From a virus: 64,000 bases of DNA. Within the stretch, counting starts at the first letter, position 1. Each line of letters starts with the position of its first letter. Location of the stretch: positions 1 through 64,000 of the IMG/VR virus record IMGVR_UViG_3300025108_000001. One strand, given 5' to 3'. Positions 1-64,000 of the stretch are shown here, one piece after another. A program made the position numbers and the translations under genes. The notes below the pieces were generated by a model, which was not told the origin of the DNA, did no database searches, and saw only the letters and a program-made list of their open reading frames with translations.

Positions 1-3000
1 CGTCTTTCTTAAAATTAATTCTTGAATATTGATTATTTATATTTAACCCCGCATTATCCAAATTAACATCACTTGTGAATGTTTTAGCGCCACTAAATGT
101 TTGTGTACCTGCTAATGTAGCATCACCCGCAGTACCCCAACTAAAAGAACCATCACCATCTGATAATAATGCGTCACCACTACTACCATTACCACTAACA
201 TTTAATTGGTCTGCTCCTATACCATCATCAGCAACCTTCAAAGTTAATTCGAATGGAGTACCTGTATCTCCTGTGCTTACATCTGTAAAGGTAATATCTA
301 AACCATTACCTTCATTAAACTTAATAAATCTACCATCAGGAATAAGAACATCTGTATCTGAACTGTCTCTTACAGTAAAGGCCATTTTAGCAGGTAATGC
401 TCCGAATGTTCCATCATGCTTTAAGAAATGTCCTGTTGTACCTGCTGATGGCAAAACACCACCATTACCTGTTCCAACTAAAGTTCTAATTTCTGGCGCA
501 GTTAAATCATCAGTAGCATCAGCATCTCCTGTAAAACCTAAGTCTGCTAATGTTAAGTTTCTTGTGGCTATTGTAGCATTAGCATCTGTAACGTGTCCTA
601 ATGTATCAGTAGTTATATTGAGGTCTAAATCTGAAATAACAGTTGCACCCGATAATAATGTTGTATCAATATCTATATCATCTCCATCATGTGTAGGATG
701 AGTATAATTATTAGCATTTTCAGCAATATTATCTAATTTTGATTTTAACGCATCAGTAAAGTCGTTTTCTGTAAGACCACCATCACCTACTGAATATGTA
801 GTGTTTGTATAATTAGAAGAATGAATTGTTCCCGCACTACTACTCGTCCAATCTATTACTTTATTAGCAGTTAAAGCACCGACATATCCCCATTGTGTCG
901 CATTAATTGTTGCAGTACCAATGTTTTCTAACTGCTCTCCTTCTGATGCTGTTAAATTAGAAAGTTCAGTTACTTGTGATATAGCAATTGTTTTATTTGT
1001 TAGTATGTCAGTAGTGTCTCTCCCAATTAAAAACGCATTAGCATTAGGTAAAGTAATAGTTCTATCAGCAGTAGGGTCAGTAATAGTTAATGTAGTCTCA
1101 TAATCATCAGAAGTAGCCCCTTCAAAGACAATAGCATTAGCCGCTTCCATAGTTACTGTGTCTATTTGTGTTGTTGTACCCGCTACATTCAAATTAGGAA
1201 CTAATAATGTTCCTGTGCTTGGATTGTATCTTAAAGCCCCTGTATCATCATGTAATGCACCTGTGCTTTCGTTTGCGAAAACAACAGGGAAGTTAGTGTT
1301 ATCAGTATTATCTGTAACTAAGATTATATTGTCAGAACCATCAAAAGATACTCCGCTAATTGTTCTTGCTGTTTCCAGTGCAGTTGCAGTTGGAGCAGTA
1401 CCAACTGCTAAATTTATTTTACCTGCTCCTACACCGCCATCTGCATAGGTTGCACTTATTCCTGTTTCAGTATTAGTAGCAAACATTGCACCTACTATAT
1501 CTTGAACCTGTTCTGTCGTTATTTGAGCAGAAGATATACTAGTTAAACCGCCTAATAGATTTAATTCAGTAGCACTAACAGTAACAGCAGTACCCGCAAT
1601 AGATAATTTACTATCGGGAATATCAAAGGTAGCATTATCTTTTATTCTTGCTACTTCTGTACCGTCATATTGTTGAAAGATAATTTCCTTTCCATCCACT
1701 GCGGGCATTATAATAGCATCAGAAGTTCCTATTGTTCCACTAGAAGTAGGGGTTGTTAATCTTAGATATGGGGCTATTCCTCCTTCATATCCCTGCCAAA
1801 AATAAGTTCCTTTGTTTGCACCGAGTCCGGCACTACCTATCAATACTCTATCGCCACCAATAATTTCCATAGAACCGAATGTTCCAGTACTACCTGTTTC
1901 ATTAGCAATATATGACCTATGAACATTACTAGTAGTATCTGATGTTATTCTTAAATAATCGTCTGTATTTATATCATCATAAACAAGTAGCCCGTCTGAA
2001 CTAGAAGTGCCTGTAACTTTTAGTTTACCAGTAAAGGCAGGGTCATCAGTAGGTTGTTTAGCAGTATTTGCAGCAATATCACCAATTGATGAAAGTTGAG
2101 CATCTGTTATTAGGTTCTTATCAGTTCCACTTGTAAAATTAGTAGTTGTAAATGTAGGTGTTGCCCCACTAATAACAGATTGGTCTAATGCTTTAACATG
2201 AGCAATTGCTGTTAATTCGCTATCCATTAATGCACCTGCTGATGTAACATTTGCTGTATCTGTAACATCAGCACCCGCTTCTATACCACTTAACACATGA
2301 GATTTGAGAACTGATATATCCATTCTCTTTAATGCGCCACTACCACTATTTTCACCTGCATCATTAAGAATTAATTCATCCGTATCAGCAAGTCCTGTTG
2401 TTAATGCCGTAGCACCTGTAATATCTCCTACACCGAAGTTAGATGCACCACTAGCAGATGCACCAATAGCAGTTCTAAAGTCCGAAGCACTTAACGCTGA
2501 AACACCATTATCGGCATCCATTCTAAGAAATCTTATTGCACCTGTATCTGCTAATGTAAATACTTCTGCACCAAAAGTAGAAGCACCCAAAGCAGTTCTA
2601 GCCGCAGTAGAATGCGCGGCAGTAATTACTGAAATCATTGGTGCATATACTTCTCCTATTACACCTTCTGTTGCGGCAAGTCTTCCTAAGAAGATATTAC
2701 CCGTTTCACCTGCACCAATGTTTTGCATTTTTGTAAAGGTAACAGCATCATTAGCCAACAAACCACTAGTAACTGAACCTGCTGTTCCTATTGTAGTGTC
2801 TAAAGTAGCACTAAAAACACCACTTCCATCTTTACCTAATCTTAAAAGACCGTTTGAACCTGTGCTTGGGTCTGCAATATGAAACGCTTTAATTCCTACA
2901 TTAGTAGCACCTAAGTTTGCTAATGCATTTGTTTGTTGAGTTGAGTTTAAACTTTGATTATTAACATCTACTCTCAATCTATTCCCTAAAGAAGTAGCCA

Positions 3001-6000
3001 TAGTGGTTGAAAATGAAGCATCATCACCTAAAGCCGCAGCCAATTCGTTTAGAGTATTTAATGCATCAGGTGATGAATCAACAAGATTTGAAATTTGAGT
3101 TCCAACATATGATACTATTGATTGTTGAGTAACAAGATGGTTTGCTGAATTAGAGGTCATAGCATCTTCATCTTTGACAGGAACAACAAAGTCTAAATTT
3201 CCATTAACATCATCATATCCTACTGTAATGAAAGTTTCTGTTCCGTCAAGCATACCCCCTACAAAATCTTCTATTTCTTCTTGAGTGCGAATAGTTTTAA
3301 GAGTATTAGCATCTATTTCCGCGAGTAATGTATCTGCTAACTTATCTTCTGTTATTGCATCATCAGCAATTCTGTCTGTTCCGAAAGTTCCGTCAGTAAT
3401 TTTATCAGCGTTTAGATTGGGAATATCTGTTGCCGCTAAGTCGGGAGTAAATGCATTACCTGCACTTAATGATAAACCGCTACCTGCTGTATAAGTAGTA
3501 TTTGTATCAGTAAATACAGCATTAGACGGAACATTCTTTCCAACAGTAAAAGTAGATACAGTATCAGCATCAATAGTCATTGCATTAATTTCACTAGCAG
3601 TTAATTGTGCAATAGGTGCAAGATTAGTTAATACAGAAGTGCTGTTAAGATAAGTTGTTAATTGAGCAACAGTCATTTCCCTGAGAGCAGAGTTAGATGT
3701 ATCATGTATTACGAATGAATCACCCGCAGCAAGAGAGTCTAGATTTGCTGCACCTGTTATATTACTAGCACCTAAAACAACAGAAGTTAGATATGTATTA
3801 GTATCTAAACTTGTGCTAAGAGTCCCATTTGTATTTGTTAATTTTAATAACCCATTAGTATTATTGTTAGGATTTGTAGTAGCAACTATTTTTTCACCAA
3901 TTGTAGTTACATCATCTAGTATGTCAAAATGAGCAGATGTCAATAACCCTGCCGCACTTGTTGTCGCGGCTGAATATGTGGTATCTTGAGTAGGGATTGT
4001 AAAATCAGCATCGGGTATAGTTACTGTTCTATTTGCAGTAGGTTCTGTAATACGAAGTGTAGTTTTTTCATCACCACTATCAGTATCATAACTGAATACT
4101 AAAGCATCTTGAACATCTATTTCTGTCTTATTTAAAGTAGTTGTTGTTCCCAGAACATTTAGATTACCTTTGATATTAATAGTGGTATCATTACCTGAAT
4201 CACCAATGTTTAAAGTATCATCACCAGTATAACTTCCTAATACTGTTGAAAGGTTTACCTTAGAAACATTTGAATCTGTATTTGTTATTGAACCGGATGC
4301 AGCACCAAGATAACCCCATTGTGCTGCTGTAATTGTAGTTGCTCCTATGTTTTGTATTGCTGTTATTTCTGATGCTGCTAAATCGTTGGTGAGAGCATAG
4401 ACTGTATCTGTATTAACACTAGAAATATCCAAAGTTTGATTAGTTCCACCCGATACAGTTGCCGTTATAGTTGAACCACTAAGAGATAATCCTGATAAAA
4501 ATTTATTCGTGTCTGTATTAACACCCGAAATATCAACAGTTAAATCTGCTAAACTTCCTGTTCTACCTATTGTTAATGTACCGCTACTAAAAGAAGCAGC
4601 ATCAACATAGTCATTACTATCAACAGAAGAACCCGCACCAATAGAGGTTCTAAATGCAGTTGCTTGATTAGTAGTTAAATCATCTGCTCTTGCTAAAAGA
4701 TTCGCTACGCTTACATTGTCAACTGCGGTATTACCTGCAAGAGCAGTACTAGATGTTGTTCCTAATGCTAAAGAACTTGTACCCGCACCAATATTACTCA
4801 ATATTGTTGTTTTGTCATCATTATCAATACTAGTAGAAGCAACCAAAGCAGCAGTTACATTTGTTGCGTTAGCAGTTAGTTTAGCAGTATTAGTAGAAAC
4901 AGCAGAAGCATCAGTATAACTAACTTTTGCAGTATTAAGACCTATCGCAGTAACGTTAGTTGCTATGTTAGTCGCATTAGTCGTTATATTACTAGACATT
5001 GTGTTTAGGTTAAGTGCAGAATTAACAGTAAGGTGTCCTACTTTCGTAGCGTCTGCTGATGGATATGTATTCTTAGCAGTATTAAGATTTAGAGCAGTAA
5101 CTAAGTTTTGAGTGCTACCACCATTAGGTATAGTAATATCCCCTGTAAACGTGGGGTCGTCAAACATAGTAGTTTTACTTTCATTAGTTACATTCCCTAA
5201 ACCTACATCAGAAGCAGTTGTACCTACATCTGAATGAGTTACACCTGCTCTAATAGCAGCAGTAGTTATATCTGAAACATTGGTTAATCCTACCATTGCT
5301 TTAGTAATACCACTTACCGTTCCTGTAAATGTAGGACTAGCGAGATTAGCCTTTAAATCTAAAGCAGTTTGTTGTGCGGTTGAAACTGGTTTAGCAGTAT
5401 CAGCAGTGTTGTTCACATTTCCTAATCCTACATCACTAGCACTAGCGGCAGTTAATATTTCAGATTGTAAAGTAGCAGCAGATTTATTATCCACGTCTCC
5501 TAATCCTACATCACTGGCCGTAGCAGCAGTAAGAGTTGCTGCTTGAATAGTTGCTTGACTAACATTAGTTACATTATCTAATCCCAATGTTGCAGTAGTT
5601 ATTTTAGAATTATCAAATATAACATCAGCATTACTAGCATTTTGTATAACTACCGCAGTTCCACCATCATTAATTTCTAATTTACCTGCGGCATTTATTC
5701 CTAATGTTAAATTATTAGAAAGTGCCTTACCTGCAATAGTTCTAGAAGTAGGGACTTTGGCGGCTAAATCAGAAGTTAAACTTGTAATTTTACTTTGTGC
5801 TAAAGTAGGTATTCTAGCAGTAGCAAAAGTTCCACTTGTTATTTTAGCAGTTGAAAGAGAAGGTATCAATGATTCAGTTACAGCACCCATTAATTCTGTT
5901 AAACTTAATTTTTTAACTGCACCCGAATCACTATTATCACGGAAAATTAAACTATCGTTTGCTATGTCTATACTAGATAAAGCAGTTAAACCACTAATAA

Positions 6001-7618
6001 TATCAGTAGTTCCAATGTTAGTATTTGTATCTGTATTTACCGATGCAATATCTAGAGTTTGGTTTGAGCCACCCGTTACAGTAGCAGTTATTGTAGTTCC
6101 ACTTAATGATAGACCGGAAAGAAATTTATTTGTATCTGCTGTCATGTCATCAACAACAACATTAATTTTACCACTAGTATCATCGTAAGTAGCACCAACT
6201 CTAGTTTCTGTATTGCTAGTAAACATAGCACCAACAATATCTTGTACTGCTTCTGTCGATATTTGTGAACTAGTAGTGTATCCTAATCCCGTTACGAAAG
6301 TATGTATTTGGTCTGCCGTAGCCAAACCTGTACCACCATCAGCAATAGCAGCAGTTCCTAAAGTAGCAGCAGCACCTAATCCTAAATTAGTAATAGCGTT
6401 AGATTTTTGTGTTGCTGTTAAGTTTTGACTTGCAGAATCTATCCTTAATCTATTACCTAAAGCAGTTGAAGTTGTTGTAGCAAAATTAGCATCATCTCCT
6501 AATGCTGCTGCTAATTCATTTAAAGTATCCAAAGCAGTAGGTGCAGAACTAACTAGCCCCGATACTTGACTATCTACATACGCTTTAACTGATTCCGCAG
6601 ATGCGACATTAGTAGCGGATGCCCCTGTCATTGTATCGCTATCTATTAATGGTAGTTGGGTATTAGTATCAGTAGAAGCAATTGTAATATTATTAGCATC
6701 TGTGTGTGTTAGTGTAACATTAGAACCCGCTACAAACTTAATATCTTGAGTGCCTGAACCTGCGCCACTTTCTGTTAATCGTAATATTATATCATTAGAA
6801 GAATCTACAAAAGACGTAGCATATTCATTTTGAGTATTAGTATTAGCAATATAACTAGGAGTACCAAAAGTACCATCGTGTTTCAGGAACTCTCCGGCAC
6901 TACCTGCTGATGGAATTAGACCTCCGTTTCCTGTGGAAATAGCAGCAATTGAAGAAGTTACATCGGCAGTTCTTGCTAAAGTTCCTGTTGAAGATGGAAG
7001 AGTAATAGTAGCAGAACCATATGAAATAGTTCCTGTCGGATTTATTTTGAAAGTTTCAGAACCACCATTTATTGCAGAAAAACCTCTAGAAGTTTGTACA
7101 TTTCCTGTCAACCATTGTATATCTCTAGTAGCCCCAATAGCAGAACCCGCAGTATATTTAACTAAAGCAATTGGTATATCTCCACTTTTTAATTCTGCTA
7201 CGGTAGCAGTACTTGTATTCGCTTTACCTGTTACTGCCCCTTCTCTGAAATACAAGTTGTTTAACGTTTCACCACTTTCTGTACCGTCTGCAATTACAAT
7301 TAAACCATACCAATCTTTACCCCCCGAAGCATTTGCAGTAATAGCGGGGTTGTGAGTTGTTATTTTTTTATTTGGAACAGAAACAACCATACCATCTCTA
7401 ATAGCAGTTAAAGCATTATCACCGCCATCAGTTTTCTCTATCTCATAATGGGTATAATTTGAAGTAGTTCCTTGAGTAATAACTGCTGTACTAATTAATC
7501 TATTTTGACCCATTGCAACATTTAAGGTTTTAATTATACCTGTATGTATTGCATCAGTTCCGTCAACTAATTGCGTTGTTGCTCCTAACCTACTAATAAA
7601 TCCTGTATTGTTAACCAT
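1..7618 (-). CDS. Giant modular tail fibre/adhesin (>2,500 aa, runs off the left edge)
   Basis: ATG at 7618 overlaps the stop of the upstream gene (MVNNTGFISRLG...). It is absent from the ORF track, consistent with no stop in the window, and all ten + strand shadow ORFs share one frame. Thr/Ala/Ser/Gly-rich with fibre-type repeats (LDTLNELAAALGDD x2, DVGLGNVDN, FLKHDGTFG x2). Confidence 0.85.
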   Translation of the reverse strand, partial: MVNNTGFISRLGATTQLVDGTDAIHTGIIKTLNVAMGQNRLISTAVITQGTTSNYTHYEIEKTDGGDNALTAIRDGMVVSVPNKKITTHNPAITANASGGKDWYGLIVIADGTESGETLNNLYFREGAVTGKANTSTATVAELKSGDIPIALVKYTAGSAIGATRDIQWLTGNVQTSRGFSAINGGSETFKINPTGTISYGSATITLPSSTGTLARTADVTSSIAAISTGNGGLIPSAGSAGEFLKHDGTFGTPSYIANTNTQNEYATSFVDSSNDIILRLTESGAGSGTQDIKFVAGSNVTLTHTDANNITIASTDTNTQLPLIDSDTMTGASATNVASAESVKAYVDSQVSGLVSSAPTALDTLNELAAALGDDANFATTTSTALGNRLRIDSASQNLTATQKSNAITNLGLGAAATLGTAAIADGGTGLATADQIHTFVTGLGYTTSSQISTEAVQDIVGAMFTSNTETRVGATYDDTSGKINVVVDDMTADTNKFLSGLSLSGTTITATVTGGSNQTLDIASVNTDTNTNIGTTDIISGLTALSSIDIANDSLIFRDNSDSGAVKKLSLTELMGAVTESLIPSLSTAKITSGTFATARIPTLAQSKITSLTSDLAAKVPTSRTIAGKALSNNLTLGINAAGKLEINDGGTAVVIQNASNADVIFDNSKITTATLGLDNVTNVSQATIQAATLTAATASDVGLGDVDNKSAATLQSEILTAASASDVGLGNVNNTADTAKPVSTAQQTALDLKANLASPTFTGTVSGITKAMVGLTNVSDITTAAIRAGVTHSDVGTTASDVGLGNVTNESKTTMFDDPTFTGDITIPNGGSTQNLVTALNLNTAKNTYPSADATKVGHLTVNSALNLNTMSSNITTNATNIATNVTAIGLNTAKVSYTDASAVSTNTAKLTANATNVTAALVASTSIDNDDKTTILSNIGAGTSSLALGTTSSTALAGNTAVDNVSVANLLARADDLTTNQATAFRTSIGAGSSVDSNDYVDAASFSSGTLTIGRTGSLADLTVDISGVNTDTNKFLSGLSLSGSTITATVSGGTNQTLDISSVNTDTVYALTNDLAASEITAIQNIGATTITAAQWGYLGAASGSITNTDSNVSKVNLSTVLGSYTGDDTLNIGDSGNDTTINIKGNLNVLGTTTTLNKTEIDVQDALVFSYDTDSGDEKTTLRITEPTANRTVTIPDADFTIPTQDTTYSAATTSAAGLLTSAHFDILDDVTTIGEKIVATTNPNNNTNGLLKLTNTNGTLSTSLDTNTYLTSVVLGASNITGAANLDSLAAGDSFVIHDTSNSALREMTVAQLTTYLNSTSVLTNLAPIAQLTASEINAMTIDADTVSTFTVGKNVPSNAVFTDTNTTYTAGSGLSLSAGNAFTPDLAATDIPNLNADKITDGTFGTDRIADDAITEDKLADTLLAEIDANTLKTIRTQEEIEDFVGGMLDGTETFITVGYDDVNGNLDFVVPVKDEDAMTSNSANHLVTQQSIVSYVGTQISNLVDSSPDALNTLNELAAALGDDASFSTTMATSLGNRLRVDVNNQSLNSTQQTNALANLGATNVGIKAFHIADPSTGSNGLLRLGKDGSGVFSATLDTTIGTAGSVTSGLLANDAVTFTKMQNIGAGETGNIFLGRLAATEGVIGEVYAPMISVITAAHSTAARTALGASTFGAEVFTLADTGAIRFLRMDADNGVSALSASDFRTAIGASASGASNFGVGDITGATALTTGLADTDELILNDAGENSGSGALKRMDISVLKSHVLSGIEAGADVTDTANVTSAGALMDSELTAIAHVKALDQSVISGATPTFTTTNFTSGTDKNLITDAQLSSIGDIAANTAKQPTDDPAFTGKLKVTGTSSSDGLLVYDDINTDDYLRITSDTTSNVHRSYIANETGSTGTFGSMEIIGGDRVLIGSAGLGANKGTYFWQGYEGGIAPYLRLTTPTSSGTIGTSDAIIMPAVDGKEIIFQQYDGTEVARIKDNATFDIPDSKLSIAGTAVTVSATELNLLGGLTSISSAQITTEQVQDIVGAMFATNTETGISATYADGGVGAGKINLAVGTAPTATALETARTISGVSFDGSDNIILVTDNTDNTNFPVVFANESTGALHDDTGALRYNPSTGTLLVPNLNVAGTTTQIDTVTMEAANAIVFEGATSDDYETTLTITDPTADRTITLPNANAFLIGRDTTDILTNKTIAISQVTELSNLTASEGEQLENIGTATINATQWGYVGALTANKVIDWTSSSAGTIHSSNYTNTTYSVGDGGLTENDFTDALKSKLDNIAENANNYTHPTHDGDDIDIDTTLLSGATVISDLDLNITTDTLGHVTDANATIATRNLTLADLGFTGDADATDDLTAPEIRTLVGTGNGGVLPSAGTTGHFLKHDGTFGALPAKMAFTVRDSSDTDVLIPDGRFIKFNEGNGLDITFTDVSTGDTGTPFELTLKVADDGIGADQLNVSGNGSSGDALLSDGDGSFSWGTAGDATLAGTQTFSGAKTFTSDVNLDNAGLNINNQYSRINFKKD

Positions 7619-7980
7619 TATTTCAACTCCACTCTAATTGTAAAAGATACCGTATCAGATGCCGCGACTACGCCTGTGCTAGTGAATGTTACTCTTGTTA
7701 ACATTGCGCCCGCATTAGAACCACTTCCTGTACCGTCATGGAATATACCTAATTCACTAACTCCCGAAGTTGGTATTTGAGAACCTAAGAAATCTACATT
7801 CCAAATTAAAGTAGAACCAACTCTAGTCGGAGTTACATTAGTAGCGTGTGTATAAACAACATGGTCTAAATTAAGTTGTGATGGAGAAGTGCTATCCGAA
7901 CCATCACCTATCTTAATAACCGTATATTTAGACATAATATAATTCGCCATTATTTCTTCTTTACCTGTATTCACTATCAT
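7618..7980 (-). CDS. Small tail protein, fibre-attachment/tail-collar-like
   Basis: Pattern IVNTG...IKIGDG...SELGIF...MLTRVTF resembles tail-collar/baseplate fibre-attachment domains; lies directly upstream of the fibre gene. Confidence 0.55.
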   Translation of the reverse strand: MIVNTGKEEIMANYIMSKYTVIKIGDGSDSTSPSQLNLDHVVYTHATNVTPTRVGSTLIWNVDFLGSQIPTSGVSELGIFHDGTGSGSNAGAMLTRVTFTSTGVVAASDTVSFTIRVELK

Positions 7981-7982
7981 AC

Positions 7983-10900
7983 TTATACATCCTTTTCACT
8001 CTTGTAGGTTTTTAATGTTGTTGACCCTGCACCAAATCCTAACAACGTATCGAAACCTAATGCACTATCAAATCCTAAGTTGGCACTAGAACTAGTTATC
8101 TTATATTCTATTGTGCCATTTTGTATTGTAAATGAATCAAATACACTTTTTCCTACAACGCTTTGTACAGAATTTTTACCGAATAAAGTAAGGGAACTTC
8201 TAGTCTGATTACTAGAAAGTTCTCCCAATCTTTCAGCAATTGTTTTATTAAAAGTTCCAACGGTAATAGTTGATATTCCATCTAAAATATTTTCAATTTC
8301 AAAGACTTGATAATCGTTAATCGGTATGTCGTGATTCGGGAAATCTAAAGTTAAAATATCTCCCGCTTCTAATAATTCTAATCCTTTTTTTTGTAATTTT
8401 AATTTTATTTTTCGTATATCTGCATTATGTATTTGCAGTAGTTGCATTGCCTTTATTTTTGCATCTGATAACGATTTAATTGAAGAATCAACATGACGAA
8501 TAGTTTTTGTTCTTTTCTTTGTTGGTATTTCTGATTCTGCCTTAACTCCATCACCAACCACAATTATTTTATTTGCTTTATCAAATAATGATTTATTACT
8601 CTCCACCGAAATTAAATTATGTCCTGATTTATAGTTAATAGAAAATCTCCTAAGACTATGAACATCTTCTATATTCTTCGCTACTATTTCACCATTAGAT
8701 ATTTTATAATCTAATCCTCTTTTATTTGCTAGGAAATTAATCGCACTAAAAGAATCTGTATCTTCAAATTTAACATTGGAAACATGAGTTTTTCTTTGTC
8801 TTCTAATTAGTTCATCGTAAGGAGAAGGCACGAAAATTATACTGTCAACTGTTATAGTAGTAGCACTTACAGCAGAAACCTTTCCTACCAAATATCCTTC
8901 TTGTGTATAAAGTACATCTCCTACAACAACATCAATTGGTTTATCAACACAAGTTATTACATTTCCACTAACTGAATTAACTAAGTTAGTTGTATAATCT
9001 CTAAGACTTTGTTCGTAGTTCAAATCTAACCCTGCTTCTTTAGCAATATTTTCTATTTCATTTTCAACAATTCCACCAATACTAAATGTAGTTCCTAGAT
9101 AACATTTTGTTGGTTTTATTGATAATTTTTTAGGAATAGTTACATCAATAGTTTCACCAAAAGAAACACAACCATCACCATTTAACACACCATCGTATTC
9201 AAATTTAACAGAACTACTAGTTTTAGTAACTGTCAAAGATTTAGTTTGTAAATTAATACCATCGGTAATATAACAGTTTATTTCAGCATTGTTTGAAAGT
9301 AAATCAGTACTAATGTTTCCTAATTGTCTTCGTTCTAAATATATATTAGTGTTATCTATATCCAACAACATATACATTGAATATATTCCTTCACTAAATT
9401 GGTCTTTACCCGTATTTTCTCCAGTTCTCAAATTTTCGGGAATCGTATCATATTTTAATCCAGAATCTTGCATGACATTTACTTCAAAATAATCGGGGGT
9501 TTCTTCAAAGACTGTATCTGATAATCTCATCAATCTAAAAAATGTTCCATCAGTAGAATTTACTATTGCCTTGTCAAATGTTAATGTATGTGCATCGGGA
9601 CTACCCGATACAGTATGAGATAATATTTTTCCAATATAATTCGGTGTTCCTTTTCCTACAATCGCACCGTTTTCAGAAGTAGGCAAAAAGTTTCCATCTA
9701 TTGTTTTACTTCCGACAATGTAATATCCTGTAAGATTAGGTACAAAGTTTAACCAATGATGTGTAGAATTAGTATTCATAGTAAACGTGATTTCTGCACC
9801 TAATGCTAAATCAGATGTAATATTAAACTGTGGTTTCAAAAACATTTGTGCGGAATATAATTCTCCACTAGTATTTGACGCATTAGCATGAGCATAAAAC
9901 CGAGTGTCAGATTCTAAGTCCGTATCATATCCTTCTCTATTATCAAAAGGATAATATTTAGTTTTTGTTCCTATAAAAACCATATTATTACTAGAACTAG
10001 TATTATTATTCGCGTTGTTAGTTATAATATTACCAGTAGGTTGTCCTGTAATTAACCTGTCTCCTATGTTATTATCTAAACTAGGTAAATCATCTAATAT
10101 TAATGGACTACTAGTTATTTTAAGTAAAGTTTTGCTGTTCTTTTTACCCGATTTCATATCCTTAAATATCGCAATACAATTTTCATAAATATCTTTACTA
10201 GGCCAATTTATATCATAAGGGGTTTGAGTGAAGTTTGATGATGTATCGTGGTTGGGTAAATATGGTTTGCACAAAGCAGATAATACCTTAGAAGTGTGTT
10301 TCATTTGCACAGTATGAGAACTTCCAGTTATTCTTTCCACATGAAAAGCCGAGTCTGTTATAACATTTTCACTATTTATTGATTCTAAAGTTCCACCATC
10401 ACTAATTATGGGTAACAAAATATTTGGTGGGTTGTAGTCATTACCATTTCTCTCTAATAAAGAATAATCAAAATAACTAGTTTTAATATTAGGACTTAAC
10501 ATATATATTTGAGACATATTTAATGAATGAGAAATTTTTGTTAAACTGTTAATTTTGTTTCCTTTTTGGGTGTATAAATCATGGGTATCTATATCACTAG
10601 TATTTCCACTATTATATTTTTTATATTCACTTAAGTTTAACAATTCAATTTCATCTATTCCCTTTACAGATTCGGCATCTACGGAATTGAAATGCCAATC
10701 AAATGTTGCTTCTACTAATCTAACAATGCCCCATCTTTTAAGTTGGCCTGTTGTTTTAGTTGAACTTTTTATTTCCGATATTTCATAATCGTTATCATCT
10801 CTAATTGTAGCGTTTGTTTTGCCGTGATGGTCGTGATTAATTTGTGTACCTTTTGTTCCCTTGTTTTCAAACATCAACCCATATTCACTCATAGACCTAT

Positions 10901-13900
10901 CAGAAAATGATATATTGTTAAATCTTAATTTTGAAGTAGGATATAGGTCTCCCGTAGCATACAAAGAATATGGCCTTGCTCTCCAATCATTGTTAACTAA
11001 ATCTTTTATATTACCTAAAGTAATAGTAGTGTCTACATTTTTAGTTCCATCTGCTCTGCTAAACCAAGTTATATCTGAATAATTACTTGCCATATCTCTT
11101 TGGCCGTTTGGCAACACCTTAATTCCTGTTGTATATCCTTTGATTTTATGTTTCCTTTTAGCAGATTGATAAATATTATTAGAAGTATATGAATCATAAG
11201 GTATTAGAGTTTGATTCTCAAATGATTGTAAATCAATAAACTTGTAGGTATCTTCGGGTGCAAAATAATGTTGAAATTGATGTTTTAATTTATGCACAAA
11301 ACCACCTGAAGGAAGATTACTATTCAATAAATAAAAACCTGCGTGGTGGCTAAGAGTATCATTTATTGGTGATAAAAACCTATTATCATATGTATTATTA
11401 TCCTGTACCCCTAATGCTATTGGAAAATTAGGTGCAACAGTTATTATATTTTTAGAATCATTAACATCATTAACATCTATTACATGAAACATTTCTGATG
11501 AGACAATATTTTTTTGTGTGTATTCTATACTAGTTTCTTTCTCCTTTCCTATTTTTAATAAATATGTACTAGAAGGCATATCTTCATCAACGTTTATGCC
11601 ATTACTAACAATATTTCTTTTATTTACCTTTGAAGGTTTCAATATATCATAACCATAAGAACCATCCGTTTCAAAAGAACCATTATTAGAAGTTAATTTT
11701 AAATCTGAATAAGTAAATCCGTTATTACTTCCCGAATCAGCACTAGAATCATATGTAAAATTTAATCCGTTATTGAAAATTAATCCTTTTTCAGAAGTAT
11801 TTGTGAAATCAGTAGGTCTAGTTGTTTCATTTACGTTAGTTGCTAGTGCCTTTACACCCGAAATAAATCTAGAAGAATTATCTAATGGATTGTAATAATA
11901 TATGTTAGTATTATCTGCTATCGAAGCATATGCCTTGTCTTTCAATGTAATAATAGTTTTTTCACTACCCGATGCAAGGCTATTATCTCCTGAGTGAGAA
12001 CCACTACTATACTCTCCTAATAATTCATAAGATGAATTAAAGAATAATGTATATTTTGTAAAGGTCTGATGTCCGTCAACTTCTATTGTTATTGTCGTAT
12101 CTTTCACAGTTGTTCCTCTTGAATTATGAAAAGAAGTAATATTATCTATATGAGGATTTAACGTTGAATATACTATATCATCTGTAAAGTTTAAATTTTT
12201 ATTTACAGTATTCGTAAGTAAATTAGCAACTTCATCCCTTCCTGAAATAGTATAAGTCATCATTCCATTTTCATTTTTAGATTCTATATCTTCCACATTA
12301 CCGTTGAATATTTCTTCATTTAATGTGAAACTACCATTGTAATAATACATTCTAGAAATAGGAGTTTTCTGATAATATTGTTTTGTAGGTTCTAAAACAG
12401 TTAAATATTTATGTGTCTTGTCTCCATAATTTACTCTTAAATCATGTCCTCTTTTATTAGTTATTGATAACCTTGAATTGTATAATTTTGTATTCTTAAC
12501 TTCTATCGTTCTATTATCTAAAGTCAACCTATCGCTTTGGTCGTGTCTTACTGTTGTATCGGCTGCGAACTCAACATTTAGTTTATTGTTAGAATAAGGA
12601 ACTATATAACAATCAACATTCGTTACTATTTTAACAGCATTACTTCCTCCTAACCCACCTTGTTGAGTAACAAAAACATTATTATTAACAGGCTTAATAG
12701 CATCTAAATAAATTTTTTGCGTAGTAATAGTATAGTCTCTTGTAGCAACATTAGATACCACATAATTATACCCCTCAACTTCTATAATAGTACCATCGGC
12801 TAGAATAGAAGCATAATCATACTCTCCTGTTAATCCATTTATAGTTAAAACATTAGTTTCATATGCAGTTGAAGTAACAGTATGTTCTATTTTTTTAAGT
12901 TTTATACTATCTGAAAATAAACCATTTCTAACTACCATTTTAGAATCTTCTGTAATTTTCAAATGTTGAGTTCCACTATTATCTAAAGTGAGAACAGTAG
13001 CCATTTTACTCATTTTATTTTTAGGGTTATTTACTATTGTATCTAGTGTTGTAGGAATTTTATCATTCTTTAAAGAAGCAGTTTCAAATGTTATATATTT
13101 CATAGCCCCGTTTAAATTTTCACTTTCAGTCCAAACATTACCGGAAAAATCATATGAATCGGTAGAACTTCTTTTCATTAGCGGAAACGCTTTATTCCAA
13201 TATAAAGGGTCAAAATTACTATCATCTTCATCATCAACTAATACATTATCAACCAATATAGCATCCATTAAACCTCTGCCTTTATTTTGTATGGTATTGT
13301 CATATTTTCTTTCCGTTTTGAACACTACATTTTGTACAGTTTCGTTTATGTTCAAAGTAATATTTAACCCGTTACCCGCAGATAATGTTAAAGAAGGTCT
13401 GTAAAAGTCAATATAAAATCTATCATTACCATATAATTTTTCTATATTTCCTAAATAACTTGTTCCATTAAATATTGACATACCTTCTGCTAAATCATCA
13501 TAATGTGCAGAAGAAACTGTAAAGTAATTATTAGTACCACCTGCTTGATATTGGGTATGTCCCCCTACAACATTTATTGCTGTAATAGTATCGCTATTAT
13601 TCCAAGTCCTACTAGATGTTACAGTATATTTTTCATTATAATCTAATTGGTCTTTTTCTTCCAACCTATCATTATAAAAATAAAACGTAGGGGTATTTAC
13701 GTTACATATTTTATCATATTTATCTGTTGTAGCAGACGAATCCCCTCTAAGACCGTATGATACTGCTACCAAATCTGTATCTGTTTTTGCCGCACCTTTG
13801 TATATTTCAAACTTAGTTCCCTTTGGTATTTCACCATTATATTTAGGACTGAACTCTACACCATCACCAAACTCATCAAAGGAAACTATTCTAGTTATTT

Positions 13901-14411
13901 TAGCAAAATGAGCATTAACTGAATCAACCCCCCTACCACTTGCAGTATCAACAATATCATGGTTTAAAATTATAAAATAATCATGGTCTTCTATATCAAA
14001 ACCTACTCTATTAGGAGGAAAATCTAAACTAGAATGATAAGTTGCTCGTAGGTTAGTAGCAATATTATTAACAGTTTCATCGGCAAACTTAGAATCATAT
14101 ATTTTTACCTTGAAAGATGGTGTTGTTTCTTTATTTGTAGTGGCTACTATCTTTGTTTGAACTGTTCCATCCTTTCTAGGTGCTTTTCTTATTTCAGTAA
14201 ATATAATGGATTCAACAGGACTTGCTGTTATATATCCTGTTTCATTTTCTAAACCTGCTGTATATAATGTAGGATTAACTGAAACATTTTTGAAAGCCTT
14301 TGTTTTGTTATTAGTATTATTTCTACTACGGTAAATATTAGACCCATTGCTAATACTTATTTCATTTTCACTAACACCTGTATTCAAAGGAAATAGCATT
14401 CGACCCGACAT
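7983..14411 (-). CDS. Very large tail-tip/baseplate hub-like protein (2142 aa)
   Basis: Beta-rich. Contains IFNGNVEDIE..YTISGRD and C-terminal NKIIVVGDG...VDSSIKSLSDAK...LEAGDILTL segments typical of tail hub proteins; lies downstream of the tape measure gene. Confidence 0.65.
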   Translation of the reverse strand: MSGRMLFPLNTGVSENEISISNGSNIYRSRNNTNNKTKAFKNVSVNPTLYTAGLENETGYITASPVESIIFTEIRKAPRKDGTVQTKIVATTNKETTPSFKVKIYDSKFADETVNNIATNLRATYHSSLDFPPNRVGFDIEDHDYFIILNHDIVDTASGRGVDSVNAHFAKITRIVSFDEFGDGVEFSPKYNGEIPKGTKFEIYKGAAKTDTDLVAVSYGLRGDSSATTDKYDKICNVNTPTFYFYNDRLEEKDQLDYNEKYTVTSSRTWNNSDTITAINVVGGHTQYQAGGTNNYFTVSSAHYDDLAEGMSIFNGTSYLGNIEKLYGNDRFYIDFYRPSLTLSAGNGLNITLNINETVQNVVFKTERKYDNTIQNKGRGLMDAILVDNVLVDDEDDSNFDPLYWNKAFPLMKRSSTDSYDFSGNVWTESENLNGAMKYITFETASLKNDKIPTTLDTIVNNPKNKMSKMATVLTLDNSGTQHLKITEDSKMVVRNGLFSDSIKLKKIEHTVTSTAYETNVLTINGLTGEYDYASILADGTIIEVEGYNYVVSNVATRDYTITTQKIYLDAIKPVNNNVFVTQQGGLGGSNAVKIVTNVDCYIVPYSNNKLNVEFAADTTVRHDQSDRLTLDNRTIEVKNTKLYNSRLSITNKRGHDLRVNYGDKTHKYLTVLEPTKQYYQKTPISRMYYYNGSFTLNEEIFNGNVEDIESKNENGMMTYTISGRDEVANLLTNTVNKNLNFTDDIVYSTLNPHIDNITSFHNSRGTTVKDTTITIEVDGHQTFTKYTLFFNSSYELLGEYSSGSHSGDNSLASGSEKTIITLKDKAYASIADNTNIYYYNPLDNSSRFISGVKALATNVNETTRPTDFTNTSEKGLIFNNGLNFTYDSSADSGSNNGFTYSDLKLTSNNGSFETDGSYGYDILKPSKVNKRNIVSNGINVDEDMPSSTYLLKIGKEKETSIEYTQKNIVSSEMFHVIDVNDVNDSKNIITVAPNFPIALGVQDNNTYDNRFLSPINDTLSHHAGFYLLNSNLPSGGFVHKLKHQFQHYFAPEDTYKFIDLQSFENQTLIPYDSYTSNNIYQSAKRKHKIKGYTTGIKVLPNGQRDMASNYSDITWFSRADGTKNVDTTITLGNIKDLVNNDWRARPYSLYATGDLYPTSKLRFNNISFSDRSMSEYGLMFENKGTKGTQINHDHHGKTNATIRDDNDYEISEIKSSTKTTGQLKRWGIVRLVEATFDWHFNSVDAESVKGIDEIELLNLSEYKKYNSGNTSDIDTHDLYTQKGNKINSLTKISHSLNMSQIYMLSPNIKTSYFDYSLLERNGNDYNPPNILLPIISDGGTLESINSENVITDSAFHVERITGSSHTVQMKHTSKVLSALCKPYLPNHDTSSNFTQTPYDINWPSKDIYENCIAIFKDMKSGKKNSKTLLKITSSPLILDDLPSLDNNIGDRLITGQPTGNIITNNANNNTSSSNNMVFIGTKTKYYPFDNREGYDTDLESDTRFYAHANASNTSGELYSAQMFLKPQFNITSDLALGAEITFTMNTNSTHHWLNFVPNLTGYYIVGSKTIDGNFLPTSENGAIVGKGTPNYIGKILSHTVSGSPDAHTLTFDKAIVNSTDGTFFRLMRLSDTVFEETPDYFEVNVMQDSGLKYDTIPENLRTGENTGKDQFSEGIYSMYMLLDIDNTNIYLERRQLGNISTDLLSNNAEINCYITDGINLQTKSLTVTKTSSSVKFEYDGVLNGDGCVSFGETIDVTIPKKLSIKPTKCYLGTTFSIGGIVENEIENIAKEAGLDLNYEQSLRDYTTNLVNSVSGNVITCVDKPIDVVVGDVLYTQEGYLVGKVSAVSATTITVDSIIFVPSPYDELIRRQRKTHVSNVKFEDTDSFSAINFLANKRGLDYKISNGEIVAKNIEDVHSLRRFSINYKSGHNLISVESNKSLFDKANKIIVVGDGVKAESEIPTKKRTKTIRHVDSSIKSLSDAKIKAMQLLQIHNADIRKIKLKLQKKGLELLEAGDILTLDFPNHDIPINDYQVFEIENILDGISTITVGTFNKTIAERLGELSSNQTRSSLTLFGKNSVQSVVGKSVFDSFTIQNGTIEYKITSSSANLGFDSALGFDTLLGFGAGSTTLKTYKSEKDV

Positions 14412-15515
14412 TTACTCACCAAATGTATAATAAAATAAAATGTTACTGTAACTAGGTGTTAAAGTATTGAGTGTTAAACTTGGTTCTTTTCCTTTGTGCA
14501 TTGAGATTTCAAAAAGTTCTCCCATAAATTGTTCACTAGTAAGAGTCCCTTTACCTATTCTAGATTCACCATTATTGGTAGTTGAATCAAACTCAAACGT
14601 AGGTACTGAAAGAGTTTGAGTTTTAATAGATTGATTGTTAACATACAATTCTATTTGACCGTTCTTTCTATACGAACAAGAAACCTTGTAAACTTCTTCT
14701 AAATACAGTGCTTCTCTAGGTTGAGAAACATACACATCTCCTGTAATTGTAGAAGATTGAGATAGGGATAATGTAGCACTACGATTAGTTCCTAAAGTAT
14801 TTTTACTCAAAACCTTTCCTAAACTTACACCACTGCTATTAAATATTTCAGTACCTCCACTATTGTTCGCCCCTAATTCATCTAATATTACTAATTTTTC
14901 AGCATCCGTTCCCGAAGTAAATGTAAGTAACGCACCTGTAATACTAGCAACAGAAGTTAATTTAGTCAAACTAGTATTATGTTTTTCATAATAACCATTA
15001 GAATCATAATAACCGTGTAAAGTATTAACAGCAGTTATAATAGAATTATCGCTAGAAACAGTAGTAGTCAATCCCGAAGTATTTGTAAAATCAACACACA
15101 ATTTATATTCAGCAGGTTGATTATAATTAGTAGTCGTAGTATTCTGTAAATAAAACTTAAACTTATTATTGTAAAATAACATCATTTTATGAGATAATCT
15201 ATTTGTTATGTGGTCTGTTAACAAATTACCTGTTCCAAAATACCTAGCGCTTTGAAAGTTAGTTTCTATTTCATCTTCGGCAGGGCTTGGTGGAGTTCTT
15301 GTAGAAGTTTTTGTATCTACATCAGCAGAAGCATGGCCGTTTCCATTAACGTCATATGGTGTTATAATTGCCTCAATGGTAAAGTTATCAGTATGATTCC
15401 AAAAGTTGCCTTTAGACGTGGCTGTACCTACTGTATCGGCATCTAATTTTAAATAACCATCACACATAACAGGAAAGACTAATGCTTTAGAATCTCCAAT
15501 ATATACGTTAGCCAT
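14412..15515 (-). CDS. LamG/concanavalin A-like domain tail protein
   Basis: NFTIEAII, VSCSY..GQIELYVN and RIGKG...FMGELFEI are LamG-like motifs; tail-tip context. Confidence 0.65.
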   Translation of the reverse strand: MANVYIGDSKALVFPVMCDGYLKLDADTVGTATSKGNFWNHTDNFTIEAIITPYDVNGNGHASADVDTKTSTRTPPSPAEDEIETNFQSARYFGTGNLLTDHITNRLSHKMMLFYNNKFKFYLQNTTTTNYNQPAEYKLCVDFTNTSGLTTTVSSDNSIITAVNTLHGYYDSNGYYEKHNTSLTKLTSVASITGALLTFTSGTDAEKLVILDELGANNSGGTEIFNSSGVSLGKVLSKNTLGTNRSATLSLSQSSTITGDVYVSQPREALYLEEVYKVSCSYRKNGQIELYVNNQSIKTQTLSVPTFEFDSTTNNGESRIGKGTLTSEQFMGELFEISMHKGKEPSLTLNTLTPSYSNILFYYTFGE

Positions 15516-15526
15516 TTTTCTTCACC

Positions 15527-16279
15527 TCAATCAAAGAAATTATCGCCTATTACCGTTGCCTCTTCAAAGTTTAAACTAAAACCAATACTAGGAAACTCAG
15601 AAGCAATTATACTGGTTGTAAAGGAACGTATAAAACCCGAAACACCCGTATGATTATTAGATATGTCAATACGATTTCCTTCTTTATCTTGAACATCAAA
15701 AACTGTTGATGGACTATCCATTGTATTCCCCGTACCAAATGCAAAGGAATTGTCATACGCTCTATTTTTAAATGTGAACGGTATAATTGGAACTTCGGAT
15801 ATATCTAAAGTTTCCATTACTTCTTTAGTAACAGTAGTATTATCTTTTTTTACTGTTCTTTGCTCAAACTCATTATCTACCTTACTAGGATAAAAGAACA
15901 ATATTTTGTTAATATTTTGGTCTCTTTGTAAACTGCTAGAATCTGCATATGAATGTATTAATTGTGCTATTTCAAATGAAGTCATAACTACCTGTTTAAC
16001 ACTACCCGTTGATGAAGATTGTTTAGTTATAGTTTGTTCTGTTAATACACCCTGTAAATCTATTGTTTTAGAAGCAAGACCCATATCAAATGCTATGTTA
16101 GTTGATTCTCCCTTTATTGCACCTGTAAATGGTATTGGTACATTAGGTACAGTTTTATTTGTATTAATTGTGATGGATTCAATATGTAAAGGTATTCTGT
16201 TAGTAGTACTATCACTACCGATTTCGTTTCTTCTAGATAATTCTAACATCACCATTTTGTTTGGATTTTTAGCACTCAA
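15527..16279 (-). CDS. Putative distal tail (Dit-like) protein
   Basis: Immediately after the tape measure gene; DMGLASKTIDLQGVL and FSLNFEE segments; TTG start. Confidence 0.5.
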   Translation of the reverse strand: MSAKNPNKMVMLELSRRNEIGSDSTTNRIPLHIESITINTNKTVPNVPIPFTGAIKGESTNIAFDMGLASKTIDLQGVLTEQTITKQSSSTGSVKQVVMTSFEIAQLIHSYADSSSLQRDQNINKILFFYPSKVDNEFEQRTVKKDNTTVTKEVMETLDISEVPIIPFTFKNRAYDNSFAFGTGNTMDSPSTVFDVQDKEGNRIDISNNHTGVSGFIRSFTTSIIASEFPSIGFSLNFEEATVIGDNFFD

Positions 16280-17805
16280 AAGTTATTCACCCCACTACCT
16301 GTTCTGCTCATTCTTAGATTAATTTCTCTAGCAACCTTATTTGCTATATCTCGTATTTCTGCATCAGATGCACCAACTCTGCCATTAACATGAACATTAA
16401 TTGTATTGCCACCCGAACCTCCTAACATTCTTTTACTATCTGCATTAGAATGTACCCTAGAACCTCTAGGTAAAGATACTAATTCAGCACCTCTTTCTCC
16501 AACTATTTGCATATCCGAATTAACTATCCCCCCTGTTGAAAAACCCATAATACTTTTAATTCCCAACATTATTACACCCGCTATTCCGGCTACTATTAAG
16601 TATGGCAATGCTGCTATTGTCGAACCAATAAACACAAGATAACCTGCCACTACCCCCACAGCCAATAATATTCCTGTAACAGTATTGTAAAAATTCGTAC
16701 TGCTACTTACAGCGTGTTCTAATAGTTCACCTAGAACAATAACAATAGAAGAAACACCTAGCCAAATAATTCCCCCTAATACTTGTAATCCTAATTTAAA
16801 AACCCCTGCAAAAATTTGTAATAGTGCGTCAATAACAGTGAAAAACTCACCATTAGCAAACCCATCATACAATAAAACAAAGGCACTTCCTAAATCAGAT
16901 AGTGTGTTAAATATTCCACCCAAAACCCACATTACTTGTTCTTTTATTGATTCAAATGCTTCTCCCAAAGGTTCTTTTAACAAATCAAAACTTTTCTTTA
17001 ACATAAATAAACCTAAAACAATTGCACTAAAGGCTAATAGTGCTTTAAAGAAAAATATACCCGCCCCCTTTATTGCATTCATATAATCAAAACTTTTAAT
17101 TTTAGTCCACATAGTATTTGCTTTAAATTGAAGACGTAAAACTTTCATTCTAAGTAAAAAGAAAGGACTATCAGGATTTTCCATAGATGGAGATATAGTC
17201 CTGTCCCCTTTTTTTAAACCCCGACTTTTTACATATTCATCAAAATCTTCCATTTCCTGTATTCTTGCTTCAGCAATATCTTTTTGAGATTGAATTTTTT
17301 GATATTGACCGCTTAACGTTCCTTTAGTAACTTCTAACAACCGCACTAAATGAGCCTTTTTTGTTTCATCAAATTTATCTCCAAAAAGATAATGTTCTAT
17401 GCCTTTAAAATCCTTAAAATGTTTTTCTAAAGTCTTAGTTAATCCCTGTAAATCCTTTTTTGTACGTTTACTAAAATCCTCTCCACCAAATAAATCGTCT
17501 TTAAACATATCCATTGCATCAGACATTTCTTTCATTTTTGACATTTTTTCTATTGATTCATACATTTTTTTTGATTGTTTATTACCCTTCGCTAACTGTT
17601 CATTTATAAATATCGCAGCGCCTCTAAACTTATTCTGTAAAGCCCAAAAATCTGGAAAAATACCCGAAGACATCCTACTCACAACATTCCACATAGTACT
17701 ATGACGCATCTTTTTTGTTACTGATTCTAATGCACTAACAGAATCTTGTAATCCGTCAAAAGCATCTTTCATGTTATAGATTTTATCTACTACTTCGTCT
17801 GCCAT
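16276..17805 (-). CDS. Tail tape measure protein (short, 509 aa)
   Basis: Helical N-terminus, several hydrophobic helices, and C-terminal GFSTGGIV...IVGERGAELV.LPRGSRV motif typical of TMPs; follows the tail chaperone. Confidence 0.8.
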   Translation of the reverse strand: MADEVVDKIYNMKDAFDGLQDSVSALESVTKKMRHSTMWNVVSRMSSGIFPDFWALQNKFRGAAIFINEQLAKGNKQSKKMYESIEKMSKMKEMSDAMDMFKDDLFGGEDFSKRTKKDLQGLTKTLEKHFKDFKGIEHYLFGDKFDETKKAHLVRLLEVTKGTLSGQYQKIQSQKDIAEARIQEMEDFDEYVKSRGLKKGDRTISPSMENPDSPFFLLRMKVLRLQFKANTMWTKIKSFDYMNAIKGAGIFFFKALLAFSAIVLGLFMLKKSFDLLKEPLGEAFESIKEQVMWVLGGIFNTLSDLGSAFVLLYDGFANGEFFTVIDALLQIFAGVFKLGLQVLGGIIWLGVSSIVIVLGELLEHAVSSSTNFYNTVTGILLAVGVVAGYLVFIGSTIAALPYLIVAGIAGVIMLGIKSIMGFSTGGIVNSDMQIVGERGAELVSLPRGSRVHSNADSKRMLGGSGGNTINVHVNGRVGASDAEIRDIANKVAREINLRMSRTGSGVNNF

Positions 17806-17809
17806 AACA

Positions 17810-18025
17810 TCACCCCTTTCTTGCCTTTTCCATTTCTTCTGCTTCTATTTTTTTAACTTCACCATGAACTTCTAACATTTGTTTTACTAAAATAGCGGGG
17901 GTACAATAAGCCTCTAAAGGACTAATACTGAAAGTTGTTGAATATGTATATATCATTATTCGTGATGCAATATTTGGCGGTACATTACCACCTTTTAATG
18001 CCCTACGAATTAACTTTCGTTTCCC
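17810..18025 (-). CDS. -1 frameshift extension of the tail chaperone (gpGT-like; not in ORF track)
   Basis: GGGAAAC (minus strand, 18025-18019) is in X XXY YYZ register. The -1 frame is open (RKLIRRALKGG...EMEKARKG) to TGA at 17810, 4 nt before the TMP start. Confidence 0.8.
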   Translation of the reverse strand, partial: GKRKLIRRALKGGNVPPNIASRIMIYTYSTTFSISPLEAYCTPAILVKQMLEVHGEVKKIEAEEMEKARKG

Positions 18026-18381
18026 GTATCATCCCCCATCATATCGGTGAAAGGATTAGGGAGAATTTCTTTAAGTTGTGCGCCAACATAAGGACTTAAT
18101 CGTAGTAAATCAACAGACGTTAAAACTGGGTCTGTTTTTTCAACAAAGTTTTCAACCATGAATCTATACATTTTATTCAAATCTAAATCAAAAGATTTAC
18201 TGTTTGAATCAATGTTCATCACGCTTGACAACGCTTGTTCTACCTGTAACCAAGTTGGTTCTTTAATCCAAACTTGTAGGTATTCATCACTATCGGGGGC
18301 TACCCTTATGTGATGGCATTCTGTATTTACTGCGGCAAATAGCCTACTCTTATCTGTTATTGCTTTCTTTTCTTCTACCAT
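18010..18381 (-). CDS. Tail assembly chaperone (lambda gpG-like)
   Basis: Sits between the tail tube and TMP genes; ends just after the slippery heptamer G GGA AAC. Confidence 0.75.
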   Translation of the reverse strand: MVEEKKAITDKSRLFAAVNTECHHIRVAPDSDEYLQVWIKEPTWLQVEQALSSVMNIDSNSKSFDLDLNKMYRFMVENFVEKTDPVLTSVDLLRLSPYVGAQLKEILPNPFTDMMGDDTGNES

Positions 18382-18470
18382 GTTTTTCCACCTAACTATA
18401 TACTAACAAACAAACGATGTTAGTGGAATCTGATATTGTGAACTATTATCTAATTTAATAGTCCTCCGTA

Positions 18471-20000
18471 TTAGTGCATTAAAGCCCATTTACCTTTGTA
18501 TTGGCATGAGTTTGCAACTAATGTTCTTGCTGATGCTGTAAACGATACTTCTATTGCACCCTTATCTTCGGGGAAAGGAATATCAACAGTCTGAATTATG
18601 TAATCTGAAAATGACATTTTTATAAATTCTCCTGTATCTTTGGTAAAGTTTAGAGTAAGCAATTTATCAGCAGCAGTAACTTCCGCATCTTCCTTTCTTA
18701 AGTCATCCCAAAGTGTTGTATCTGTAATTAATACTGACATATTAATATCATATGTTCTTTGTGCAGGTATGTGTTCGTTCATAACCTGTCTGTTTGTGTT
18801 TCCAATATATCTTTGTGGGGTAATATTATTATTAATTGTAACAGACCCCGACTTAACTCTTCCAAAGGTTTGGCCGAATACAGTTAAAGCACCATCTGAA
18901 AACATGAACGGGTAATTATCAGAAGCAGTAGCACTAAAGTTCTTTAAATCACTAGGATTTAGTTTTCCGTTGTGTGGAATATAATCGGTAGTTCCATCAG
19001 TAACAACATCATATGCTCTCCTAGTAACTAAAGACAGATTACTTTTTAGTTCCTGTCCTTCTTCAAAATTAAGTGTTAAAGTGTTAACTTGACATCCTGT
19101 AAATATTCTAGAATAAATATTTTCATGAGGGGTCAGATTATCAACAGCAGTGGTTGCAGCCACATCTGCTTTTCTATATGACACATCTAACCCGAAAGAA
19201 GGAAGTGAAGCACCATTTGCTTCTCCGAATGTATATGTTAAAACGTCAGAACTAGCAATTTCATCATAATTAGTTAAATTGCCATGAACCGCTTCAACAG
19301 TATCGTTAGTTGTCGAAAGAGGAGGATATTCAAGTCCATCCAATATTACTCTCGAAATACCAACCCCCCCATTATTGTAAATGAAGGTTTCTGTGGTATT
19401 TCCATCCCAAGCCTCAGAAGAACCATTACTGTTTGATAAAGCGGTTACTTTTCCTAAAGCATAATATAACCAAGAACCATTATTCAGTGATAAATCCAAA
19501 GAACCCCCACTAACAGTTTCAGAACCTCTATATTGTAAAGATAGATTCCTTGTGTTTCCACCCATTAATGCTAATTGTTTTGTTTCAACATCAACGCTTG
19601 GTGGACTAAAAGAATTAACTAATCCTAACCAATTATCAGAAAGTAATTTTTGATTAGAAGTTGAATGTGCTATAACAGGTGCGCCAAATGCTAATAGTTT
19701 AACGTGTACTGTTTCAGTACCGCTAGTAATATCCGATACATCAGAATCAAAGGTAAAACTGGTTTCAGTATTCGATGTAATCATCACATGATACACTACA
19801 CTAGAAGTATCAGTAACTTTTGCTCTACAACCAACATATAGATTTGTTAATAACTTAAACCTAGCAATATCAGTGTTTTCTAAAACTGCAACGTTGTTAC
19901 CATTAGAAAAAGTTACTACCATATCATCAAAATACATATCCATTTCCGGCACTAACGTAGCCATTGTCCCTGCGCCTACAAATACTTCATTACTTACCAT
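18471..20000 (-). CDS. Major tail (tube) protein
   Basis: RIFTGCQVNTLTLNFEEGQELK and VKSGSVTINNNI segments are tube-like; lies between terminator and chaperone. No separate sheath gene is evident. Confidence 0.7.
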   Translation of the reverse strand: MVSNEVFVGAGTMATLVPEMDMYFDDMVVTFSNGNNVAVLENTDIARFKLLTNLYVGCRAKVTDTSSVVYHVMITSNTETSFTFDSDVSDITSGTETVHVKLLAFGAPVIAHSTSNQKLLSDNWLGLVNSFSPPSVDVETKQLALMGGNTRNLSLQYRGSETVSGGSLDLSLNNGSWLYYALGKVTALSNSNGSSEAWDGNTTETFIYNNGGVGISRVILDGLEYPPLSTTNDTVEAVHGNLTNYDEIASSDVLTYTFGEANGASLPSFGLDVSYRKADVAATTAVDNLTPHENIYSRIFTGCQVNTLTLNFEEGQELKSNLSLVTRRAYDVVTDGTTDYIPHNGKLNPSDLKNFSATASDNYPFMFSDGALTVFGQTFGRVKSGSVTINNNITPQRYIGNTNRQVMNEHIPAQRTYDINMSVLITDTTLWDDLRKEDAEVTAADKLLTLNFTKDTGEFIKMSFSDYIIQTVDIPFPEDKGAIEVSFTASARTLVANSCQYKGKWALMH

Positions 20001-20012
20001 TTTTTAACCACC

Positions 20013-20540
20013 CTATGTATTGCGACCAAACCGTTTCATTTCCACTGATAACTTATACCCTAATAGTCTTTTACCTCTATCATTAGCCTCGCTTCTGCTT
20101 GTTAACTTTAGTAATTCTCCACTTTCCTCTATTGTTCCCGAAGTTCCCCCACCAACATAAACAGTTGGACGTAGAGAGTTATGTTCTAAAATGTATCGTG
20201 CAATTCTATACAATGCTTGCAATCTATCCCTAGAATAAGTAGCGTTTGGAAAATCTCGTCTATGCAAAACTCTTATGTGTAAAGTAAAATTAAATGTTTC
20301 ATTTCTAACAGCATAATCTATTGTAGGATAACTTGTTGTAGCACTATCTTCAAAAACAATAACTACCTCTTGAGAATCAACATCAACCCGTCTTCCTTCC
20401 TTTGGAACAATAGACCTAACATCAATAAACTTAGGTGTTACTGCATGACTCGCTACAATACTACCATTATTTGTTAGAGTTGTAGCAGTAGCAGCCCAAT
20501 TATCATTAAGTAATCTAACAATAAAACTCACTTCATCCAT
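20013..20540 (-). CDS. Putative tail terminator/completion protein
   Basis: Size and position between head-tail adaptor and tail tube. Confidence 0.5.
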   Translation of the reverse strand: MDEVSFIVRLLNDNWAATATTLTNNGSIVASHAVTPKFIDVRSIVPKEGRRVDVDSQEVVIVFEDSATTSYPTIDYAVRNETFNFTLHIRVLHRRDFPNATYSRDRLQALYRIARYILEHNSLRPTVYVGGGTSGTIEESGELLKLTSRSEANDRGKRLLGYKLSVEMKRFGRNT

Positions 20541-20545
20541 ATTAT

Positions 20546-20761
20546 TTACCCTCTTCTTTCTCTTCCTGTTAAGAACATATATGCTTCCCGTTCCAAATCA
20601 TCGAATAGTTTTTTCTGTAAAAGTTCTATTGCGTGTTTTTGCATTTCTTCATCAGATAAACTAATATCAAACCCTAAAATCCCTTCCATTTCTTTCAATA
20701 TAATATTACGTTCCACTTGTATTCTTAACATTTCAGTCAAAAATGCTTGATAGTTTGTCAT
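20546..20761 (-). CDS. Hypothetical protein (neck region)
   Basis: 71-aa ORF tightly packed in the operon. Confidence 0.6.
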   Translation of the reverse strand: MTNYQAFLTEMLRIQVERNIILKEMEGILGFDISLSDEEMQKHAIELLQKKLFDDLEREAYMFLTGRERRG

Positions 20762-20765
20762 AATA

Positions 20766-21842
20766 TCACGATATAAAATGTATTAGATTCTTTTTACCTG
20801 CAATAATTTTATTCGCTTCTTCAATTAAAATATCATGTTTAGTTTTCAAATCTATATTAGAACCTGTTTCTGCTATTATAATAGAATTATCATCATGTCG
20901 TATTATTTCTGCCGCTACTAATTTCGTTGCCGCTTCGTGTATTCCCGCAGGGACTCTTCCATTACCTGCTACATATGTAACTCTAATAGAGTGATTTTGA
21001 ACATAAGGAAACTCTCTTCTAAAAAATATTTTTCCTTCATCATTTATCATCCAATAATCTCCCATTCTATTTTGGTCTTGATTATCTGTAAATGTCGCCA
21101 CCGTTCCGAAGTTTGATGTTATAGTGCAAGCCGAACCATCTTCACCCATTAACAAAGAAGATATAATTACAGTTTTACTATCTTCTGAATCAGTAGTTGC
21201 ATAAAAGAAATCTGAAATGTTAACATTAGGATTTCCATTTGCAGTAACAGATTTAGCCGCAACTTCACCCGTAAAGTTTGCTGTTTTAGCAGGGAACACT
21301 TCATTAATAGTATCCACTATTTGACTAGCAGTAGTTTTTGGCCCAAAATTATCAAAGAAATCTGTTGCTTCGTCTAACTCAAATGTATATGTTCCTACTG
21401 TTAAGGATATTTTCCAAGCACTATTTGTTACTGAAGTTGGAACTGTTATTTTGGCAGTAGCAGATGCCAAATCTTTGTATTCATTACCCTGCCAAACTTC
21501 CAACCTTACTATCTTACGAATTTTAGGTTGAGACAATTGCACAAAACCAACATAGTCTTTCCATGTAGATACAGGATAAGCCCCTTGATTCCATCCATCG
21601 AATGAAAAGTATTCATCTTTATGTATGATAGGACGATATGATTGTCCTATACCGCCGTCTATTTTTTCTTCTACTCTCTTTATAATTTTTCCAATTTCTT
21701 GTCTTGTTGGAGTAGTCGAATCAGTAAATGCACCAATTTGTAATAGATTAGAAACATCTGTATGCGTAGTATAATGTCCGAAACCAATATTATAGTTTAC
21801 ATCAATATTTGTAAAATCACTTGGGGAGGAAACTTTCGCCAT
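20766..21842 (-). CDS. Head-tail adaptor (gp6/gp15-like) with inserted beta domain
   Basis: N-terminal YTTHTDVSNLL and C-terminal IRVTYVAG..RVPAGIHEAATKLVA are adaptor-like motifs. Confidence 0.7.
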   Translation of the reverse strand: MAKVSSPSDFTNIDVNYNIGFGHYTTHTDVSNLLQIGAFTDSTTPTRQEIGKIIKRVEEKIDGGIGQSYRPIIHKDEYFSFDGWNQGAYPVSTWKDYVGFVQLSQPKIRKIVRLEVWQGNEYKDLASATAKITVPTSVTNSAWKISLTVGTYTFELDEATDFFDNFGPKTTASQIVDTINEVFPAKTANFTGEVAAKSVTANGNPNVNISDFFYATTDSEDSKTVIISSLLMGEDGSACTITSNFGTVATFTDNQDQNRMGDYWMINDEGKIFFRREFPYVQNHSIRVTYVAGNGRVPAGIHEAATKLVAAEIIRHDDNSIIIAETGSNIDLKTKHDILIEEANKIIAGKKNLIHFIS

Positions 21843-21847
21843 TTAAA

Positions 21848-24800
21848 TCACTCCACCATTAACTTGTATTTACTAGTTGCGGATAAAATTCTAGTATTAT
21901 CATTCATACTACTACTCTTAGAACCTACTTTACTAGGTCTTGAAGAACCAAAATTCGTTCCCCTACCAAAACCTGAAATTGCAATATCATCATCCCCCGA
22001 CATTGCGCTTAATGGAGATAAAAGTTTTAATTCTTCACTAGTCTTAGAATTATAAGATATGAATGGAATGTATTTTATCTTACCTAAACCTGCTATCATC
22101 CCTCTAGGTAAAGTTGCTATTAATTTGTTATCTTTATTTTTTATTTCTAATTTAGGGATTCCCCTTTTATTTGGTAGTATTTCTTCTATAAATAATTGAG
22201 TTAAACTTCTTTCTATATTAACCATATTATAACTATTTTTACCTTGTCTATTTTCTCTCAATAAACTTCCTAAATTTAATATCTTTTTGAATGATTCAAA
22301 TTTTATTTTATCAATCTTTTTTGTTCCCGATTCTGTTAATTCAGAGTCTTCTAATTTTAATAAAAAGTTCTCGAAAAGACCCACTAAATTATCTCTATCA
22401 GTTTTTTTTAACCAAAAGAATAAACTTTTAATTTCATCAACACTTTCTATTTCTTCAACAGATTTAACAAACATTTTTGTTATTTTACTTAATTGATATT
22501 TTCTTAACACTTCACCTTTATTCTTATCTTTATTTTCATATGCTTCTGTTATTTTTTTAATCATATCTTTTAATATGTCTAAATCAACATTATTATATTG
22601 AAAATTTCCTCTTAAAATATTTTTGTAATACCCTTGATAGCCGTCATCGAACCACGAAGGAAATATATCTGTTTCCATAAACTCTTCTTTTTTTATAGAT
22701 TTTTCCAATGTTTGTTGTCTAGTATTACGTCCAGTTACATATTCATCGGGCTTTGGTGTGTATGAATATGAGTTTTGAGGAAGAAGCAACCTTTTAATTT
22801 CTTCACTTGTAAACCACTTATATGCTTCTGTTTCTTTAAATTCATCAAAAATTTCTTTTGCATTTTCTGTATTTTCTTCTGCAACTTCCTGTTCAATCCC
22901 GATATTCATTTCATCTGAATCAACGGGAACACCCAAACTTGACAGGCCTGAAATATATTTTGAATACAATAAAAATAAATTATCAATATCTTCTTGGTTT
23001 TTACTCTTTCTCAATTCCTCAATATTCTGAGACGTAATAATTTTATCATTCTTTGTCCTAATTGTTATATCATTCATTAAATTATTCATATTTTTAAAAT
23101 CTCTATACGACACGTTTATCATTGTTCGTATTCTTTTTTCGGGTGTAGTGTTAGATTGACCTCTTCCCGATGTATTAAAAAGAGAAGTTGTTATATTAAA
23201 AGCGGCATCATCCCAATCAGAATCACTACTTATCTCTTTTATTTCTCTAGGAGATTTAGTAAAATAATAACTTTCCTTTTGTAATATTCTATGCAATTCA
23301 TTTTGGAAAGGTATAATATCGTCCGTTATCATATCATATATTGTATTTATATCAGGATGTATTATTTCTTCTTTATTATATAACAATCTCTTCATTTTTT
23401 CATTGGGTTTTTTACCAGTGGTAGCAGTAGCAAGTTGTATTCCATAATCTTTATCATAATTTAAATATTCTTCAAATTTTTCTTTACTTTTTAACGCCTC
23501 TTTACCAGACTTCGAAGTAAACGCTAACGTAAATCTATATTTTCCCATCATTATTTCTTGATTTTGTGGTCTTAATATACTCTCAATAGCAGTTTTAATA
23601 TCATACATTGAAGCACTATTTATTTTTTTATTTGATGAGATTATTTCTGTGATTAATTTAGCAACAGTTTTATTATCATTAATTTTATTATATTCAGAAT
23701 TTAATTTTGCGTAAGCCTGAGACTTAGTAATACCAATATAATTACTACCAGTTAACGAGGATAAAACGTTATACTTTTCAACTGCGGGTGTTTCTATTGA
23801 ATTAGTATTATTCTTTTGGTCTAAATCACTAAATATTCTTTCTAATACTAAAATCCCATTACTAAAAGAAGGTTCAAAAAAGTCTTTAAGTCCACTAAAA
23901 TCTTCTTTCTTTAAAAAAGTTATAGTTTTTAAAACACTTTTTAGAAGTTGTTTTTCTATATCTTCTTCATCTTCTTGGTCAGTATCTTTAGTTTTTTCTG
24001 CTAACACATCGTCTATATTATCTAAGATTTCTCTAAGAACAGAAACCTCAAAACTACCTCCCTCGCGTTTTCCTCTTTTTTGTCTTAGTATTCTTTTCTC
24101 AAAATTGTCTGTTCCATCAGACAAATCTTTAAGCAACATTATAATAAACTTTGAATTAGAAACACCAAAAATTTCTTTAATTCTATTGTTCGTTTCTTCT
24201 TCTTCTTCGGTTGTATCTAATAGCGTTGTTAGATAAGTAATTTTTTCATTATTATTACTTATTTTTTTAAGCCATTCTTGATATATGTCTGATTTTTCTT
24301 TTGTTGTATCCTCTTGCACAGTTTGTATATTATATTTAGATTTATCACCTAATATATTTGCGTCTAGTCCGGCTTTTTTAAATGCTAATTTAAAATATTT
24401 TTTAGTGTCTATAACAATTTCAATAGAACTTTCAGTTGTTGTTTTACCCTTACCCGTTGTTTGTATATTAGTAGTAATAACACCATCTGCTAATAGCAAC
24501 TCAGGAATATAGATAGGTTTCCCCTTATCAAAGGAATCTATAATACCATAATTACCCACTTCACTATCAACTTCTTCTAAAGTTGCTAATTGTTCTTCAA
24601 ACCTTTCTTCGATTTCTTCGTTTAGTGTTCTATCAAAATCATCTTTTTCAGATTCAGAAGAAAGAGATTCTCGTTTAACGTCTTTATCGTCTAGTATTTT
24701 TTCTTTTATTTTATCTTTCATATCTTTTAATTCTTCACTAGTAAGTTTAGGTTTATCATACGTTTCTTCTAATAATTGTTTTACTCTTTTTTCATTTGTA

Positions 24801-25309
24801 AATTGACTAGTTAAAAAATTTAATTCTTTAGCCCTATTTAATAACGCTACTGTAAAAATATATTTTGAATCGTCATAAGTTAATTTTTTCTTCTTCTGTT
24901 CTTTAGACTCGTTATATATTGTAAAATAACCTTTAGCGGCTAATTTTTCTATTAAAGTATGTAATTTTGTTTTTCCTATTTTTTTCATAATTAGTTTTAT
25001 TAAATTTTCTAACTCTTTTGGCTTACGTTTTCTTTCTTCTACATCGGGATAATCCTTAGAGAAATCATCTTCATCTGCATTTCTCAACCCTCTAACAGAA
25101 AGATTGGCTTCTTTCAACAAACTGTTAGGTGAAGGTTCTGACTTATAAAAAATATCGGCGGCAAATTTATAAAAAAGTTGTTCTATTCTTTTATTAGAAG
25201 AAGAGAAATCTTTTGTATTGAATAGTTCTATTTGTTCTTCGGTCAAAAGATATCTTACAAATTGGGTTCTATCCAATTCATTACTAATATATACTCCTTT
25301 TGTCGCCAT
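21848..25309 (-). CDS. Large charged hypothetical protein (1153 aa), possible virion/internal protein
   Basis: Long K/E/D-rich ORF inside the structural operon; no recognisable motif. Confidence 0.6.
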   Translation of the reverse strand: MATKGVYISNELDRTQFVRYLLTEEQIELFNTKDFSSSNKRIEQLFYKFAADIFYKSEPSPNSLLKEANLSVRGLRNADEDDFSKDYPDVEERKRKPKELENLIKLIMKKIGKTKLHTLIEKLAAKGYFTIYNESKEQKKKKLTYDDSKYIFTVALLNRAKELNFLTSQFTNEKRVKQLLEETYDKPKLTSEELKDMKDKIKEKILDDKDVKRESLSSESEKDDFDRTLNEEIEERFEEQLATLEEVDSEVGNYGIIDSFDKGKPIYIPELLLADGVITTNIQTTGKGKTTTESSIEIVIDTKKYFKLAFKKAGLDANILGDKSKYNIQTVQEDTTKEKSDIYQEWLKKISNNNEKITYLTTLLDTTEEEEETNNRIKEIFGVSNSKFIIMLLKDLSDGTDNFEKRILRQKRGKREGGSFEVSVLREILDNIDDVLAEKTKDTDQEDEEDIEKQLLKSVLKTITFLKKEDFSGLKDFFEPSFSNGILVLERIFSDLDQKNNTNSIETPAVEKYNVLSSLTGSNYIGITKSQAYAKLNSEYNKINDNKTVAKLITEIISSNKKINSASMYDIKTAIESILRPQNQEIMMGKYRFTLAFTSKSGKEALKSKEKFEEYLNYDKDYGIQLATATTGKKPNEKMKRLLYNKEEIIHPDINTIYDMITDDIIPFQNELHRILQKESYYFTKSPREIKEISSDSDWDDAAFNITTSLFNTSGRGQSNTTPEKRIRTMINVSYRDFKNMNNLMNDITIRTKNDKIITSQNIEELRKSKNQEDIDNLFLLYSKYISGLSSLGVPVDSDEMNIGIEQEVAEENTENAKEIFDEFKETEAYKWFTSEEIKRLLLPQNSYSYTPKPDEYVTGRNTRQQTLEKSIKKEEFMETDIFPSWFDDGYQGYYKNILRGNFQYNNVDLDILKDMIKKITEAYENKDKNKGEVLRKYQLSKITKMFVKSVEEIESVDEIKSLFFWLKKTDRDNLVGLFENFLLKLEDSELTESGTKKIDKIKFESFKKILNLGSLLRENRQGKNSYNMVNIERSLTQLFIEEILPNKRGIPKLEIKNKDNKLIATLPRGMIAGLGKIKYIPFISYNSKTSEELKLLSPLSAMSGDDDIAISGFGRGTNFGSSRPSKVGSKSSSMNDNTRILSATSKYKLMVE

Positions 25310-25322
25310 TCATCAAACCACC

Positions 25323-26042
25323 TTAAGCAAGCCATTTAGCCCATGCAACTGCTTTACCCAATCCTTGCGCTAGACCTAGACCACTTTGAGGTGGAGTATA
25401 TGTTGGTTGACCTGTTTGCGGGTCAATCCAATAAGGATTATTCATGTTGTCATAACCACTAGGAGGAATAGGATAACCACTACCGTTGTTCATAGCCATT
25501 TGTTGTTGGTTTAGAGTATTGTTAAAATTCGTACTCATGTTACCACCTTGTATTTGATTAGGGTTTAATCCTTGAGGATTCATACCACCCATATTACCCA
25601 TAGCACCCATAGTATTAGTTTGAGGTTGCGGTTGCTGTGGAGAACTGAATCCCTGCGCCTCAAGATATTGTTGTTTAGCCATTCTTCTTTGCATAACAAC
25701 TTCACTATTAACAGCAGAAGCCAATAGTTGCTGTATATCTAAATCAATATTTTCCTGAGTTATGTTTGTGAACTCAGTTAATGCATCAGGAGTAATAGAT
25801 AAATTTCCACTAGAACTCTGACTAAATTCTAATTTAACTAACATTTGACTGACTGCTCTTTGAACAGTATCTTCAATTAATTTTTCTAGTGTACGTAAGA
25901 ATGATTCCCCATGATATTGAAAGAAATCTTCTACATGATTTTCCTGTAAAGTTAGAAGGTTGTTCATTGCTTTGAATTGGGTTTGCTGCTGTGCGCCGAT
26001 TTGTGTTGCTAATGCTCCATTACTAGTTCCGAATAATCCCAT
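25323..26042 (-). CDS. Gln/Pro/Gly-rich protein with C-terminal amphipathic helix
   Basis: Helical N-half, low-complexity Q/P/G/M/N tract, YWIDPQTGQPTYTPP, then LAQGLGKAVAWAKWLA. Confidence 0.7.
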   Translation of the reverse strand: MGLFGTSNGALATQIGAQQQTQFKAMNNLLTLQENHVEDFFQYHGESFLRTLEKLIEDTVQRAVSQMLVKLEFSQSSSGNLSITPDALTEFTNITQENIDLDIQQLLASAVNSEVVMQRRMAKQQYLEAQGFSSPQQPQPQTNTMGAMGNMGGMNPQGLNPNQIQGGNMSTNFNNTLNQQQMAMNNGSGYPIPPSGYDNMNNPYWIDPQTGQPTYTPPQSGLGLAQGLGKAVAWAKWLA

Positions 26043-26045
26043 TAA

Positions 26046-26723
26046 TCACTCCCCCACTGTTTCAACATTGACAACGTTAACGCCTTCGGTTAATAGAGTT
26101 TTGACTCTTTCATTAATATTATTAGTTTCTATAATTAATCTAAATAATTCTTCTTCTTTATTTTCAATAGCATTATTGGGAGGTTTAATAGTCCAACCCA
26201 TAGCAGAAAGAGATTGCATATCGGCTTGTTTTAATGTTGTCATTGGACTTGATGTTACTAAATTAACAGGGTTCAAACTTTTAGCAGATGGAATATATGC
26301 ACTAAAAGAAAGACCGTGTTCTTCTGCTAATATTTGTTGCTCTAACATTTCGTATTGTTTATGTATTGATGCGTGTTTATTGCAGTAAGTTCCTCTCATT
26401 GGATAACCTTTTCTAACTTTGTGTAAAGGTAAAGGGGGTCTCATTGTATCGCCTGATTCCCAAACTTTCTGAGAACCACATACTACACATCTATCTTTAA
26501 TATTGTATTTAAATTTGTATGGGAACTTTAAGAAAGTCTTTTTTTCAGGCATGAGAACTTTAATTATTTCTTTTAATTTCTTTTTCGGTTTTATGTTTTT
26601 ATATTCATACATGATTACTGTACCTGCTGCTCTAGCAGAACTAAATCTATCTAAATATGGGTTAGCCCCCACATGGGCTGATTGTGCGCCGATTAAATTT
26701 GGTGGGCTATAATTCATTGTCAT
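26046..26723 (-). CDS. Zn-finger plus coiled-coil protein
   Basis: CVVC...YCNKH motif; likely start at ATG 26723 after a GGGGT SD-like site. Confidence 0.65.
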   Translation of the reverse strand: MTMNYSPPNLIGAQSAHVGANPYLDRFSSARAAGTVIMYEYKNIKPKKKLKEIIKVLMPEKKTFLKFPYKFKYNIKDRCVVCGSQKVWESGDTMRPPLPLHKVRKGYPMRGTYCNKHASIHKQYEMLEQQILAEEHGLSFSAYIPSAKSLNPVNLVTSSPMTTLKQADMQSLSAMGWTIKPPNNAIENKEEELFRLIIETNNINERVKTLLTEGVNVVNVETVGE

Positions 26724-26737
26724 GTGATAATACCCCA

Positions 26738-27406
26738 CTAGTAGTCCTTTATCATTGTTAGGATTCCTCTATAAACCATCTCTGAATCAGATTTAGCACT
26801 TACTATATATTTATAACAAGGTATTCCCTTATCATTTAACTTCTGCATACCATTTCTAAAGGATTCAAATATTGGATGTTTTTCTATTGTCTCATAATCA
26901 TATTTGTCTTTCCACAAATCATGTTTATTAGCCCAAAGACCAACTGCTACGGGGTAATCATGTAACTTTTTCTTTTTCTTTTTTCCACCAACATTCCAAT
27001 AAGGACTACAAATAGTATCTACTAAAAAAGTCCAACATAATTGTTGTTCTATATCATAGTGTTTATCCATATGCCTATCATCTAACATAAAAATAATATA
27101 TTTAACTTTTCGAGTTCTCATATCTTCTACCCACTCTTGCCAAAATACAGTTTCACCACCAACATCAGCAGTTTTAACAGTATGAGCATCACCGTCTAAT
27201 TTTACAAATTTTCTAGATGCTCGATGAAGCCCGACAGTTCTATCTGTAATAGATGGAACTTCACCTCTAGTTCTTAGTTGATGATGTAATGTAGTTTTAC
27301 CTGCTTTACTAGCACCATATACCCCAAAGGGTATAGAATGTAATCTCTGATAGACTTTGTTTATACCCTCAACTAACAGAATAGCGAAGCCCGCCATTAC
27401 CGACAT
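26738..27406 (-). CDS. Small Ras-superfamily GTPase, Arf/Sar-like
   Basis: G1 GASKAGKTT, G2 RTVG, G3 DVGGE, G4 ANKHD, G5 SAK; N-terminal hydrophobic/amphipathic helix. Confidence 0.88.
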   Translation of the reverse strand: MSVMAGFAILLVEGINKVYQRLHSIPFGVYGASKAGKTTLHHQLRTRGEVPSITDRTVGLHRASRKFVKLDGDAHTVKTADVGGETVFWQEWVEDMRTRKVKYIIFMLDDRHMDKHYDIEQQLCWTFLVDTICSPYWNVGGKKKKKKLHDYPVAVGLWANKHDLWKDKYDYETIEKHPIFESFRNGMQKLNDKGIPCYKYIVSAKSDSEMVYRGILTMIKDY

Positions 27407-27412
27407 TGTTTA

Positions 27413-27637
27413 TCACACCAAATGATGAAATAAATTAACTATTCCGTTCCAAGTTGAAGAATATAAATTATAGCCAAATAAAGATATAGCATGACCTACA
27501 AAAAAACTAGTAACACAAGCAATCCCACTCCAAAGAAAAAACCTCGCTCTTAAGAACCATATATCAGCAGAATGCGCTCTTTGTAAATCATAGGCTAATG
27601 TGGATTCATCGAATCCCATTAGGATTTCTCCTACCAT
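27413..27637 (-). CDS. Small membrane protein
   Basis: One hydrophobic span (FFLWSGIACVTSFFVGHAISLFGY) plus an amphipathic C-terminus. Confidence 0.7.
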   Translation of the reverse strand: MVGEILMGFDESTLAYDLQRAHSADIWFLRARFFLWSGIACVTSFFVGHAISLFGYNLYSSTWNGIVNLFHHLV

Positions 27638-27645
27638 ATAATCAC

Positions 27646-28071
27646 CTACTCATTAAAGCCTGTTAAAAATGTTGGGCTAATAGTATTCGCATCAAATTGT
27701 TGTTGTGGTTGTTGCATTACTGGAAGATTAGAGTCCCCATAAAATGGCTGTCCGAATGATTGATTAAAACTCCTAAGTGATTCTCTAACTCTCTTACGAT
27801 TTTCTTCATCTCTTGCTTTCCTATTCCAATAAGCATCTATTTTTCTTTGTAATAAAAAATCTTCTATAATATCATTTAACATTAAATCAAACAATGCTTT
27901 CAATAACATTATCCCTCCTACTGTGCATATTCCAAACAATACTGCATGGGATAATCCGGTGTATGGAAAGTCAATTCCATATATAGTGTAAAAATAAATG
28001 TTAGTGCCACTAATAGCACCAACGAAAAGTATAGTCATTACTAATCTTGTATCTGTATCAATACTAGGCAT
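27646..28071 (-). CDS. Two-TM membrane protein with charged, Q-rich tail
   Basis: Two hydrophobic spans in the first 65 aa, followed by a hydrophilic tail. Confidence 0.7.
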   Translation of the reverse strand: MPSIDTDTRLVMTILFVGAISGTNIYFYTIYGIDFPYTGLSHAVLFGICTVGGIMLLKALFDLMLNDIIEDFLLQRKIDAYWNRKARDEENRKRVRESLRSFNQSFGQPFYGDSNLPVMQQPQQQFDANTISPTFLTGFNE

Positions 28072-28075
28072 AATA

Positions 28076-28351
28076 TCAACTCCAAGAACAGGAGTATGAA
28101 CCGCCTGAACCAGTTAGAATTGCTGTTATTCCTGTTCCCATTGACCTATTGTGCATATCAAATTCGATTGTAGAATTAGCAGTTAGAATTAATCTAGCAA
28201 CCTCATCTGCCGAACCGACACTAGTAGTATTATGGTCGTATATTTTTAATGTAGCAGTTCCAGTAGAACAAAAATGAATACTTGTTAATTTGCATCTACC
28301 ATCATTTACTACTGCACTTGCAGTTTTTACAGGACTACCTGCGGAAACCAT
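28076..28351 (-). CDS. Small beta-rich virion protein
   Basis: 91 aa; TLKIYD...LIL..NSTIEF..MGTGITA pattern resembles small structural proteins of tailed viruses. Confidence 0.5.
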   Translation of the reverse strand: MVSAGSPVKTASAVVNDGRCKLTSIHFCSTGTATLKIYDHNTTSVGSADEVARLILTANSTIEFDMHNRSMGTGITAILTGSGGSYSCSWS

Positions 28352-28797
28352 TACTTCACTTCCTTCTTAGTTGTGGTTTTTTTTGCAGGTGTTTTCTTTT
28401 TTGCAGGTGTTTTCTTAGCAGTAGGTTTCTTTTCTACTATGTTTTCTTCTTTCGGTAATACAGTTTCAGTAACGGTCTCTACTGCTTTTTCTACAACTGC
28501 TTCGACCTTTTTCTTTACAGGAACTTTTGCCTTCTTAGGATACAATATATCAAGAATATCTCCTTCAACACCTAAGTGCCTACGAATTGCCTTTACTCTA
28601 TTTTCAGGTAAGTTTGCAATATCCTTTTTATCATCTTCTGTAAAGTCAATTTCTATTGCTTCATCACCTAAATACAATGCTGCAATTCTTGCAGGTACTT
28701 CACAAGGAGCATTTGCATTAATGGAATACAGTGTTTCCCCTGCCCCTCTTATTACTAGTTCGCCATTTCTATGTGTTTTCAATTTTACTAAAGCCAT
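28351..28797 (-). CDS. Hypothetical protein with Lys-rich histone-H1-like tail
   Basis: Directly downstream of MCP; C-terminal KKPTAKKTPAKKKTPAKK; probable start MALVK at 28797. Confidence 0.65.
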   Translation of the reverse strand: MALVKLKTHRNGELVIRGAGETLYSINANAPCEVPARIAALYLGDEAIEIDFTEDDKKDIANLPENRVKAIRRHLGVEGDILDILYPKKAKVPVKKKVEAVVEKAVETVTETVLPKEENIVEKKPTAKKTPAKKKTPAKKTTTKKEVK

Positions 28798-28820
28798 AAT
28801 TATCAACCTTTTTTTTATAG

Positions 28821-28863
28821 GGTAGTAATCCCTACCCCGATACTTCGGAGTAGAGACTACTAC
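28821..28863. other. Stem-loop downstream of the capsid gene (stability/attenuation element)
   Basis: Imperfect inverted repeat GTAGTAATCCCTAC...GTAGAGACTACTAC in the intergenic gap after MCP. Confidence 0.4.
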
Positions 28864-28891
28864 TTTACGTTTTCACTTACTATCGAATACC

Positions 28892-30295
28892 TTAAGCACT
28901 CTTTAGGTTGGTAATTTTACCTTGTCCCTTGAAGAAAGAACAGCAAGTTTCTCCCATAGTGCGGTACATTCCTTGATTTCCAAGTTTACCAACACCGAAT
29001 GGGTTTCCACTAGTAATACCATCTTCGAAGTATTGTGTAGGTTTCATTACAGATAGCCATAGATGGTCTGTATCTAGAACTAATATATCACTAATTCTGT
29101 TAGATGTGGACTTACCTGTTGACGGCATATCTTTAGCAGGGATAATTGGTATGTCATAGTATGTTGCAACTCTGAAACCAACTTCTTGACCCTTAACACC
29201 ACGAACACCATTATGGGAAGGAACAATTTCTTTCCTATCCATAAATCTCTCTTGTGATTGTAGTAAATCAGAGATTTTCTGTATGGTATCATATCCTGTA
29301 ATGATAACTTTAGGGTTTCCGCCGTTAGTACGGATTCTTCTAATCATATCATTAAGAATACTTAGTGTTAGAACTCTACATTCACCGGATGTATAACCTG
29401 CACCAAAATCAACTTCTGCATCTAGGAAAGATGGAACACCAGTGTAGGTGTATGCTCCACTTCCGCCTGATGTGTTAACAGTAACAGTTCTAGTTGAACC
29501 AAAGATAGTGGTAGCATCAGCAAGTTGTGCTGCTGTACCGTTATTTGTTTGGTTGTGGTAGAATACGTCATCATCAGCCATAGTTGCAAGTTCAACCGCA
29601 GATGAAACTATCTTCATTAAAGAAGTGTAGTTCTTCTCAATACCTGTTGTACCGTTTTCTGAGTATTTCTCAAGAGGCATAACTAACATTTTGCTCTGAA
29701 CTTCTGCGTGTAGTTTACCCATGTCTTCTCTAACGATAGCACGAATATCACCAACACCATCATCAATTGCAGCCATTTCCATTCCTAGTTCTGAGAACTC
29801 GAATAGATGTGCAATAGTCTTAGGGCTAACATATAGTTTAGTATATTCAGGAGCGATTGCTCTAAATCCGTCTGCACCACCTAATGTTGCGTTTTCTCCG
29901 ACACCACCAATTTGGTCTGCTCTAGGAGTTGCTGCATCTGCTGATGAAATACTAGCGGTAACTGCATTAGTACCTGTACCGAATGCTGCATCACTACCAC
30001 CAATAGGTCGTGATTTCAAAACTCTCCAACCGCTTGATGTGTAAGGTCTCTTAGCAAGCATTGCTAGAGGGTTTACTTCTTGGTTTAATACAGACCAAAC
30101 TTTCTGTCCGTATAGTAGGTTGTACAAATCACCTAGACCTGCTGCACCCGTAAATGCATTAGCACTAGTATCGTGAGGAGTACCGAAACCACCTACAACT
30201 CCACCTGCTTTAAGCAAGGCATTGCCGCTTCCTGTTCCGCCATATCCGTATGTTGCTGCTTCTAAATCTTTCATTGTTTTAATATATCCACTCAT
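28892..30295 (-). CDS. Major capsid protein (HK97 fold)
   Basis: 467 aa, directly after the prohead protease. N-terminal propeptide ends ALLK/A; GGNPKVIITGYDT, VATYYDIPIIP, ILVLDTDHL and QGKITNL segments are typical of HK97-like MCPs. Confidence 0.88.
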   Translation of the reverse strand: MSGYIKTMKDLEAATYGYGGTGSGNALLKAGGVVGGFGTPHDTSANAFTGAAGLGDLYNLLYGQKVWSVLNQEVNPLAMLAKRPYTSSGWRVLKSRPIGGSDAAFGTGTNAVTASISSADAATPRADQIGGVGENATLGGADGFRAIAPEYTKLYVSPKTIAHLFEFSELGMEMAAIDDGVGDIRAIVREDMGKLHAEVQSKMLVMPLEKYSENGTTGIEKNYTSLMKIVSSAVELATMADDDVFYHNQTNNGTAAQLADATTIFGSTRTVTVNTSGGSGAYTYTGVPSFLDAEVDFGAGYTSGECRVLTLSILNDMIRRIRTNGGNPKVIITGYDTIQKISDLLQSQERFMDRKEIVPSHNGVRGVKGQEVGFRVATYYDIPIIPAKDMPSTGKSTSNRISDILVLDTDHLWLSVMKPTQYFEDGITSGNPFGVGKLGNQGMYRTMGETCCSFFKGQGKITNLKSA

Positions 30296-30307
30296 AATTT
30301 CACTTCC

Positions 30308-31519
30308 TTAATTTCCCCTCACAAGAGAATGTACGTCATCCCAAGTCATATTGGCTGCTGCCTCTAAACTTGTAGGTATTCCTTCCGGTAATGCCATTGA
30401 CATTTCCACGCTTTTGCGAATTGTTGCGTCTTTCTCTGATAGAGATTTTCGTAGTAGAGCAAACTCTTCTTTTAGTGCTGCTACATCTGTTCTAGCATCG
30501 TATGATGCGGATTCTGCTGCTGATTTCTTAACAGAAAGTTCTTCTGAAAGTCTTGCTTCAAATTGCTTAGAAAGATTATCGTATGCAATTTTTTCCATCT
30601 GCTCTGCTTTGAATTGTGCATATGCTTTCTCAACATTGTCTGCACTTAGGTTAAGAGTACTAAAGTCCGAATCATCTAACCCATTACTCTTTAGTGTTGC
30701 AGGTGCGCTAGTTGGTTTACCACCACTAACTACAAGTTCCCCTGCTTCGTAGTCTCTTGTTGAATCTTCATCAAGAGATTTTGCTTCTTCCTCTTCTTCT
30801 TCATCATCCTTACGCATAGACATCATAGTTTCAACATCTTCTTCTTCTTCTTCATCATCCCTAGTTGACATACTATATTTGGCATTCTTCGTTACTTCGT
30901 CATATTTTCCTTCCTCTCCGAGTCCGTTAACTTGTTTCATCAAGTCATTCAACTCTTCGAGTGCTTTCTCCAATTTTTCACTCATTGTTTTATCCTCCAT
31001 TTTTAAAATGTCGAATTTTGCTTCGGGATTAATCCCTTTTTCACAGATAGTTACTTCATGTAATTCTAACCTGTCTATCTCATTATACTCACCAAACTCA
31101 TCTGATGTTTTTTGTTTCTTAGAAATCGCCTGACCTCCAATACTAAAAGAACGAAGCGTTCCTTTTCTAATACTCCTTGAAATTTCTTTTGCCTTTTCTA
31201 TGTCATCTCTTAATTTAATAACAACATAGAAACCTACGTCATCTACTCCTGTTTTATGAAGAGTTCCATTAGTATCTCTATACTTTTCTATGACTTCTCC
31301 GACCTGAACATTAGAATGATTAGACATAACATTTCTATATTTCTTTTCAGACATATAGTTTTTTGCCGCATCATCTAAAGCACTTAATGTAATTAAATCA
31401 TTTTGTTTATCTACTATTTCTATCGAAGCGTAGCCACCAATAATCAAATCATCGGATTTAAGAATAGTAAACTCATGTTCTCTATCTGCTTTGAATAAAA
31501 GAGAAGGTTGCATAAGCAT
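30308..31519 (-). CDS. Prohead protease (HK97-type) fused to a scaffold domain
   Basis: IIGGYASIEIVDKQND, MSNH, LRSFSIGG and LHEVTICEKGINPEA protease motifs, followed by an acidic coiled-coil C-terminal half. Confidence 0.9.
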   Translation of the reverse strand: MLMQPSLLFKADREHEFTILKSDDLIIGGYASIEIVDKQNDLITLSALDDAAKNYMSEKKYRNVMSNHSNVQVGEVIEKYRDTNGTLHKTGVDDVGFYVVIKLRDDIEKAKEISRSIRKGTLRSFSIGGQAISKKQKTSDEFGEYNEIDRLELHEVTICEKGINPEAKFDILKMEDKTMSEKLEKALEELNDLMKQVNGLGEEGKYDEVTKNAKYSMSTRDDEEEEEDVETMMSMRKDDEEEEEEAKSLDEDSTRDYEAGELVVSGGKPTSAPATLKSNGLDDSDFSTLNLSADNVEKAYAQFKAEQMEKIAYDNLSKQFEARLSEELSVKKSAAESASYDARTDVAALKEEFALLRKSLSEKDATIRKSVEMSMALPEGIPTSLEAAANMTWDDVHSLVRGN

Positions 31520-31555
31520 TATTTCTTTGTCTTTTTACTTTTACTATATTAAGTA
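31520..31555 (-). promoter_or_regulatory. Putative archaeal-type TATA promoter for a leaderless protease/MCP transcript
   Basis: Minus strand TTAATATAG about 25-32 nt upstream of the ATG at 31519; no SD present. Confidence 0.4.
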
Positions 31556-31559
31556 GTCG

Positions 31560-34181
31560 CTATTTTTCACTAGGAAGTGTTAAATTAGAATATTTATCTT
31601 CTTCAATATTCCAAATATCTATACTATCTTTATCTTTTAACATAACTTGTTTTTTTCCAGTCCATGCTACCCATCTTTTTTTCTCATTTATAGGAACAAC
31701 TCTAAGATGTAGTCTAGTTTCAAATTTATCTCCTTCTAATTTATATTCGTGATAACCGTCTTTTTGTATTCCTAAAATAATATCACCCTTATCTATAATT
31801 TTACCTGCATCTATTTTTTCTGCTACGATAGCAGGGTATTTTACGGATTTGCCGAATAAGTTGTATATATCATCTGTATCCTCTATATCTATCAACCAAG
31901 CAAATCTGCTTTTTTTATAATCTATAATTAAATTAATATTACCATCATCTTGTCTATTTATAGTAAATTTACCTTTTCTCGAATCTTCTTTTTGAATAAT
32001 ATTTTCATTATCTTCATCATTTTCATTATCCTTTTCTATAAATGATTCATCAACAACAAAGACTTGAGGATTTTCTTTATCTAAAAATTCAACAGAATCT
32101 TGTTGCTTTAACCATCCTGTTAATTTGTTAGGATTTTGTTTAATCCAACCCGCCCACGATTTATTGTGCTTGGTTTGCACAAATTCAATTATTTCTTCTG
32201 ATGTTAATTTTTCATTTGGACTATTTGCTATTTCATCCTTTATTGCTATTCTTAATTGAGACCTGTTACTTTTTATTAATTTCGCTATTTCTTCTTTCCA
32301 CAAATCAATATTATAAAGAGCGTTTTTCTCCATTAAATTATCGCCATCAAAACCATAGATAGTAAAGCCGTCTAAATCTTCTTTTAATATAATTTCAGCA
32401 GTACCGTGTATATCATCTGTAATGTAATATCCCTTTTTAATTTTTTTAGGTTTAAGTAAATTAGATTCCAACCCACTCATAATTCTAAATGGGACAGGTA
32501 CAGCAGTACCAATTAAACTATTAATTGCACTTGATAATGATTTTTTACTCTTAGATGCTAATTTTTCTAATGTAGCGATATTATCTGATTCTGTTACTTC
32601 CGGTATTTCTATTACTTTGGCAGAATATAGGCTAAATTTATCGTTCCTTTTAGTTACTTCATCGACCTTAACCCTAACAATAGTACCTATGTCAACATTT
32701 ATTTTTGTATTAAGAGCCTTACCAACTTCTAAATAGGCCTTATCTTCATAATCAACAGTAGCATAGTTCCTTGCAACTTCGGCTGTAACTGGCCCGATTC
32801 CCATAGTATAAGAATGTAAATTACTTTTTGTCTTTCTGTCGTTTAATACTACTACATCTAAGTCAACAAATTTTTTCCATTTAACCCACTTAGGATTTTT
32901 TCTATTTCCTATGTAATAGGTAGATTCAATATCCTTGATAACTACTCCTTCTGACGCAGGTAATTTCATAATATTCTTTGAATAGTTTTCAACTTCCTTT
33001 TTAGAATCTGCTATTCTAGTATCTTTTTTAGAAGGAAACGCCATGAGTTCGGAAGAATGTTGTGAGTATTGATAAAGTAAAATATTAATTCTTTCTCTTA
33101 GTGGGTCATCAGTTATATTTTTCCCTTCATGCACCATAATATCAAAAACGTGTGCCTTCAATGTTCCTTTTGTTTTCTTATGAAACACATGAGTAATAGT
33201 GTCTGCTCTATGAAGGGGTTCATCATCTAAAAATAACATTAATTCAGCATCTAATATACAATCCCCGAATTGTTTTTTCTCCATATGTTTTACCTGTTCG
33301 GGACATTTAGAAGTAATATCTTTTTCATTAAAAGAATAAATCTTAACTTTACCATTGAACTTATGTATCTGTATTCTCATACCATCATATTTTTCTTGAA
33401 CAACAAACTCTCCGGTTAGCCCTTTAATATCATCCAAATCATCTATCTCGAAAATACGATACATTGGTTTATTAGGTTTAATAAAATCTATTTCCGCTTT
33501 CTGTTCTTGTGATTTAGATATATCTAATTCTAATAAGGCATCCCAATCCTCATCGTCATATTTTTCTAAATAAATATCTTCTAATTTTTTGAATGCCTGT
33601 TTACACTTAGTTTCTATTCTTTCAGTATTCTCATCTGAACTACCATAATGTTCTATAATATAAATAGGCACATCTTTAGGTTCTAAATCTAAGCCCATAT
33701 ATCCTTGAGTAATCTCATCCGGTTTCAGCCCATGTGCCTTCCAAGATTTTTCGGGTATTGTATTGGTATGGGAACGAACCGCATAATGAATAAATGATAA
33801 TAAAATAGATTCGTCCTTTAAGAGTATATTAATTACATCATCTCCTAATTGTTTAGAAAACGGGTCACTAATTTTGTCTGACTTGAATCTAAGTTCTTTA
33901 ACACTATCATAAATCTCTTTCGCTTGTCTAGAATTGGGGTCGTATGCTTCATTAGAAAAAGCAGTTTTTTCCTTTAAGTAAGTTTTTAATTCTCTAGAAA
34001 AATCATCTAATGAATCGAATTGGTCTCTAACTTCTTTAACAGTCTGTTTCCATTTAGCCCCATATTCAGAAGGACTTTCTTTTGCAGAAAGGTATGAATA
34101 TCTAACTCTTTCAAAAAAATCTAAAACCCTTTTAGTTAAAGGAGTCCTTTTTTTTTCAAATAGAAGTCCTGTTTGCGGCAT
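31560..34181 (-). CDS. lig: Multidomain ATP-dependent DNA ligase
   Basis: Motif I EKYDGMR, III ILDAEL, IIIa VFDIM, IV EGVVIK, V WVKWKK, OB domain; extra N- and C-terminal domains. Confidence 0.88.
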   Translation of the reverse strand: MPQTGLLFEKKRTPLTKRVLDFFERVRYSYLSAKESPSEYGAKWKQTVKEVRDQFDSLDDFSRELKTYLKEKTAFSNEAYDPNSRQAKEIYDSVKELRFKSDKISDPFSKQLGDDVINILLKDESILLSFIHYAVRSHTNTIPEKSWKAHGLKPDEITQGYMGLDLEPKDVPIYIIEHYGSSDENTERIETKCKQAFKKLEDIYLEKYDDEDWDALLELDISKSQEQKAEIDFIKPNKPMYRIFEIDDLDDIKGLTGEFVVQEKYDGMRIQIHKFNGKVKIYSFNEKDITSKCPEQVKHMEKKQFGDCILDAELMLFLDDEPLHRADTITHVFHKKTKGTLKAHVFDIMVHEGKNITDDPLRERINILLYQYSQHSSELMAFPSKKDTRIADSKKEVENYSKNIMKLPASEGVVIKDIESTYYIGNRKNPKWVKWKKFVDLDVVVLNDRKTKSNLHSYTMGIGPVTAEVARNYATVDYEDKAYLEVGKALNTKINVDIGTIVRVKVDEVTKRNDKFSLYSAKVIEIPEVTESDNIATLEKLASKSKKSLSSAINSLIGTAVPVPFRIMSGLESNLLKPKKIKKGYYITDDIHGTAEIILKEDLDGFTIYGFDGDNLMEKNALYNIDLWKEEIAKLIKSNRSQLRIAIKDEIANSPNEKLTSEEIIEFVQTKHNKSWAGWIKQNPNKLTGWLKQQDSVEFLDKENPQVFVVDESFIEKDNENDEDNENIIQKEDSRKGKFTINRQDDGNINLIIDYKKSRFAWLIDIEDTDDIYNLFGKSVKYPAIVAEKIDAGKIIDKGDIILGIQKDGYHEYKLEGDKFETRLHLRVVPINEKKRWVAWTGKKQVMLKDKDSIDIWNIEEDKYSNLTLPSEK

Positions 34182-34191
34182 ACTACCTCAC

Positions 34192-34407
34192 TCAGTTAGA
34201 ATCTTTCTTTTCCTTTCCTTCAATATTACTAGTCTTTGGTAAAGGTACTTCTGAGGGGTTTTTCTTAGGTCTTTTCACTTTAACTTCTTCACCTGTTAAT
34301 GGTTCATCTAGTTCCATATTGTTTACATTAGCCTCTTGTAATACTTCCTTTGCCTTAGCGATTGCTAGTTCTAGTAATTTTTCTTCTCTTGTTACTTTTT
34401 CCGGCAT
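34192..34407 (-). CDS. Hypothetical protein
   Basis: 71-aa ORF with GGAGGT SD. Confidence 0.6.
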   Translation of the reverse strand: MPEKVTREEKLLELAIAKAKEVLQEANVNNMELDEPLTGEEVKVKRPKKNPSEVPLPKTSNIEGKEKKDSN

Positions 34408-34408
34408 T

Positions 34409-34729
34409 TTACAACCTCCTCATGTTTCCTTTTAAATCAAATTGCATACCGAATGCATCGTATTTTCCTGAAACCTCAACATCAACATAATAACCGCCTT
34501 CTTTATCATCAGGGTCAAGACTTAAGTAAATATCAATATATTTACCGAGACCTGCCAATGCATCTCCACGATTAATCTCATCCTGTAATTCTTTCATTTT
34601 TTCTTCTGTATAATCATTTTCATCAAATATATTATCATTCAAATACGTCTCCACCATTGGCTCAAACAAATCTCTAAATTGTTCAATAGTTTTTCCACTT
34701 TCTTTTTTAATTATTTTTTCCCAACTCAT
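34409..34729 (-). CDS. Acidic protein with MSWxxIIK N-terminal tag
   Basis: Probable start is the internal ATG at 34729 (MSWEKIIK). Confidence 0.7.
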   Translation of the reverse strand: MSWEKIIKKESGKTIEQFRDLFEPMVETYLNDNIFDENDYTEEKMKELQDEINRGDALAGLGKYIDIYLSLDPDDKEGGYYVDVEVSGKYDAFGMQFDLKGNMRRL

Positions 34730-34731
34730 AT

Positions 34732-34962
34732 TTATCTCTCCATTGTAGTTACTAATTCGTGTATGTCTTCCCAAGCCATACTCTTTTTGATAGTATTATC
34801 CATTGGAATATTATTACTATCCATTCTAGGAGAAGGGGAATTAACCACAACTAATCCTGATTTCATAAGTAGGTTATCTTTGTGATAAACTGCTTCCTCC
34901 AAGTGTTTCACCTTATTCACTAATTCTTTTAATAGCATTAACATTTCGTTATCATCACTCAT
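34732..34962 (-). CDS. Small scaffold-like protein
   Basis: Coiled coil; ends IKK/SMAWEDIHELV, paralleling the protease-scaffold end MTWDDVHSLV. Confidence 0.6.
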   Translation of the reverse strand: MSDDNEMLMLLKELVNKVKHLEEAVYHKDNLLMKSGLVVVNSPSPRMDSNNIPMDNTIKKSMAWEDIHELVTTMER

Positions 34963-35035
34963 TTTCTTGTAGCCCCCTAATATACTTGGTTAACTCTTTA
35001 TGTATTAAACTTTCTAACTCTTTTTTTCTACTCAT
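34955..35035 (-). CDS. 26-aa microprotein (not in ORF track)
   Basis: MSRKKELESLIHKELTKYIRGLQENE; overlaps both neighbours and exactly fills the gap. Confidence 0.45.
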   Translation of the reverse strand: MSRKKELESLIHKELTKYIRGLQENE

Positions 35036-35184
35036 CTCTTACTCACCATCTCATCAACGGCCTCTTTTAAATCATCTATAATTTTTCTAAGTTTCACTCT
35101 AAAAGCCAAAGGAATTTCCATAGTGCTTATAGTTCCTATAACTGTTTTTAATGTTTGAATTGTTCTTTGGTCGTATTTTGTCAT
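35032..35184 (-). CDS. Hypothetical protein (50 aa)
   Basis: Probable start MTKYDQ at 35184, just after the upstream stop, with a GGAG SD. Confidence 0.5.
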   Translation of the reverse strand: MTKYDQRTIQTLKTVIGTISTMEIPLAFRVKLRKIIDDLKEAVDEMVSKR

Positions 35185-35185
35185 T

Positions 35186-35860
35186 CTAAATCTCTCCTTT
35201 AAGGTCTTTACCATATTTTTCTCGCCCGTACATACTAGGAGGGGGATAAAATCCTTCATCTGCCATTTCCTCTCTCTCTCTCCTACTGAGAGAATAATAC
35301 CAATTTGCATATCTCTCTCTATCGTCTTCGTCATCATTTCCGCTAGGGTCTTTAGATGACCCTTCTCCTATTTTTAAAGATTCTAAAACAGTATCAGTAA
35401 ATACTTCTTCATCTTCTAAAACTCTAGGAATCCTAAATATCGGCTTATCTCCCATTTCTGTATATGCACCTTCTGAATAGATAACAAAATACAGAATCTT
35501 CTCAATACCTTTGTATTTTACTTTTGTAGCGACACCGCCCTTTACATCGTGTTCGTATAGGCCATCACCATCAGGATTATCTTCAAAGTTATATTTTTCA
35601 TCTATTAATTTAGCAAACGTAATGTTTATCCCTAATTTAGACATTGCTTGTGCAATATCTTCTAGTTCTTTACCTAGTTTTGTTTGATAAGTACTTTCAT
35701 AGGGACTGGTTCGTTTTAAAGACTCATGTAATTTACGCGCAAATGGGATTCTCATATTCATTGCTACTTCTTTATAATTATCAGTAAATCCGTCTTTGTC
35801 AATTCTAACGCCATTAGGTTTTTTAGTAAAATCTCTTTTTAATATATCTTCCCAACTCAT
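35186..35860 (-). CDS. MSWEDILK-tagged hypothetical protein
   Basis: N-terminal tag; ATGA overlap with the upstream gene. Confidence 0.7.
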   Translation of the reverse strand: MSWEDILKRDFTKKPNGVRIDKDGFTDNYKEVAMNMRIPFARKLHESLKRTSPYESTYQTKLGKELEDIAQAMSKLGINITFAKLIDEKYNFEDNPDGDGLYEHDVKGGVATKVKYKGIEKILYFVIYSEGAYTEMGDKPIFRIPRVLEDEEVFTDTVLESLKIGEGSSKDPSGNDDEDDRERYANWYYSLSRREREEMADEGFYPPPSMYGREKYGKDLKGEI

Positions 35861-36183
35861 TCTAAATCCCCCTTACTCTTTGGATAAACTAAGTCTCGTA
35901 TTTGCCGATACAAAGTTTCGTAATCTTTTCTAAGTTCTGCTGCCGAAGAAACTATGTCTAAATTCTTTTCATCGAAACTCTCAAACTTTTTTTGTAGTCT
36001 TTTATCAGACTTAATTAAGTCTAATTTTTTCATCTCATCTAACAGGTCTGAAAGATGAGTCATCTCTTGCCCCATGTATTCAGTAGGTTGAGTTTTTTGA
36101 AGAAGTTTCTTAAGTTTCTTTTTTTGTTTAGTATCAACTTTTTCTAAAATTGAAGATGATTTAAGTATTTCTTTCCAACTCAT
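35857..36183 (-). CDS. MSWKEILK-tagged helical protein
   Basis: N-terminal tag; further ILEK/V and LIK/S sites. Confidence 0.7.
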   Translation of the reverse strand: MSWKEILKSSSILEKVDTKQKKKLKKLLQKTQPTEYMGQEMTHLSDLLDEMKKLDLIKSDKRLQKKFESFDEKNLDIVSSAAELRKDYETLYRQIRDLVYPKSKGDLE

Positions 36184-36232
36184 ACTCAACCACCTTGTCT
36201 ATCCGTTCTTATCTCTAGTTTATGAAGTTTCT

Positions 36233-38371
36233 TTATTTCAACTGATTACGGTCATTATACTCAGGGTTTTCATATTCAGATTCATCTGTGTCTGTAATAT
36301 CATTCCCTTTAGGTGCATCTATGTTCTTACTAAAGAAGGCATCCACCTCTTTCTCAAGGGTTGTAATTTCGTTGCTAATCTTATTGAGGTCTCTTCTAAC
36401 AGTATTTACGTTCCTTAAAGTAAGAACCGCCCATTTTTGTTTATCTAAATCTGATGTCTGTCTTACTAATTTATTTAAAAAATTACTTTTCAATAACACA
36501 TAATTTAGTATTTCAGAATCATTAATTTTAGAAGTATCATTTTCATCAAACTTAGGCAAGGAAGTTTCGTTTTCTTTATTTAGTTTAAACTTCAATTTAA
36601 AATCTATCCATAACTTTTCAGTTCCTTTTCTTTCGTCTCTTAAACGAGTTAGTCTATTTCTTTCAATTACCCCCATATTCTCTTCCGTTCTTTCTCTAGA
36701 AGTATGCGGCTTTAAAAGATAACCGTATTCTACTGGTTGAATAACTTTCCTATCTACTAATTTGCTCTTACCATCTTTATCCTTTACACTTGCTAATGAT
36801 GTTCCATCTTTATCCTTTACACTATTAAGTGGTAATTTAAATGAAGGCAATCCTCCAATAGTTAATTTTTTCTCTAATTCTTTAAATATAGTATTATAAG
36901 TTTTTTTAAGTCTGCCTCTTGCTTTGGTTAGTTCAATTTGTCGTTCAAAATCATCTGCAAGTTCACTACTTTCTTCTTGTTCTTCACTATCAGAACTTGA
37001 TTCTGGAATATCAATACTAGTTAAATAATCTTTAAAATCCCTTACCGATATTTCTTGTCCTTTAATAGAAAAAGTATTACTAAATAAAGAGCCTAAACTT
37101 ACATCATCTTTCATGTAAGGCTTCAAATTATCAATGTCTTGTCTAGTTTGATTATATTCTTTTACTACTGAATTTGGTAAAACTATACCTTTAGTTTCTA
37201 ATATAATTTTTATAAAATGTAATATTTCGTGATACTCCTTTGCTTTCACTAGAGCAATGTCAAATTGTGAAATAGTGTTTTGTGTTTCGCCATCTAAATC
37301 CTTAGCCATTTCAGTTATTTCATTTTCTAACATAATAATTTTTTCCATTATATCTAAAGCAATAGTTCTATAAAGAACCGAGTTTTGTCTGTTTAAAATT
37401 TTACTAATTTCTGTTTCGAGTTCACTATTATCTGCGGCAGGGTCATTAACTACCTCTCCATCTTGACTAATAGTAGGGTTTCCCCCTCTAAAATACAAGT
37501 CCATTATTTGTTTAACATTATCAATTTTAGTAGGATAATCCATATTTAAATAACCTATTAATTTAACACTGCTTAAATTAGTTTTAATATCATCATCAAA
37601 ATCTATATCAAGGGTATCAAATATATCATTCATAATCTCTCTTGAGTTTTTATTATTATATATCTTAAATTGATTTAACCACCCGCCCACTTTTGAAAAG
37701 GACGCTCCCTCATCTACCAATAGATTACGCAACTCAGCAGCAATACGTTTTCTACCTTTAAAAAAATCATTAATTTCGCTAGATAAACTGTTAATTAATT
37801 TAACTTCATCTTCGTCATTTTGATTAACATTACCTCTTAATAGTATGTCTTTAAGTTGTGATGCTATTTCTTCGGTTTTGGTTGCTAGTGGTGAATCAAG
37901 ATTTTTTTGTATTTTCGTAAAAGGGCTATCATCACTAAAAAGTAATTCATGCACTTTAGGATATTTTTCCTCATTGTATTTACTTTTAAGGTTCTCTAAA
38001 GCAGTTTTTAAATTATTCAATGTAGTCAAATCATCACTTTGTCCGGTAGGAAGTAACTGAACTTCGGATACCTCTTCCAAATTCTTATTTTGGGTCTTAA
38101 CTTTTCCACTTTTTCTTTTTACAGCATAGATTTCAGTTGTGCCGCTTGACCCTTTAAAATTACCATCAAATATTATATCATGTTCAATAGGAGTATTAGT
38201 TGTTTCTAATTCCTTTTTTAATTTTAAAAACTCACGTTCTAGATTTGATATGCTGTTAATAGAAACTGTATGAATTTCCTTTCTATTTTTAGATAGAACC
38301 TTTAATATCTTACTCCACGGATTTTTTCTTGCTTTCACAATATCTTTTTTTAAAATATCCATGAACGACAT
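36233..38371 (-). CDS. Large helical protein with tag variant MSFMDILK (712 aa)
   Basis: N-terminus MSFMDILK..IVK/A..PWSKILK; internal SVKDKDG duplication. Confidence 0.7.
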   Translation of the reverse strand: MSFMDILKKDIVKARKNPWSKILKVLSKNRKEIHTVSINSISNLEREFLKLKKELETTNTPIEHDIIFDGNFKGSSGTTEIYAVKRKSGKVKTQNKNLEEVSEVQLLPTGQSDDLTTLNNLKTALENLKSKYNEEKYPKVHELLFSDDSPFTKIQKNLDSPLATKTEEIASQLKDILLRGNVNQNDEDEVKLINSLSSEINDFFKGRKRIAAELRNLLVDEGASFSKVGGWLNQFKIYNNKNSREIMNDIFDTLDIDFDDDIKTNLSSVKLIGYLNMDYPTKIDNVKQIMDLYFRGGNPTISQDGEVVNDPAADNSELETEISKILNRQNSVLYRTIALDIMEKIIMLENEITEMAKDLDGETQNTISQFDIALVKAKEYHEILHFIKIILETKGIVLPNSVVKEYNQTRQDIDNLKPYMKDDVSLGSLFSNTFSIKGQEISVRDFKDYLTSIDIPESSSDSEEQEESSELADDFERQIELTKARGRLKKTYNTIFKELEKKLTIGGLPSFKLPLNSVKDKDGTSLASVKDKDGKSKLVDRKVIQPVEYGYLLKPHTSRERTEENMGVIERNRLTRLRDERKGTEKLWIDFKLKFKLNKENETSLPKFDENDTSKINDSEILNYVLLKSNFLNKLVRQTSDLDKQKWAVLTLRNVNTVRRDLNKISNEITTLEKEVDAFFSKNIDAPKGNDITDTDESEYENPEYNDRNQLK

Positions 38372-38383
38372 AATCTAACTTCC

Positions 38384-38614
38384 TTAGAATGGTATATTTT
38401 CACTACGCATATTCTTTCTTTTAGGTGTTATCATAACATCAGGAATATTACTAGGTGCATCGTCTGTTTTATTTTTTAACGTAGTGCTAGGGTCTACACC
38501 AACAACTGCATAGTCTCTACTAATGTTGACATTACTCCTTTGTTCCGCACCTTCTTTAATTCTCGCTTGCTTCAATTCTCTTTCTAATTGTCTTACACTT
38601 TTTTCTTCACTCAT
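38384..38614 (-). CDS. Hypothetical protein
   Basis: Probable start MSEEKS after an AGGTGA SD. Confidence 0.6.
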   Translation of the reverse strand: MSEEKSVRQLERELKQARIKEGAEQRSNVNISRDYAVVGVDPSTTLKNKTDDAPSNIPDVMITPKRKNMRSENIPF

Positions 38615-38619
38615 ATTAA

Positions 38620-38874
38620 TCACCTGTTTCTCTTTTCTTCATCTAGATTTTTCTTTGCTCTTGCTATGAAAGACTTATGCCCTCCAGTTCTTGGGGGAGT
38701 AATACCTGTAAATGAAGGACTAGCAGGGTTTTCAGTATACATTAAACAACTTCCGTTATTACTAATGTTTACGTTAGGTAATGTGCATTTCATATTTTTA
38801 TTATGTTTACATTTACTGGCTTTACAAACATCTATTCTGCATTCTGCTTCCTTGACTATATTTTTCCAACTCAT
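38620..38874 (-). CDS. MSWKNIVK-tagged Cys-rich protein
   Basis: Tag followed by a C-x4-C-x4-C-x7-C-x12-C small domain. Confidence 0.65.
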   Translation of the reverse strand: MSWKNIVKEAECRIDVCKASKCKHNKNMKCTLPNVNISNNGSCLMYTENPASPSFTGITPPRTGGHKSFIARAKKNLDEEKRNR

Positions 38875-38875
38875 T

Positions 38876-39145
38876 TTAATCTCTCCTCATTTCATCTTGC
38901 ATATCTTCTAAGTGTTTTTCATATTGATTTCTTTCTTCTTGGGTAGTCTCTTCTCTATCTTTCTGATTCATTACATTTCGTGGTTGTTCTTTTCCTGAAG
39001 AATTAACCATATCTTGTAACTCTCTTCGTTCTTTGGTTTTTTGCCTTTCATTAGTAAAGGAAACCGGACTACCATTTACCCTTCTATTCAGACTTATTTT
39101 TTTTCTTGCCGTATTTTTTCTTTTAACTATCTCAAACCAACTCAT
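38876..39145 (-). CDS. MSWFEIVK-tagged charged protein
   Basis: Tag at internal ATG 39145. Confidence 0.65.
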   Translation of the reverse strand: MSWFEIVKRKNTARKKISLNRRVNGSPVSFTNERQKTKERRELQDMVNSSGKEQPRNVMNQKDREETTQEERNQYEKHLEDMQDEMRRD

Positions 39146-39146
39146 C

Positions 39147-39350
39147 TTAATCACTTAATTCCTGTTTAACCCAATCGAACTCATCTTCAACATTATATTT
39201 ACTAAGTTTGTTTCTTATGTTATTCCAACTTGCCCCAAAGTCTAATAGTTTTTTTGTGTATTCTAAAACACTTTTTTTTCTATTACCATAATCTATCCAT
39301 TTTGGATATGAAAAAGATGGTTCAAACTTTAAGGCTTCAAACCATGTCAT
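39147..39350 (-). CDS. MTWFEALK-tagged small protein
   Basis: Tag; abuts the portal stop. Confidence 0.6.
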   Translation of the reverse strand: MTWFEALKFEPSFSYPKWIDYGNRKKSVLEYTKKLLDFGASWNNIRNKLSKYNVEDEFDWVKQELSD

Positions 39351-41009
39351 TTAACCAACTCTCCTTTCTGTTCTTTTGTCATTATTTTGATTCCCTGCAT
39401 CCTTTGGTAATCCTGAAAATCTTTTATCGGGAGCATTAAACATACTAGGCTTGTTTCTTTTTTTAGGTGGTTCTGATTTAACTTTTTCGGGAACACCCGC
39501 TTCGGCCATTGTCGGTTTATTTCCTTCCGCCATCATTTGACCTAACTGACTAGCATCAATATCCGTACCTGCGTAAGGGTCAAGTTCAAACTCATCTTCT
39601 TTACCCTGTTGTTTTTCTTTTTCTTCCATAGGTTTATCATAAGTAAACCTGCCTTCTGAATCCATCTTTACTTCAAATCCTAAGTTCTTTATTGCCCCTG
39701 CAATATTAACTTCCATTTCTCTTAGTCTTAATTTAGCAATTTCATCTTCTTCTTCCGAAGGTGGAAGTTTTAATTCCCAATCTGTAATACCAAATTGATT
39801 AGTAATAAAGGGAAACACATAATTATTCCAAGTCGTTTGAGCCATCTCTACTGCGCGATTAGTAACAAGTATTTGCATACCTTCGTTATTTAATCCACCG
39901 CCCGCAGAAGCGTCATTCATAAACACTTTACTTACACCATAAAAGGCAGAAATTCTATCTCGTAAATCATCTTTTACTGCAACATATTCCATTTCTTTTA
40001 GGCTATCCATGAATCTAACCCATTCAACAGAACCCTTTCCGGTTTCCGATTCAATTCCCATTACCGGAATAAAGTGAGGGTCTTGTTCCATCTTTTCTTT
40101 AACACCTCGCCAAAACGATTTCATTGACTCCATATTTCTTGTCTGAACAGCCAACAATCCCTTCGGCATTCTTGCCTTAGTATATGATGAGTTAACATAA
40201 TTATCCATTGCAATTAATGTAGTAACATTATTCCACAAAGTAAGAATAGGAGACATACCATATAATCTAGAAGGGGAATATTTGCTAAAGTGAACTACTT
40301 CCCCTTTGATGAAATATTGTTCTTCTCCGTTAACACGATTAACATAATGAACAGGATACAATTCTGAATTACAGGTCTCACAAGTTTCACTCGGATGTTC
40401 ATGTATTCTGTCTCTATGGCGCAGACAAACATAACCCCCTTTTCCTCTTTCGCCAAGTTCATTAGAATAAATGTGCATAGTAACAGGGTCGCCTCTAAAC
40501 ACTTCTTTTATTCGATGCATTCTAACCTTAGAATTATTGTCTAAATAATATTCCTTTACTGTAACTAAGTAAGCATCATCCATTATATTCAAATCATCTT
40601 CTAATTCTTTCAATACATCTATGAACATTTGGTCTGCATTATTTACATATCCTTCTAAAAAGTTTTTAGCATACACTAATTGTTTTGAATCCGGTTTAAC
40701 TAAATCAGTAGATTCACAATCTGTGCATTGTAGGACGGGATTAGTATGTTCTTTTCCACAAGAATTACATTTTAATGCAAATTTTTCCTCCCACAAATAC
40801 CCTCTTCTGAAAACCTCTTGTTTAAGTTGGGTAATACAAGTCCTAACAATAGTTGACTGTTGCACTATATGATAAATAATAGGACTAGTTAACATATAGG
40901 AATTATCTCTTTCTTGTATTCCTAAATTGTAAACCGTTCTATCAGCAGGTTTAGGTGTAGTATTTCTAAATAGATTACTAAATGAAAATTTTCTTTTCTC
41001 TTCTACCAT
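39351..41009 (-). CDS. Portal protein with Zn-finger insertions
   Basis: VVHFSKYSPSRLYGMSPI, MPKGLL, EMEY and RISAFYGVS portal motifs; downstream of TerL. Confidence 0.88.
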   Translation of the reverse strand: MVEEKRKFSFSNLFRNTTPKPADRTVYNLGIQERDNSYMLTSPIIYHIVQQSTIVRTCITQLKQEVFRRGYLWEEKFALKCNSCGKEHTNPVLQCTDCESTDLVKPDSKQLVYAKNFLEGYVNNADQMFIDVLKELEDDLNIMDDAYLVTVKEYYLDNNSKVRMHRIKEVFRGDPVTMHIYSNELGERGKGGYVCLRHRDRIHEHPSETCETCNSELYPVHYVNRVNGEEQYFIKGEVVHFSKYSPSRLYGMSPILTLWNNVTTLIAMDNYVNSSYTKARMPKGLLAVQTRNMESMKSFWRGVKEKMEQDPHFIPVMGIESETGKGSVEWVRFMDSLKEMEYVAVKDDLRDRISAFYGVSKVFMNDASAGGGLNNEGMQILVTNRAVEMAQTTWNNYVFPFITNQFGITDWELKLPPSEEEDEIAKLRLREMEVNIAGAIKNLGFEVKMDSEGRFTYDKPMEEKEKQQGKEDEFELDPYAGTDIDASQLGQMMAEGNKPTMAEAGVPEKVKSEPPKKRNKPSMFNAPDKRFSGLPKDAGNQNNDKRTERRVG

Positions 41010-42334
41010 TAAGCAATCACTCCTTCTAATTTATCCATCTCAAACATTTTACACTTATCGTGTAATTTAAAAACAGTAGTAATATCAATACCATCCTTAG
41101 AAAAATCATAACCAACATGGTCTTTATGATTTTCATATTTCATTAATTGAAATAATTCAGTTTTTCTTTCATCATACCAATCTGCTTTTTTATAGGATTT
41201 TTTCATTCGTAATAACTCCAATAATATATCTGCGTTTTTCCCTTTCATTCTAAAATGTGGCCTACATTTAGTTAATAATTCGACTACATCATCATGGGAA
41301 TAAAAATTTAATCTGTTAACAGGTCTAGTGTCTTGCGGAGATTTTTGGTCTAAATGTAATCTACCGCAACCTAATGATTTATGCATCTCTAACATAAACG
41401 CCTTTCCTCTTTCTCCTGTTGCTACCAAACCTACTCTTGGATTGAACTTTTTATCCATAGTAATATAGCCATCCGAATCTATGAAAGCCGCAGTATAAGC
41501 ATAAATATCTTTTTTAATATCATCACTAAACTTATAGAAAGCACCATTGACATTAGTAACATTGCAAGATATAGCCATCTTGGAAATTATACTTGGAGTA
41601 GTTTTATGAAATAAATTCTTAGGTAGTCTTTCATGTATTTGCCTTGCTGAAATTCCTGATTCTTCGCTAACTAAAGAAACAATGTTGTGTTTAATAATTT
41701 CTTTTTTATTAATTGATTTCAGGTGTTTTTTAATTAGATGTTTAAACTCTCTCTTAGAAGATGTCATCTCTTTGGATAGTTTAGCAAAATTACTATTATA
41801 ACCGATTTCATTTTTATCTATTTTTGCTTCCCAATATTTACACAAAACATCTATTATTTTTCTTCTTGTATTTTCATCATCAACATATGATAGTTTGATT
41901 AGTTGGTCTTCGCTACAAGTCATATCTTGTACTTGAGATTTATATTTACTTAACCAATAAATATTATCAATACTATTTTCTAAATGATTAGCGTAACCGT
42001 CAATTAAATTATCAATTGATTTTGACATTTGTATTCTATCTTCTCCTTTCAGAGTTCTTCTATACTTACGCATTTTTTTAATCATCTTAGGGATATCTGT
42101 TCCTTCGACTTCATATTTTTTAAGTTTATATTCAAGATGTTTTCTTGCATCTGTTAAAGATAAATCAAACTCTTTAGCAAATGTTTTTTCCAATTGAGTG
42201 TGGTCTGATATAGTAGAATCAACTAACCAACTTCTCTTCAAATCTTCGGTTATTCTTTTTTGTTGTTCTTCTAGGGATTCTTCTTCATCGGCAAGGTGTC
42301 CGAGTTCTCTTAATTTGTCTCCTTTTTCACTAAT
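41009..42334 (-). CDS. HTH plus single-motif LAGLIDADG endonuclease-like protein
   Basis: YTAAFIDSDGYIT motif, downstream LGCGRL..RPHFRMK, and wHTH-like GISARQIHERL. The frame is open upstream to ATT at 42334, preceded by GGAGGTGA. Confidence 0.75.
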   Translation of the reverse strand: MSEKGDKLRELGHLADEEESLEEQQKRITEDLKRSWLVDSTISDHTQLEKTFAKEFDLSLTDARKHLEYKLKKYEVEGTDIPKMIKKMRKYRRTLKGEDRIQMSKSIDNLIDGYANHLENSIDNIYWLSKYKSQVQDMTCSEDQLIKLSYVDDENTRRKIIDVLCKYWEAKIDKNEIGYNSNFAKLSKEMTSSKREFKHLIKKHLKSINKKEIIKHNIVSLVSEESGISARQIHERLPKNLFHKTTPSIISKMAISCNVTNVNGAFYKFSDDIKKDIYAYTAAFIDSDGYITMDKKFNPRVGLVATGERGKAFMLEMHKSLGCGRLHLDQKSPQDTRPVNRLNFYSHDDVVELLTKCRPHFRMKGKNADILLELLRMKKSYKKADWYDERKTELFQLMKYENHKDHVGYDFSKDGIDITTVFKLHDKCKMFEMDKLEGVIA

Positions 42335-42357
42335 ACTCTCACCTCCGCTACTTGCCT

Positions 42358-43791
42358 CTAGAAGTTCAGTCCTAACATACCGCCTAAAGAGTTATTCGTA
42401 GTTGTGGGAGCATTGAATAATCCCATATCATCTAATAACATAAATACATCTTGTGAATTTTGCGTGGCGGCATTGGCTAATGCCAAACTCATTACTAAGT
42501 CATCGTGTGCGCCTACGCCTTCAAACTTTCCTGAATGAGTAATAGAAAACATTGACAATTCTTCTATCAACATATTGGTTAATTTTTTACTAGAGTTGTC
42601 GCCATAGGGAAAGTTAATTTTTCCATTTTCTATGTTCATTTGTAGGTTAAGAATTATTTCCTGTTTTCTCTTTCTTGTTGTGTTGAAATCAGTTACATTC
42701 AAATCTGAAACATTTCTTAACTCTTGAGTAAATGCCTTAGCAAACGTATTTGTTTCATATAGAATTTCTTCGGGTTCAAATATTTTACCTATCAATCTAA
42801 TTTTATCTATATTTTCTCTAAACTCAACATTCTTGGCTCTATCCACATGAACAATTGTTTTATTCATATTTTCATCAACTTCTAAAACAGTAATTACATT
42901 ATAATCTCCATCGGTAGAGATAGCAGGGTCAACACCAACGTAATATTTGTATCCCTTGTCTTTTCTATGTCCCAATTTTAATACATATTCTTTATTTTTA
43001 CATTTAGTTACAAATTCAGGATTGAAAAGTGCTGTTCCTGTGGAAATTGGAACACAAAGATATTCTCTTGTAAATTTTAGAGAACCGATTTCTGCCTTTC
43101 TTTGCATCAGTGCTTCATAATTCCATCTCTCCGGCCAAAGAGGTTCATTTAAAGAATTAAGACAAGGGTATCTGTTTACAGTATAGGCATCATTCTCTTC
43201 TAACTGTGCAAATATATCTGTATAGGTAAAAGGAGTGCCAATCATTCTCAATTTAGAAGTGTGATGTAGTGTCGGTATCATATCTCCGAAAAACCAATCA
43301 GTAACTTTCTCTATACCAACTATACTGAACTCTTTCAAAGGGTCGTCAATAATAATTTCTTGAGGATGTAGTCCTCTAATCTGAGAACCTACGGAACGCT
43401 CTAAAATTGCATTGCCGTTTGTTAATTGAATATTACCAATAGCCCAACCCCTGCTAGGTCTAAATTGTTTTAATGCGGGTAAGTTGAAATATCTATCTAT
43501 TTCTCTCATATGAACTAAAGTCTGCTTTTGGTTAGAAGAAATGTATAGCATCTGAAAAGGAGGCTCTTGGAATACTAAATTCCATACTACCCAACTGTGC
43601 ATAAATACAGATTTGCCGTGGTCTCTACTACAAATTATAACTGTTCTATCAGTAGTATTCATAGAGTCTAACCATTCTTGCATATATTCAGGATACATCA
43701 TACCTAAAACATTTTGAAAAAAATATGGAAAGGAAGTTTTAGATAATTCCATATCCATTTGGGTTACGAAATCTAATTCATTTAACTCCAA
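42358..43791 (-). CDS. terL: Terminase large subunit
   Basis: Walker A SRDHGKS, Walker B IIIDD, motif III IGTP, nuclease VGVDPA and HDDLVMS. Confidence 0.93.
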   Translation of the reverse strand: MELNELDFVTQMDMELSKTSFPYFFQNVLGMMYPEYMQEWLDSMNTTDRTVIICSRDHGKSVFMHSWVVWNLVFQEPPFQMLYISSNQKQTLVHMREIDRYFNLPALKQFRPSRGWAIGNIQLTNGNAILERSVGSQIRGLHPQEIIIDDPLKEFSIVGIEKVTDWFFGDMIPTLHHTSKLRMIGTPFTYTDIFAQLEENDAYTVNRYPCLNSLNEPLWPERWNYEALMQRKAEIGSLKFTREYLCVPISTGTALFNPEFVTKCKNKEYVLKLGHRKDKGYKYYVGVDPAISTDGDYNVITVLEVDENMNKTIVHVDRAKNVEFRENIDKIRLIGKIFEPEEILYETNTFAKAFTQELRNVSDLNVTDFNTTRKRKQEIILNLQMNIENGKINFPYGDNSSKKLTNMLIEELSMFSITHSGKFEGVGAHDDLVMSLALANAATQNSQDVFMLLDDMGLFNAPTTTNNSLGGMLGLNF

Positions 43792-43795
43792 AAAA

Positions 43796-46528
43796 TCACC
43801 TAAAATTAGCCTTTATGAAATACACGCCTTCTTTTGGAACACCATGTTTTATACTTATGTCGTGCATAGAATTAACTTCATTCACTATCGAATGTATCTC
43901 ATGCGCTGAAACATCAATATTAAAATCCTTTTTTAGTATCTCAATTGTAGCATTTACATGGTCGAAATTATGTGTTTTAGAAGTATTATAATATACGGGC
44001 TTACCCATCATTTTTCTGATGCTATCATGTGCATCTAATATTTTTAATTCATCTTCGCTACGCAAAACTTTCATATCCTGTATCGCAGTTTTGAATGCAG
44101 TTATTCCCTTTTGACTACCTATCTTTTTTTTACCAACTGAGGTTGAGGTTAAACTAGCGTCTTGTCTAAGAATTACATTAACGAGTTGTTTGAAAGGATA
44201 GTTTACTCTGGGATTAAATTCTTCGTACCAGTCTTTAGGAGTTTTATTACTAGAAGAATTAGGATAATAACCGTTTATATTAGAAGTTTCTTTATGATAT
44301 TCAAACCACTCGTTTACTAAATTATTGTTTTCTAAAGTTTCATATAAAAATGAACCAAACTCGGTATTTATTTCATCAACAATAACGCCTTCACCTTTAA
44401 CGAGTAACATCTCTTTTACTAAAGAACTAATTTGTTTAAATTCTTTTTTCAAGTTAGCAAAATTAACATCCTTTAGAGAAGAATTAACTAAATTAACAAA
44501 GTCAGTGATTTCTCTCAAATCTTCAGCAGAAATCATAGCGTAACCTAACTGTCTTTCTAAATCTAATATTCGTGTAAATGAATTATTTTTACTAGAACCT
44601 CCCGCTAATGATTTAAAGGTTTTAATGCTTTTTTCATTTATAGTAAAAGCAATTTCATCATCAAAAGGAACATATTGGTTGTAAACAGGCACTACGAAAA
44701 AATCTATAATAGCATTTAGCAATTCATCTAGTTCGTTTTCTGCGTTAATTAATTCTGAACGATATTCTTTAACATTTAATGTGCCTACATTTTCTAACCG
44801 CTTTTTCCTATTAATTCCTTGAATATCTTTAGCACCCATATCTAATGAAGACTCTTTGCCGTATTTAGTTGCAGTAGGCGAGACACTTTCATTGTATATT
44901 TTAGAAAAAGTATTTAGGAAACTTGAAATCCTTTTACTTTTGTTGTCTATATCTTCTCCATTTAGTTCATTATTAGATGAATCATCTTCTTTATTATCAA
45001 TAACTAAATCCGACTTTGTTGTGGAAGATAGCGGTAAATAAAATTCGGTCATTGAATCAGTAACAGAAGCCAAGTCTTTAAGTTCTTCAAAATATTCTAA
45101 TATTTTAGAATCCATTGCTATTCTAGTATTATAATTAACATCAAATTTTGCTCCTTGAATTAATAATAATTTTTTCATTCTTTTAAGTTGGTTTTCAAAA
45201 ATTGGCGTATTTTTAAACGCTTCTGAATTGCCTCTATCAGTAAAAGCACGATAGTATATAGGGTCAACAGCAACAGTGTTTTGAAAATTAGTTAATATTT
45301 GTTCTAATTGCTTTACTTCCGATATCGAAGCGGCATCTACTTCTTCTTGCATAGTAACTTCTGCGGTTTTACCACTTTGACTTCCTTCTTTATCATAAGT
45401 TGTTACTGCAATAGGGGAATCCGTCTCCACTTTATCTTCACCATCACCCAAAAATCTTACTATATTTTTATTTTTCAAAAGTTCTACAAATAATTTAACG
45501 TGAACTTTTGATTTCATATATCCCTTCACTTGCATTTTTTTAAATCTAGTTATATAATTTAAATTGGTTTTAATATTATTAGAGTTTATCTCATTTTTAA
45601 ATAATTTTAACTCTCCTACAATATCCTTTAATTCGGACGTAAGAGCCTCTTCGTCAACTTTCTCAACAGCATTAATAAAATCAGAATACTTAGTTTGAAA
45701 GTCTTCGTAGTCTTTATTAACACCCGACCAATATGAATATATTGCCTTTCTATTTTTTAAACTTCTAAGGTCTAGTTTACCTGTTATACTAGGTGCAGAC
45801 AATATAATTTTTTTAGCCGTTCCTTCCTCATCATAACTTCTAAGTATTTCAAATACTGGCTCTAATACAGAAGACAGGCCTTTTTTATTCAGACTATCAA
45901 TATACTGTATGAAATTGTCAATAGTTTCGGGGTCTAAACTAACACCACTTTTCAATCTTAAATTATTCAATGAATGAGTCTTATCAATAAAAACTCTCTT
46001 AACCGTTAAAGTTTCTCTAGAATTTCTATCCGAAAAGTTTGCAAGCATTTCATCTATTTTTTCTACGTTTACTCCGCTTCTTTCAACTAAGACTGAAATA
46101 TCCCCTCTAAAATTAGAGTTTAATTCTGACTCAAACGCTTCACCTAATATTTGCTCTAATGCGTAATTTTCCATAACATTAATTTTTTTTGGAAAATCTA
46201 ACACTTCTGTTGGAAAGCCAACAAACAGATTACTTGCTTTTCCTCTCAACCAAACTCTAAAAGCCTGTTTTTTAGATTTTGAAGACCCTTCTCCTAACAT
46301 ATCAGAAGGGTCGGATAACATGAAAGATTTATTTTCAGTCATATATTTATGCAAATGAGAAGGTTCGGAAAAAATTATATTTAATATTTCATCCATTCTA
46401 TCATCTAAACCGTCATCAGTAACATCCTTTTCATTTTCTTCTATGTGTTTCTCTATATTAAGTTCTAACCTAGAACGGCCTTTTTCAATATATACCTTAA
46501 ATAATTCATACGATTTATCAATATCCAT
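43796..46528 (-). CDS. Large hypothetical protein (910 aa)
   Basis: Long charged ORF upstream of TerL; helical C-terminal domain. Confidence 0.65.
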   Translation of the reverse strand: MDIDKSYELFKVYIEKGRSRLELNIEKHIEENEKDVTDDGLDDRMDEILNIIFSEPSHLHKYMTENKSFMLSDPSDMLGEGSSKSKKQAFRVWLRGKASNLFVGFPTEVLDFPKKINVMENYALEQILGEAFESELNSNFRGDISVLVERSGVNVEKIDEMLANFSDRNSRETLTVKRVFIDKTHSLNNLRLKSGVSLDPETIDNFIQYIDSLNKKGLSSVLEPVFEILRSYDEEGTAKKIILSAPSITGKLDLRSLKNRKAIYSYWSGVNKDYEDFQTKYSDFINAVEKVDEEALTSELKDIVGELKLFKNEINSNNIKTNLNYITRFKKMQVKGYMKSKVHVKLFVELLKNKNIVRFLGDGEDKVETDSPIAVTTYDKEGSQSGKTAEVTMQEEVDAASISEVKQLEQILTNFQNTVAVDPIYYRAFTDRGNSEAFKNTPIFENQLKRMKKLLLIQGAKFDVNYNTRIAMDSKILEYFEELKDLASVTDSMTEFYLPLSSTTKSDLVIDNKEDDSSNNELNGEDIDNKSKRISSFLNTFSKIYNESVSPTATKYGKESSLDMGAKDIQGINRKKRLENVGTLNVKEYRSELINAENELDELLNAIIDFFVVPVYNQYVPFDDEIAFTINEKSIKTFKSLAGGSSKNNSFTRILDLERQLGYAMISAEDLREITDFVNLVNSSLKDVNFANLKKEFKQISSLVKEMLLVKGEGVIVDEINTEFGSFLYETLENNNLVNEWFEYHKETSNINGYYPNSSSNKTPKDWYEEFNPRVNYPFKQLVNVILRQDASLTSTSVGKKKIGSQKGITAFKTAIQDMKVLRSEDELKILDAHDSIRKMMGKPVYYNTSKTHNFDHVNATIEILKKDFNIDVSAHEIHSIVNEVNSMHDISIKHGVPKEGVYFIKANFR

Positions 46529-46530
46529 AA

Positions 46531-48999
46531 TTACAGCCCCTTACTGTTTAACCATTCTAATGGTTTGAAACCTTGAGTTTTACCTTTTGTTGTCTTTGGC
46601 TTAGAAATAGTTTTCTCTTTGGAAACAGTTACCATAGAAACTTTAATCTCATCTAATATTTTTCGTTTGATGCTATCAAAACGTTTCAATAATACCTCTT
46701 TAATTTTTTTAACATCTGCCCTGTCCGTTTCACTTTCATCAATTTCTCTATTTTTATTACTGTCTATTTCATCATACATTGTTCTTAATTCTACATTAGG
46801 AGGGTCTATCAATTCATCTATATTCCTACTAAATTTTAACAATCTTTGATATTCCTTATTTAATTTATATTGTTCTTCTTTAGGCAAGGAATCTAACGTT
46901 ATAGGTTCGTCATTTTGATTATCTTGAGTTTTTTCTTCATTCATATATCTATCTTTAAAGATAGCGATAGAATTAGTTTTACTATCATCCATAGAACCGT
47001 CCGTTCCACTAATATAGAAATTACCCACCGCACCTTCTGTTGTTTCAGGAACAAAATCAACAGTCTTAGAGGGTATCATTGTTTCTAACATATCTTGGAA
47101 ATCTTCGCGTTCCTCCAAAAAACGTTTCATTTCCCTTAGGCTCAATCTAGTAGAAATATTCTGTATAGTAGAATTAAATTCAGACTTTTTATAATCATCT
47201 ATATTTTCAACTATATCTAAAAGTTTGGTTCTTGTATCGCTAGTCAATAATGTATATTTAACATTTAAAGAAATGGTTGGCATATCTTCCATGTCTTTAA
47301 GCACATTCTCATAGGCGTTTAACAAATCAACTTCTTCATCAGTAGCATTATCAGAAGTTCTAATCTCAGAAAGTCTAGTTAACCATGTTCGCCATCCCGT
47401 TACACTCCTTTGACCCTGTTTCACTACAATTTTACAAACACTCTTGAAATTCGATAACAGTTGTTCCCATTGTGTGCTAGTAGTTTCAGAAAAACTATTT
47501 TTTGCTTCATTAAAATCACTTTGTCTTTGACCGTCACTTTCGATAATCAACAACATTTTTAATTTATGTAAAAGAGTGCCTTCACTCACAGTTACTTTAT
47601 TAGTTATTATCATATCATCTAATCTTCCGCCTACATTATCGGAATCATACCTAAAGTAAATGGCTAAAGCACTTTGGAAGGCAGATACTTTTACATTTTC
47701 AAAGAAGTCTTTTTTAGTTCCGAATAAAAACTTAGGTCGGTCTGCTTTTCTAACATTATTCATTACATTTTCAAAATAAATTTTTGCTAACTTATCATCA
47801 ATGTCAGAAATATCTATATTGTCATCTTTTTTATCTCTAATTATTTTTGCGCTCTTGTCCGTAGTAGTTTTAGGTTTCATTTTAAGAGAATTAAAATCTT
47901 TTTTTCCTAATATTTTTGCTAATTGAGTTCTTTCAATTTTTCCTTTATGGATTTTTGAACCTGCTAATGAATCTATTTCCTCAATACTCAAAAAAGGAGC
48001 AAATTTAGTCAATCCTATTACTTCGGGAGATGAAGTTTTAATAGATATTTTTTTGTCATATAAATAAAACCCTTCTCGACTTTTTGTTTTCTGTTTTGGT
48101 TTATCTGCATCCTTTTCTTTTTGTGCGTCAATACTTCCTTTCTCATCTTCAGGTACATCTTCAGGTTCATCTTCAGTTTCAGTCTGATTATTACCCCTAT
48201 ATTCAACAGGTAGTAATACTGGTTTTTTAGTAAACCCGTTTAATATAGCCTTTACTTCTGTATCGAAAGTTTCTTCCGTAACACCTGCGGATAACGGCAT
48301 AACTACTATTAAATCATCACTTAATGAATAGCCTAAAGTTTCAGGATTATCTTTGTATTTATTAGTTAAGGTTTTTTGAATGTCTCTATCTTTGAAAAGT
48401 TTTGAAATATCTCTATTCCTTTGTTCCTTTTCATCCTTTGTTAACTTCTTGTTTTTACCTCTAGGTTTCAGAATAAGATTTTCATTTTTTATATATTCTA
48501 CTGCATCAAAATCAACTTCACCTTTCATGTATCTAAGAACATCATCAAAATCTCCTTGTTTTACTAACTTTGTCAACATCGGTTTAGTTCTATAAAAATT
48601 TTTTTCATAAATATCTAATAACATATCTAATCTATCTATATATTTTTCAGTATGAACCATTTGTGGAGACTTATAGTAAGGGTCTTCTCTTAATTGTTTA
48701 ACGGATGGTTGCTTTCCATCTTTACCTTTAGGCCTAAACATATCTTTTCCTTCATGGATATTATCTATTGATATTGGAGGGTCTCTAAAAAAACTAGGGA
48801 AAGCAACATATCTCAGTTTTGACCTTAATTGGTTAGCGGTTCGCTTGAAGTGATTATCCCCATTTTCTTTCATATATTTTTCTAATAATGCTGTCAATTT
48901 CTTTTTGTCATCAGTAGTTAATAAGACATATATTTTTTTTACACCTTCGGTCATATTTTTTGACGGTCTAGGTGCTTTCAAAACAGATTGCCAACTCAT
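46531..48999 (-). CDS. Large MSWQSVLK-tagged protein (about 822 aa)
   Basis: Probable start is the internal ATG at 48999, after a GGAG SD. Confidence 0.7.
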   Translation of the reverse strand: MSWQSVLKAPRPSKNMTEGVKKIYVLLTTDDKKKLTALLEKYMKENGDNHFKRTANQLRSKLRYVAFPSFFRDPPISIDNIHEGKDMFRPKGKDGKQPSVKQLREDPYYKSPQMVHTEKYIDRLDMLLDIYEKNFYRTKPMLTKLVKQGDFDDVLRYMKGEVDFDAVEYIKNENLILKPRGKNKKLTKDEKEQRNRDISKLFKDRDIQKTLTNKYKDNPETLGYSLSDDLIVVMPLSAGVTEETFDTEVKAILNGFTKKPVLLPVEYRGNNQTETEDEPEDVPEDEKGSIDAQKEKDADKPKQKTKSREGFYLYDKKISIKTSSPEVIGLTKFAPFLSIEEIDSLAGSKIHKGKIERTQLAKILGKKDFNSLKMKPKTTTDKSAKIIRDKKDDNIDISDIDDKLAKIYFENVMNNVRKADRPKFLFGTKKDFFENVKVSAFQSALAIYFRYDSDNVGGRLDDMIITNKVTVSEGTLLHKLKMLLIIESDGQRQSDFNEAKNSFSETTSTQWEQLLSNFKSVCKIVVKQGQRSVTGWRTWLTRLSEIRTSDNATDEEVDLLNAYENVLKDMEDMPTISLNVKYTLLTSDTRTKLLDIVENIDDYKKSEFNSTIQNISTRLSLREMKRFLEEREDFQDMLETMIPSKTVDFVPETTEGAVGNFYISGTDGSMDDSKTNSIAIFKDRYMNEEKTQDNQNDEPITLDSLPKEEQYKLNKEYQRLLKFSRNIDELIDPPNVELRTMYDEIDSNKNREIDESETDRADVKKIKEVLLKRFDSIKRKILDEIKVSMVTVSKEKTISKPKTTKGKTQGFKPLEWLNSKGL

Positions 49000-49000
49000 C

Positions 49001-49306
49001 TTATTTATCTCCAACTTCATAGAACAGTGCTTCATTAGACTCGGCAGGGGTTAATCTTCCAAGAGGGTGTCTTCCGGCATCAAAACATTCCTTACAAGAA
49101 TCTCCCAAATCCGAATTATCATTGTCCGGTTCATAATCCACAATCGTCCACTTTTTTCCTAATAACTTCATACGACAAGAATCACAAATCTTCTTACCAC
49201 ATCCTCCTTCACAGGCTGTATGGTGAACCTCTTTCTCATTAGGACTAATACCACAATAAGAGCAATCTTGTTCAGTTTCACTTTTTAATACATCTTGCCA
49301 ATTCAT
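49001..49306 (-). CDS. MNWQDVLK-tagged Cys-rich Zn-binding protein
   Basis: Tag plus CSYC, CEGGC, CDSC and CKEC. Confidence 0.7.
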   Translation of the reverse strand: MNWQDVLKSETEQDCSYCGISPNEKEVHHTACEGGCGKKICDSCRMKLLGKKWTIVDYEPDNDNSDLGDSCKECFDAGRHPLGRLTPAESNEALFYEVGDK

Positions 49307-49318
49307 TGAACTCTCTCC

Positions 49319-49864
49319 TTAGACATCTTCTCTTCTGTCAAATGCCGTATGTTGGTCTGCATTTCTTCTTTGCTTCCAACCACCTTCGACCCGTTTTGTT
49401 TTAGGTCGTCTTAAATTAGATAAAGCACTAGAGCCGCTAAGATTTCTTGTTAAAGGCGGTAATGCAAAACTAAATTTTTCATTTTTAATTGACCCTGCAC
49501 TATATTCAATTGTAATAATTGCATCTTCTTCGGGATAAGCGTCATCGAACAAAGTATTAGCCACATCCCCTCTATCTCGATTTTTTTGTGGCTTAACTAC
49601 TACATCGTGAATTTTTATTCTAAGGCTACTTGGAAGACCCTTATATCCTCCATAATGTTGAATCACGCTAACTAATTGATTATCAGGAAATTGATTCCTT
49701 CTTAGTTTGTATAAATCACTTTTACTCATCATTAATATTCCGTTAGTTAAAGCACTTTCAATAGTAATCTTTAATTTGCCTTCACTCATTTCTTCAGGTG
49801 CGTGTTTCCTACCTAACATTCTTGCTTCTCTTAAATCAACTTTTAATATTTCTTTCCAACTCAT
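49319..49864 (-). CDS. MSWKEILK-tagged protein
   Basis: Probable start at 49864 (ATGA overlap). Confidence 0.7.
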   Translation of the reverse strand: MSWKEILKVDLREARMLGRKHAPEEMSEGKLKITIESALTNGILMMSKSDLYKLRRNQFPDNQLVSVIQHYGGYKGLPSSLRIKIHDVVVKPQKNRDRGDVANTLFDDAYPEEDAIITIEYSAGSIKNEKFSFALPPLTRNLSGSSALSNLRRPKTKRVEGGWKQRRNADQHTAFDRREDV

Positions 49865-50247
49865 TGTATTAACCCCTCTAATTTCATTTTTTCCCAAAAC
49901 CCTGATGTATGGGGTTGTATTTTAGACACGGTTGGTAATACATTCGTGTCTTCCAATGAATGCAATTCCTCAATAAACTCCTTAAGATATTCTCTTGCCT
50001 TGCCTTTATTTTGTATATTATCTTTAATAGTAAACACATGAATATCCCAAAAATAGTTACTTGGATTTTCGTCTTGATGATAAACTGCTTCACCCCTTGC
50101 CTTTTTATCATTAGATTCCCATGTTAATTTATCATCCCATTCAGGCGTTAAATCTGACAAGTATTGAAATTGTTTGTCCTTTCTTGGTTTATATGGATTA
50201 CTACCCATATACCAAGTAGGAGATTTCAAAATATTCATCCAACTCAT
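49861..50247 (-). CDS. MSWMNILK-tagged GNAT-like protein
   Basis: IHVFTIKDNIQNKGKAREYL resembles GNAT motif A (Q/RxxGxG/A); also GFWEKM. Confidence 0.55.
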   Translation of the reverse strand: MSWMNILKSPTWYMGSNPYKPRKDKQFQYLSDLTPEWDDKLTWESNDKKARGEAVYHQDENPSNYFWDIHVFTIKDNIQNKGKAREYLKEFIEELHSLEDTNVLPTVSKIQPHTSGFWEKMKLEGLIQ

Positions 50248-50262
50248 TGTAATCTCTCCTTC

Positions 50263-50571
50263 TCAATCTTTTCTTTCTAAAACAATATACCAATCAAAAA
50301 CTGTTCCATCTTCTTTTGTGGCGGCAGGTTCTAATTGTTGAATAGAAAATCCGCCATTTTGTTCTAAGAAATCCCTCAAATTACTCGTTCTTATATCTGA
50401 TGACAGAACATCTTCCTTACTTGAATAAACTTGTGCTAATACTTCCTTATCATCAACAATATAACTTCTAAGCCCACTGTAACTTGTATTTGGAAAAGCA
50501 ACTTTACTTTTAAAATCCTTTCTTTTTCCATGACTTATAAAATCATTTTTCAATATATTTTTCCAACTCAT
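50263..50571 (-). CDS. MSWKNILK-tagged protein
   Basis: Tag; ATGA overlap. Confidence 0.7.
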   Translation of the reverse strand: MSWKNILKNDFISHGKRKDFKSKVAFPNTSYSGLRSYIVDDKEVLAQVYSSKEDVLSSDIRTSNLRDFLEQNGGFSIQQLEPAATKEDGTVFDWYIVLERKD

Positions 50572-51224
50572 TGTAACTTACTCTCCATTTGTTTTCTAAC
50601 ATCTAGCCAAACTTCAGGGTGATTTTGTGCTAACACTTCTTTAATAATTTGCATCTGATGAACAATAATTGTATCTTGTCTCTTGTGAACTAACTTACCT
50701 TTGAACTCCATCAAGTATCTCAAACTCTCACGGACTTCCTTTGCTAACTTAGTTAATGAATCTATATGTTTTGGGTCTAACTCATCTGATTGGAAAAGTA
50801 AATCTAATTTAGTATCTAGTCTAGAAATGTTAGCACTTAAAGTATCAACTTCATTTATCTCTCGCATTGCTATCATGTTTGCTGCTGATTGTTGAACTAA
50901 AGGTTGAACGTGATTTTTCATATGGCGAACTACTTGGTCGGCAGTGCAGTTTACCATTGACCCTACTTCTTCAGGAGTAATTAAAGAATCGTGTATTTGT
51001 AATTCGATTGCACTTCTATGTTCACTAGTGCAAACATTACATTTTGGATTAGAAGAATTAACATATCCTTCCATGTGATTTCTTTGATGCCTTGAAGCAG
51101 TGCCACTAGGCCAATCCATTTGAATATCTAACTCATCAGCAGTAATTATCATGTTATCTAATTCATCTTCAAGGCTCTGCCTATTATCTAAATTACAAAA
51201 AACACAACGTTTTCTAGTTACCAA
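50568..51224 (-). CDS. Putative terminase small subunit
   Basis: Two tandem CxxC...RH.xNH Zn/HTH repeats followed by coiled-coil oligomerisation-like helices; located in the packaging region. Confidence 0.5.
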   Translation of the reverse strand: MVTRKRCVFCNLDNRQSLEDELDNMIITADELDIQMDWPSGTASRHQRNHMEGYVNSSNPKCNVCTSEHRSAIELQIHDSLITPEEVGSMVNCTADQVVRHMKNHVQPLVQQSAANMIAMREINEVDTLSANISRLDTKLDLLFQSDELDPKHIDSLTKLAKEVRESLRYLMEFKGKLVHKRQDTIIVHQMQIIKEVLAQNHPEVWLDVRKQMESKLQ

Positions 51225-51228
51225 CTAA

Positions 51229-51480
51229 TCACCCCATTGTCTCTTTCAATTTTTCTTTAAGTTCTTCTAATGTTTTTTCCGCATCAAGAATAGTAGGTCT
51301 TTGTATTTGTTCAATGATGTTTCTTGCATATTCTATAAGCAAACCTGTTTCTTTATTCATTTTAATAGCGGCTTCTTCAATATCTTCATACAACTTTTCT
51401 AGTAGTTTTTCCGTCTTTTCAATTTGGTCTAGATAAAATGAATATTCTTCTAATCCCTTTAATACAGAAAACCAACTCAT
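51229..51480 (-). CDS. MSWFSVLK-tagged coiled-coil protein
   Basis: Tag; GGGAGA SD. Confidence 0.7.
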   Translation of the reverse strand: MSWFSVLKGLEEYSFYLDQIEKTEKLLEKLYEDIEEAAIKMNKETGLLIEYARNIIEQIQRPTILDAEKTLEELKEKLKETMG

Positions 51481-51497
51481 CTTAATTTCTCCCTCAT

Positions 51498-51680
51498 TTA
51501 TAGTAATTTTTTAAGTTCAGTAATTAAAACCTTAACATCTTCTTTAGTATAGGGTTCAGGATTTGCTAATTTTTCTGGACTAGGATAGCCTAAAATATTG
51601 GAATTAAGTACTTCCATAACTTCGTCCGTTATATCATCTCCCCAATCAAAATCTTCTTTTATTATTCCTTTCCAACTCAT
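51498..51680 (-). CDS. MSWKGIIK-tagged small acidic protein
   Basis: Probable start at 51680. Confidence 0.65.
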   Translation of the reverse strand: MSWKGIIKEDFDWGDDITDEVMEVLNSNILGYPSPEKLANPEPYTKEDVKVLITELKKLL

Positions 51681-51681
51681 C

Positions 51682-51759
51682 TTAATACTCTCCACAATAA
51701 CTACACATACAACAAGAATAATTATCCTCATCTATTTCCATATTACAACATTCTAACAT
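51682..51759 (-). CDS. 25-aa six-Cys microprotein (not in ORF track)
   Basis: MLECCNMEIDEDNYSCCMCSYCGEY; fills the gap between two genes exactly. Confidence 0.5.
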   Translation of the reverse strand: MLECCNMEIDEDNYSCCMCSYCGEY

Positions 51760-52958
51760 ATCATTTCCCTCTTTAAAATATCTTTCCAATTATCTGTATT
51801 GGAATTTATTGATTTATTAGTTTGTTCAAAACCTTCTTGTTGTAAATTATTTTCAGTTGTTTCTTCAACCGGAAAGTTAGCAATCTGAATAGTATTGAAA
51901 TTTCTCTTGTTTTTATTTTCCCAACGCATTCTTTTGTTGTCTAGTAAAATAGTTACAATTTCATTTATTCTCCATCTGCTTATTTTAAACCAAGCAGATT
52001 TTATTTCATTGGGAATATTTATTCCAATCATTTCTTTAATTCTATCAGAATCATTCCCTCTAGGTATTTGTATTGCTTTTCCTTCAATTTCCTTTTGACA
52101 CCTTTCCCATTGAAAATTACCATTAGGTAGAGGTGTTTTCATCCATTTCTTTATTATTCTTTTAACACCACTAATCTCCATTGCTTTCCTAGCCCAACCA
52201 GTTTGAGTTTTATCTCCCAACTGTATTGGTGTATCTTTGCTTAAACCAAGTGGTTGTTCTAATGCTTCTATTCCGGCATTGACTATTTGAAGTAAACTAT
52301 TAGTTAATGTATAGCCCACTACATCATTTGGATTTTCAGCATATAACATAGACCAAAAGGGAGGCTTTGCCAAATTGGGGTCAATATTATACCAAGCCGA
52401 ATCAACAGCAGGTGAAGGTTTTAGTGGAGGGTCGCCCTTTTTACGATTTTTTATTTTATATTCTATTCTATCTTCATAATTAGGAGTTCTAAAATGACCG
52501 AAAATTTTTCGTCTCCCTGTTATCTCACCTGTTTCATCATCTATTTCTTTATCTAGAAAAGGAATACTTCTAGGGTTTGAATCATTTGCACTTGAATTGA
52601 TATTGTTCATATATTGCTGTAATTGTTTCAAATCAGTAATATCATCAACATCAATATCATTGTTAAATATTCTTTTTAACATAGCATTTATTTTGTTCCC
52701 GCCTTCGGGCGAAACTGCACCTGCGAAACCCTTCCTTCTTCCAATTAGACCTTGTTTCAGAAACATACCGTATAGAGAAAGTTGAGGTTGGAGCATTCCT
52801 ATTTTATTTCCTTTAACTGCCTTAGTTTCTGTAACCCATAATTGAAACATTTCACTTAGTAATTTAACATTAACATTGCCTTCAAAATTATAAGTTCCGG
52901 TAGGAGTAGTTGCACTAATCGTTGTTCCTTCTTCTTTTTTTATTGTTTTTTCTACCAC
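51753..52958 (-). CDS. Hypothetical protein ending in WKDILK
   Basis: Probable GTG start at 52958 after GGAGGT; N-terminal VEK/TIKK/E and C-terminal NWKDILKR. Confidence 0.65.
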   Translation of the reverse strand: MVEKTIKKEEGTTISATTPTGTYNFEGNVNVKLLSEMFQLWVTETKAVKGNKIGMLQPQLSLYGMFLKQGLIGRRKGFAGAVSPEGGNKINAMLKRIFNNDIDVDDITDLKQLQQYMNNINSSANDSNPRSIPFLDKEIDDETGEITGRRKIFGHFRTPNYEDRIEYKIKNRKKGDPPLKPSPAVDSAWYNIDPNLAKPPFWSMLYAENPNDVVGYTLTNSLLQIVNAGIEALEQPLGLSKDTPIQLGDKTQTGWARKAMEISGVKRIIKKWMKTPLPNGNFQWERCQKEIEGKAIQIPRGNDSDRIKEMIGINIPNEIKSAWFKISRWRINEIVTILLDNKRMRWENKNKRNFNTIQIANFPVEETTENNLQQEGFEQTNKSINSNTDNWKDILKREMIC

Positions 52959-53085
52959 GTTTTTTACCTCCTTTTGATGAAATTGATTTGTTATTAAATA
53001 AAGATGAAGTTCCATTATTACTAGTAGTAACTGCCCCTGCCATTCGTAGTATAGTAAACCATTTACTGTTAGGGATAGTTGCCAC
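52915..53085 (-). CDS. Small basic protein with KWFTILR tag variant (not in ORF track)
   Basis: MATIPNSKWFTILRMAGAVTS...KGGKKRGRKNNKKRRRNND, 56 aa. Confidence 0.5.
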   Translation of the reverse strand: MATIPNSKWFTILRMAGAVTTSNNGTSSLFNNKSISSKGGKKRGRKNNKKRRRNND

Positions 53086-53211
53086 TTGTATAAGCGCAAC
53101 AACAATTAGACTATGAATGTTTCACTAATTACTATTGTTTTTTATTTTTTCTGATTGCAACCCACACCCAAAAATCATTTGATAAAGTCCAAAAAAATTT
53201 CTCTATTCTAT

Positions 53212-53544
53212 TCAAGAACCTTTTCTCCACTTCTCATTTTTCTTTTCCTTAGTTTTACTAGGACTCCACTTTACTTTATCAGACCAATATGCGGCAGACA
53301 TTTTACCACGTTTAATATTCTTAGCGTGTCTAGATTTGAAGGCCTTTCTTTGACCTGCTGTTTGATTTGTTTTTACTCCCTTCTGTCCGAACCTAATAGT
53401 TTTAACTTTATCACCATCTTTTACTACAACAATGTGAGATTTAGTTTTGTGCTTAATTCTCTTGGGCTTACTAAAGCCACTAACACCTGCTCTTTTCAAC
53501 GCAGGGTGTTTACCCTTCTTTTTTAGAACTTCAAACCATGTCAT
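53212..53544 (-). CDS. MTWFEVLK-tagged highly basic protein
   Basis: SHIVVVKDGDKVKTIRFGQKG...RKAFKSRH...MSAAYW, recalled as a small basic family common near packaging genes of marine phages (unverified). Confidence 0.75.
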   Translation of the reverse strand: MTWFEVLKKKGKHPALKRAGVSGFSKPKRIKHKTKSHIVVVKDGDKVKTIRFGQKGVKTNQTAGQRKAFKSRHAKNIKRGKMSAAYWSDKVKWSPSKTKEKKNEKWRKGS

Positions 53545-53912
53545 TAATTCCACAACTCTTCTTCGGGGTATAGTTCCATTGCTTCTTCTATATCTTCTCT
53601 AAAATTTTCAGCGACTTCTAACCAATCAACATCTGATATTGAATCTCCAATTTCATCTCTATCATTAACGGGAGATAATAATTCATCCATAAAACCTTTA
53701 TTTTGAGACATCATTTCGGGCAACTCTTTCGCTATTGCATCTAAAATATCTTCAATAACTTCTTTTCTAGACCAACCCCAACCAAGATATCCTTTTACTT
53801 TTTGTTTGATTAATTGTATTATTGGAAAATAATTCGCTTCCTCATTCATAACCCACAAATCTGCACTTCTAGTTGCAGTTTTAGTGTCTTTCAAAATATC
53901 TTTCCAACTCAT
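53544..53912 (-). CDS. MSWKDILK-tagged acidic protein
   Basis: Tag at 53912; strongly acidic C-half. Confidence 0.7.
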   Translation of the reverse strand: MSWKDILKDTKTATRSADLWVMNEEANYFPIIQLIKQKVKGYLGWGWSRKEVIEDILDAIAKELPEMMSQNKGFMDELLSPVNDRDEIGDSISDVDWLEVAENFREDIEEAMELYPEEELWN

Positions 53913-53917
53913 ATTAA

Positions 53918-54193
53918 TCACTTCTGCGAGAACTTCCTTCCGGTAGGAACGTGTTGTTTACCCTTTTTAGTTCCTTCTCTTTTTTTCCTATCTTGATACT
54001 TCAATCTAGACTTAGAGGTTTTCTTGTAAGTTCCCTTTGGCATATACCTACCCTTAGTTTTAGACTTAGGAGTTTTACCTTTTTCTTTGGCACTATGTTG
54101 CTCGGCGCTACCCCACTCTTCATTAGTCCAATTCTGTAAATCTCTTTGAGTTTTGGCCTTAGCCTTTAACATATCAAACCAACTACTAATCAC
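53918..54193 (-). CDS. SSWFDMLK-tagged basic protein
   Basis: Start probably GTG 54193 or ATT 54190; contains TQRDLQNWTNEEW...GRYMPK. Confidence 0.65.
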   Translation of the reverse strand: MISSWFDMLKAKAKTQRDLQNWTNEEWGSAEQHSAKEKGKTPKSKTKGRYMPKGTYKKTSKSRLKYQDRKKREGTKKGKQHVPTGRKFSQK

Positions 54194-54389
54194 GATAACC
54201 ACCACCTGCTTTTTTGTAAGCGGCTGCAAGCATTTGTGCTTTTCTTGCAGACCATTGACCTGCCGCACCACCTTTACTACCTGCTTTAATTCTTTGAAAT
54301 TGTTTTTTTCTCATCGTGGGTTTAGTATAATTACCTGCTGAATTAACGGTAGATTTCTTTTTCTTCTTAAGAACTTCAAACCAACTCAT
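54186..54389 (-). CDS. MSWFEVLK-tagged basic protein (DUF5872-like, from memory)
   Basis: NYTKPTMRK...KAGSKGGAAGQWSARKAQMLAAAYKKAGGGY. Confidence 0.75.
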   Translation of the reverse strand: MSWFEVLKKKKKSTVNSAGNYTKPTMRKKQFQRIKAGSKGGAAGQWSARKAQMLAAAYKKAGGGYRD

Positions 54390-54885
54390 AAGCATCACCC
54401 CAATATTTAGTTATAGAGTTACCACTCCTTGATTGTTTTCTAGGTTTTCCAGTTATCTTATCAAAATACCCTGAATTATAATTTTTCCCTAAGTAATATT
54501 TAAGTTCGTTTCCAGTAGGAATAGTGCTAGCACCTGTATTAAAATTATTTTTTGACTCACTCATTTTATCATACATTAACTCTAGTATCTCTCTAGGAGT
54601 TTTCGGCTCTGTAACTTCTAACATAACTTCTTCTATCAACTTCTTAGCATGAATAGACATAGACCTAGAACCTTTCTTTTCTATTTTAGAATTTAAAAAT
54701 TTAGGAAACGCTCCTGTTCTTTTAACACCTTTCTTTTCTCTTGCCTTTCTAGTACAACGTCCACATAACTCTATTCCTTTTGACGATGCAGAAGGAGTAA
54801 GTTTGGTATTGCACACCGGATTAACACAAACCTTTCTAGGTTTAGTGTTAACAGGTGTAGCCTTAATTGTGTCAAACCAACTCAT
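54376..54885 (-). CDS. MSWFDTIK-tagged Zn-finger/wHTH-like protein
   Basis: Tag, CVNPVC...CGRC, then PKTPREILELM. Confidence 0.65.
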   Translation of the reverse strand: MSWFDTIKATPVNTKPRKVCVNPVCNTKLTPSASSKGIELCGRCTRKAREKKGVKRTGAFPKFLNSKIEKKGSRSMSIHAKKLIEEVMLEVTEPKTPREILELMYDKMSESKNNFNTGASTIPTGNELKYYLGKNYNSGYFDKITGKPRKQSRSGNSITKYWGDAYELV

Positions 54886-54896
54886 TGTCTGCCTCT

Positions 54897-55190
54897 TTAT
54901 TCTATTCTTTCAGAAGGTATGTTAAACTCAAAATTATCCACTTCTCCCAATGTTGTCAAATTTGTTTCTAATTTACCTAAACCGATTTGTATATCTAATA
55001 ACAGTTCCCGAATTGCATCATGGTCAAATCTATTTTCTTCAGTTTTAGGTGTATCATAAAGCGCCTTTCTTGTTGCCTCAATACCATCCACTAAAACATT
55101 AAAATTTTTCATCATCTCTTTCATACTATCTGCATCTATTTTTTGCTTTATTATAGTAGTTTCTTTCTTAAGCATATTTTCCCAACTAAT
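54897..55190 (-). CDS. (I/M)SWENMLK-tagged protein with probable ATT start
   Basis: GGGGGTG SD, 4 nt, then ATT AGT TGG GAA AAT ATG CTT AAG. Confidence 0.65.
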   Translation of the reverse strand: MSWENMLKKETTIIKQKIDADSMKEMMKNFNVLVDGIEATRKALYDTPKTEENRFDHDAIRELLLDIQIGLGKLETNLTTLGEVDNFEFNIPSERIE

Positions 55191-55387
55191 AAAACACCCC
55201 CCCAGTAAACACATTACCTTCTAAAAGACTCAAGTTTAATATTATTCCGTTTCCTACTATTTTTGTGGGTAATAAAATGTTTTACCTAACGAAAAGTGAA
55301 AAATGTGGTGGAATTTTTTTACCACTAGCGCGCGTTTTTTTTTTAATTTACTACCATAACCGTAATAAGGATACTATTATTAAAAAA

Positions 55388-55639
55388 TTAAGGAGCATAA
55401 AACGGCTTAACTCTTCTATTACAAGTAGTGCAATGTTTATCATTCCATTCTCCTGATGCGAAATTTAAATGACCCTTACAATAAGGACAGTAAGGGCGTT
55501 TTCTTTTACTAACGCTATCAAGAGCAGGTTTTTTATGTGTTTTTGTATTCTTTTTATTGTTATTACTATTAAAGTGGCCTAGATTCTTAATTATAGTGAA
55601 CCACAAGCCGTCAGATACTACCATTGTCATGCCTACCAC
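55388..55639 (-). CDS. Small Zn-finger protein with LWFTIIK tag variant
   Basis: CPYC...CTTC; first gene of the minus-strand region. Confidence 0.55.
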   Translation of the reverse strand: MVGMTMVVSDGLWFTIIKNLGHFNSNNNKKNTKTHKKPALDSVSKRKRPYCPYCKGHLNFASGEWNDKHCTTCNRRVKPFYAP

Positions 55640-55792
55640 TAGTAAAGTTAATTAAATTAACGATAATAAATAAAAAAAAATAAAAAAAATTTGCAAACAA
55701 AGCATATGGTTGGAGGCTAGGTTTAATCCAACCATATGGTATGGCTGTGACTTTGGTAAGGCCAACCCTATCTGAATATAGTGAGTTATAGT

Positions 55793-55876
55793 ATGTCAGA
55801 AGTTAAGGACTTACACGATGAAATAAAAATTTGGAGACAGCATATGAAAGAATGTAGGAGTGGTTTAAATGAATAA
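55793..55876 (+). CDS. 27-aa leaderless microprotein (not in ORF track)
   Basis: MSEVKDLHDEIKIWRQHMKECRSGLNE; ATG directly follows TAGT, 42 nt from the start of CTTTG; overlaps the next gene. Confidence 0.5.
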   Translation: MSEVKDLHDEIKIWRQHMKECRSGLNE

Positions 55877-56264
55877 TATATTTCAACATAGGCATTATAA
55901 TTATCTTGCTTTAGAATTGCCCTTTATATTGGGTTTAAATGAAGCCGAGGTTTCTTCTATGGCTACTAATCTGAAATACCATAATGAAAATTTTAATCAT
56001 AATAGATTTATGAACACATGGCGTAGAGAAGTTGAAAGAAGGAATGATGAAATGGAAATTACCATAGATAATCTTTCACATTATACATTTGATACAGAAG
56101 CACACAATTCGGGTAAATGTCCTGTTTGTGGAATAAACAACATAGGATATTACAAAGACGAAGTTGGCGTACTACGCCAATGCTTTGACTGTGGTTCTGA
56201 ATGGAATGATGAAATGGAAATTACCATAGAATTAACCGAAGAAACAGGAAGTGAAGTAGAATGA
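55869..56264 (+). CDS. Hypothetical protein with Zn-ribbon module
   Basis: CPVC...CFDC flanked by a duplicated NDEMEITI. Confidence 0.65.
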   Translation: MNNIFQHRHYNYLALELPFILGLNEAEVSSMATNLKYHNENFNHNRFMNTWRREVERRNDEMEITIDNLSHYTFDTEAHNSGKCPVCGINNIGYYKDEVGVLRQCFDCGSEWNDEMEITIELTEETGSEVE

Positions 56265-56539
56265 ATATAGAAGAATATGAGAAAATGAATTGGAAAACAC
56301 CATCTGATGAATTAGAAGATGCGGTGGAAAACTTAGTTGCAGAAGTGAAAAAGTTGCGTGAAGTCATAAGGAAAACCGAAAACCTTTGTACTCACAATTA
56401 TGTGACTATATCGGACTTTGAGATTAACGGCATAAATGTCAGCGTTACTATCCAATGCGATAGGTGCGGAGAAACACAGCAACAAACTTTAGACATAGAG
56501 CAGATAATATGGGATTTGGAATTGGGGTGGATAGATTGA
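56261..56539 (+). CDS. Hypothetical Zn-binding protein
   Basis: CTH...CDRC; ATGA overlap. Confidence 0.65.
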   Translation: MNIEEYEKMNWKTPSDELEDAVENLVAEVKKLREVIRKTENLCTHNYVTISDFEINGINVSVTIQCDRCGETQQQTLDIEQIIWDLELGWID

Positions 56540-56657
56540 GTAAAATATTAGGTTAGAACAAACCTAACAAAAATTGTTCCCCTGAGGGGGGTTGCGTTTC
56601 TCAAAGTTCCACTTACAACCATATGGTGTGGTGGCGACTTATACATGAGTAATGTAA

Positions 56658-56687
56658 TTACTCTTGTTCTTCTTCTTCTTCGTCCAC
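56658..56687 (-). CDS. 9-aa acidic micropeptide MDEEEEEQE
   Basis: Perfect GGAGGTGA SD 5 nt upstream of GTG. Confidence 0.5.
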   Translation of the reverse strand: MDEEEEEQE

Positions 56688-56822
56688 GTTTATCACCTCC
56701 CAATGTGGTAGCGCATCAATACTGATGCTACCATATGGTTGTGCGCGTTGTAAAACTTTGAGAACAATGTGCTGCAACCCGATGGTCTTTCGACCAAAGG
56801 GCTACCATGCATTGTGAGTGCC

Positions 56823-56855
56823 TTAATTTTCCTCTTCTTCTTCATCGTCTTTCAT
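56823..56855 (-). CDS. 10-aa acidic micropeptide MKDDEEEEEN
   Basis: AAAGGAGGT SD upstream; promoter-like element upstream; GAAA-loop hairpin downstream. Confidence 0.55.
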   Translation of the reverse strand: MKDDEEEEEN

Positions 56856-56980
56856 GGTAGCATACCTCCTTTCATACTATACAGTCTGATAACTAATATA
56901 TGAGGTATTACTCAAAGTTTCATACCATATGGTTGTGTAACACTTTGTAGTTCATAACCCCACTATTTTTAGTAAAATAG

Positions 56981-57196
56981 TATCATAGGGCTTCGGTGAA
57001 AGTTGATTCTTTTCATACTTCTAGCAGTGGGAAATTCGTTGTGCTAATATTGTTCAACCGATTAATTATACAATACTGTTCTAGAATAGTATGCATATGT
57101 CATTGAAATTTTAATAGAGACAAGAACGAATGTTCTGACAAATCTAAAAGTGGGATAAATCCTGTGATTCAATCAATTCACTTCAGCCCTGTGATA
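56981..57196 (+). ncRNA. Candidate ~216-nt structured RNA
   Basis: Terminal pairing TATCATAGGGCT/AGCCCTGTGATA (one G-U on the + strand), inner GTGAA/TTCAC and TTGATT/AATCAA, internal hairpins, no ORF in the track. Confidence 0.5.
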
Positions 57197-57207
57197 TCTT
57201 GGGAATT

Positions 57208-57429
57208 TTACATTTGATTTAGTGCATCAAGGTAGGTCTTGAGTACATTGAGTGCTTTACCTGTTTCTTCTACTACTTGAGAAGGTGAATCACCTCTAAT
57301 TTTAAGAGACTTAACAATGTAGACGTGATTTGAACCCGACTTAGATTGGGAAATCTCAATCTCATAGGGGTAACTCAAGTTTAGTATCTGTTCGGGTTGC
57401 GTTGTTTGAACTAACGGTTCTGTTGACAT
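57208..57429 (-). CDS. Leaderless 73-aa protein
   Basis: ATG follows TAGT, 27 nt from the start of a CATATA box and 43 nt from the start of CTTTG. Confidence 0.7.
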   Translation of the reverse strand: MSTEPLVQTTQPEQILNLSYPYEIEISQSKSGSNHVYIVKSLKIRGDSPSQVVEETGKALNVLKTYLDALNQM

Positions 57430-57573
57430 ACTACCTAGAACAAAAAAGAGTATATGGGATAGAACGACAAAGTGTATCCTACCATATGGTTGTAAGTGTG
57501 CTTTGCTAACGAAACCCTATCCTGTTTTGACTTTACCAATAGTGTAAGAGGGTGAAACCCAATATATACAGGA

Positions 57574-58059
57574 ATGATAAATATGACAGAACAACAAACA
57601 ATAGAAGAAAAAATTGATTTAATAACGACATGGATTGATGAAACTGATAGTTTCAACGATGATAATAATATGAGTAATTGGGCAACTTCTTCATGGGCTT
57701 ACGCTCTTGAAGAATATGCGGATACTGGCATAAAATCAGTAATCACAACGACAATTTCTCAATTTTCTAGGGCTGCTAAAAGATTTAAACTTAGTGATTA
57801 TCCTCTAGGCACTAGAGGTTCAAACTCTGTTTCTGCTGAAACTCAAGCGGAAATTGACGCACACAACCCATTCTTAGATTTTATGATGGAAGCATACGAG
57901 GCTCTGCCTGAAGTTAGCCACATTCACGCTAAAAAATCAAAGGCACGACCTGACAGACGCTACCTATCAGCGAAAGATTTTAGAAATCATTGGCTAGGTA
58001 TAATCACAGACAACGCAAAGGAGGCCGCTAAAACGGCTGATGTGGAGGCTACTCAATAA
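57574..58059 (+). CDS. Hypothetical protein flanked by long inverted repeats
   Basis: 161 aa (start may be 57583); UTRs carry perfect 15-bp plus 7-bp inverted repeats. Confidence 0.75.
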   Translation: MINMTEQQTIEEKIDLITTWIDETDSFNDDNNMSNWATSSWAYALEEYADTGIKSVITTTISQFSRAAKRFKLSDYPLGTRGSNSVSAETQAEIDAHNPFLDFMMEAYEALPEVSHIHAKKSKARPDRRYLSAKDFRNHWLGIITDNAKEAAKTADVEATQ

Positions 58060-58339
58060 TTGGGTAGCCTTCACCCTCTTACACCTCAGGGTTTACATTA
58101 ACAAAGCAACATTCCAAACCATATGGTTGTAGGTCTTAGATACACAAGGATAGTAAATGGAATTTATGTACTTTATGGTGGGTCGGTCGGCTTATATATG
58201 GTTTCGTGAATCCAGTGGTGTAAATCAAGAGATGACATCATTTGCCTGAGTGTAATCTATATTTCATATAAAGATAGTATCCTTGTGGAAAATACCTTTC
58301 ACTACCTACTACAACACTCATTTTGATGACTCATACTCT

Positions 58340-58700
<361 letters not shown>

Positions 58701-58739
58701 ATTACATCACACTCACACATAAGGATTGTCTCGTAAATC

Positions 58740-59460
58740 TAGGACTTGAAACTACTGAAACAGGTATAGCAATATTCCCTCAGTAGCAGAAGGTGTTAGT
58801 TGACCTTGTGGGAACTAGGGGTTTTTTACAGTAATAAGAACCGAGTAAATAATTTGTTATCCTTAGCGGGATTGCAAGTTAAACCACTCAGAAGAAGATG
58901 CAGAAGTTTGCATTAGAAGAACCAAACCAAACAGTTGAGATTCAAACAACTGAATTACAAGTAGCGAAAAATGACCTTCATCAGAACGGTAGTGAAGTAG
59001 CAAACGTCTTTCAAGTGCGAATTAATTCTTAGTAGGGTTGGGAAATCTAAAAAATGCTTTCTTTGGAAAAGGTATTTCCGAAGAACTAAGCGCAATAATG
59101 ATGAAAGCAATTTTAGTCATGGTCTTTCGAGGCTATGCATTTGTAAGTAATATTAGTAGTCGGCATAAGCAGTGAAACATCATTGGTAACATTTGACAAT
59201 TGTTATCATACCACCTTCGTGTAAAGCGGCATAGTACGTTTTTTCTTTCCCCTTTCAAATTCAAAAATATCCTGTATGGGTTTTACCCTTACAAATGGAC
59301 TTGTCTTTACTGTCATAGAGGCAAGTCCTACAACTCAAAATATCTTGATAATTGATACTGTCATCTGATATAACTGAGTTAGGTTTTAGATAATAATAAA
59401 TTGGATAAATTCGTTTCGTTCTGTAACGTGTTGGCATCTCCTATCTAGTCGTGTGGTGCG
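58740..59460 (+). ncRNA. Candidate large structured non-coding RNA
   Basis: About 700 nt with no ORF of 60 aa or more, dense in hairpins (CTACTGA/TCAGTAG, CAGTTG/CAACTG, CTTAGT/ACTAAG, AAATGCTTT/AAGGTATTT, GGACTTGTCT/AGGCAAGTCC). Confidence 0.45.
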
Positions 59461-59521
59461 ACCCAATTTTCCTAACTATCCCATTCCCAAATATAACAAT
59501 AAAAATAAAGAGGAAATAAAA

Positions 59522-60961
59522 ATGAAAATAAAAGGAACAAATGAACAAGAAGAAATATGGAAAGAAATGACTTACGGTGATTCTCACATGATGGTCTATG
59601 CAGGTGCAGGTACAGGTAAAACCTTTACAATTGTAAATGGTGCTGAACACGTTGTCGGTAGAAAATGCTTTTTAGCATTTAACAAAGCAATCGCAACGGA
59701 ATTAGCAAACCAACTACCTGATGATTGTGAAGCAAAAACGTTTCACAGTCTAGGACTTGCAGCGATTAAATCAGAGAGAAGAAATTGTAAAATTGATAAC
59801 AAGAAAACCTACAAGATTGTGGAAAACTTACTTGGTAAGAAATTCAAGTCAAAGTCTCAACTAGTTAAATTAGTTAGTCTCATTAAATCATCAATGGTAG
59901 AGTGGGATGACCGAGAATCAATTATCTCAATCATGCAAGAATATAACATCGAATTTGACGGTGTATTAGAAATGAATAATGCTTTGAAATACTTACCTAC
60001 AATTAAAAATAATTGTATGGATTTATCAGTAGTTGACTTCGATGATATGATTTGGCTACCTGTTGAATTAGATATGAATGTTAAACATTATGATGTAGTC
60101 TTTGTTGATGAAGCACAAGATTTCAATGAAGTTCAAAGACAATTAATTTTGAAGACTTGTAATGGTGGACGAATGATTGTAGTTGGAGACCCAAAGCAAG
60201 CAATCTATGGTTTCCGTGGTGCTGATTCAGCATCAATGAAATTATTTCAAGATACATTATCCGAATCTCCTAGAGGTGTAAAAGAGTTCACTCTTAGCAT
60301 TACGTGGAGATGTCCTAAGACAGTAGTTGCAGAAGCGAATCGTTTCTTTAGTGATTATACTTGTAGGGAAGATGCAGAAGATGGCGAAGTAAATGTTAAC
60401 GTAGCCTTTAACCCTAAAGTTGGAGACATGGTTCTTTGCAGAACAAACGCTCCATTAATCCAAAACTGCTTTCAATTAATTTCAGAAGGAATACCTGCCT
60501 TTGTATTAGGTAGAGACATTGGTTACAGTTTACAATTATTAGTTGGTAAGGTAACTAAGAATAACGATATGTTAGTATCTGATTTCTTACCATTACTTAA
60601 CAAACATATTGAATATCAAATGGATGTATTCAGAAAAGCAGACAAAGAAAGATTAGTTCAATCACTTGATGACAAGAGACAGTGCATTACTTATCTTACT
60701 AGAAATGCAAATACTGTTCAAGGTATTCTCGACAACATCAAAGCAATCTTTGGTGATGGAAAGAAACGTGGCGTTATCTTTGCTACTATTCACAAAGCAA
60801 AGGGATTAGAAAAAGATAACATTTGGATTCTAGAGCCTCAACTTATGCCTCATCCTATGGCTAAGTCTGATGCAGATAAACAACAAGAAAAAAATCTATG
60901 TTATGTGGCAATCACAAGGGCAAAGAAAACTTTGAATTATGTAGGTGAAAGAATTGGTTAA
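59522..60961 (+). CDS. Superfamily 1 (UvrD/Rep-like) helicase
   Basis: AGAGTGKT, VDEAQD, VGDPKQAIYGFRGA, TWRC, TIHKAKGLE and YVAITRAK; probable start MKIKGT at 59522. Confidence 0.92.
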   Translation: MKIKGTNEQEEIWKEMTYGDSHMMVYAGAGTGKTFTIVNGAEHVVGRKCFLAFNKAIATELANQLPDDCEAKTFHSLGLAAIKSERRNCKIDNKKTYKIVENLLGKKFKSKSQLVKLVSLIKSSMVEWDDRESIISIMQEYNIEFDGVLEMNNALKYLPTIKNNCMDLSVVDFDDMIWLPVELDMNVKHYDVVFVDEAQDFNEVQRQLILKTCNGGRMIVVGDPKQAIYGFRGADSASMKLFQDTLSESPRGVKEFTLSITWRCPKTVVAEANRFFSDYTCREDAEDGEVNVNVAFNPKVGDMVLCRTNAPLIQNCFQLISEGIPAFVLGRDIGYSLQLLVGKVTKNNDMLVSDFLPLLNKHIEYQMDVFRKADKERLVQSLDDKRQCITYLTRNANTVQGILDNIKAIFGDGKKRGVIFATIHKAKGLEKDNIWILEPQLMPHPMAKSDADKQQEKNLCYVAITRAKKTLNYVGERIG

Positions 60962-61124
60962 GTGCGAAGAATGTAATGATACAGGTTTGGTTGCAATACA
61001 ACTCCCCGAAGGAGGTGTTGTAGCCGAACCTTGCTTACCTTGTAATATGGAAGATTATGTTGAATATATTGATTCACTAGATTTCTTTGATAAACATGGT
61101 ATTGACGAAGAGGAGGTTGAGTAA
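60954..61124 (+). CDS. 56-aa Zn-finger microprotein (not in ORF track)
   Basis: TTG start after AGGTGA; CEECNDTG...CLPC and an acidic tail. Confidence 0.6.
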   Translation: MVKCEECNDTGLVAIQLPEGGVVAEPCLPCNMEDYVEYIDSLDFFDKHGIDEEEVE

Positions 61125-61181
61125 GTTGAGTATAGTCTTAACTTACTCTTCCCTGCTTTTTTTTGGGTTGGAGGAATTTGA

Positions 61182-61751
61182 ATGAATATATTTATTTTAT
61201 CAGAAGATGCAGAAGAATGTACTAAGATGATGTGTGATAAACACGTTGTTAAAATGCCAACTGAAAGTTTACAAATGTTATCAACAATAGCAGACCATTT
61301 GGGATATGAAAATGTTCCATTCAAACCTGTAATGTTAAATCATCCCTGCACTATTTGGGCTAGGGAAAGTCAACAAAACTTCTCTTTCCTACTAACACAT
61401 ACCGCAGCATTATGTGCTGAATATACTGTTAGATATGGAAAGAAACATAAAGTTCAAACATTGTTATTACAACATAATGACCTATGGACTAATGTTATTG
61501 ATGACTTACCCGACATTGGGTTGACTCCTTTCGCAGTAGCAATATCAGAAGATATGAATTGTAGGGGAATAAAAAATTTCAATGATTTGTCGGCAGTAGA
61601 AAAATATCGCCATTACTATTTAGAAGATAAATGGTATATGGCTAAATGGAAAACCTCCCCTCCGACATGGTGGCCTAAACAACACGCAGAAAACAAACGT
61701 AAAAAATTAAAACTTTTGTATTCTGATACTGTTCAAAGATTGAGGAATTAA
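61182..61751 (+). CDS. Pyrimidine-dimer DNA glycosylase/endonuclease V (DenV)-like family protein
   Basis: MNIFIL...CDKHVVKM..E..QMLST...NHPCTIWARES...H...LCAEYT.RYGK.H signature. Confidence 0.75.
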   Translation: MNIFILSEDAEECTKMMCDKHVVKMPTESLQMLSTIADHLGYENVPFKPVMLNHPCTIWARESQQNFSFLLTHTAALCAEYTVRYGKKHKVQTLLLQHNDLWTNVIDDLPDIGLTPFAVAISEDMNCRGIKNFNDLSAVEKYRHYYLEDKWYMAKWKTSPPTWWPKQHAENKRKKLKLLYSDTVQRLRN

Positions 61752-61752
61752 A

Positions 61753-62040
61753 ATGAGATTTAAAAATGTAAAACACGCAGAATATGAAATAATAAGAGCA
61801 ATATTACACAACCCTAACAATGAAAACTTTATTGTTTCCATTGAAAAGGTTAGGGAAAAAGGAGTACCAAAAGGAGATAATGTAGCAGATAAACGCTTTA
61901 CTAAAGCAGCCGCTAATATTATCTCTATATTGAGAAACCTTCAGGGTAGTAGGTTATCATCACTGCCCGAAGGTCATATGGACTATGGTCTCACAATTAA
62001 AGAAATGATAAAAGAAAATGTAAGGAGGAATAAGAAATGA
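61753..62040 (+). CDS. Hypothetical protein
   Basis: Coupled ORF with GAGG SD. Confidence 0.65.
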   Translation: MRFKNVKHAEYEIIRAILHNPNNENFIVSIEKVREKGVPKGDNVADKRFTKAAANIISILRNLQGSRLSSLPEGHMDYGLTIKEMIKENVRRNKK

Positions 62041-62225
62041 ATATAATAAATGAAATAAATAACGGAAATCAAATACTAATATTACGAGACCCGATACCTA
62101 AAGGTAAATTGGGCATATCGTTTATCTTCGATGACGATAAGAGGTTCAACGGAACATTAGATATGTCAAAACATAGAGAATTAATTCTCGCTATTGCAGA
62201 AGCAATTCAGGATGAAGAGGAATAA
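62037..62225 (+). CDS. Hypothetical protein
   Basis: ATGA overlap, GGAGG SD. Confidence 0.6.
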   Translation: MNIINEINNGNQILILRDPIPKGKLGISFIFDDDKRFNGTLDMSKHRELILAIAEAIQDEEE

Positions 62226-62227
62226 AA

Positions 62228-62344
62228 ATGAGTATAATAGTTGAAAAATGCATTACTTGTGGAAAAATTAGAAAAATTTGGAGTAATGAAAACGGCTTCC
62301 AGTGTAAGAAATGTTTTGACCCTAAGCCTACTCGGAGTGATTGA
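62228..62344 (+). CDS. 38-aa Zn-finger microprotein (not in ORF track)
   Basis: MSIIVEKCITCGKIRKIWSNENGFQCKKCFDPKPTRSD; starts just after the previous stop. Confidence 0.55.
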   Translation: MSIIVEKCITCGKIRKIWSNENGFQCKKCFDPKPTRSD

Positions 62345-62345
62345 G

Positions 62346-62642
62346 TTGTCAATTATGGTTGAAGATTTTAGTAGAAAACATTACGCTAGATTTACTAACG
62401 GTGTTGTCTGTATAGATGATGTTCAAGCATTTACTTGGAGTAAACTAAAACCTAGTGATGATTTAACTAAGTTTATTTATCCGGCCACTAAATCAGGTGA
62501 TGTCTATAAAATAGTTATCTTCCTAAAAGGAGGACAGAATTTTATAACAGCAACAAGCCCTAAGAATCTAAAAAAGGTCATAAATAGATTCAAAGAACAA
62601 AAAACCCTTCTTGGAGAAGATGAACTATGGGAAGAGGAATGA
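62346..62642 (+). CDS. Hypothetical protein
   Basis: Probable start TTG 62346 or ATG 62355 after GGAGTGA, rather than 62241. Confidence 0.6.
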   Translation: MSIMVEDFSRKHYARFTNGVVCIDDVQAFTWSKLKPSDDLTKFIYPATKSGDVYKIVIFLKGGQNFITATSPKNLKKVINRFKEQKTLLGEDELWEEE

Positions 62643-62836
62643 CCGAAGAATTAATAGAAAATCTAGAAGCAATGAAACACCACTACAATAAATTAGTGGA
62701 GGCTTATGAAAAACTCCCTCATCTATCCATGATGAGAAGAGTAATTCTAGATGATGCACTTACAGTAATAGGTGCAACAATGGATGGTGTAGTTAATGAA
62801 TTAAGAGACTACACTGATATGTATAAGGAAGAATAA
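62627..62836 (+). CDS. Hypothetical protein
   Basis: Coupled small ORF (start may be 62639). Confidence 0.6.
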   Translation: MGRGMTEELIENLEAMKHHYNKLVEAYEKLPHLSMMRRVILDDALTVIGATMDGVVNELRDYTDMYKEE

Positions 62837-62838
62837 AA

Positions 62839-63069
62839 ATGGAAAATATAGAAATGAAAAAATGGAGAGAAAATCAAAACTACAAGATAGGCCACATAGG
62901 TTGGTCTGTTTTAGGTGGTAAATGGTATCAAGTAGAAGTTATTGGTAAAGAATATTATCCCATTACGGGAAATTTTCGAAGACACGTTGTAAAAATATTA
63001 AATATGGATTATACATTTAAGAGAATAACGATTTACACAAGAAAAGAAAAGGAGATGAATGAAATATGA
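62839..63069 (+). CDS. Hypothetical protein
   Basis: Coupled small ORF. Confidence 0.6.
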   Translation: MENIEMKKWRENQNYKIGHIGWSVLGGKWYQVEVIGKEYYPITGNFRRHVVKILNMDYTFKRITIYTRKEKEMNEI

Positions 63070-63329
63070 ATATAGAAGAAAGAATAAGAAGAAATGATGA
63101 ATTAAGAACAAAAGCCCCAATACCTGATGGTGTTGAAGATTTAAGAGGAATTACATTTAGAAATAAATATAACTCCGCTTTAATTACTATTATATCAAGT
63201 AAAATTACTGATTTAGGTAATATTTTTTGGAGAGCAGATGTGGGTGGTATCTATGATACTAAGGAACTAAATAATCACTGGAATAGATTAACAGATATAG
63301 GAATGAAAATGTTAGAGCAAGAGGAATAA
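63066..63329 (+). CDS. Hypothetical protein
   Basis: ATGA overlap. Confidence 0.6.
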   Translation: MNIEERIRRNDELRTKAPIPDGVEDLRGITFRNKYNSALITIISSKITDLGNIFWRADVGGIYDTKELNNHWNRLTDIGMKMLEQEE

Positions 63330-63331
63330 AT

Positions 63332-63562
63332 ATGGAAAGAAATGTAGAATTTAGAATGGTAAATGATAATGAGATGCCTCCGTTAGTTATAACGATGAAT
63401 GATGATGATGAAGTTAAGGTTTTATTAAACCAAAATCATTTAATTTGGTTATCCTTAAATCGTAAAACAATTGGTGGTTTACCCGAAGCATTGTATAAGA
63501 ATATAGATATGTTACTAGATGGTTTCCTTAGAGAACAACGTCAAAACGAGAGGATGGAATAA
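63332..63562 (+). CDS. Hypothetical protein
   Basis: GAGG SD; coupled to neighbours. Confidence 0.65.
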   Translation: MERNVEFRMVNDNEMPPLVITMNDDDEVKVLLNQNHLIWLSLNRKTIGGLPEALYKNIDMLLDGFLREQRQNERME

Positions 63563-64000
63563 TGGCTACTTATAGTAGATTAACAGATAAATTATTGTCA
63601 TTATCTAATTCTGATGATTATGAAGAAGCCAAAAAAGAATGGAGAATTACAGGAAATGTTTGGAGACAATCTCCTAATGAAACAACAAGAAACCATGTTT
63701 CAGGACACCCCAATTCTTGTCTTTGTGGGCATGATATCGTCTATCACTTTGAAATTGAAAATACTGAAAATGGAACTAAAGAAATTGTTGGTTCAACTTG
63801 TATTGGTAATTGGATGGTTCTTCGACATATGGAAGAGAAACTAAAAATAGACAGGAGAACTATTACAGATAAAATGATTGAAGATTGGAAAGCAAGTGCA
63901 GTGCAATCTTTAATCAAAGATGCTTGGTGGGAAGAAAATGGTGAATGGTTTACTAATACATTTGATGAAATTAAAGAATTAGATTTGAGAATCAATGTCA
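63562..64000 (+). CDS. Zn-binding hypothetical protein (runs off the right edge; not in ORF track)
   Basis: MATYSRLTDKLLSLS...CLCGHDI...IENTENG...VGSTCI; TAATG overlap with the previous stop; open to the end of the window. Confidence 0.7.
   Translation, partial: MATYSRLTDKLLSLSNSDDYEEAKKEWRITGNVWRQSPNETTRNHVSGHPNSCLCGHDIVYHFEIENTENGTKEIVGSTCIGNWMVLRHMEEKLKIDRRTITDKMIEDWKASAVQSLIKDAWWEENGEWFTNTFDEIKELDLRINV

Follow-up and report, generated by a model that had tools for sequence, protein, structure and literature searches.

The window analysed here is a stretch of 64,000 nucleotides from a viral genome whose whole record is 99,250 bp long. Between 55.7 and 58.1 kb, at a strand switch, it holds an array of small genes and a non-coding RNA-like unit interspersed with copies of a 10-bp palindrome, ACCATATGGT, and of the pentamer CTTTG (Table 1). 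Together with site P1, the degenerate site at the left end makes up an imperfect inverted repeat of 28 nt. The unit of the 161-aa gene is bracketed by a perfect inverted repeat with arms of 15 nt (57542-57556 and 58070-58084), whose near arm begins at the predicted start. Cassette 1 is missing in the nearest relative, L018.

Table 1. Features of the array at 55.7-58.1 kb of the window
Feature	Position	Strand	Description
Degenerate site	55699-55710		CAAAG fused to GCATATGG
Palindrome P1	55731-55740		ACCATATGGT
Promoter 1 (putative)	55751-55792	+	CTTTG 55751-55755, ACC-CTAT box 55765-55771, TAGT 55789-55792; predicted start ATG 55793
Cassette 1	55793-56592	+	Leaderless 27-codon ORF, two further ORFs, 3' hairpins
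131-aa Zn-ribbon ORF (cassette 1)	55869-56264	+	Shine-Dalgarno (SD) sequence present
92-aa ORF (cassette 1)	56261-56539	+	
3' hairpins (cassette 1)	56553-56575, 56580-56592		
Site P2	56602-56627	-	Palindrome 56618-56627; CTTTG 56606 to 56602, toward cassette 1 hairpins; non-promoter side
Site P3	56730-56760	+	Palindrome 56730-56739; CTTTG 56756-56760, inside 15-bp stem
Site P4, minus promoter (putative)	56876-56933	-	Palindrome 56924-56933; CTTTG 56917 to 56913; predicted start ATG 56875
Site P4, plus promoter (putative)	56924-56987	+	CTTTG 56943-56947; predicted start 56982 or 56987
Non-coding RNA-like cassette	56982-57207	+	Conserved block about 56987-57190
Site P5, minus promoter (putative) and gene	57208-57490	-	Palindrome 57481-57490; CTTTG 57472 to 57468; CATATA at -27
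Leaderless 73-aa gene	57429-57208	-	Start 43 nt from P5 CTTTG
Site P5, plus promoter (putative)	57481-57544	+	CTTTG 57501-57505; ACC-CTAT box; predicted start 57542-57544 (41-43 nt)
Transcription unit of 161-aa gene	57542-58084	+	Gene 57574-58059
Site P6	58102-58127	-	Palindrome 58118-58127; CTTTG 58106 to 58102, toward end of 161-aa unit; non-promoter side

The clustering of these sites is far beyond chance. CCATATGG occurs six times in the window against 0.53 copies expected (six or more in none of 100 shuffles), and all six copies lie between 55732 and 58126. The pattern ACCATATGGT-N6-14-CTTTG is present seven times against an expectation of 0; with N5-16, eight oriented occurrences are found in the whole genome, every one in the array, and the CTTTG/ACC-TAT promoter type was not found in the genome outside it. 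Palindromes, at 4-10 per locus, are present in 18 of 18 related loci that extend upstream of the helicase gene, and the composite motif is found in at least 119 IMG/VR stretches. A search of 596 Gb of cellular genomes returned 41 scattered matches, close to our estimate for chance, and the one clustered case is most likely a mis-binned viral contig, a 14.7-kb fragment in a Flavobacteriaceae MAG. A host regulon was rejected on these near-chance numbers, which refer to cellular genomes at large.

An earlier sequence-only reading had proposed a fixed distance between CTTTG and the start of the downstream gene or transcript. The spacings were re-read from the sequence and are correct: 42 nt from CTTTG 55751 to ATG 55793 (+), 42 nt from 56917 to ATG 56875 (-), 43 nt from 57472 to ATG 57429 (-), and, to the end of TAGT, 43 nt from 57501 to 57543 (+) and 39 nt from 56943 to 56981 (+). 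The chance that TAGT would end at 42 or 43 nt in at least four of the eight sites is P = 2.6e-6. CATATA does begin 27 nt before ATG 56875 and ATG 57429, as claimed; at the other three starts, for which CCCTATC had been given, the position is occupied either by that sequence or by CCCCACTAT. The first start on the plus strand opens an ORF of 27 codons, and ATG 56875 opens one of only seven (MKGGMLP), overlapping a 10-codon poly-Glu ORF. From these sequences we infer that both ATGs mark transcript starts rather than ordinary gene starts. The fifth start may lie at 56982 (39 nt) or at 56987 (44 nt), and the block conserved in relatives there begins with GGGCTTCGG.

To place the spacing in a wider setting, we assembled 625 unique oriented sites from 105 related loci and measured how far CTTTG lies from the first ATG that starts an ORF of at least 30 codons. 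The distribution has a sharp peak at 42-43 nt, with 17, 30, 37 and 19 cases at 41, 42, 43 and 44 nt where the background is about 2-3 per bin. At CTTTG lacking a palindrome there is no peak, 41-44 nt accounting for 3.2% of distances when a uniform spread would give 3.5%, and the peak is likewise absent at palindromes lacking CTTTG. The helicases of relatives that obey the rule are 46-99% identical. The architecture proposed as virus-specific is clade-specific, of archaeal type, and its spacing rule is kept among relatives.

The 103 promoters with an ATG 41-44 nt after CTTTG define the core anatomy. Position -3 is a purine and position -1 a pyrimidine, each in 95% of them, and +1 is the A of the ATG, or G; TAGT would appear to be a local form of this broader signal, R(-3)-N-Y(-1)|R(+1). 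From -25 to -22, A and T make up 84-91% of the bases. The peak of the AT-rich box lies at -27 to -22, within a non-canonical CCYTATAW that spans -30 to -22, and its position floats by about +/-2 nt. Positions -30 to -28 are C-rich, and in the stretch where a purine-rich BRE would be expected A is only slightly preferred, at -36 to -33. By analogy, the position of the palindrome upstream of the BRE region would fit archaeal activators. Shine-Dalgarno sequences are absent before the first genes of cassettes, and internal genes carry GGAGG or GGTGA. An AT-rich box some 26-27 nt upstream and a -1 pyrimidine/+1 purine initiator, with no Shine-Dalgarno sequence ahead of the first ATG, together make up what appears to be the archaeal promoter anatomy for leaderless mRNAs. 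The description 'weak TATA' is fair wording because the box is non-canonical; 'weak' itself is an assumption as regards the promoter consensus of the host. A position-weight-matrix classifier of promoter sides was too blurred for use. Bacteroidota promoter geometry was considered and rejected, since the sites show no consistent -33/-7 fit.

Three RNA runs bear on expression, each in small shares and as assembled contigs, which cannot show transcript starts; stretches lacking contig coverage carry no meaning. RNA contigs of two studies lie over 56998-57210, contigs of two studies have ends near 56983, and one contig stops at 58084, where the far arm of the inverted repeat of the 161-aa unit also ends; as contig ends, these are weak hints. 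The X3 contig hits, at 56661-56681 and 56829-56849, are 21-nt poly-GAA matches. A search for known RNA families gave no Rfam match at gathering score, and hits with E below 1 were chance-level miRNA hairpins only.

One feature of the sites is new here: a covarying inverted repeat, GGT+x ... x'+ACC, starts within the palindrome and has CTTTG as part of its loop. The spacer between palindrome and CTTTG is variable because this repeat lies around CTTTG. The mean longest stem is 4.57 bp, against 3.58 +/- 0.055 in permuted controls, and stems of at least 6 bp number 43 where 6.3 are expected, with all four Watson-Crick pair types represented. As DNA hairpins the stems are weak, at -0.8 to -8.2 kcal/mol, and the CTTTG-to-ATG distance increases where they are long. 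An RNA-level reading of the stem was rejected, since G.T pairs are not in excess on the sense strand. In inverted form, the ACC-YTAT box repeats the neighbouring half-site. Each strand of the site reads ATAR-[GGT..CAAAG..ACC]-ATAT-[GGT..CTTTG..ACC]-YTAT, and the modal distance from the end of ACC to the ATG is 27-28 nt. Two further relations gave no signal: the box repeating the left flank in direct orientation, and a symmetry of the two sequences that flank the palindrome.

The same elements mark the points at which related loci cease to align. Homology breakpoints relative to loci L018, L009 and L012 fall at 55715-55741, 56587, 56728-56743, 56937-56951, 57477-57491 and 58129, so that cassettes have been gained, lost, inverted and duplicated with their breakpoints at the palindrome elements. 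L018 carries the P2-P3 segment in inverted orientation and a duplication of the 161-aa cassette.

Gene content places the array in a magrovirus-like archaeal tailed virus. The genome encodes a TFB/TFIIB homologue at genome positions 67156-68145, RFC, a PolB split over two ORFs and two three-domain, ATP-dependent ligases, and a head module of tailed-virus type with TerL and portal; the nearest similarity noted for TerL is to Bacteroides phages, with 28% identity. The search with RFC found no cellular relative. A TFB homologue is present in five of five complete relatives with arrays. The RFC, split PolB and ligase set matches group B magroviruses (PMC5434244), as do the head module and the 99,250-bp genome, set against about 90-100 kb in the criteria taken from that paper. 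Within the searchable papers, the magrovirus literature makes no mention of promoters or transcription factors. In surface ocean waters, magroviruses belong to the most abundant viruses. To our knowledge, they and their Marine Group II hosts are uncultured.

The search for a cognate regulator was negative. No HTH, RHH or wHTH domain was found by Pfam and PHROGs in the ORFs of the array or in 82 further ORFs, nor did the arrays yield a conserved regulator gene. AlphaFold models the 73-aa protein as beta-beta-alpha (pLDDT 72) and the 161-aa protein as helical (pLDDT 77); neither model has a PDB match at E below 1. A virion RNA polymerase, of the kind that uses hairpin promoters in N4- and crAss-like phages, was sought in the giant proteins and rejected, Pfam and PHROGs giving only tail-fibre-like pieces. 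The palindrome had been proposed as an upstream activator site firing in both directions. As an activator site it is plausible; the second part was overstated. Two of the six window sites do look bidirectional, and among 460 unique palindromes of the clade 25 (about 5%) are promoter-like on both sides. Most palindromes, symmetric as they are, serve one promoter, and their other side abuts the hairpin of the previous cassette.

Overall, we consider it likely that the locus is a magrovirus accessory block of palindrome-headed cassettes in which the host polymerase starts 42-43 nt after CTTTG and a factor docks at the element. The block, by analogy probably an early one, would be assembled from small expression cassettes, each headed by one composite element and usually ended by a GC hairpin, C(UUCG)G in relatives. 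The element comprises the 10-bp palindrome, the short covarying inverted repeat with CTTTG in its loop, the AT-rich CCYTATAW box about 27-22 nt upstream of the start, and the initiator. Host RNA polymerase with TBP and TFB would initiate 42-43 nt past the C of CTTTG, producing either a leaderless mRNA that begins with the A of the ATG or a G-initial RNA with a structured 5' end. Palindrome and CTTTG would form the dock for a two-fold symmetric factor that tunes the weak core promoter; we lean towards recruitment, that is, activation, by a host protein or an unrecognised viral protein, in which the viral TFB homologue may participate. Because the same element of about 60 bp flanks every cassette, the element would double as a crossover point for cassette gain, loss, flip and duplication among related viruses.

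The docked factor could act in the opposite sense, the palindrome and CTTTG being an operator at which a repressor shuts off or autoregulates early cassettes, much like Aca-type regulators at the early genes of Sulfolobus viruses. We regard this as doubtful, though far from negligible. Archaeal repressors usually overlap BRE/TATA or the start, and here the palindrome stands further upstream than that region, at about -50 to -70; a factor bound to the half-site copy in ACC-YTAT would nonetheless cover the TATA-like box. That the element is identical at all cassettes suits coordinated shut-off, but the non-canonical core box suggests a need for help and the arrays have no conserved regulator gene. 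In archaeal viruses, a regulatory sequence common to early single-gene promoters is on record, and inverted repeats have been proposed as repressor sites (PMC11065993). The breakpoints, inversion and duplication located exactly at the elements, together with attC-like features (variable covarying stems, the constant base GGT/ACC, the constant loop CTTTG), would also be expected if these were chiefly structure-specific recombination sites, as in integrons or shufflons, with hairpins read by a dedicated recombinase and the promoter-like spacing secondary. This is unlikely in our judgement: the sharp 42-43 nt phasing to the ATG and the initiator would go unexplained, Pfam scans of the ORFs of this genome gave no integrase or recombinase domain, the cassettes differ from those of integrons in bringing their own promoters and in facing both ways, and homologous recombination between 60-bp repeats suffices, as in PeSLs (PMC2839356, PMC4122927).

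The array coincides with the lowest point of cumulative GC skew and with the strand switch, beside the helicase gene, and its palindromes might be read as ORB-like origin iterons from which replication and transcription arms diverge. Every site, however, is phased to a gene start, the sites are dispersed over 2.4-5 kb among expressed cassettes, and a better candidate, conserved in relatives, adjoins the array at 58340-58640, with AT-rich ATAGTATA repeats, a (CT)17 tract and GAGAATGAGAAA repeats; we hold an origin at the palindromes to be highly improbable. Scarcely credible is a set of bacterial sigma-70-type phage promoters with a repressor operator, resembling a lysis-lysogeny switch. It has in its favour the divergent sites at the strand switch, the TerL similarity and the one relative in a Flavobacteriaceae MAG, but that 14.7-kb contig is most likely mis-binned viral DNA, a -35/-10 pair at 17 +/- 1 spacing is not common to the sites, the search for integrase and repressor was negative, and the genome carries TFB, RFC and archaeal-type ligases.

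A plain activator model leaves the covarying stem without a role. A more speculative proposal, which we think very unlikely, gives it one: the element would be a DNA structural switch in which a factor or negative supercoiling extrudes the hairpins and joins the ATAT of the palindrome to the YTAT box. This would form a canonical 8-bp TATA box from about -31 to -24 and bring ACC and its flanking sequence into the BRE position, in agreement with the 27-28 nt mode from ACC to the ATG. CTTTG would be exposed as a single-stranded loop to a structure-specific reader, perhaps the TFB of the virus or a protein of the virion, and DNA topology at entry would set promoter strength.

The accessory-cassette model preferred above, with its predicted start sites, provides a first testable promoter model for more than 100 related uncultured viral contigs. 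The tag CAAAG-N-ACCATATGGT-N-CTTTG picks these viruses and their accessory block from metagenomes, and the array is a ready list of candidate early or host-takeover genes. The CTTTG stem and the co-occurring viral TFB raise questions on archaeal promoter regulation.

Comparison with known systems shows where the element stands. As in the PeSL cassettes of T4-type phages (PMC2839356, PMC4122927), a terminator-hairpin and promoter motif is repeated between small variable ORFs, most of them unknown, and the indel, replacement and rearrangement breakpoints of close relatives lie within it. PeSLs, however, carry a sigma-70 early promoter, whose -35/-10 pair is not common to the sites here; in its place are an archaeal TATA-like box, an initiator and leaderless mRNAs. 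The element is, moreover, two-fold symmetric around a strict palindrome, able to serve two directions, and holds the covarying repeat with CTTTG in its loop. We conclude that it works in a PeSL-like manner but lies outside the PeSL family, the array being an archaeal counterpart to PeSL-type cassette shuffling. Integron attC sites share the variable sequence with conserved structure, an inverted repeat with conserved base triplets bounding small cassettes. Here the stems, at 5-10 bp, fall well short of theirs, the centre is a strict palindrome, Pfam gave no recombinase domain, and the cassettes are self-promoted and in both orientations.

Upstream activating sites of the Ptr2, TFB-RF1 and GvpE types are known in archaea, and like the element they are dimer-type sites just upstream of BRE/TATA with a poor core element; unlike them, the element is bipartite, has a variable base-paired linker and is identical at all promoters of the clade. 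In the early anti-defence genes of SIRV2-type Sulfolobales viruses (PMC11065993), one extended regulatory sequence likewise serves each single-gene unit, a cognate regulator is expected and gene content is very variable. That system has a canonical strong BRE with TTTAWATA and the regulator Aca8, whereas here the box is CCYTATAW, the conserved part lies upstream, and neither a canonical core nor a cognate regulator gene was recognised. TFB/TFIIB homologues are also encoded by Italian rudiviruses and some Asgard viruses (PMC9501531; bioRxiv 10.1101/2021.07.29.453957); in contrast to those, this is a tailed marine virus in which TFB occurs alongside one clade-wide promoter element, and we hypothesise that the two are tied.

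The record, rated complete, is 99,250 bp long with direct terminal repeats; the window is its first 64 kb. Up to 55.6 kb the genes lie on the minus strand, from 57.5 kb onwards on the plus strand, and the turning point of the cumulative GC skew coincides with this strand switch. All six copies of the palindrome CCATATGG in the window (P1–P6) are found at the switch; 0.53 would be expected by chance, and a count of six was reached by none of the shuffles. The whole genome contains eight oriented ACCATATGGT-N5-16-CTTTG sites, with none outside 55.7–58.1 kb. The spacings on which the sequence-only reading had built a promoter architecture were re-read from the sequence and stand: from CTTTG, the distance is 42 nt to the ATG at 55793, 42 nt to that at 56875 (minus), 43 nt to that at 57429 (minus), while measured to TAGT it is 43 nt (TAGT ending at 57543) and 39 nt (TAGT ending at 56981). 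TAGT occurs at 0.7% of positions, and its occurrence in a two-position window at four or more of the eight sites has P = 2.6e-6. CATATA was correctly placed at −27 at two sites, as was CCCTATC or CCCCACTAT at the same place in others.

A search with the neighbouring helicase gave 41 viral loci, and all 18 of those reaching upstream (helicase identity 46–99%) have 4–10 palindromes at the equivalent place. The composite motif CAAAG-N5-12-ACCATATGGT-N4-11-CTTTG is present in at least 119 IMG/VR stretches, mostly contigs of 90–100 kb among the matches listed. In 596 Gb of prokaryote genomes, 41 scattered matches were found, approximately the estimated chance number. The sole clustered prokaryote match, L078 (NZ_NZTP01000027.1), is a 14.7-kb contig in an 'Altibacter sp.' MAG; most probably this is viral DNA that was mis-binned into a Flavobacteriaceae genome, and it should be set aside as evidence on the host. 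Seven palindromes occur on this contig, with cassettes closely resembling those of the viral locus L021.

For 625 unique oriented sites from 105 loci (1.17 Mb), the interval between CTTTG and the first ATG that opens at least 30 codons was scored. There are 17, 30, 37 and 19 cases at 41, 42, 43 and 44 nt, above a background of about 2–3 per bin, and an extra shoulder at 45–47 nt. No peak appears for the 3344 CTTTG sites that lack a palindrome (3.2% at 41–44 nt versus 3.5% for a uniform distribution) or for palindromes without CTTTG. The architecture that was earlier called 'virus-specific' is specific to a clade of viruses, and the spacing rule is kept across that clade.

In 103 promoters aligned on the ATG, position −3 is a purine and position −1 a pyrimidine in 95% each; A/T is enriched at −7 to −4 and reaches 84–91% at −25 to −22, the sequence is C-rich at −30 to −28, and A is mildly favoured at −36 to −33. 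The −3/−1 profile makes TAGT, which the sequence-only reading had placed at the predicted starts, the local spelling of a general initiator, R-N-Y|R. Sites of a second class lack an ATG and have G at 41–45 nt, followed by a conserved structured leader such as GCTTCAAGGGG or GTGYAAGAGGGT, so that one spacing serves both leaderless mRNAs and RNAs with structured 5′ ends. The suggested firing in both directions is apparent at some sites but is the exception, with promoter-like sequence on both sides of 25 among 460 unique palindromes.

A covarying stem is what makes the element most unusual. CTTTG, 5 to 12 nt from the palindrome, is located in the loop of a stem-loop, a new anatomy in which the bases that come after GGT in the palindrome are reverse-complementary to those preceding the ACC of the AT-rich downstream box (ACC-YTAT). 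Over 205 sites with distinct flanks, the longest stem averages 4.57 bp, versus 3.58 ± 0.055 bp with permuted partners, and 43 stems of at least 6 bp are observed where 6.3 are expected. Among sites picked by spacing alone, the two positions that come next after GGT/ACC are paired in 25/32 and 28/35 cases, compared with about 13–14 on permutation, and all four Watson–Crick pair types are seen there. The box gives no signal when tested as a direct copy of the left flank (z ~0), and no symmetry was found between the two palindrome flanks. Longer 5′ spacers go with longer 3′ spacers. With short stems, CTTTG-to-ATG is constant at 42 nt; with long stems it lengthens about 1:1 and ACC-to-ATG is held at 26–28 nt, which accounts for the shoulder at 45–47 nt. 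As DNA hairpins, the eight window stems are weak (−0.8 to −8.2 kcal/mol), and the sense strand has no excess of G·T pairs that would indicate RNA.

The RNA data consist of assembled contigs, the ends of which are weak hints rather than mapped 5′ ends. One contig, identical in sequence to the window, spans 57857–58084 and ends at the final base of an inverted-repeat arm; because this repeat brackets the 161-aa gene, the mRNA could pair its 5′ end with its 3′ end. Such bracketing recurs in the relatives L018 and L012. Contigs from two metatranscriptome studies cover the 56998–57210 block of a 97%-identical relative and stop 14–15 nt before 56998, close to the predicted start. The block in this non-coding cassette is about 79–80% identical in loci L166 and L119, whose upstream sequence is unrelated; it folds with its two ends paired (−56 kcal/mol, z = −2.8) and has no Rfam match.

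Features of the palindrome array and its surroundings (window coordinates unless prefixed)
Feature	Position	Strand	Remarks
Cassette 1	55740–56586		Absent from L018, the nearest relative
P2–P3 segment	56587–56739; L018:1459–1615		Inverted in L018
Micro-ORF MDEEEEEQE (poly-Glu)	56687–56658	minus	Strong ribosome-binding site; own palindrome-bounded interval
Micro-ORF MKDDEEEEEN (poly-Glu)	56855–56823	minus	Strong ribosome-binding site; own palindrome-bounded interval
RNA-like cassette	56952–57197		Replaced in L018; the same non-coding cassette as in the next row
Non-coding cassette	56982–57207		Conserved block of about 200 nt
161-aa cassette			Duplicated in L018
Perfect 15-nt inverted repeat, GTGTAAGAGGGTGAA and complement	57542–57556, 58070–58084		Brackets 161-aa gene; first arm begins at predicted start
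Origin-like ORF-free stretch	58340–58640		Beside helicase gene; AT-rich ATAGTATA-type repeats, (CT)17 tract, GAGAATGAGAAA repeats

DNA homology with the closest relatives (L018, L009 and L012) begins and ends at palindromes, and the P2–P3 inversion is the outcome that would be expected from recombination between two palindromic sites. Promoter-less sides mostly read CAAAG-N5-palindrome and, in relatives, adjoin a C(UUCG)G hairpin terminating the preceding cassette. Gene content between palindromes is highly variable: one 155–215-aa family alone is found in all arrays, and the window's 161-aa protein belongs to it as a distant member (hhalign probability 85%, E = 6e-6). Among the cassette genes of relatives, one that is leaderless and codes for 94–101 aa falls into the Pfam family Kyano_Gp96 (E = 2e-19; L020:5192–5473 and homologues in eight related loci). 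This family takes its name from T4-like cyanophages and is shared with cyanophages; archaeal and bacterial marine viruses thus apparently have small genes in common. The MKDDEEEEEN ORF is preceded by a leaderless 7-codon ORF, and after it comes a GAAA-loop hairpin conserved in L009 and L018.

TerL and portal genes mark the virus as tailed. A 329-aa protein, conserved in the clade (genome 67156–68145; L050:5156–6145), carries a zinc ribbon of TFIIB (E = 9e-7), and its alignment to yeast TFIIB extends from this ribbon through the first cyclin fold (E = 6.5e-5). Relatives of this TFB homologue (n = 39) are all on contigs of 96 kb or less, and it is present in all five complete array-bearing relatives, at 25–35% identity. 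Further genes encode an RFC clamp loader, a family B polymerase in two ORFs and three-domain ATP-dependent ligases. The same set of genes has been described for magroviruses, which are assigned to Marine Group II archaea and whose group B is marked by a split polymerase (PMC5434244); in the magrovirus literature searched we found no mention of a TFB/TFIIB homologue. The TFB, RFC, split polymerase and ligase genes point to an archaeal host, the host assignment itself being literature-based. Ribosome-binding sites (GGAGG/GGTGA) are present at internal genes and absent at cassette first genes, and from this and the gene set we read the region in archaeal terms. A ThiF/E1-like protein (genome 68407–69036; L050:6407–7033; E = 1.5e-18) adjoins the TFB homologue. 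Giant ORFs abut both record ends (2539+ aa, window 2–7618, minus; 2432 aa, genome 91928–99226) and could together form a single frame that continues through the terminal repeat; nothing beyond tail-fibre-like pieces can be recognised in them. A 2142-aa ORF at 7983–14411 has no match whatever.

Judged from sequence, the element is most likely a regulated promoter module of archaeal type. Transcription by host RNAP with TBP and TFB would start 42–43 nt after CTTTG, and a two-fold symmetric factor bound to the palindrome and CTTTG would control the weak core. By analogy, we favour activation because of the position of the site (upstream of the BRE region), the non-canonical box, and the symmetry of the site, which is sometimes two-directional. 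Repression is a serious alternative, since the box repeats the adjacent half-site in inverted orientation, and a factor recognising half-sites would cover it. The factor is no less likely to be a conserved host protein than a viral one, because the motif is invariant while the TFB homologue is so divergent. Besides the latter, Pfam and PHROGs revealed no classical DNA-binding domain in the array ORFs and 82 further ORFs, and structure models of the 73-aa and 161-aa proteins were uninformative on the putative factor.

Structure-specific recombination sites of the integron or shufflon kind would fit both the covarying stems and the homology breakpoints, but we consider them improbable: Pfam scans of the genome's ORFs gave no recombinase, and the phasing to the ATG would go unexplained. 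That the palindromes are origin iterons is unlikely because a better candidate, the origin-like stretch, adjoins the array; 58342–58844 is 89% identical in L009. A bacterial switch region is contradicted by gene content and by promoter geometry.

A promoter module of this sort belongs to a known kind, that of repeated promoter/terminator cassettes and the shared early regulatory sequences of archaeal viruses. The palindrome-bounded cassettes have the same exchange behaviour as the promoter-early stem-loop (PeSL) cassettes of T4-type phages (PMC2839356, PMC4122927), and the array is paralleled in Sulfolobales viruses by early/anti-defence single-gene units with shared regulatory sequence (PMC11065993). 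No description of this form of the element was found in the literature searched; what distinguishes it is the strict palindrome, the placing of CTTTG within a covarying loop, the fixed phasing to leaderless starts and the occurrence in magroviruses.

Follow-up and report, generated by a model that had tools for sequence, protein, structure and literature searches.

Introduction

The closest known object to the genes described here is mccA, the 7-codon gene for the microcin C precursor in E. coli and others, an ultra-short gene with a strong Shine-Dalgarno (SD) sequence and a hairpin behind it. Phage lambda bar minigenes act through peptidyl-tRNA drop-off and tRNA sequestration. The AimP and Phr peptides, with mature forms of 5–6 residues, are cut from secreted precursors that carry signal sequences, and a gene for a TPR receptor lies adjacent. 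The PeSL of T4-type phages are small mobile units, bounded by a repeated promoter/stem-loop, which shuffle in order and orientation.

ORFs of 2–8 codons are re-translated reiteratively, mccA passing through approximately 71 rounds in vitro per ribosome, and the C-terminal Asn of MccA is invariant and needed for the N–P bond (PMC6495379). The mccA RNA is stabilised by the ribosome, the binding of which induces a terminator hairpin (PMC4231749). Minigenes of 3–8 codons with a strong SD sequester tRNA (PMC2490762). Two reports describe pausing or abortion of translation at N-terminal acidic runs in bacteria and eukaryotes (PMC11282234; bioRxiv 10.1101/2021.02.02.429294).

The window analysed here is a stretch of 64,000 nucleotides, the first 64 kb of a 99,250-bp IMG/VR virus with direct terminal repeats and 33% G+C. 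It contains two acidic micro-ORFs on the minus strand. Comparison with relatives confirms that these are real, selected units in a family of acidic micro-peptide genes and indicates that they are genuine ultra-short translated genes. On the basis of the alignments they are a new family within an already known class, that of mccA and the minigenes.

With a mode of six codons, and nine and ten codons in the window, the family lies close to the approximately 7 codons of mccA and shares its strong SD and following hairpin. The control of hairpin formation and the stabilisation of RNA by the bound ribosome (PMC4231749) may have a counterpart here, as may the many rounds of translation that such ORFs undergo with no release of the ribosome (PMC6495379). 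The differences are considerable. Most of the peptides end in Asp or Glu and an Asn end is seen only in MKDDEEEEEN, MFDDEEN and MTYIYSEEEEEEEN; no gene for an MccB-type enzyme, an exporter or immunity lies alongside. In addition, these are acidic peptides from a virus with an archaeal host, they are encoded in several copies, and many of the genes are coupled behind others and do not head an operon.

Lambda bar and synthetic minigenes resemble the present genes in being SD-led ORFs only a few codons long and carried by a phage, from which no product of protein size but effects on ribosomes and tRNA are expected (PMC2490762). The hexapeptide members fit the 2–8 codons of that type; the window ORFs have nine and ten. 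Here, however, the particular and often rare last codon is lacking, last codons being varied and common, selection acts on the peptide sequence and the virus infects archaea. MgtL-type leaders, which display intrinsic ribosome destabilisation relieved by EttA, also carry an Asp/Glu run early in a very short ORF, where such runs are known to pause or abort translation and to serve as a sensor, and every member of the family has its acidic run within the first 30 or so residues. Unlike MgtL, the window ORFs have no regulated gene downstream, in relatives only leaderless ORFs of about 11 codons overlap a following gene, prolines are absent, and the second residue is conserved as aromatic. The codon run recalls the his and trp attenuation leaders but no biosynthetic operon is nearby. 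A virus-encoded product of hexapeptide size in a control region rich in operator-like palindromes is reminiscent of arbitrium AimP and Phr; in contrast to arbitrium and RRNPP precursors, ORFs of only 6–14 codons leave no room for a signal peptide. As with PeSL, units flanked by repeats change order and orientation from one related viral genome to another, although here an archaeal-type promoter/operator built on a CCATATGG core serves as the repeat and acidic ORFs of 6–14 codons are among the cargo.

The virus and its genome

Head genes (terminase, portal, prohead protease and capsid) and replication genes (a UvrD-type helicase, an RFC-like clamp loader and a family-B polymerase split over two genes) were found. 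The genome encodes a TFIIB/TFB-like protein and two ATP-dependent ligases, one of them within the structural module. Philosof 2017 (PMC5434244) gives the split polymerase and the presence of a ligase among the structural genes as hallmarks of group B in the magroviruses of Marine Group II archaea. The match in gene content identifies the virus as a group B-like magrovirus of Poseidoniales (Marine Group II) archaea. The micro-ORF locus occupies a 4-kb early/switch region, with the leftward structural module on one side and the rightward replication module on the other.

An SD-like motif precedes 21 of 65 long ORFs, compared to 3.7% of random positions, an excess which argues that SD-led initiation is in use in this virus system. 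The window contains no tRNA gene, and neither a Pth2 gene nor a RimK-type ligase was found in the virus. The flanking proteins of 73, 92, 131 and 161 residues give no Pfam or PHROG match above curated cut-offs and no match to a TPR family; two sub-threshold Pfam matches (HVO_0758 and RdfA) are all that they produce. The same searches with the genes coupled to micro-ORFs in relatives included also gave nothing above curated cut-offs, and for the two sets together only three sub-threshold Pfam matches, HVO_0758, RdfA and Sey1_3HB, which are uninformative. A blastn search of the micro-ORF region against a phage database returned no match, and Rfam gave none for the region or the cassettes, at the gathering threshold or at E = 1. 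No promoter is mentioned in either of two magrovirus papers, Philosof 2017 (PMC5434244) and one from 2025; the latter also has nothing on palindromes, small ORFs or intergenic regions and uses 'peptide' only in unrelated senses.

Two micro-ORF units between palindromes

The features of the two units and their borders are as follows.

56925..56932, palindromic core CCATATGG bordering unit 1 on its upstream side
56873..56917, minus strand, predicted archaeal-type promoter of unit 1, from alignment with other upstream regions
56872-56864, minus strand, SD of micro-ORF 1, AAAGGAGGT, 8 nt (atgctacc) 5′ of the ATG
56855-56823, minus strand, micro-ORF 1, MKDDEEEEEN, 10 codons plus TAA (ATG AAA GAC GAT GAA GAA GAA GAG GAA AAT TAA)
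56774..56806, minus strand, hairpin GGTAGCCC-TT-TGGTC-GAAA-GACCA-TC-GGGTTGC, beginning 16 nt past the micro-ORF 1 stop
56731..56738, palindromic core CCATATGG separating unit 1 from unit 2
56707..56732, minus strand, hairpin GGTAGCATCA-GTAT-TGATGCGCTACC, containing half of the core and lying 5′ of the SD of micro-ORF 2
56701-56693, minus strand, SD of micro-ORF 2, GGGAGGTGA, 5 nt (taaac) 5′ of the GTG
56687-56658, minus strand, micro-ORF 2, MDEEEEEQE, 9 codons plus TAA (GTG GAC (GAA)5 CAA GAG TAA)
56663-56647, minus strand, hairpin over the last codon and stop of micro-ORF 2, GAGTAATTACATTACTC
56645-56627, minus strand, conserved box TGTATAAGTCGCCACCACA in the 3′ part of unit 2, partly complementary to the SD of micro-ORF 2
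56619..56626, palindromic core CCATATGG bordering unit 2 on its downstream side
56566..56591, minus strand, hairpin CCCCCCTCAGGGG plus AATTTTTGTT, predicted end of minus-strand transcription

An earlier, sequence-only reading had described two poly-Glu micro-ORFs with strong SD sequences at this locus, each alone between palindromes. Rereading of the sequence reproduces both ORFs exactly and places CCATATGG cores on either side of both units. The same reading held that two such ORFs were unlikely by chance, and this is borne out. There are 30 SD-preceded ORFs of 4–14 codons in the genome against 25 ± 5 in mononucleotide shuffles; among the 30, Asp/Glu runs of at least four residues occur only in micro-ORFs 1 and 2, and none of 200 shuffles gave even one SD-preceded short ORF with such a run. 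The SD of micro-ORF 1, AAAGGAGGT, is identical in three relatives (L002, L028 and L036) and that of micro-ORF 2 is kept as ACAT(C/T)(A/G)GGAGGTG across the cassettes of its subtype, 2b.

Six CCATATGG cores are present in the 99-kb genome, all at 55.7–58.1 kb, with 0.53 expected per window. At 56925..56932 the core sits in an extended site, CAAAG-N-CCATATGG-N-CTTTG. The layout upstream of unit 1, CCATATGG-N7-CTTTG-N7-ACCTC-ATATATT-N15-TAGTATG, comprises CTTTG at 56917-56913, ACCTC-ATATATT at 56906-56895 (the BRE/TATA position, approximately −27) and a TAGTATG initiator at 56879-56873. It aligns with the sequence 5′ of a leaderless 73-aa gene, of a 27-codon ORF at 55794 and of several genes in relatives. 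In the 73-aa gene the conserved Met is the ATG of the TAGTATG initiator (57429). The arrangement fits an archaeal BRE/TATA promoter some 27 nt 5′ of the transcription start, from which we infer a promoter here. A leaderless 7-codon uORF, MKGGMLP (56875-56852), had been noted to overlap the start of micro-ORF 1 (ATGA). It exists, but is not conserved, since its ATG is ATC in L002. We consider it incidental, the ATG belonging to the conserved initiator TAGTATG.

A family of acidic micro-peptides

The viral contigs L002 and L003 were found through the neighbouring 73-aa protein and L011 through the cassette pattern. The pattern that led to L011 also recovered 29 contigs from marine metagenomes (Tara and further ocean sampling). 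Together with the window the relatives form approximately 25 clusters at 97% identity and contain 70 instances, in 46 distinct cassettes, of acidic micro-ORFs. A match to the pattern in a Chitinophagaceae MAG, the sole one in a scan of a genome collection, is taken as chance. The ORFs have 6–14 codons, with two to four copies per control region, and six codons is the commonest size, found in 31 of 43 distinct cassettes.

The most frequent peptides are MFDEED (15 instances), MFDDDE (7), MYDDED (6), MFDDEEN (4), MFDDED (4) and MFDDEE (3). Rarer ones are MFNDEE, MFSDEE, MFYDDE, MYDEED, MDDDDC, MTDDDC, MDDDDA, MFDDDA, MYDDTDDE and MFDDEDDDC. In the sub-lineage of the window the orthologues of micro-ORF 1 are MKYDDEEEEEED, MKSDEEEEEED and MTYIYSEEEEEEEN; in other relatives its place is taken by MFDEED, MFDDED, MFDDDE or MFYDDE, coupled to an upstream gene. 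Orthologues of micro-ORF 2 encode MDEEEEEEQE (L028, L033, L036 and L038) or MDEDEEEEQE (L002), and elsewhere its cassette type encodes MFDDEEN, MFDDEE, MFDDDE, MFNDEE, MYDDED or MYDEED.

In every member, three or four acidic residues or more stand in a row inside the first 14 codons. Most members have Phe or Tyr as the second residue, both window micro-ORFs lacking an aromatic residue. As the alignments present it, what marks the family is a short stretch of Asp and Glu that usually follows Phe or Tyr. Poly-Glu, the feature that first drew attention to the locus, is not conserved: over 43 distinct cassettes there are 105 Asp and 91 Glu residues, and MDDDDC has no Glu. Since Asp is the commoner residue, poly-Glu looks to be a local GAA expansion in the window's sub-lineage.

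Evidence for translation

When 31 distinct hexapeptide cassettes are aligned on the start, all have ATG or GTG, all have a T(A/G)A stop, and GGGAGG occupies positions −13 to −8. Mean column entropy over codons 2–6 is 0.31, 0.36 and 1.22 bits at codon positions 1, 2 and 3, respectively. Five nucleotide versions encode MFDEED and four MFDDDE. Among the type-2 cassettes an intact SD-led ORF is present in 30 of 31, the exception (L013) having CTG at the start. From SD core to start codon the distance is 6–10 nt. Orthologues of unit 2 are 30 or 33 nt long and those of unit 1 are 33, 36, 39 or 45 nt; one of the length changes in unit 1 is a non-repeat insertion (MKDD compared to MTYIYS). The sequence-only reading would have been contradicted by relatives with lost starts and stops or frameshifting indels in the GAA runs. 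Instead SD, start and stop are kept, the length differences are all multiples of three and synonymous variation is present.

Asp and Glu codons are both GAN and differ only at position 3, so that the periodicity fits a (GAN)n nucleic-acid motif almost as well. It is the TTY/TAC second codon, the non-GAN codons, the SD spacing and the conserved start and stop that argue for translation in these comparisons. The possibility that an untranslated GAN run serves as an RNA or DNA element, either a protein-binding loop or part of an operator array, with the frames as by-product, is considered improbable. In its favour, no stop codon interrupts the GAN runs in any of the three sense frames, and the cassettes, with structure z-scores of −4 to −5, are strongly folded and lie between operator-like palindromes. 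Against it, an SD spacing of 6–10 nt, invariant start and stop and a TTY/TAC codon 2 fit coding, as do the breaks in the GAN pattern (AAT, AGT, ACT, TGT and GCT); the TAATG/TGATG coupling described below is conserved, and Rfam is without a match even at E = 1.

Other frames were considered. Codon-aligned antisense of (GAN)n is a hydrophobic (NTC)n, and the antisense strand was for that reason checked for ORFs resembling type-I toxins; the frames are mostly unconserved stop-to-stop pieces of 7–18 codons without starts. A longer ORF from an ATG within the core (MVASMNNCATTRGYSGGILMFDEED, in some 2a cassettes) was rejected, being out of frame in L011-type 2a cassettes and ending at TGA in 2b cassettes.

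RNA structure and start contexts

The GAAA-loop hairpin reported 3′ of micro-ORF 1 is indeed present (56806-56774) and is conserved with compensatory changes. A GNRA hairpin lies 13–16 nt 3′ of the stop after type-1 micro-ORFs, whether these have their own promoter or are coupled, in nine of nine distinct cases. The loop is GAAA, GGAA or GCAA, always GNRA. Within the stem GGTC/GACC becomes GTAC/GTAC, and L003 has one extra base pair. The 5′ arm of the hairpin (56809-56801) can pair alternatively with GCTACCATG (56861-56853), which spans the start codon of micro-ORF 1, a pairing seen by eye and kept in relatives only via G–U pairs.

In subtype 2a cassettes, which occur in relatives and not in the window, a stem pairs the SD with a C-rich tract 3′ of the ORF, and it covaries, one pair being GC in seven and AU in six. 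For subtype 2b, which includes unit 2 of the window, RNAalifold recovers only the hairpin adjacent to the core (56707..56732). The stem of this hairpin is invariant in 15 cassettes, so covariation speaks neither for nor against it. The complementarity of the TGTATAAGTCGCCACCACA box to the SD of micro-ORF 2 amounts by eye to eight of nine pairs including wobbles and was not recovered by RNAalifold for subtype 2b; an SD-sequestering stem in unit 2 of the window is therefore not claimed. The hairpin at 56566..56591 is likely to mark a transcription end, to judge from its position facing convergent plus-strand genes that end at 56539.

The micro-ORFs start in three contexts. Some, for example unit 1 of the window, have their own promoter and SD. 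Others are coupled to a real upstream gene via TAATG or TGATG (L003:4970, L011:13215, L012, L030, L032 and L034), and an overlap of this kind has been shown to give termination–reinitiation in archaea (PMC6728339). The third group comprises leaderless ORFs of 11–12 codons, M(Q/L/H)xxIG(Y/F)D(D/E)(D/E)E, with a promoter directly 5′, which overlap the start of the next gene. A C-terminal (F/Y)-D-(D/E)-(D/E)-(D/E) motif is common to all three. What the start contexts share, in these alignments, is the peptide and no single RNA structure.

Type-2 cassettes are located between two cores. Unit 2 is inverted and relocated in L002 and two type-2 cassettes stand in tandem in L003. Such variation in order and orientation between genomes suggests that units shuffle at the palindromic cores.

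Possible functions

The peptide is common to three initiation modes and at least four RNA contexts, and for this reason we put first a reading in which a free acidic peptide, made in abundance, acts in trans. We assign it a probability of roughly 40%. The selected product would be the free peptide itself, a short Asp/Glu run at or near the C-terminus and usually after Phe or Tyr. The yield would be high, with several gene copies, a strong SD and ORFs of 2–8 codons that one ribosome could translate many times; repeated rounds on one ribosome imply both a high peptide yield and ribosome-protected RNA (PMC6495379, PMC4231749). Early in infection the peptide would compete for, or bind to, a basic pocket whose usual partner is an acidic tail, or an acidic ligand, of some host or viral protein. 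Translation would be gated by the RNA around the ORF, the start region of unit 1 competing for the base of the GNRA hairpin and the stem in type-2a cassettes closing over the SD. Eight replication-module proteins have hydrophobic-plus-acidic C-terminal tails, for example ...LWEEE and ...IQDEEE, a weak hint that some partner reads such tails. Of the roles that had been proposed from the sequence, mimicry of or competition with an acidic tail may be the best; DNA mimicry is implausible given a modal product of six residues. There are weaknesses. Six residues may bind weakly and be degraded fast, both window ORFs are without the aromatic residue, and the conserved RNA structures round the ORFs would suit a cis-acting device too.

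Alternatively the act of translation may be what matters, which we regard as a tentative second choice. An acidic nascent start would destabilise the ribosome, or the short ORF would lead to drop-off or repeated cycling, with the cassettes acting for the virus as a sink for host ribosomes and tRNA or as a sensor, of Mg2+ for instance. The sole universal feature of the family, the early run of three or four acidic residues or more, is in keeping with this; there are several copies in the early region, and published precedents exist in acidic-run pausing or abortion and in tRNA-trapping minigenes (PMC11282234, PMC2490762). The destabilisation precedent, however, covers bacterial and eukaryotic, not archaeal, ribosomes. 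Phe or Tyr at position 2 is conserved, whereas bulky residues near the peptidyl-transferase centre counteract destabilisation according to one report (bioRxiv 10.1101/2021.02.02.429294), and the leaderless 11-mers place the motif after six other residues. Nor does the end of the ORF have the character of a trap. The last sense codon is neither fixed nor rare (GAT, GAA, GAG, AAC, AAT, TGT, GCT and GCG all occur), codon use is near that of the virus's long genes (GAT 0.68 against 0.80, GAA 0.86 against 0.84), and the virus has no Pth2 gene and the window no tRNA to set beside such a mechanism. The narrower proposal of a minigene that sequesters tRNA-Glu is unlikely, since Asp outnumbers Glu and certain members lack Glu altogether. 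In contrast to the classic minigenes that trap tRNA, these ORFs have no fixed last sense codon and use common codons.

A cis-acting switch is possible though rather less favoured. The ribosome on the micro-ORF would select between RNA folds and so set the 3′ end, stability or read-through of the transcript or, where a gene overlaps the micro-ORF stop, re-initiation on that gene. The GNRA hairpin with its compensatory changes, placed 13–16 nt past the stop in nine of nine cases, speaks for it. The start region of unit 1 could base-pair with the hairpin's 5′ arm, and a bound ribosome would then free the hairpin. The covarying SD:anti-SD stem of type 2a, the overlap of leaderless 11-mers with the start of the next gene and the precedent of mccA (PMC4231749) are also in keeping with a switch. 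In the window, though, neither micro-ORF has a co-oriented gene downstream, and unit 2 is followed by a terminator-like hairpin and then convergent genes. The RNA context varies by cassette type with the peptide theme constant, and a pure switch has no need of Asp and Glu. To our knowledge hairpin-dependent termination is not established for archaea.

That the hexapeptides are signals of a viral genetic switch, an archaeal counterpart of arbitrium, is a doubtful proposal made by analogy. High-yield 6-codon genes would lie among palindromic operators and their products would be read by an operator-binding protein, perhaps after lysis and uptake, possibly via oligopeptide transporters, for which Marine Group II archaea are noted. 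Least probable of all is that the micro-ORFs encode precursors to be modified by an enzyme, as the ThiF-like MccB adenylates the C-terminal Asn of MccA and the ThiF-like PaaA acts on the Glu-Glu-Asn core of PaaP: the virus has a ThiF-family protein (PF00899, E 1.5e-18), MKDDEEEEEN and MFDDEEN end in Glu-Asn, and gene size and strong SD are mccA-like, but the only ThiF-family gene is approximately 11.7 kb away (genome 68.4–69.0 kb) inside its own operon, which has its own candidate ubiquitin-like proteins ending GG and a JAMM-like protein, the ThiF protein has only 209 residues whereas MccB and PaaA have an additional N-terminal peptide-binding domain, no RimK-type ligase was found, and Asn accounts for only 6 of 258 non-Met residues over the 43 cassettes, so that few peptides can end in it.

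Significance

Magroviruses are among the most abundant surface-ocean viruses. Their hosts are uncultured and host takeover is in consequence almost entirely uncharacterised. The micro-ORFs were missed by every gene caller, and the conserved, multi-copy 6-codon genes, one codon below mccA, would rank with the shortest protein-coding genes on which selection can be demonstrated. A peptide effector would point to some hub, of the host or of the virus, at which acidic tails are recognised. If the act of translation is the effector, this would be the first natural use by an archaeal virus of acidic nascent-chain destabilisation or of minigene-type ribosome capture. Either way the cassettes are short and testable, and mark a viral promoter/operator array.

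Palindromic sites and cassettes

The region that holds the two acidic micro-ORFs is punctuated by palindromic sites, which in extended form read CAAAG-N-CCATATGG-N-CTTTG (window 55702-58126).

Window 55732, 56619, 56731, 56925, 57482 and 58119: palindromic cores
Window 55702: core variant

Archaeal-type promoters are predicted to flank the extended sites on one side or both. The pattern consists of A/T-CC-C/T followed by ATAT, approximately 27 nt upstream of TAGTATG. The ATG of this last element is the start codon of the 73-aa gene, implying a leaderless mRNA.

The type-2 cassette, a micro-ORF unit between two cores (window 56619-56738), is inverted and moved in the related contig L002 (5408-5531) and present as a tandem duplicate in another relative, L003 (6524-6753). 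Recombination at the palindromic cores seems to shuffle cassettes, judging from these arrangements.

Short ORFs and repeats

Other features lie around the micro-ORFs.

Window 55794-55877, plus: 27-codon ORF (MSEVKDLHDEIKIWRQHMKECRSGLNE), beginning at the TAGTATG of a promoter
Window 56041-56068 and 56203-56230, plus: perfect 28-nt direct repeat in the 131-aa gene
Window 56966-57207, minus: 240-nt ORF-free stretch, with the 73-aa gene on one side and unit 1, the upstream micro-ORF, on the other

The 27-codon ORF overlaps the 131-aa gene out of frame by 9 nt, its TAA stop lying 6 nt beyond the ATG of that gene, and each copy of the 28-nt repeat encodes NDEMEITI. The ORF-free stretch contains an 8-bp hairpin, ACTATTTT-ACTA-AAAATAGT, and is, short blocks excepted, poorly conserved in L002 and L003.

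A third micro-ORF class, leaderless and of 11-12 codons, M(Q/L/H)xxIG(Y/F)D(D/E)(D/E)E, occurs in relatives only (L003:5675-5710; also L012:3145, L030:1801, L032:6445, L034:2429 and L026). There it overlaps the beginning of the gene that follows, and its C-terminus bears the aromatic-plus-acidic motif of the wider micro-ORF family.

Replication module and genome ends

Acidic C-terminal tails (...IQDEEE, ...LWEEE, ...LEQEE, ...MLEEE, ...GDEE) are carried by eight replication-module proteins; none was found among the structural-module proteins.

Genome 62037-88947, plus: acidic-tailed proteins, e.g. window 62037-62225, 62241-62642 and 63066-63329
Genome 1-5440 and 93811-99250: direct terminal repeat of approximately 5.4 kb

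Both repeat copies carry identical short ORFs, 93,810 bp apart.

Past the window (L007; add 64,000 for genome positions) the virus appears to carry a ubiquitin-like system, at L007:4147-5851 (genome 68147-69851, plus strand).

Plus: 87-aa ORF
Plus: ThiF/E1-like protein, 209 aa
Plus: 81-aa protein, C-terminus ...EQMGGI
Plus: 190-aa protein, H-T-H-P-x7-S-S-T-D (JAMM-like) motif, C-terminus ...TMGGEE

A 110-aa protein near this cluster ends in ...LKGGEE.

L007:3156-4145 (genome 67156-68145), plus: 329-aa TFB-like protein; domains: TFIIB zinc ribbon, TFIIB cyclin repeat (weak)

The zinc ribbon scores 28.8 bits, marginally below the Pfam cut-off of 29 bits, and the protein is probably a virus-encoded TFB-like factor. 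Such a factor could read the promoters at the palindromic sites.
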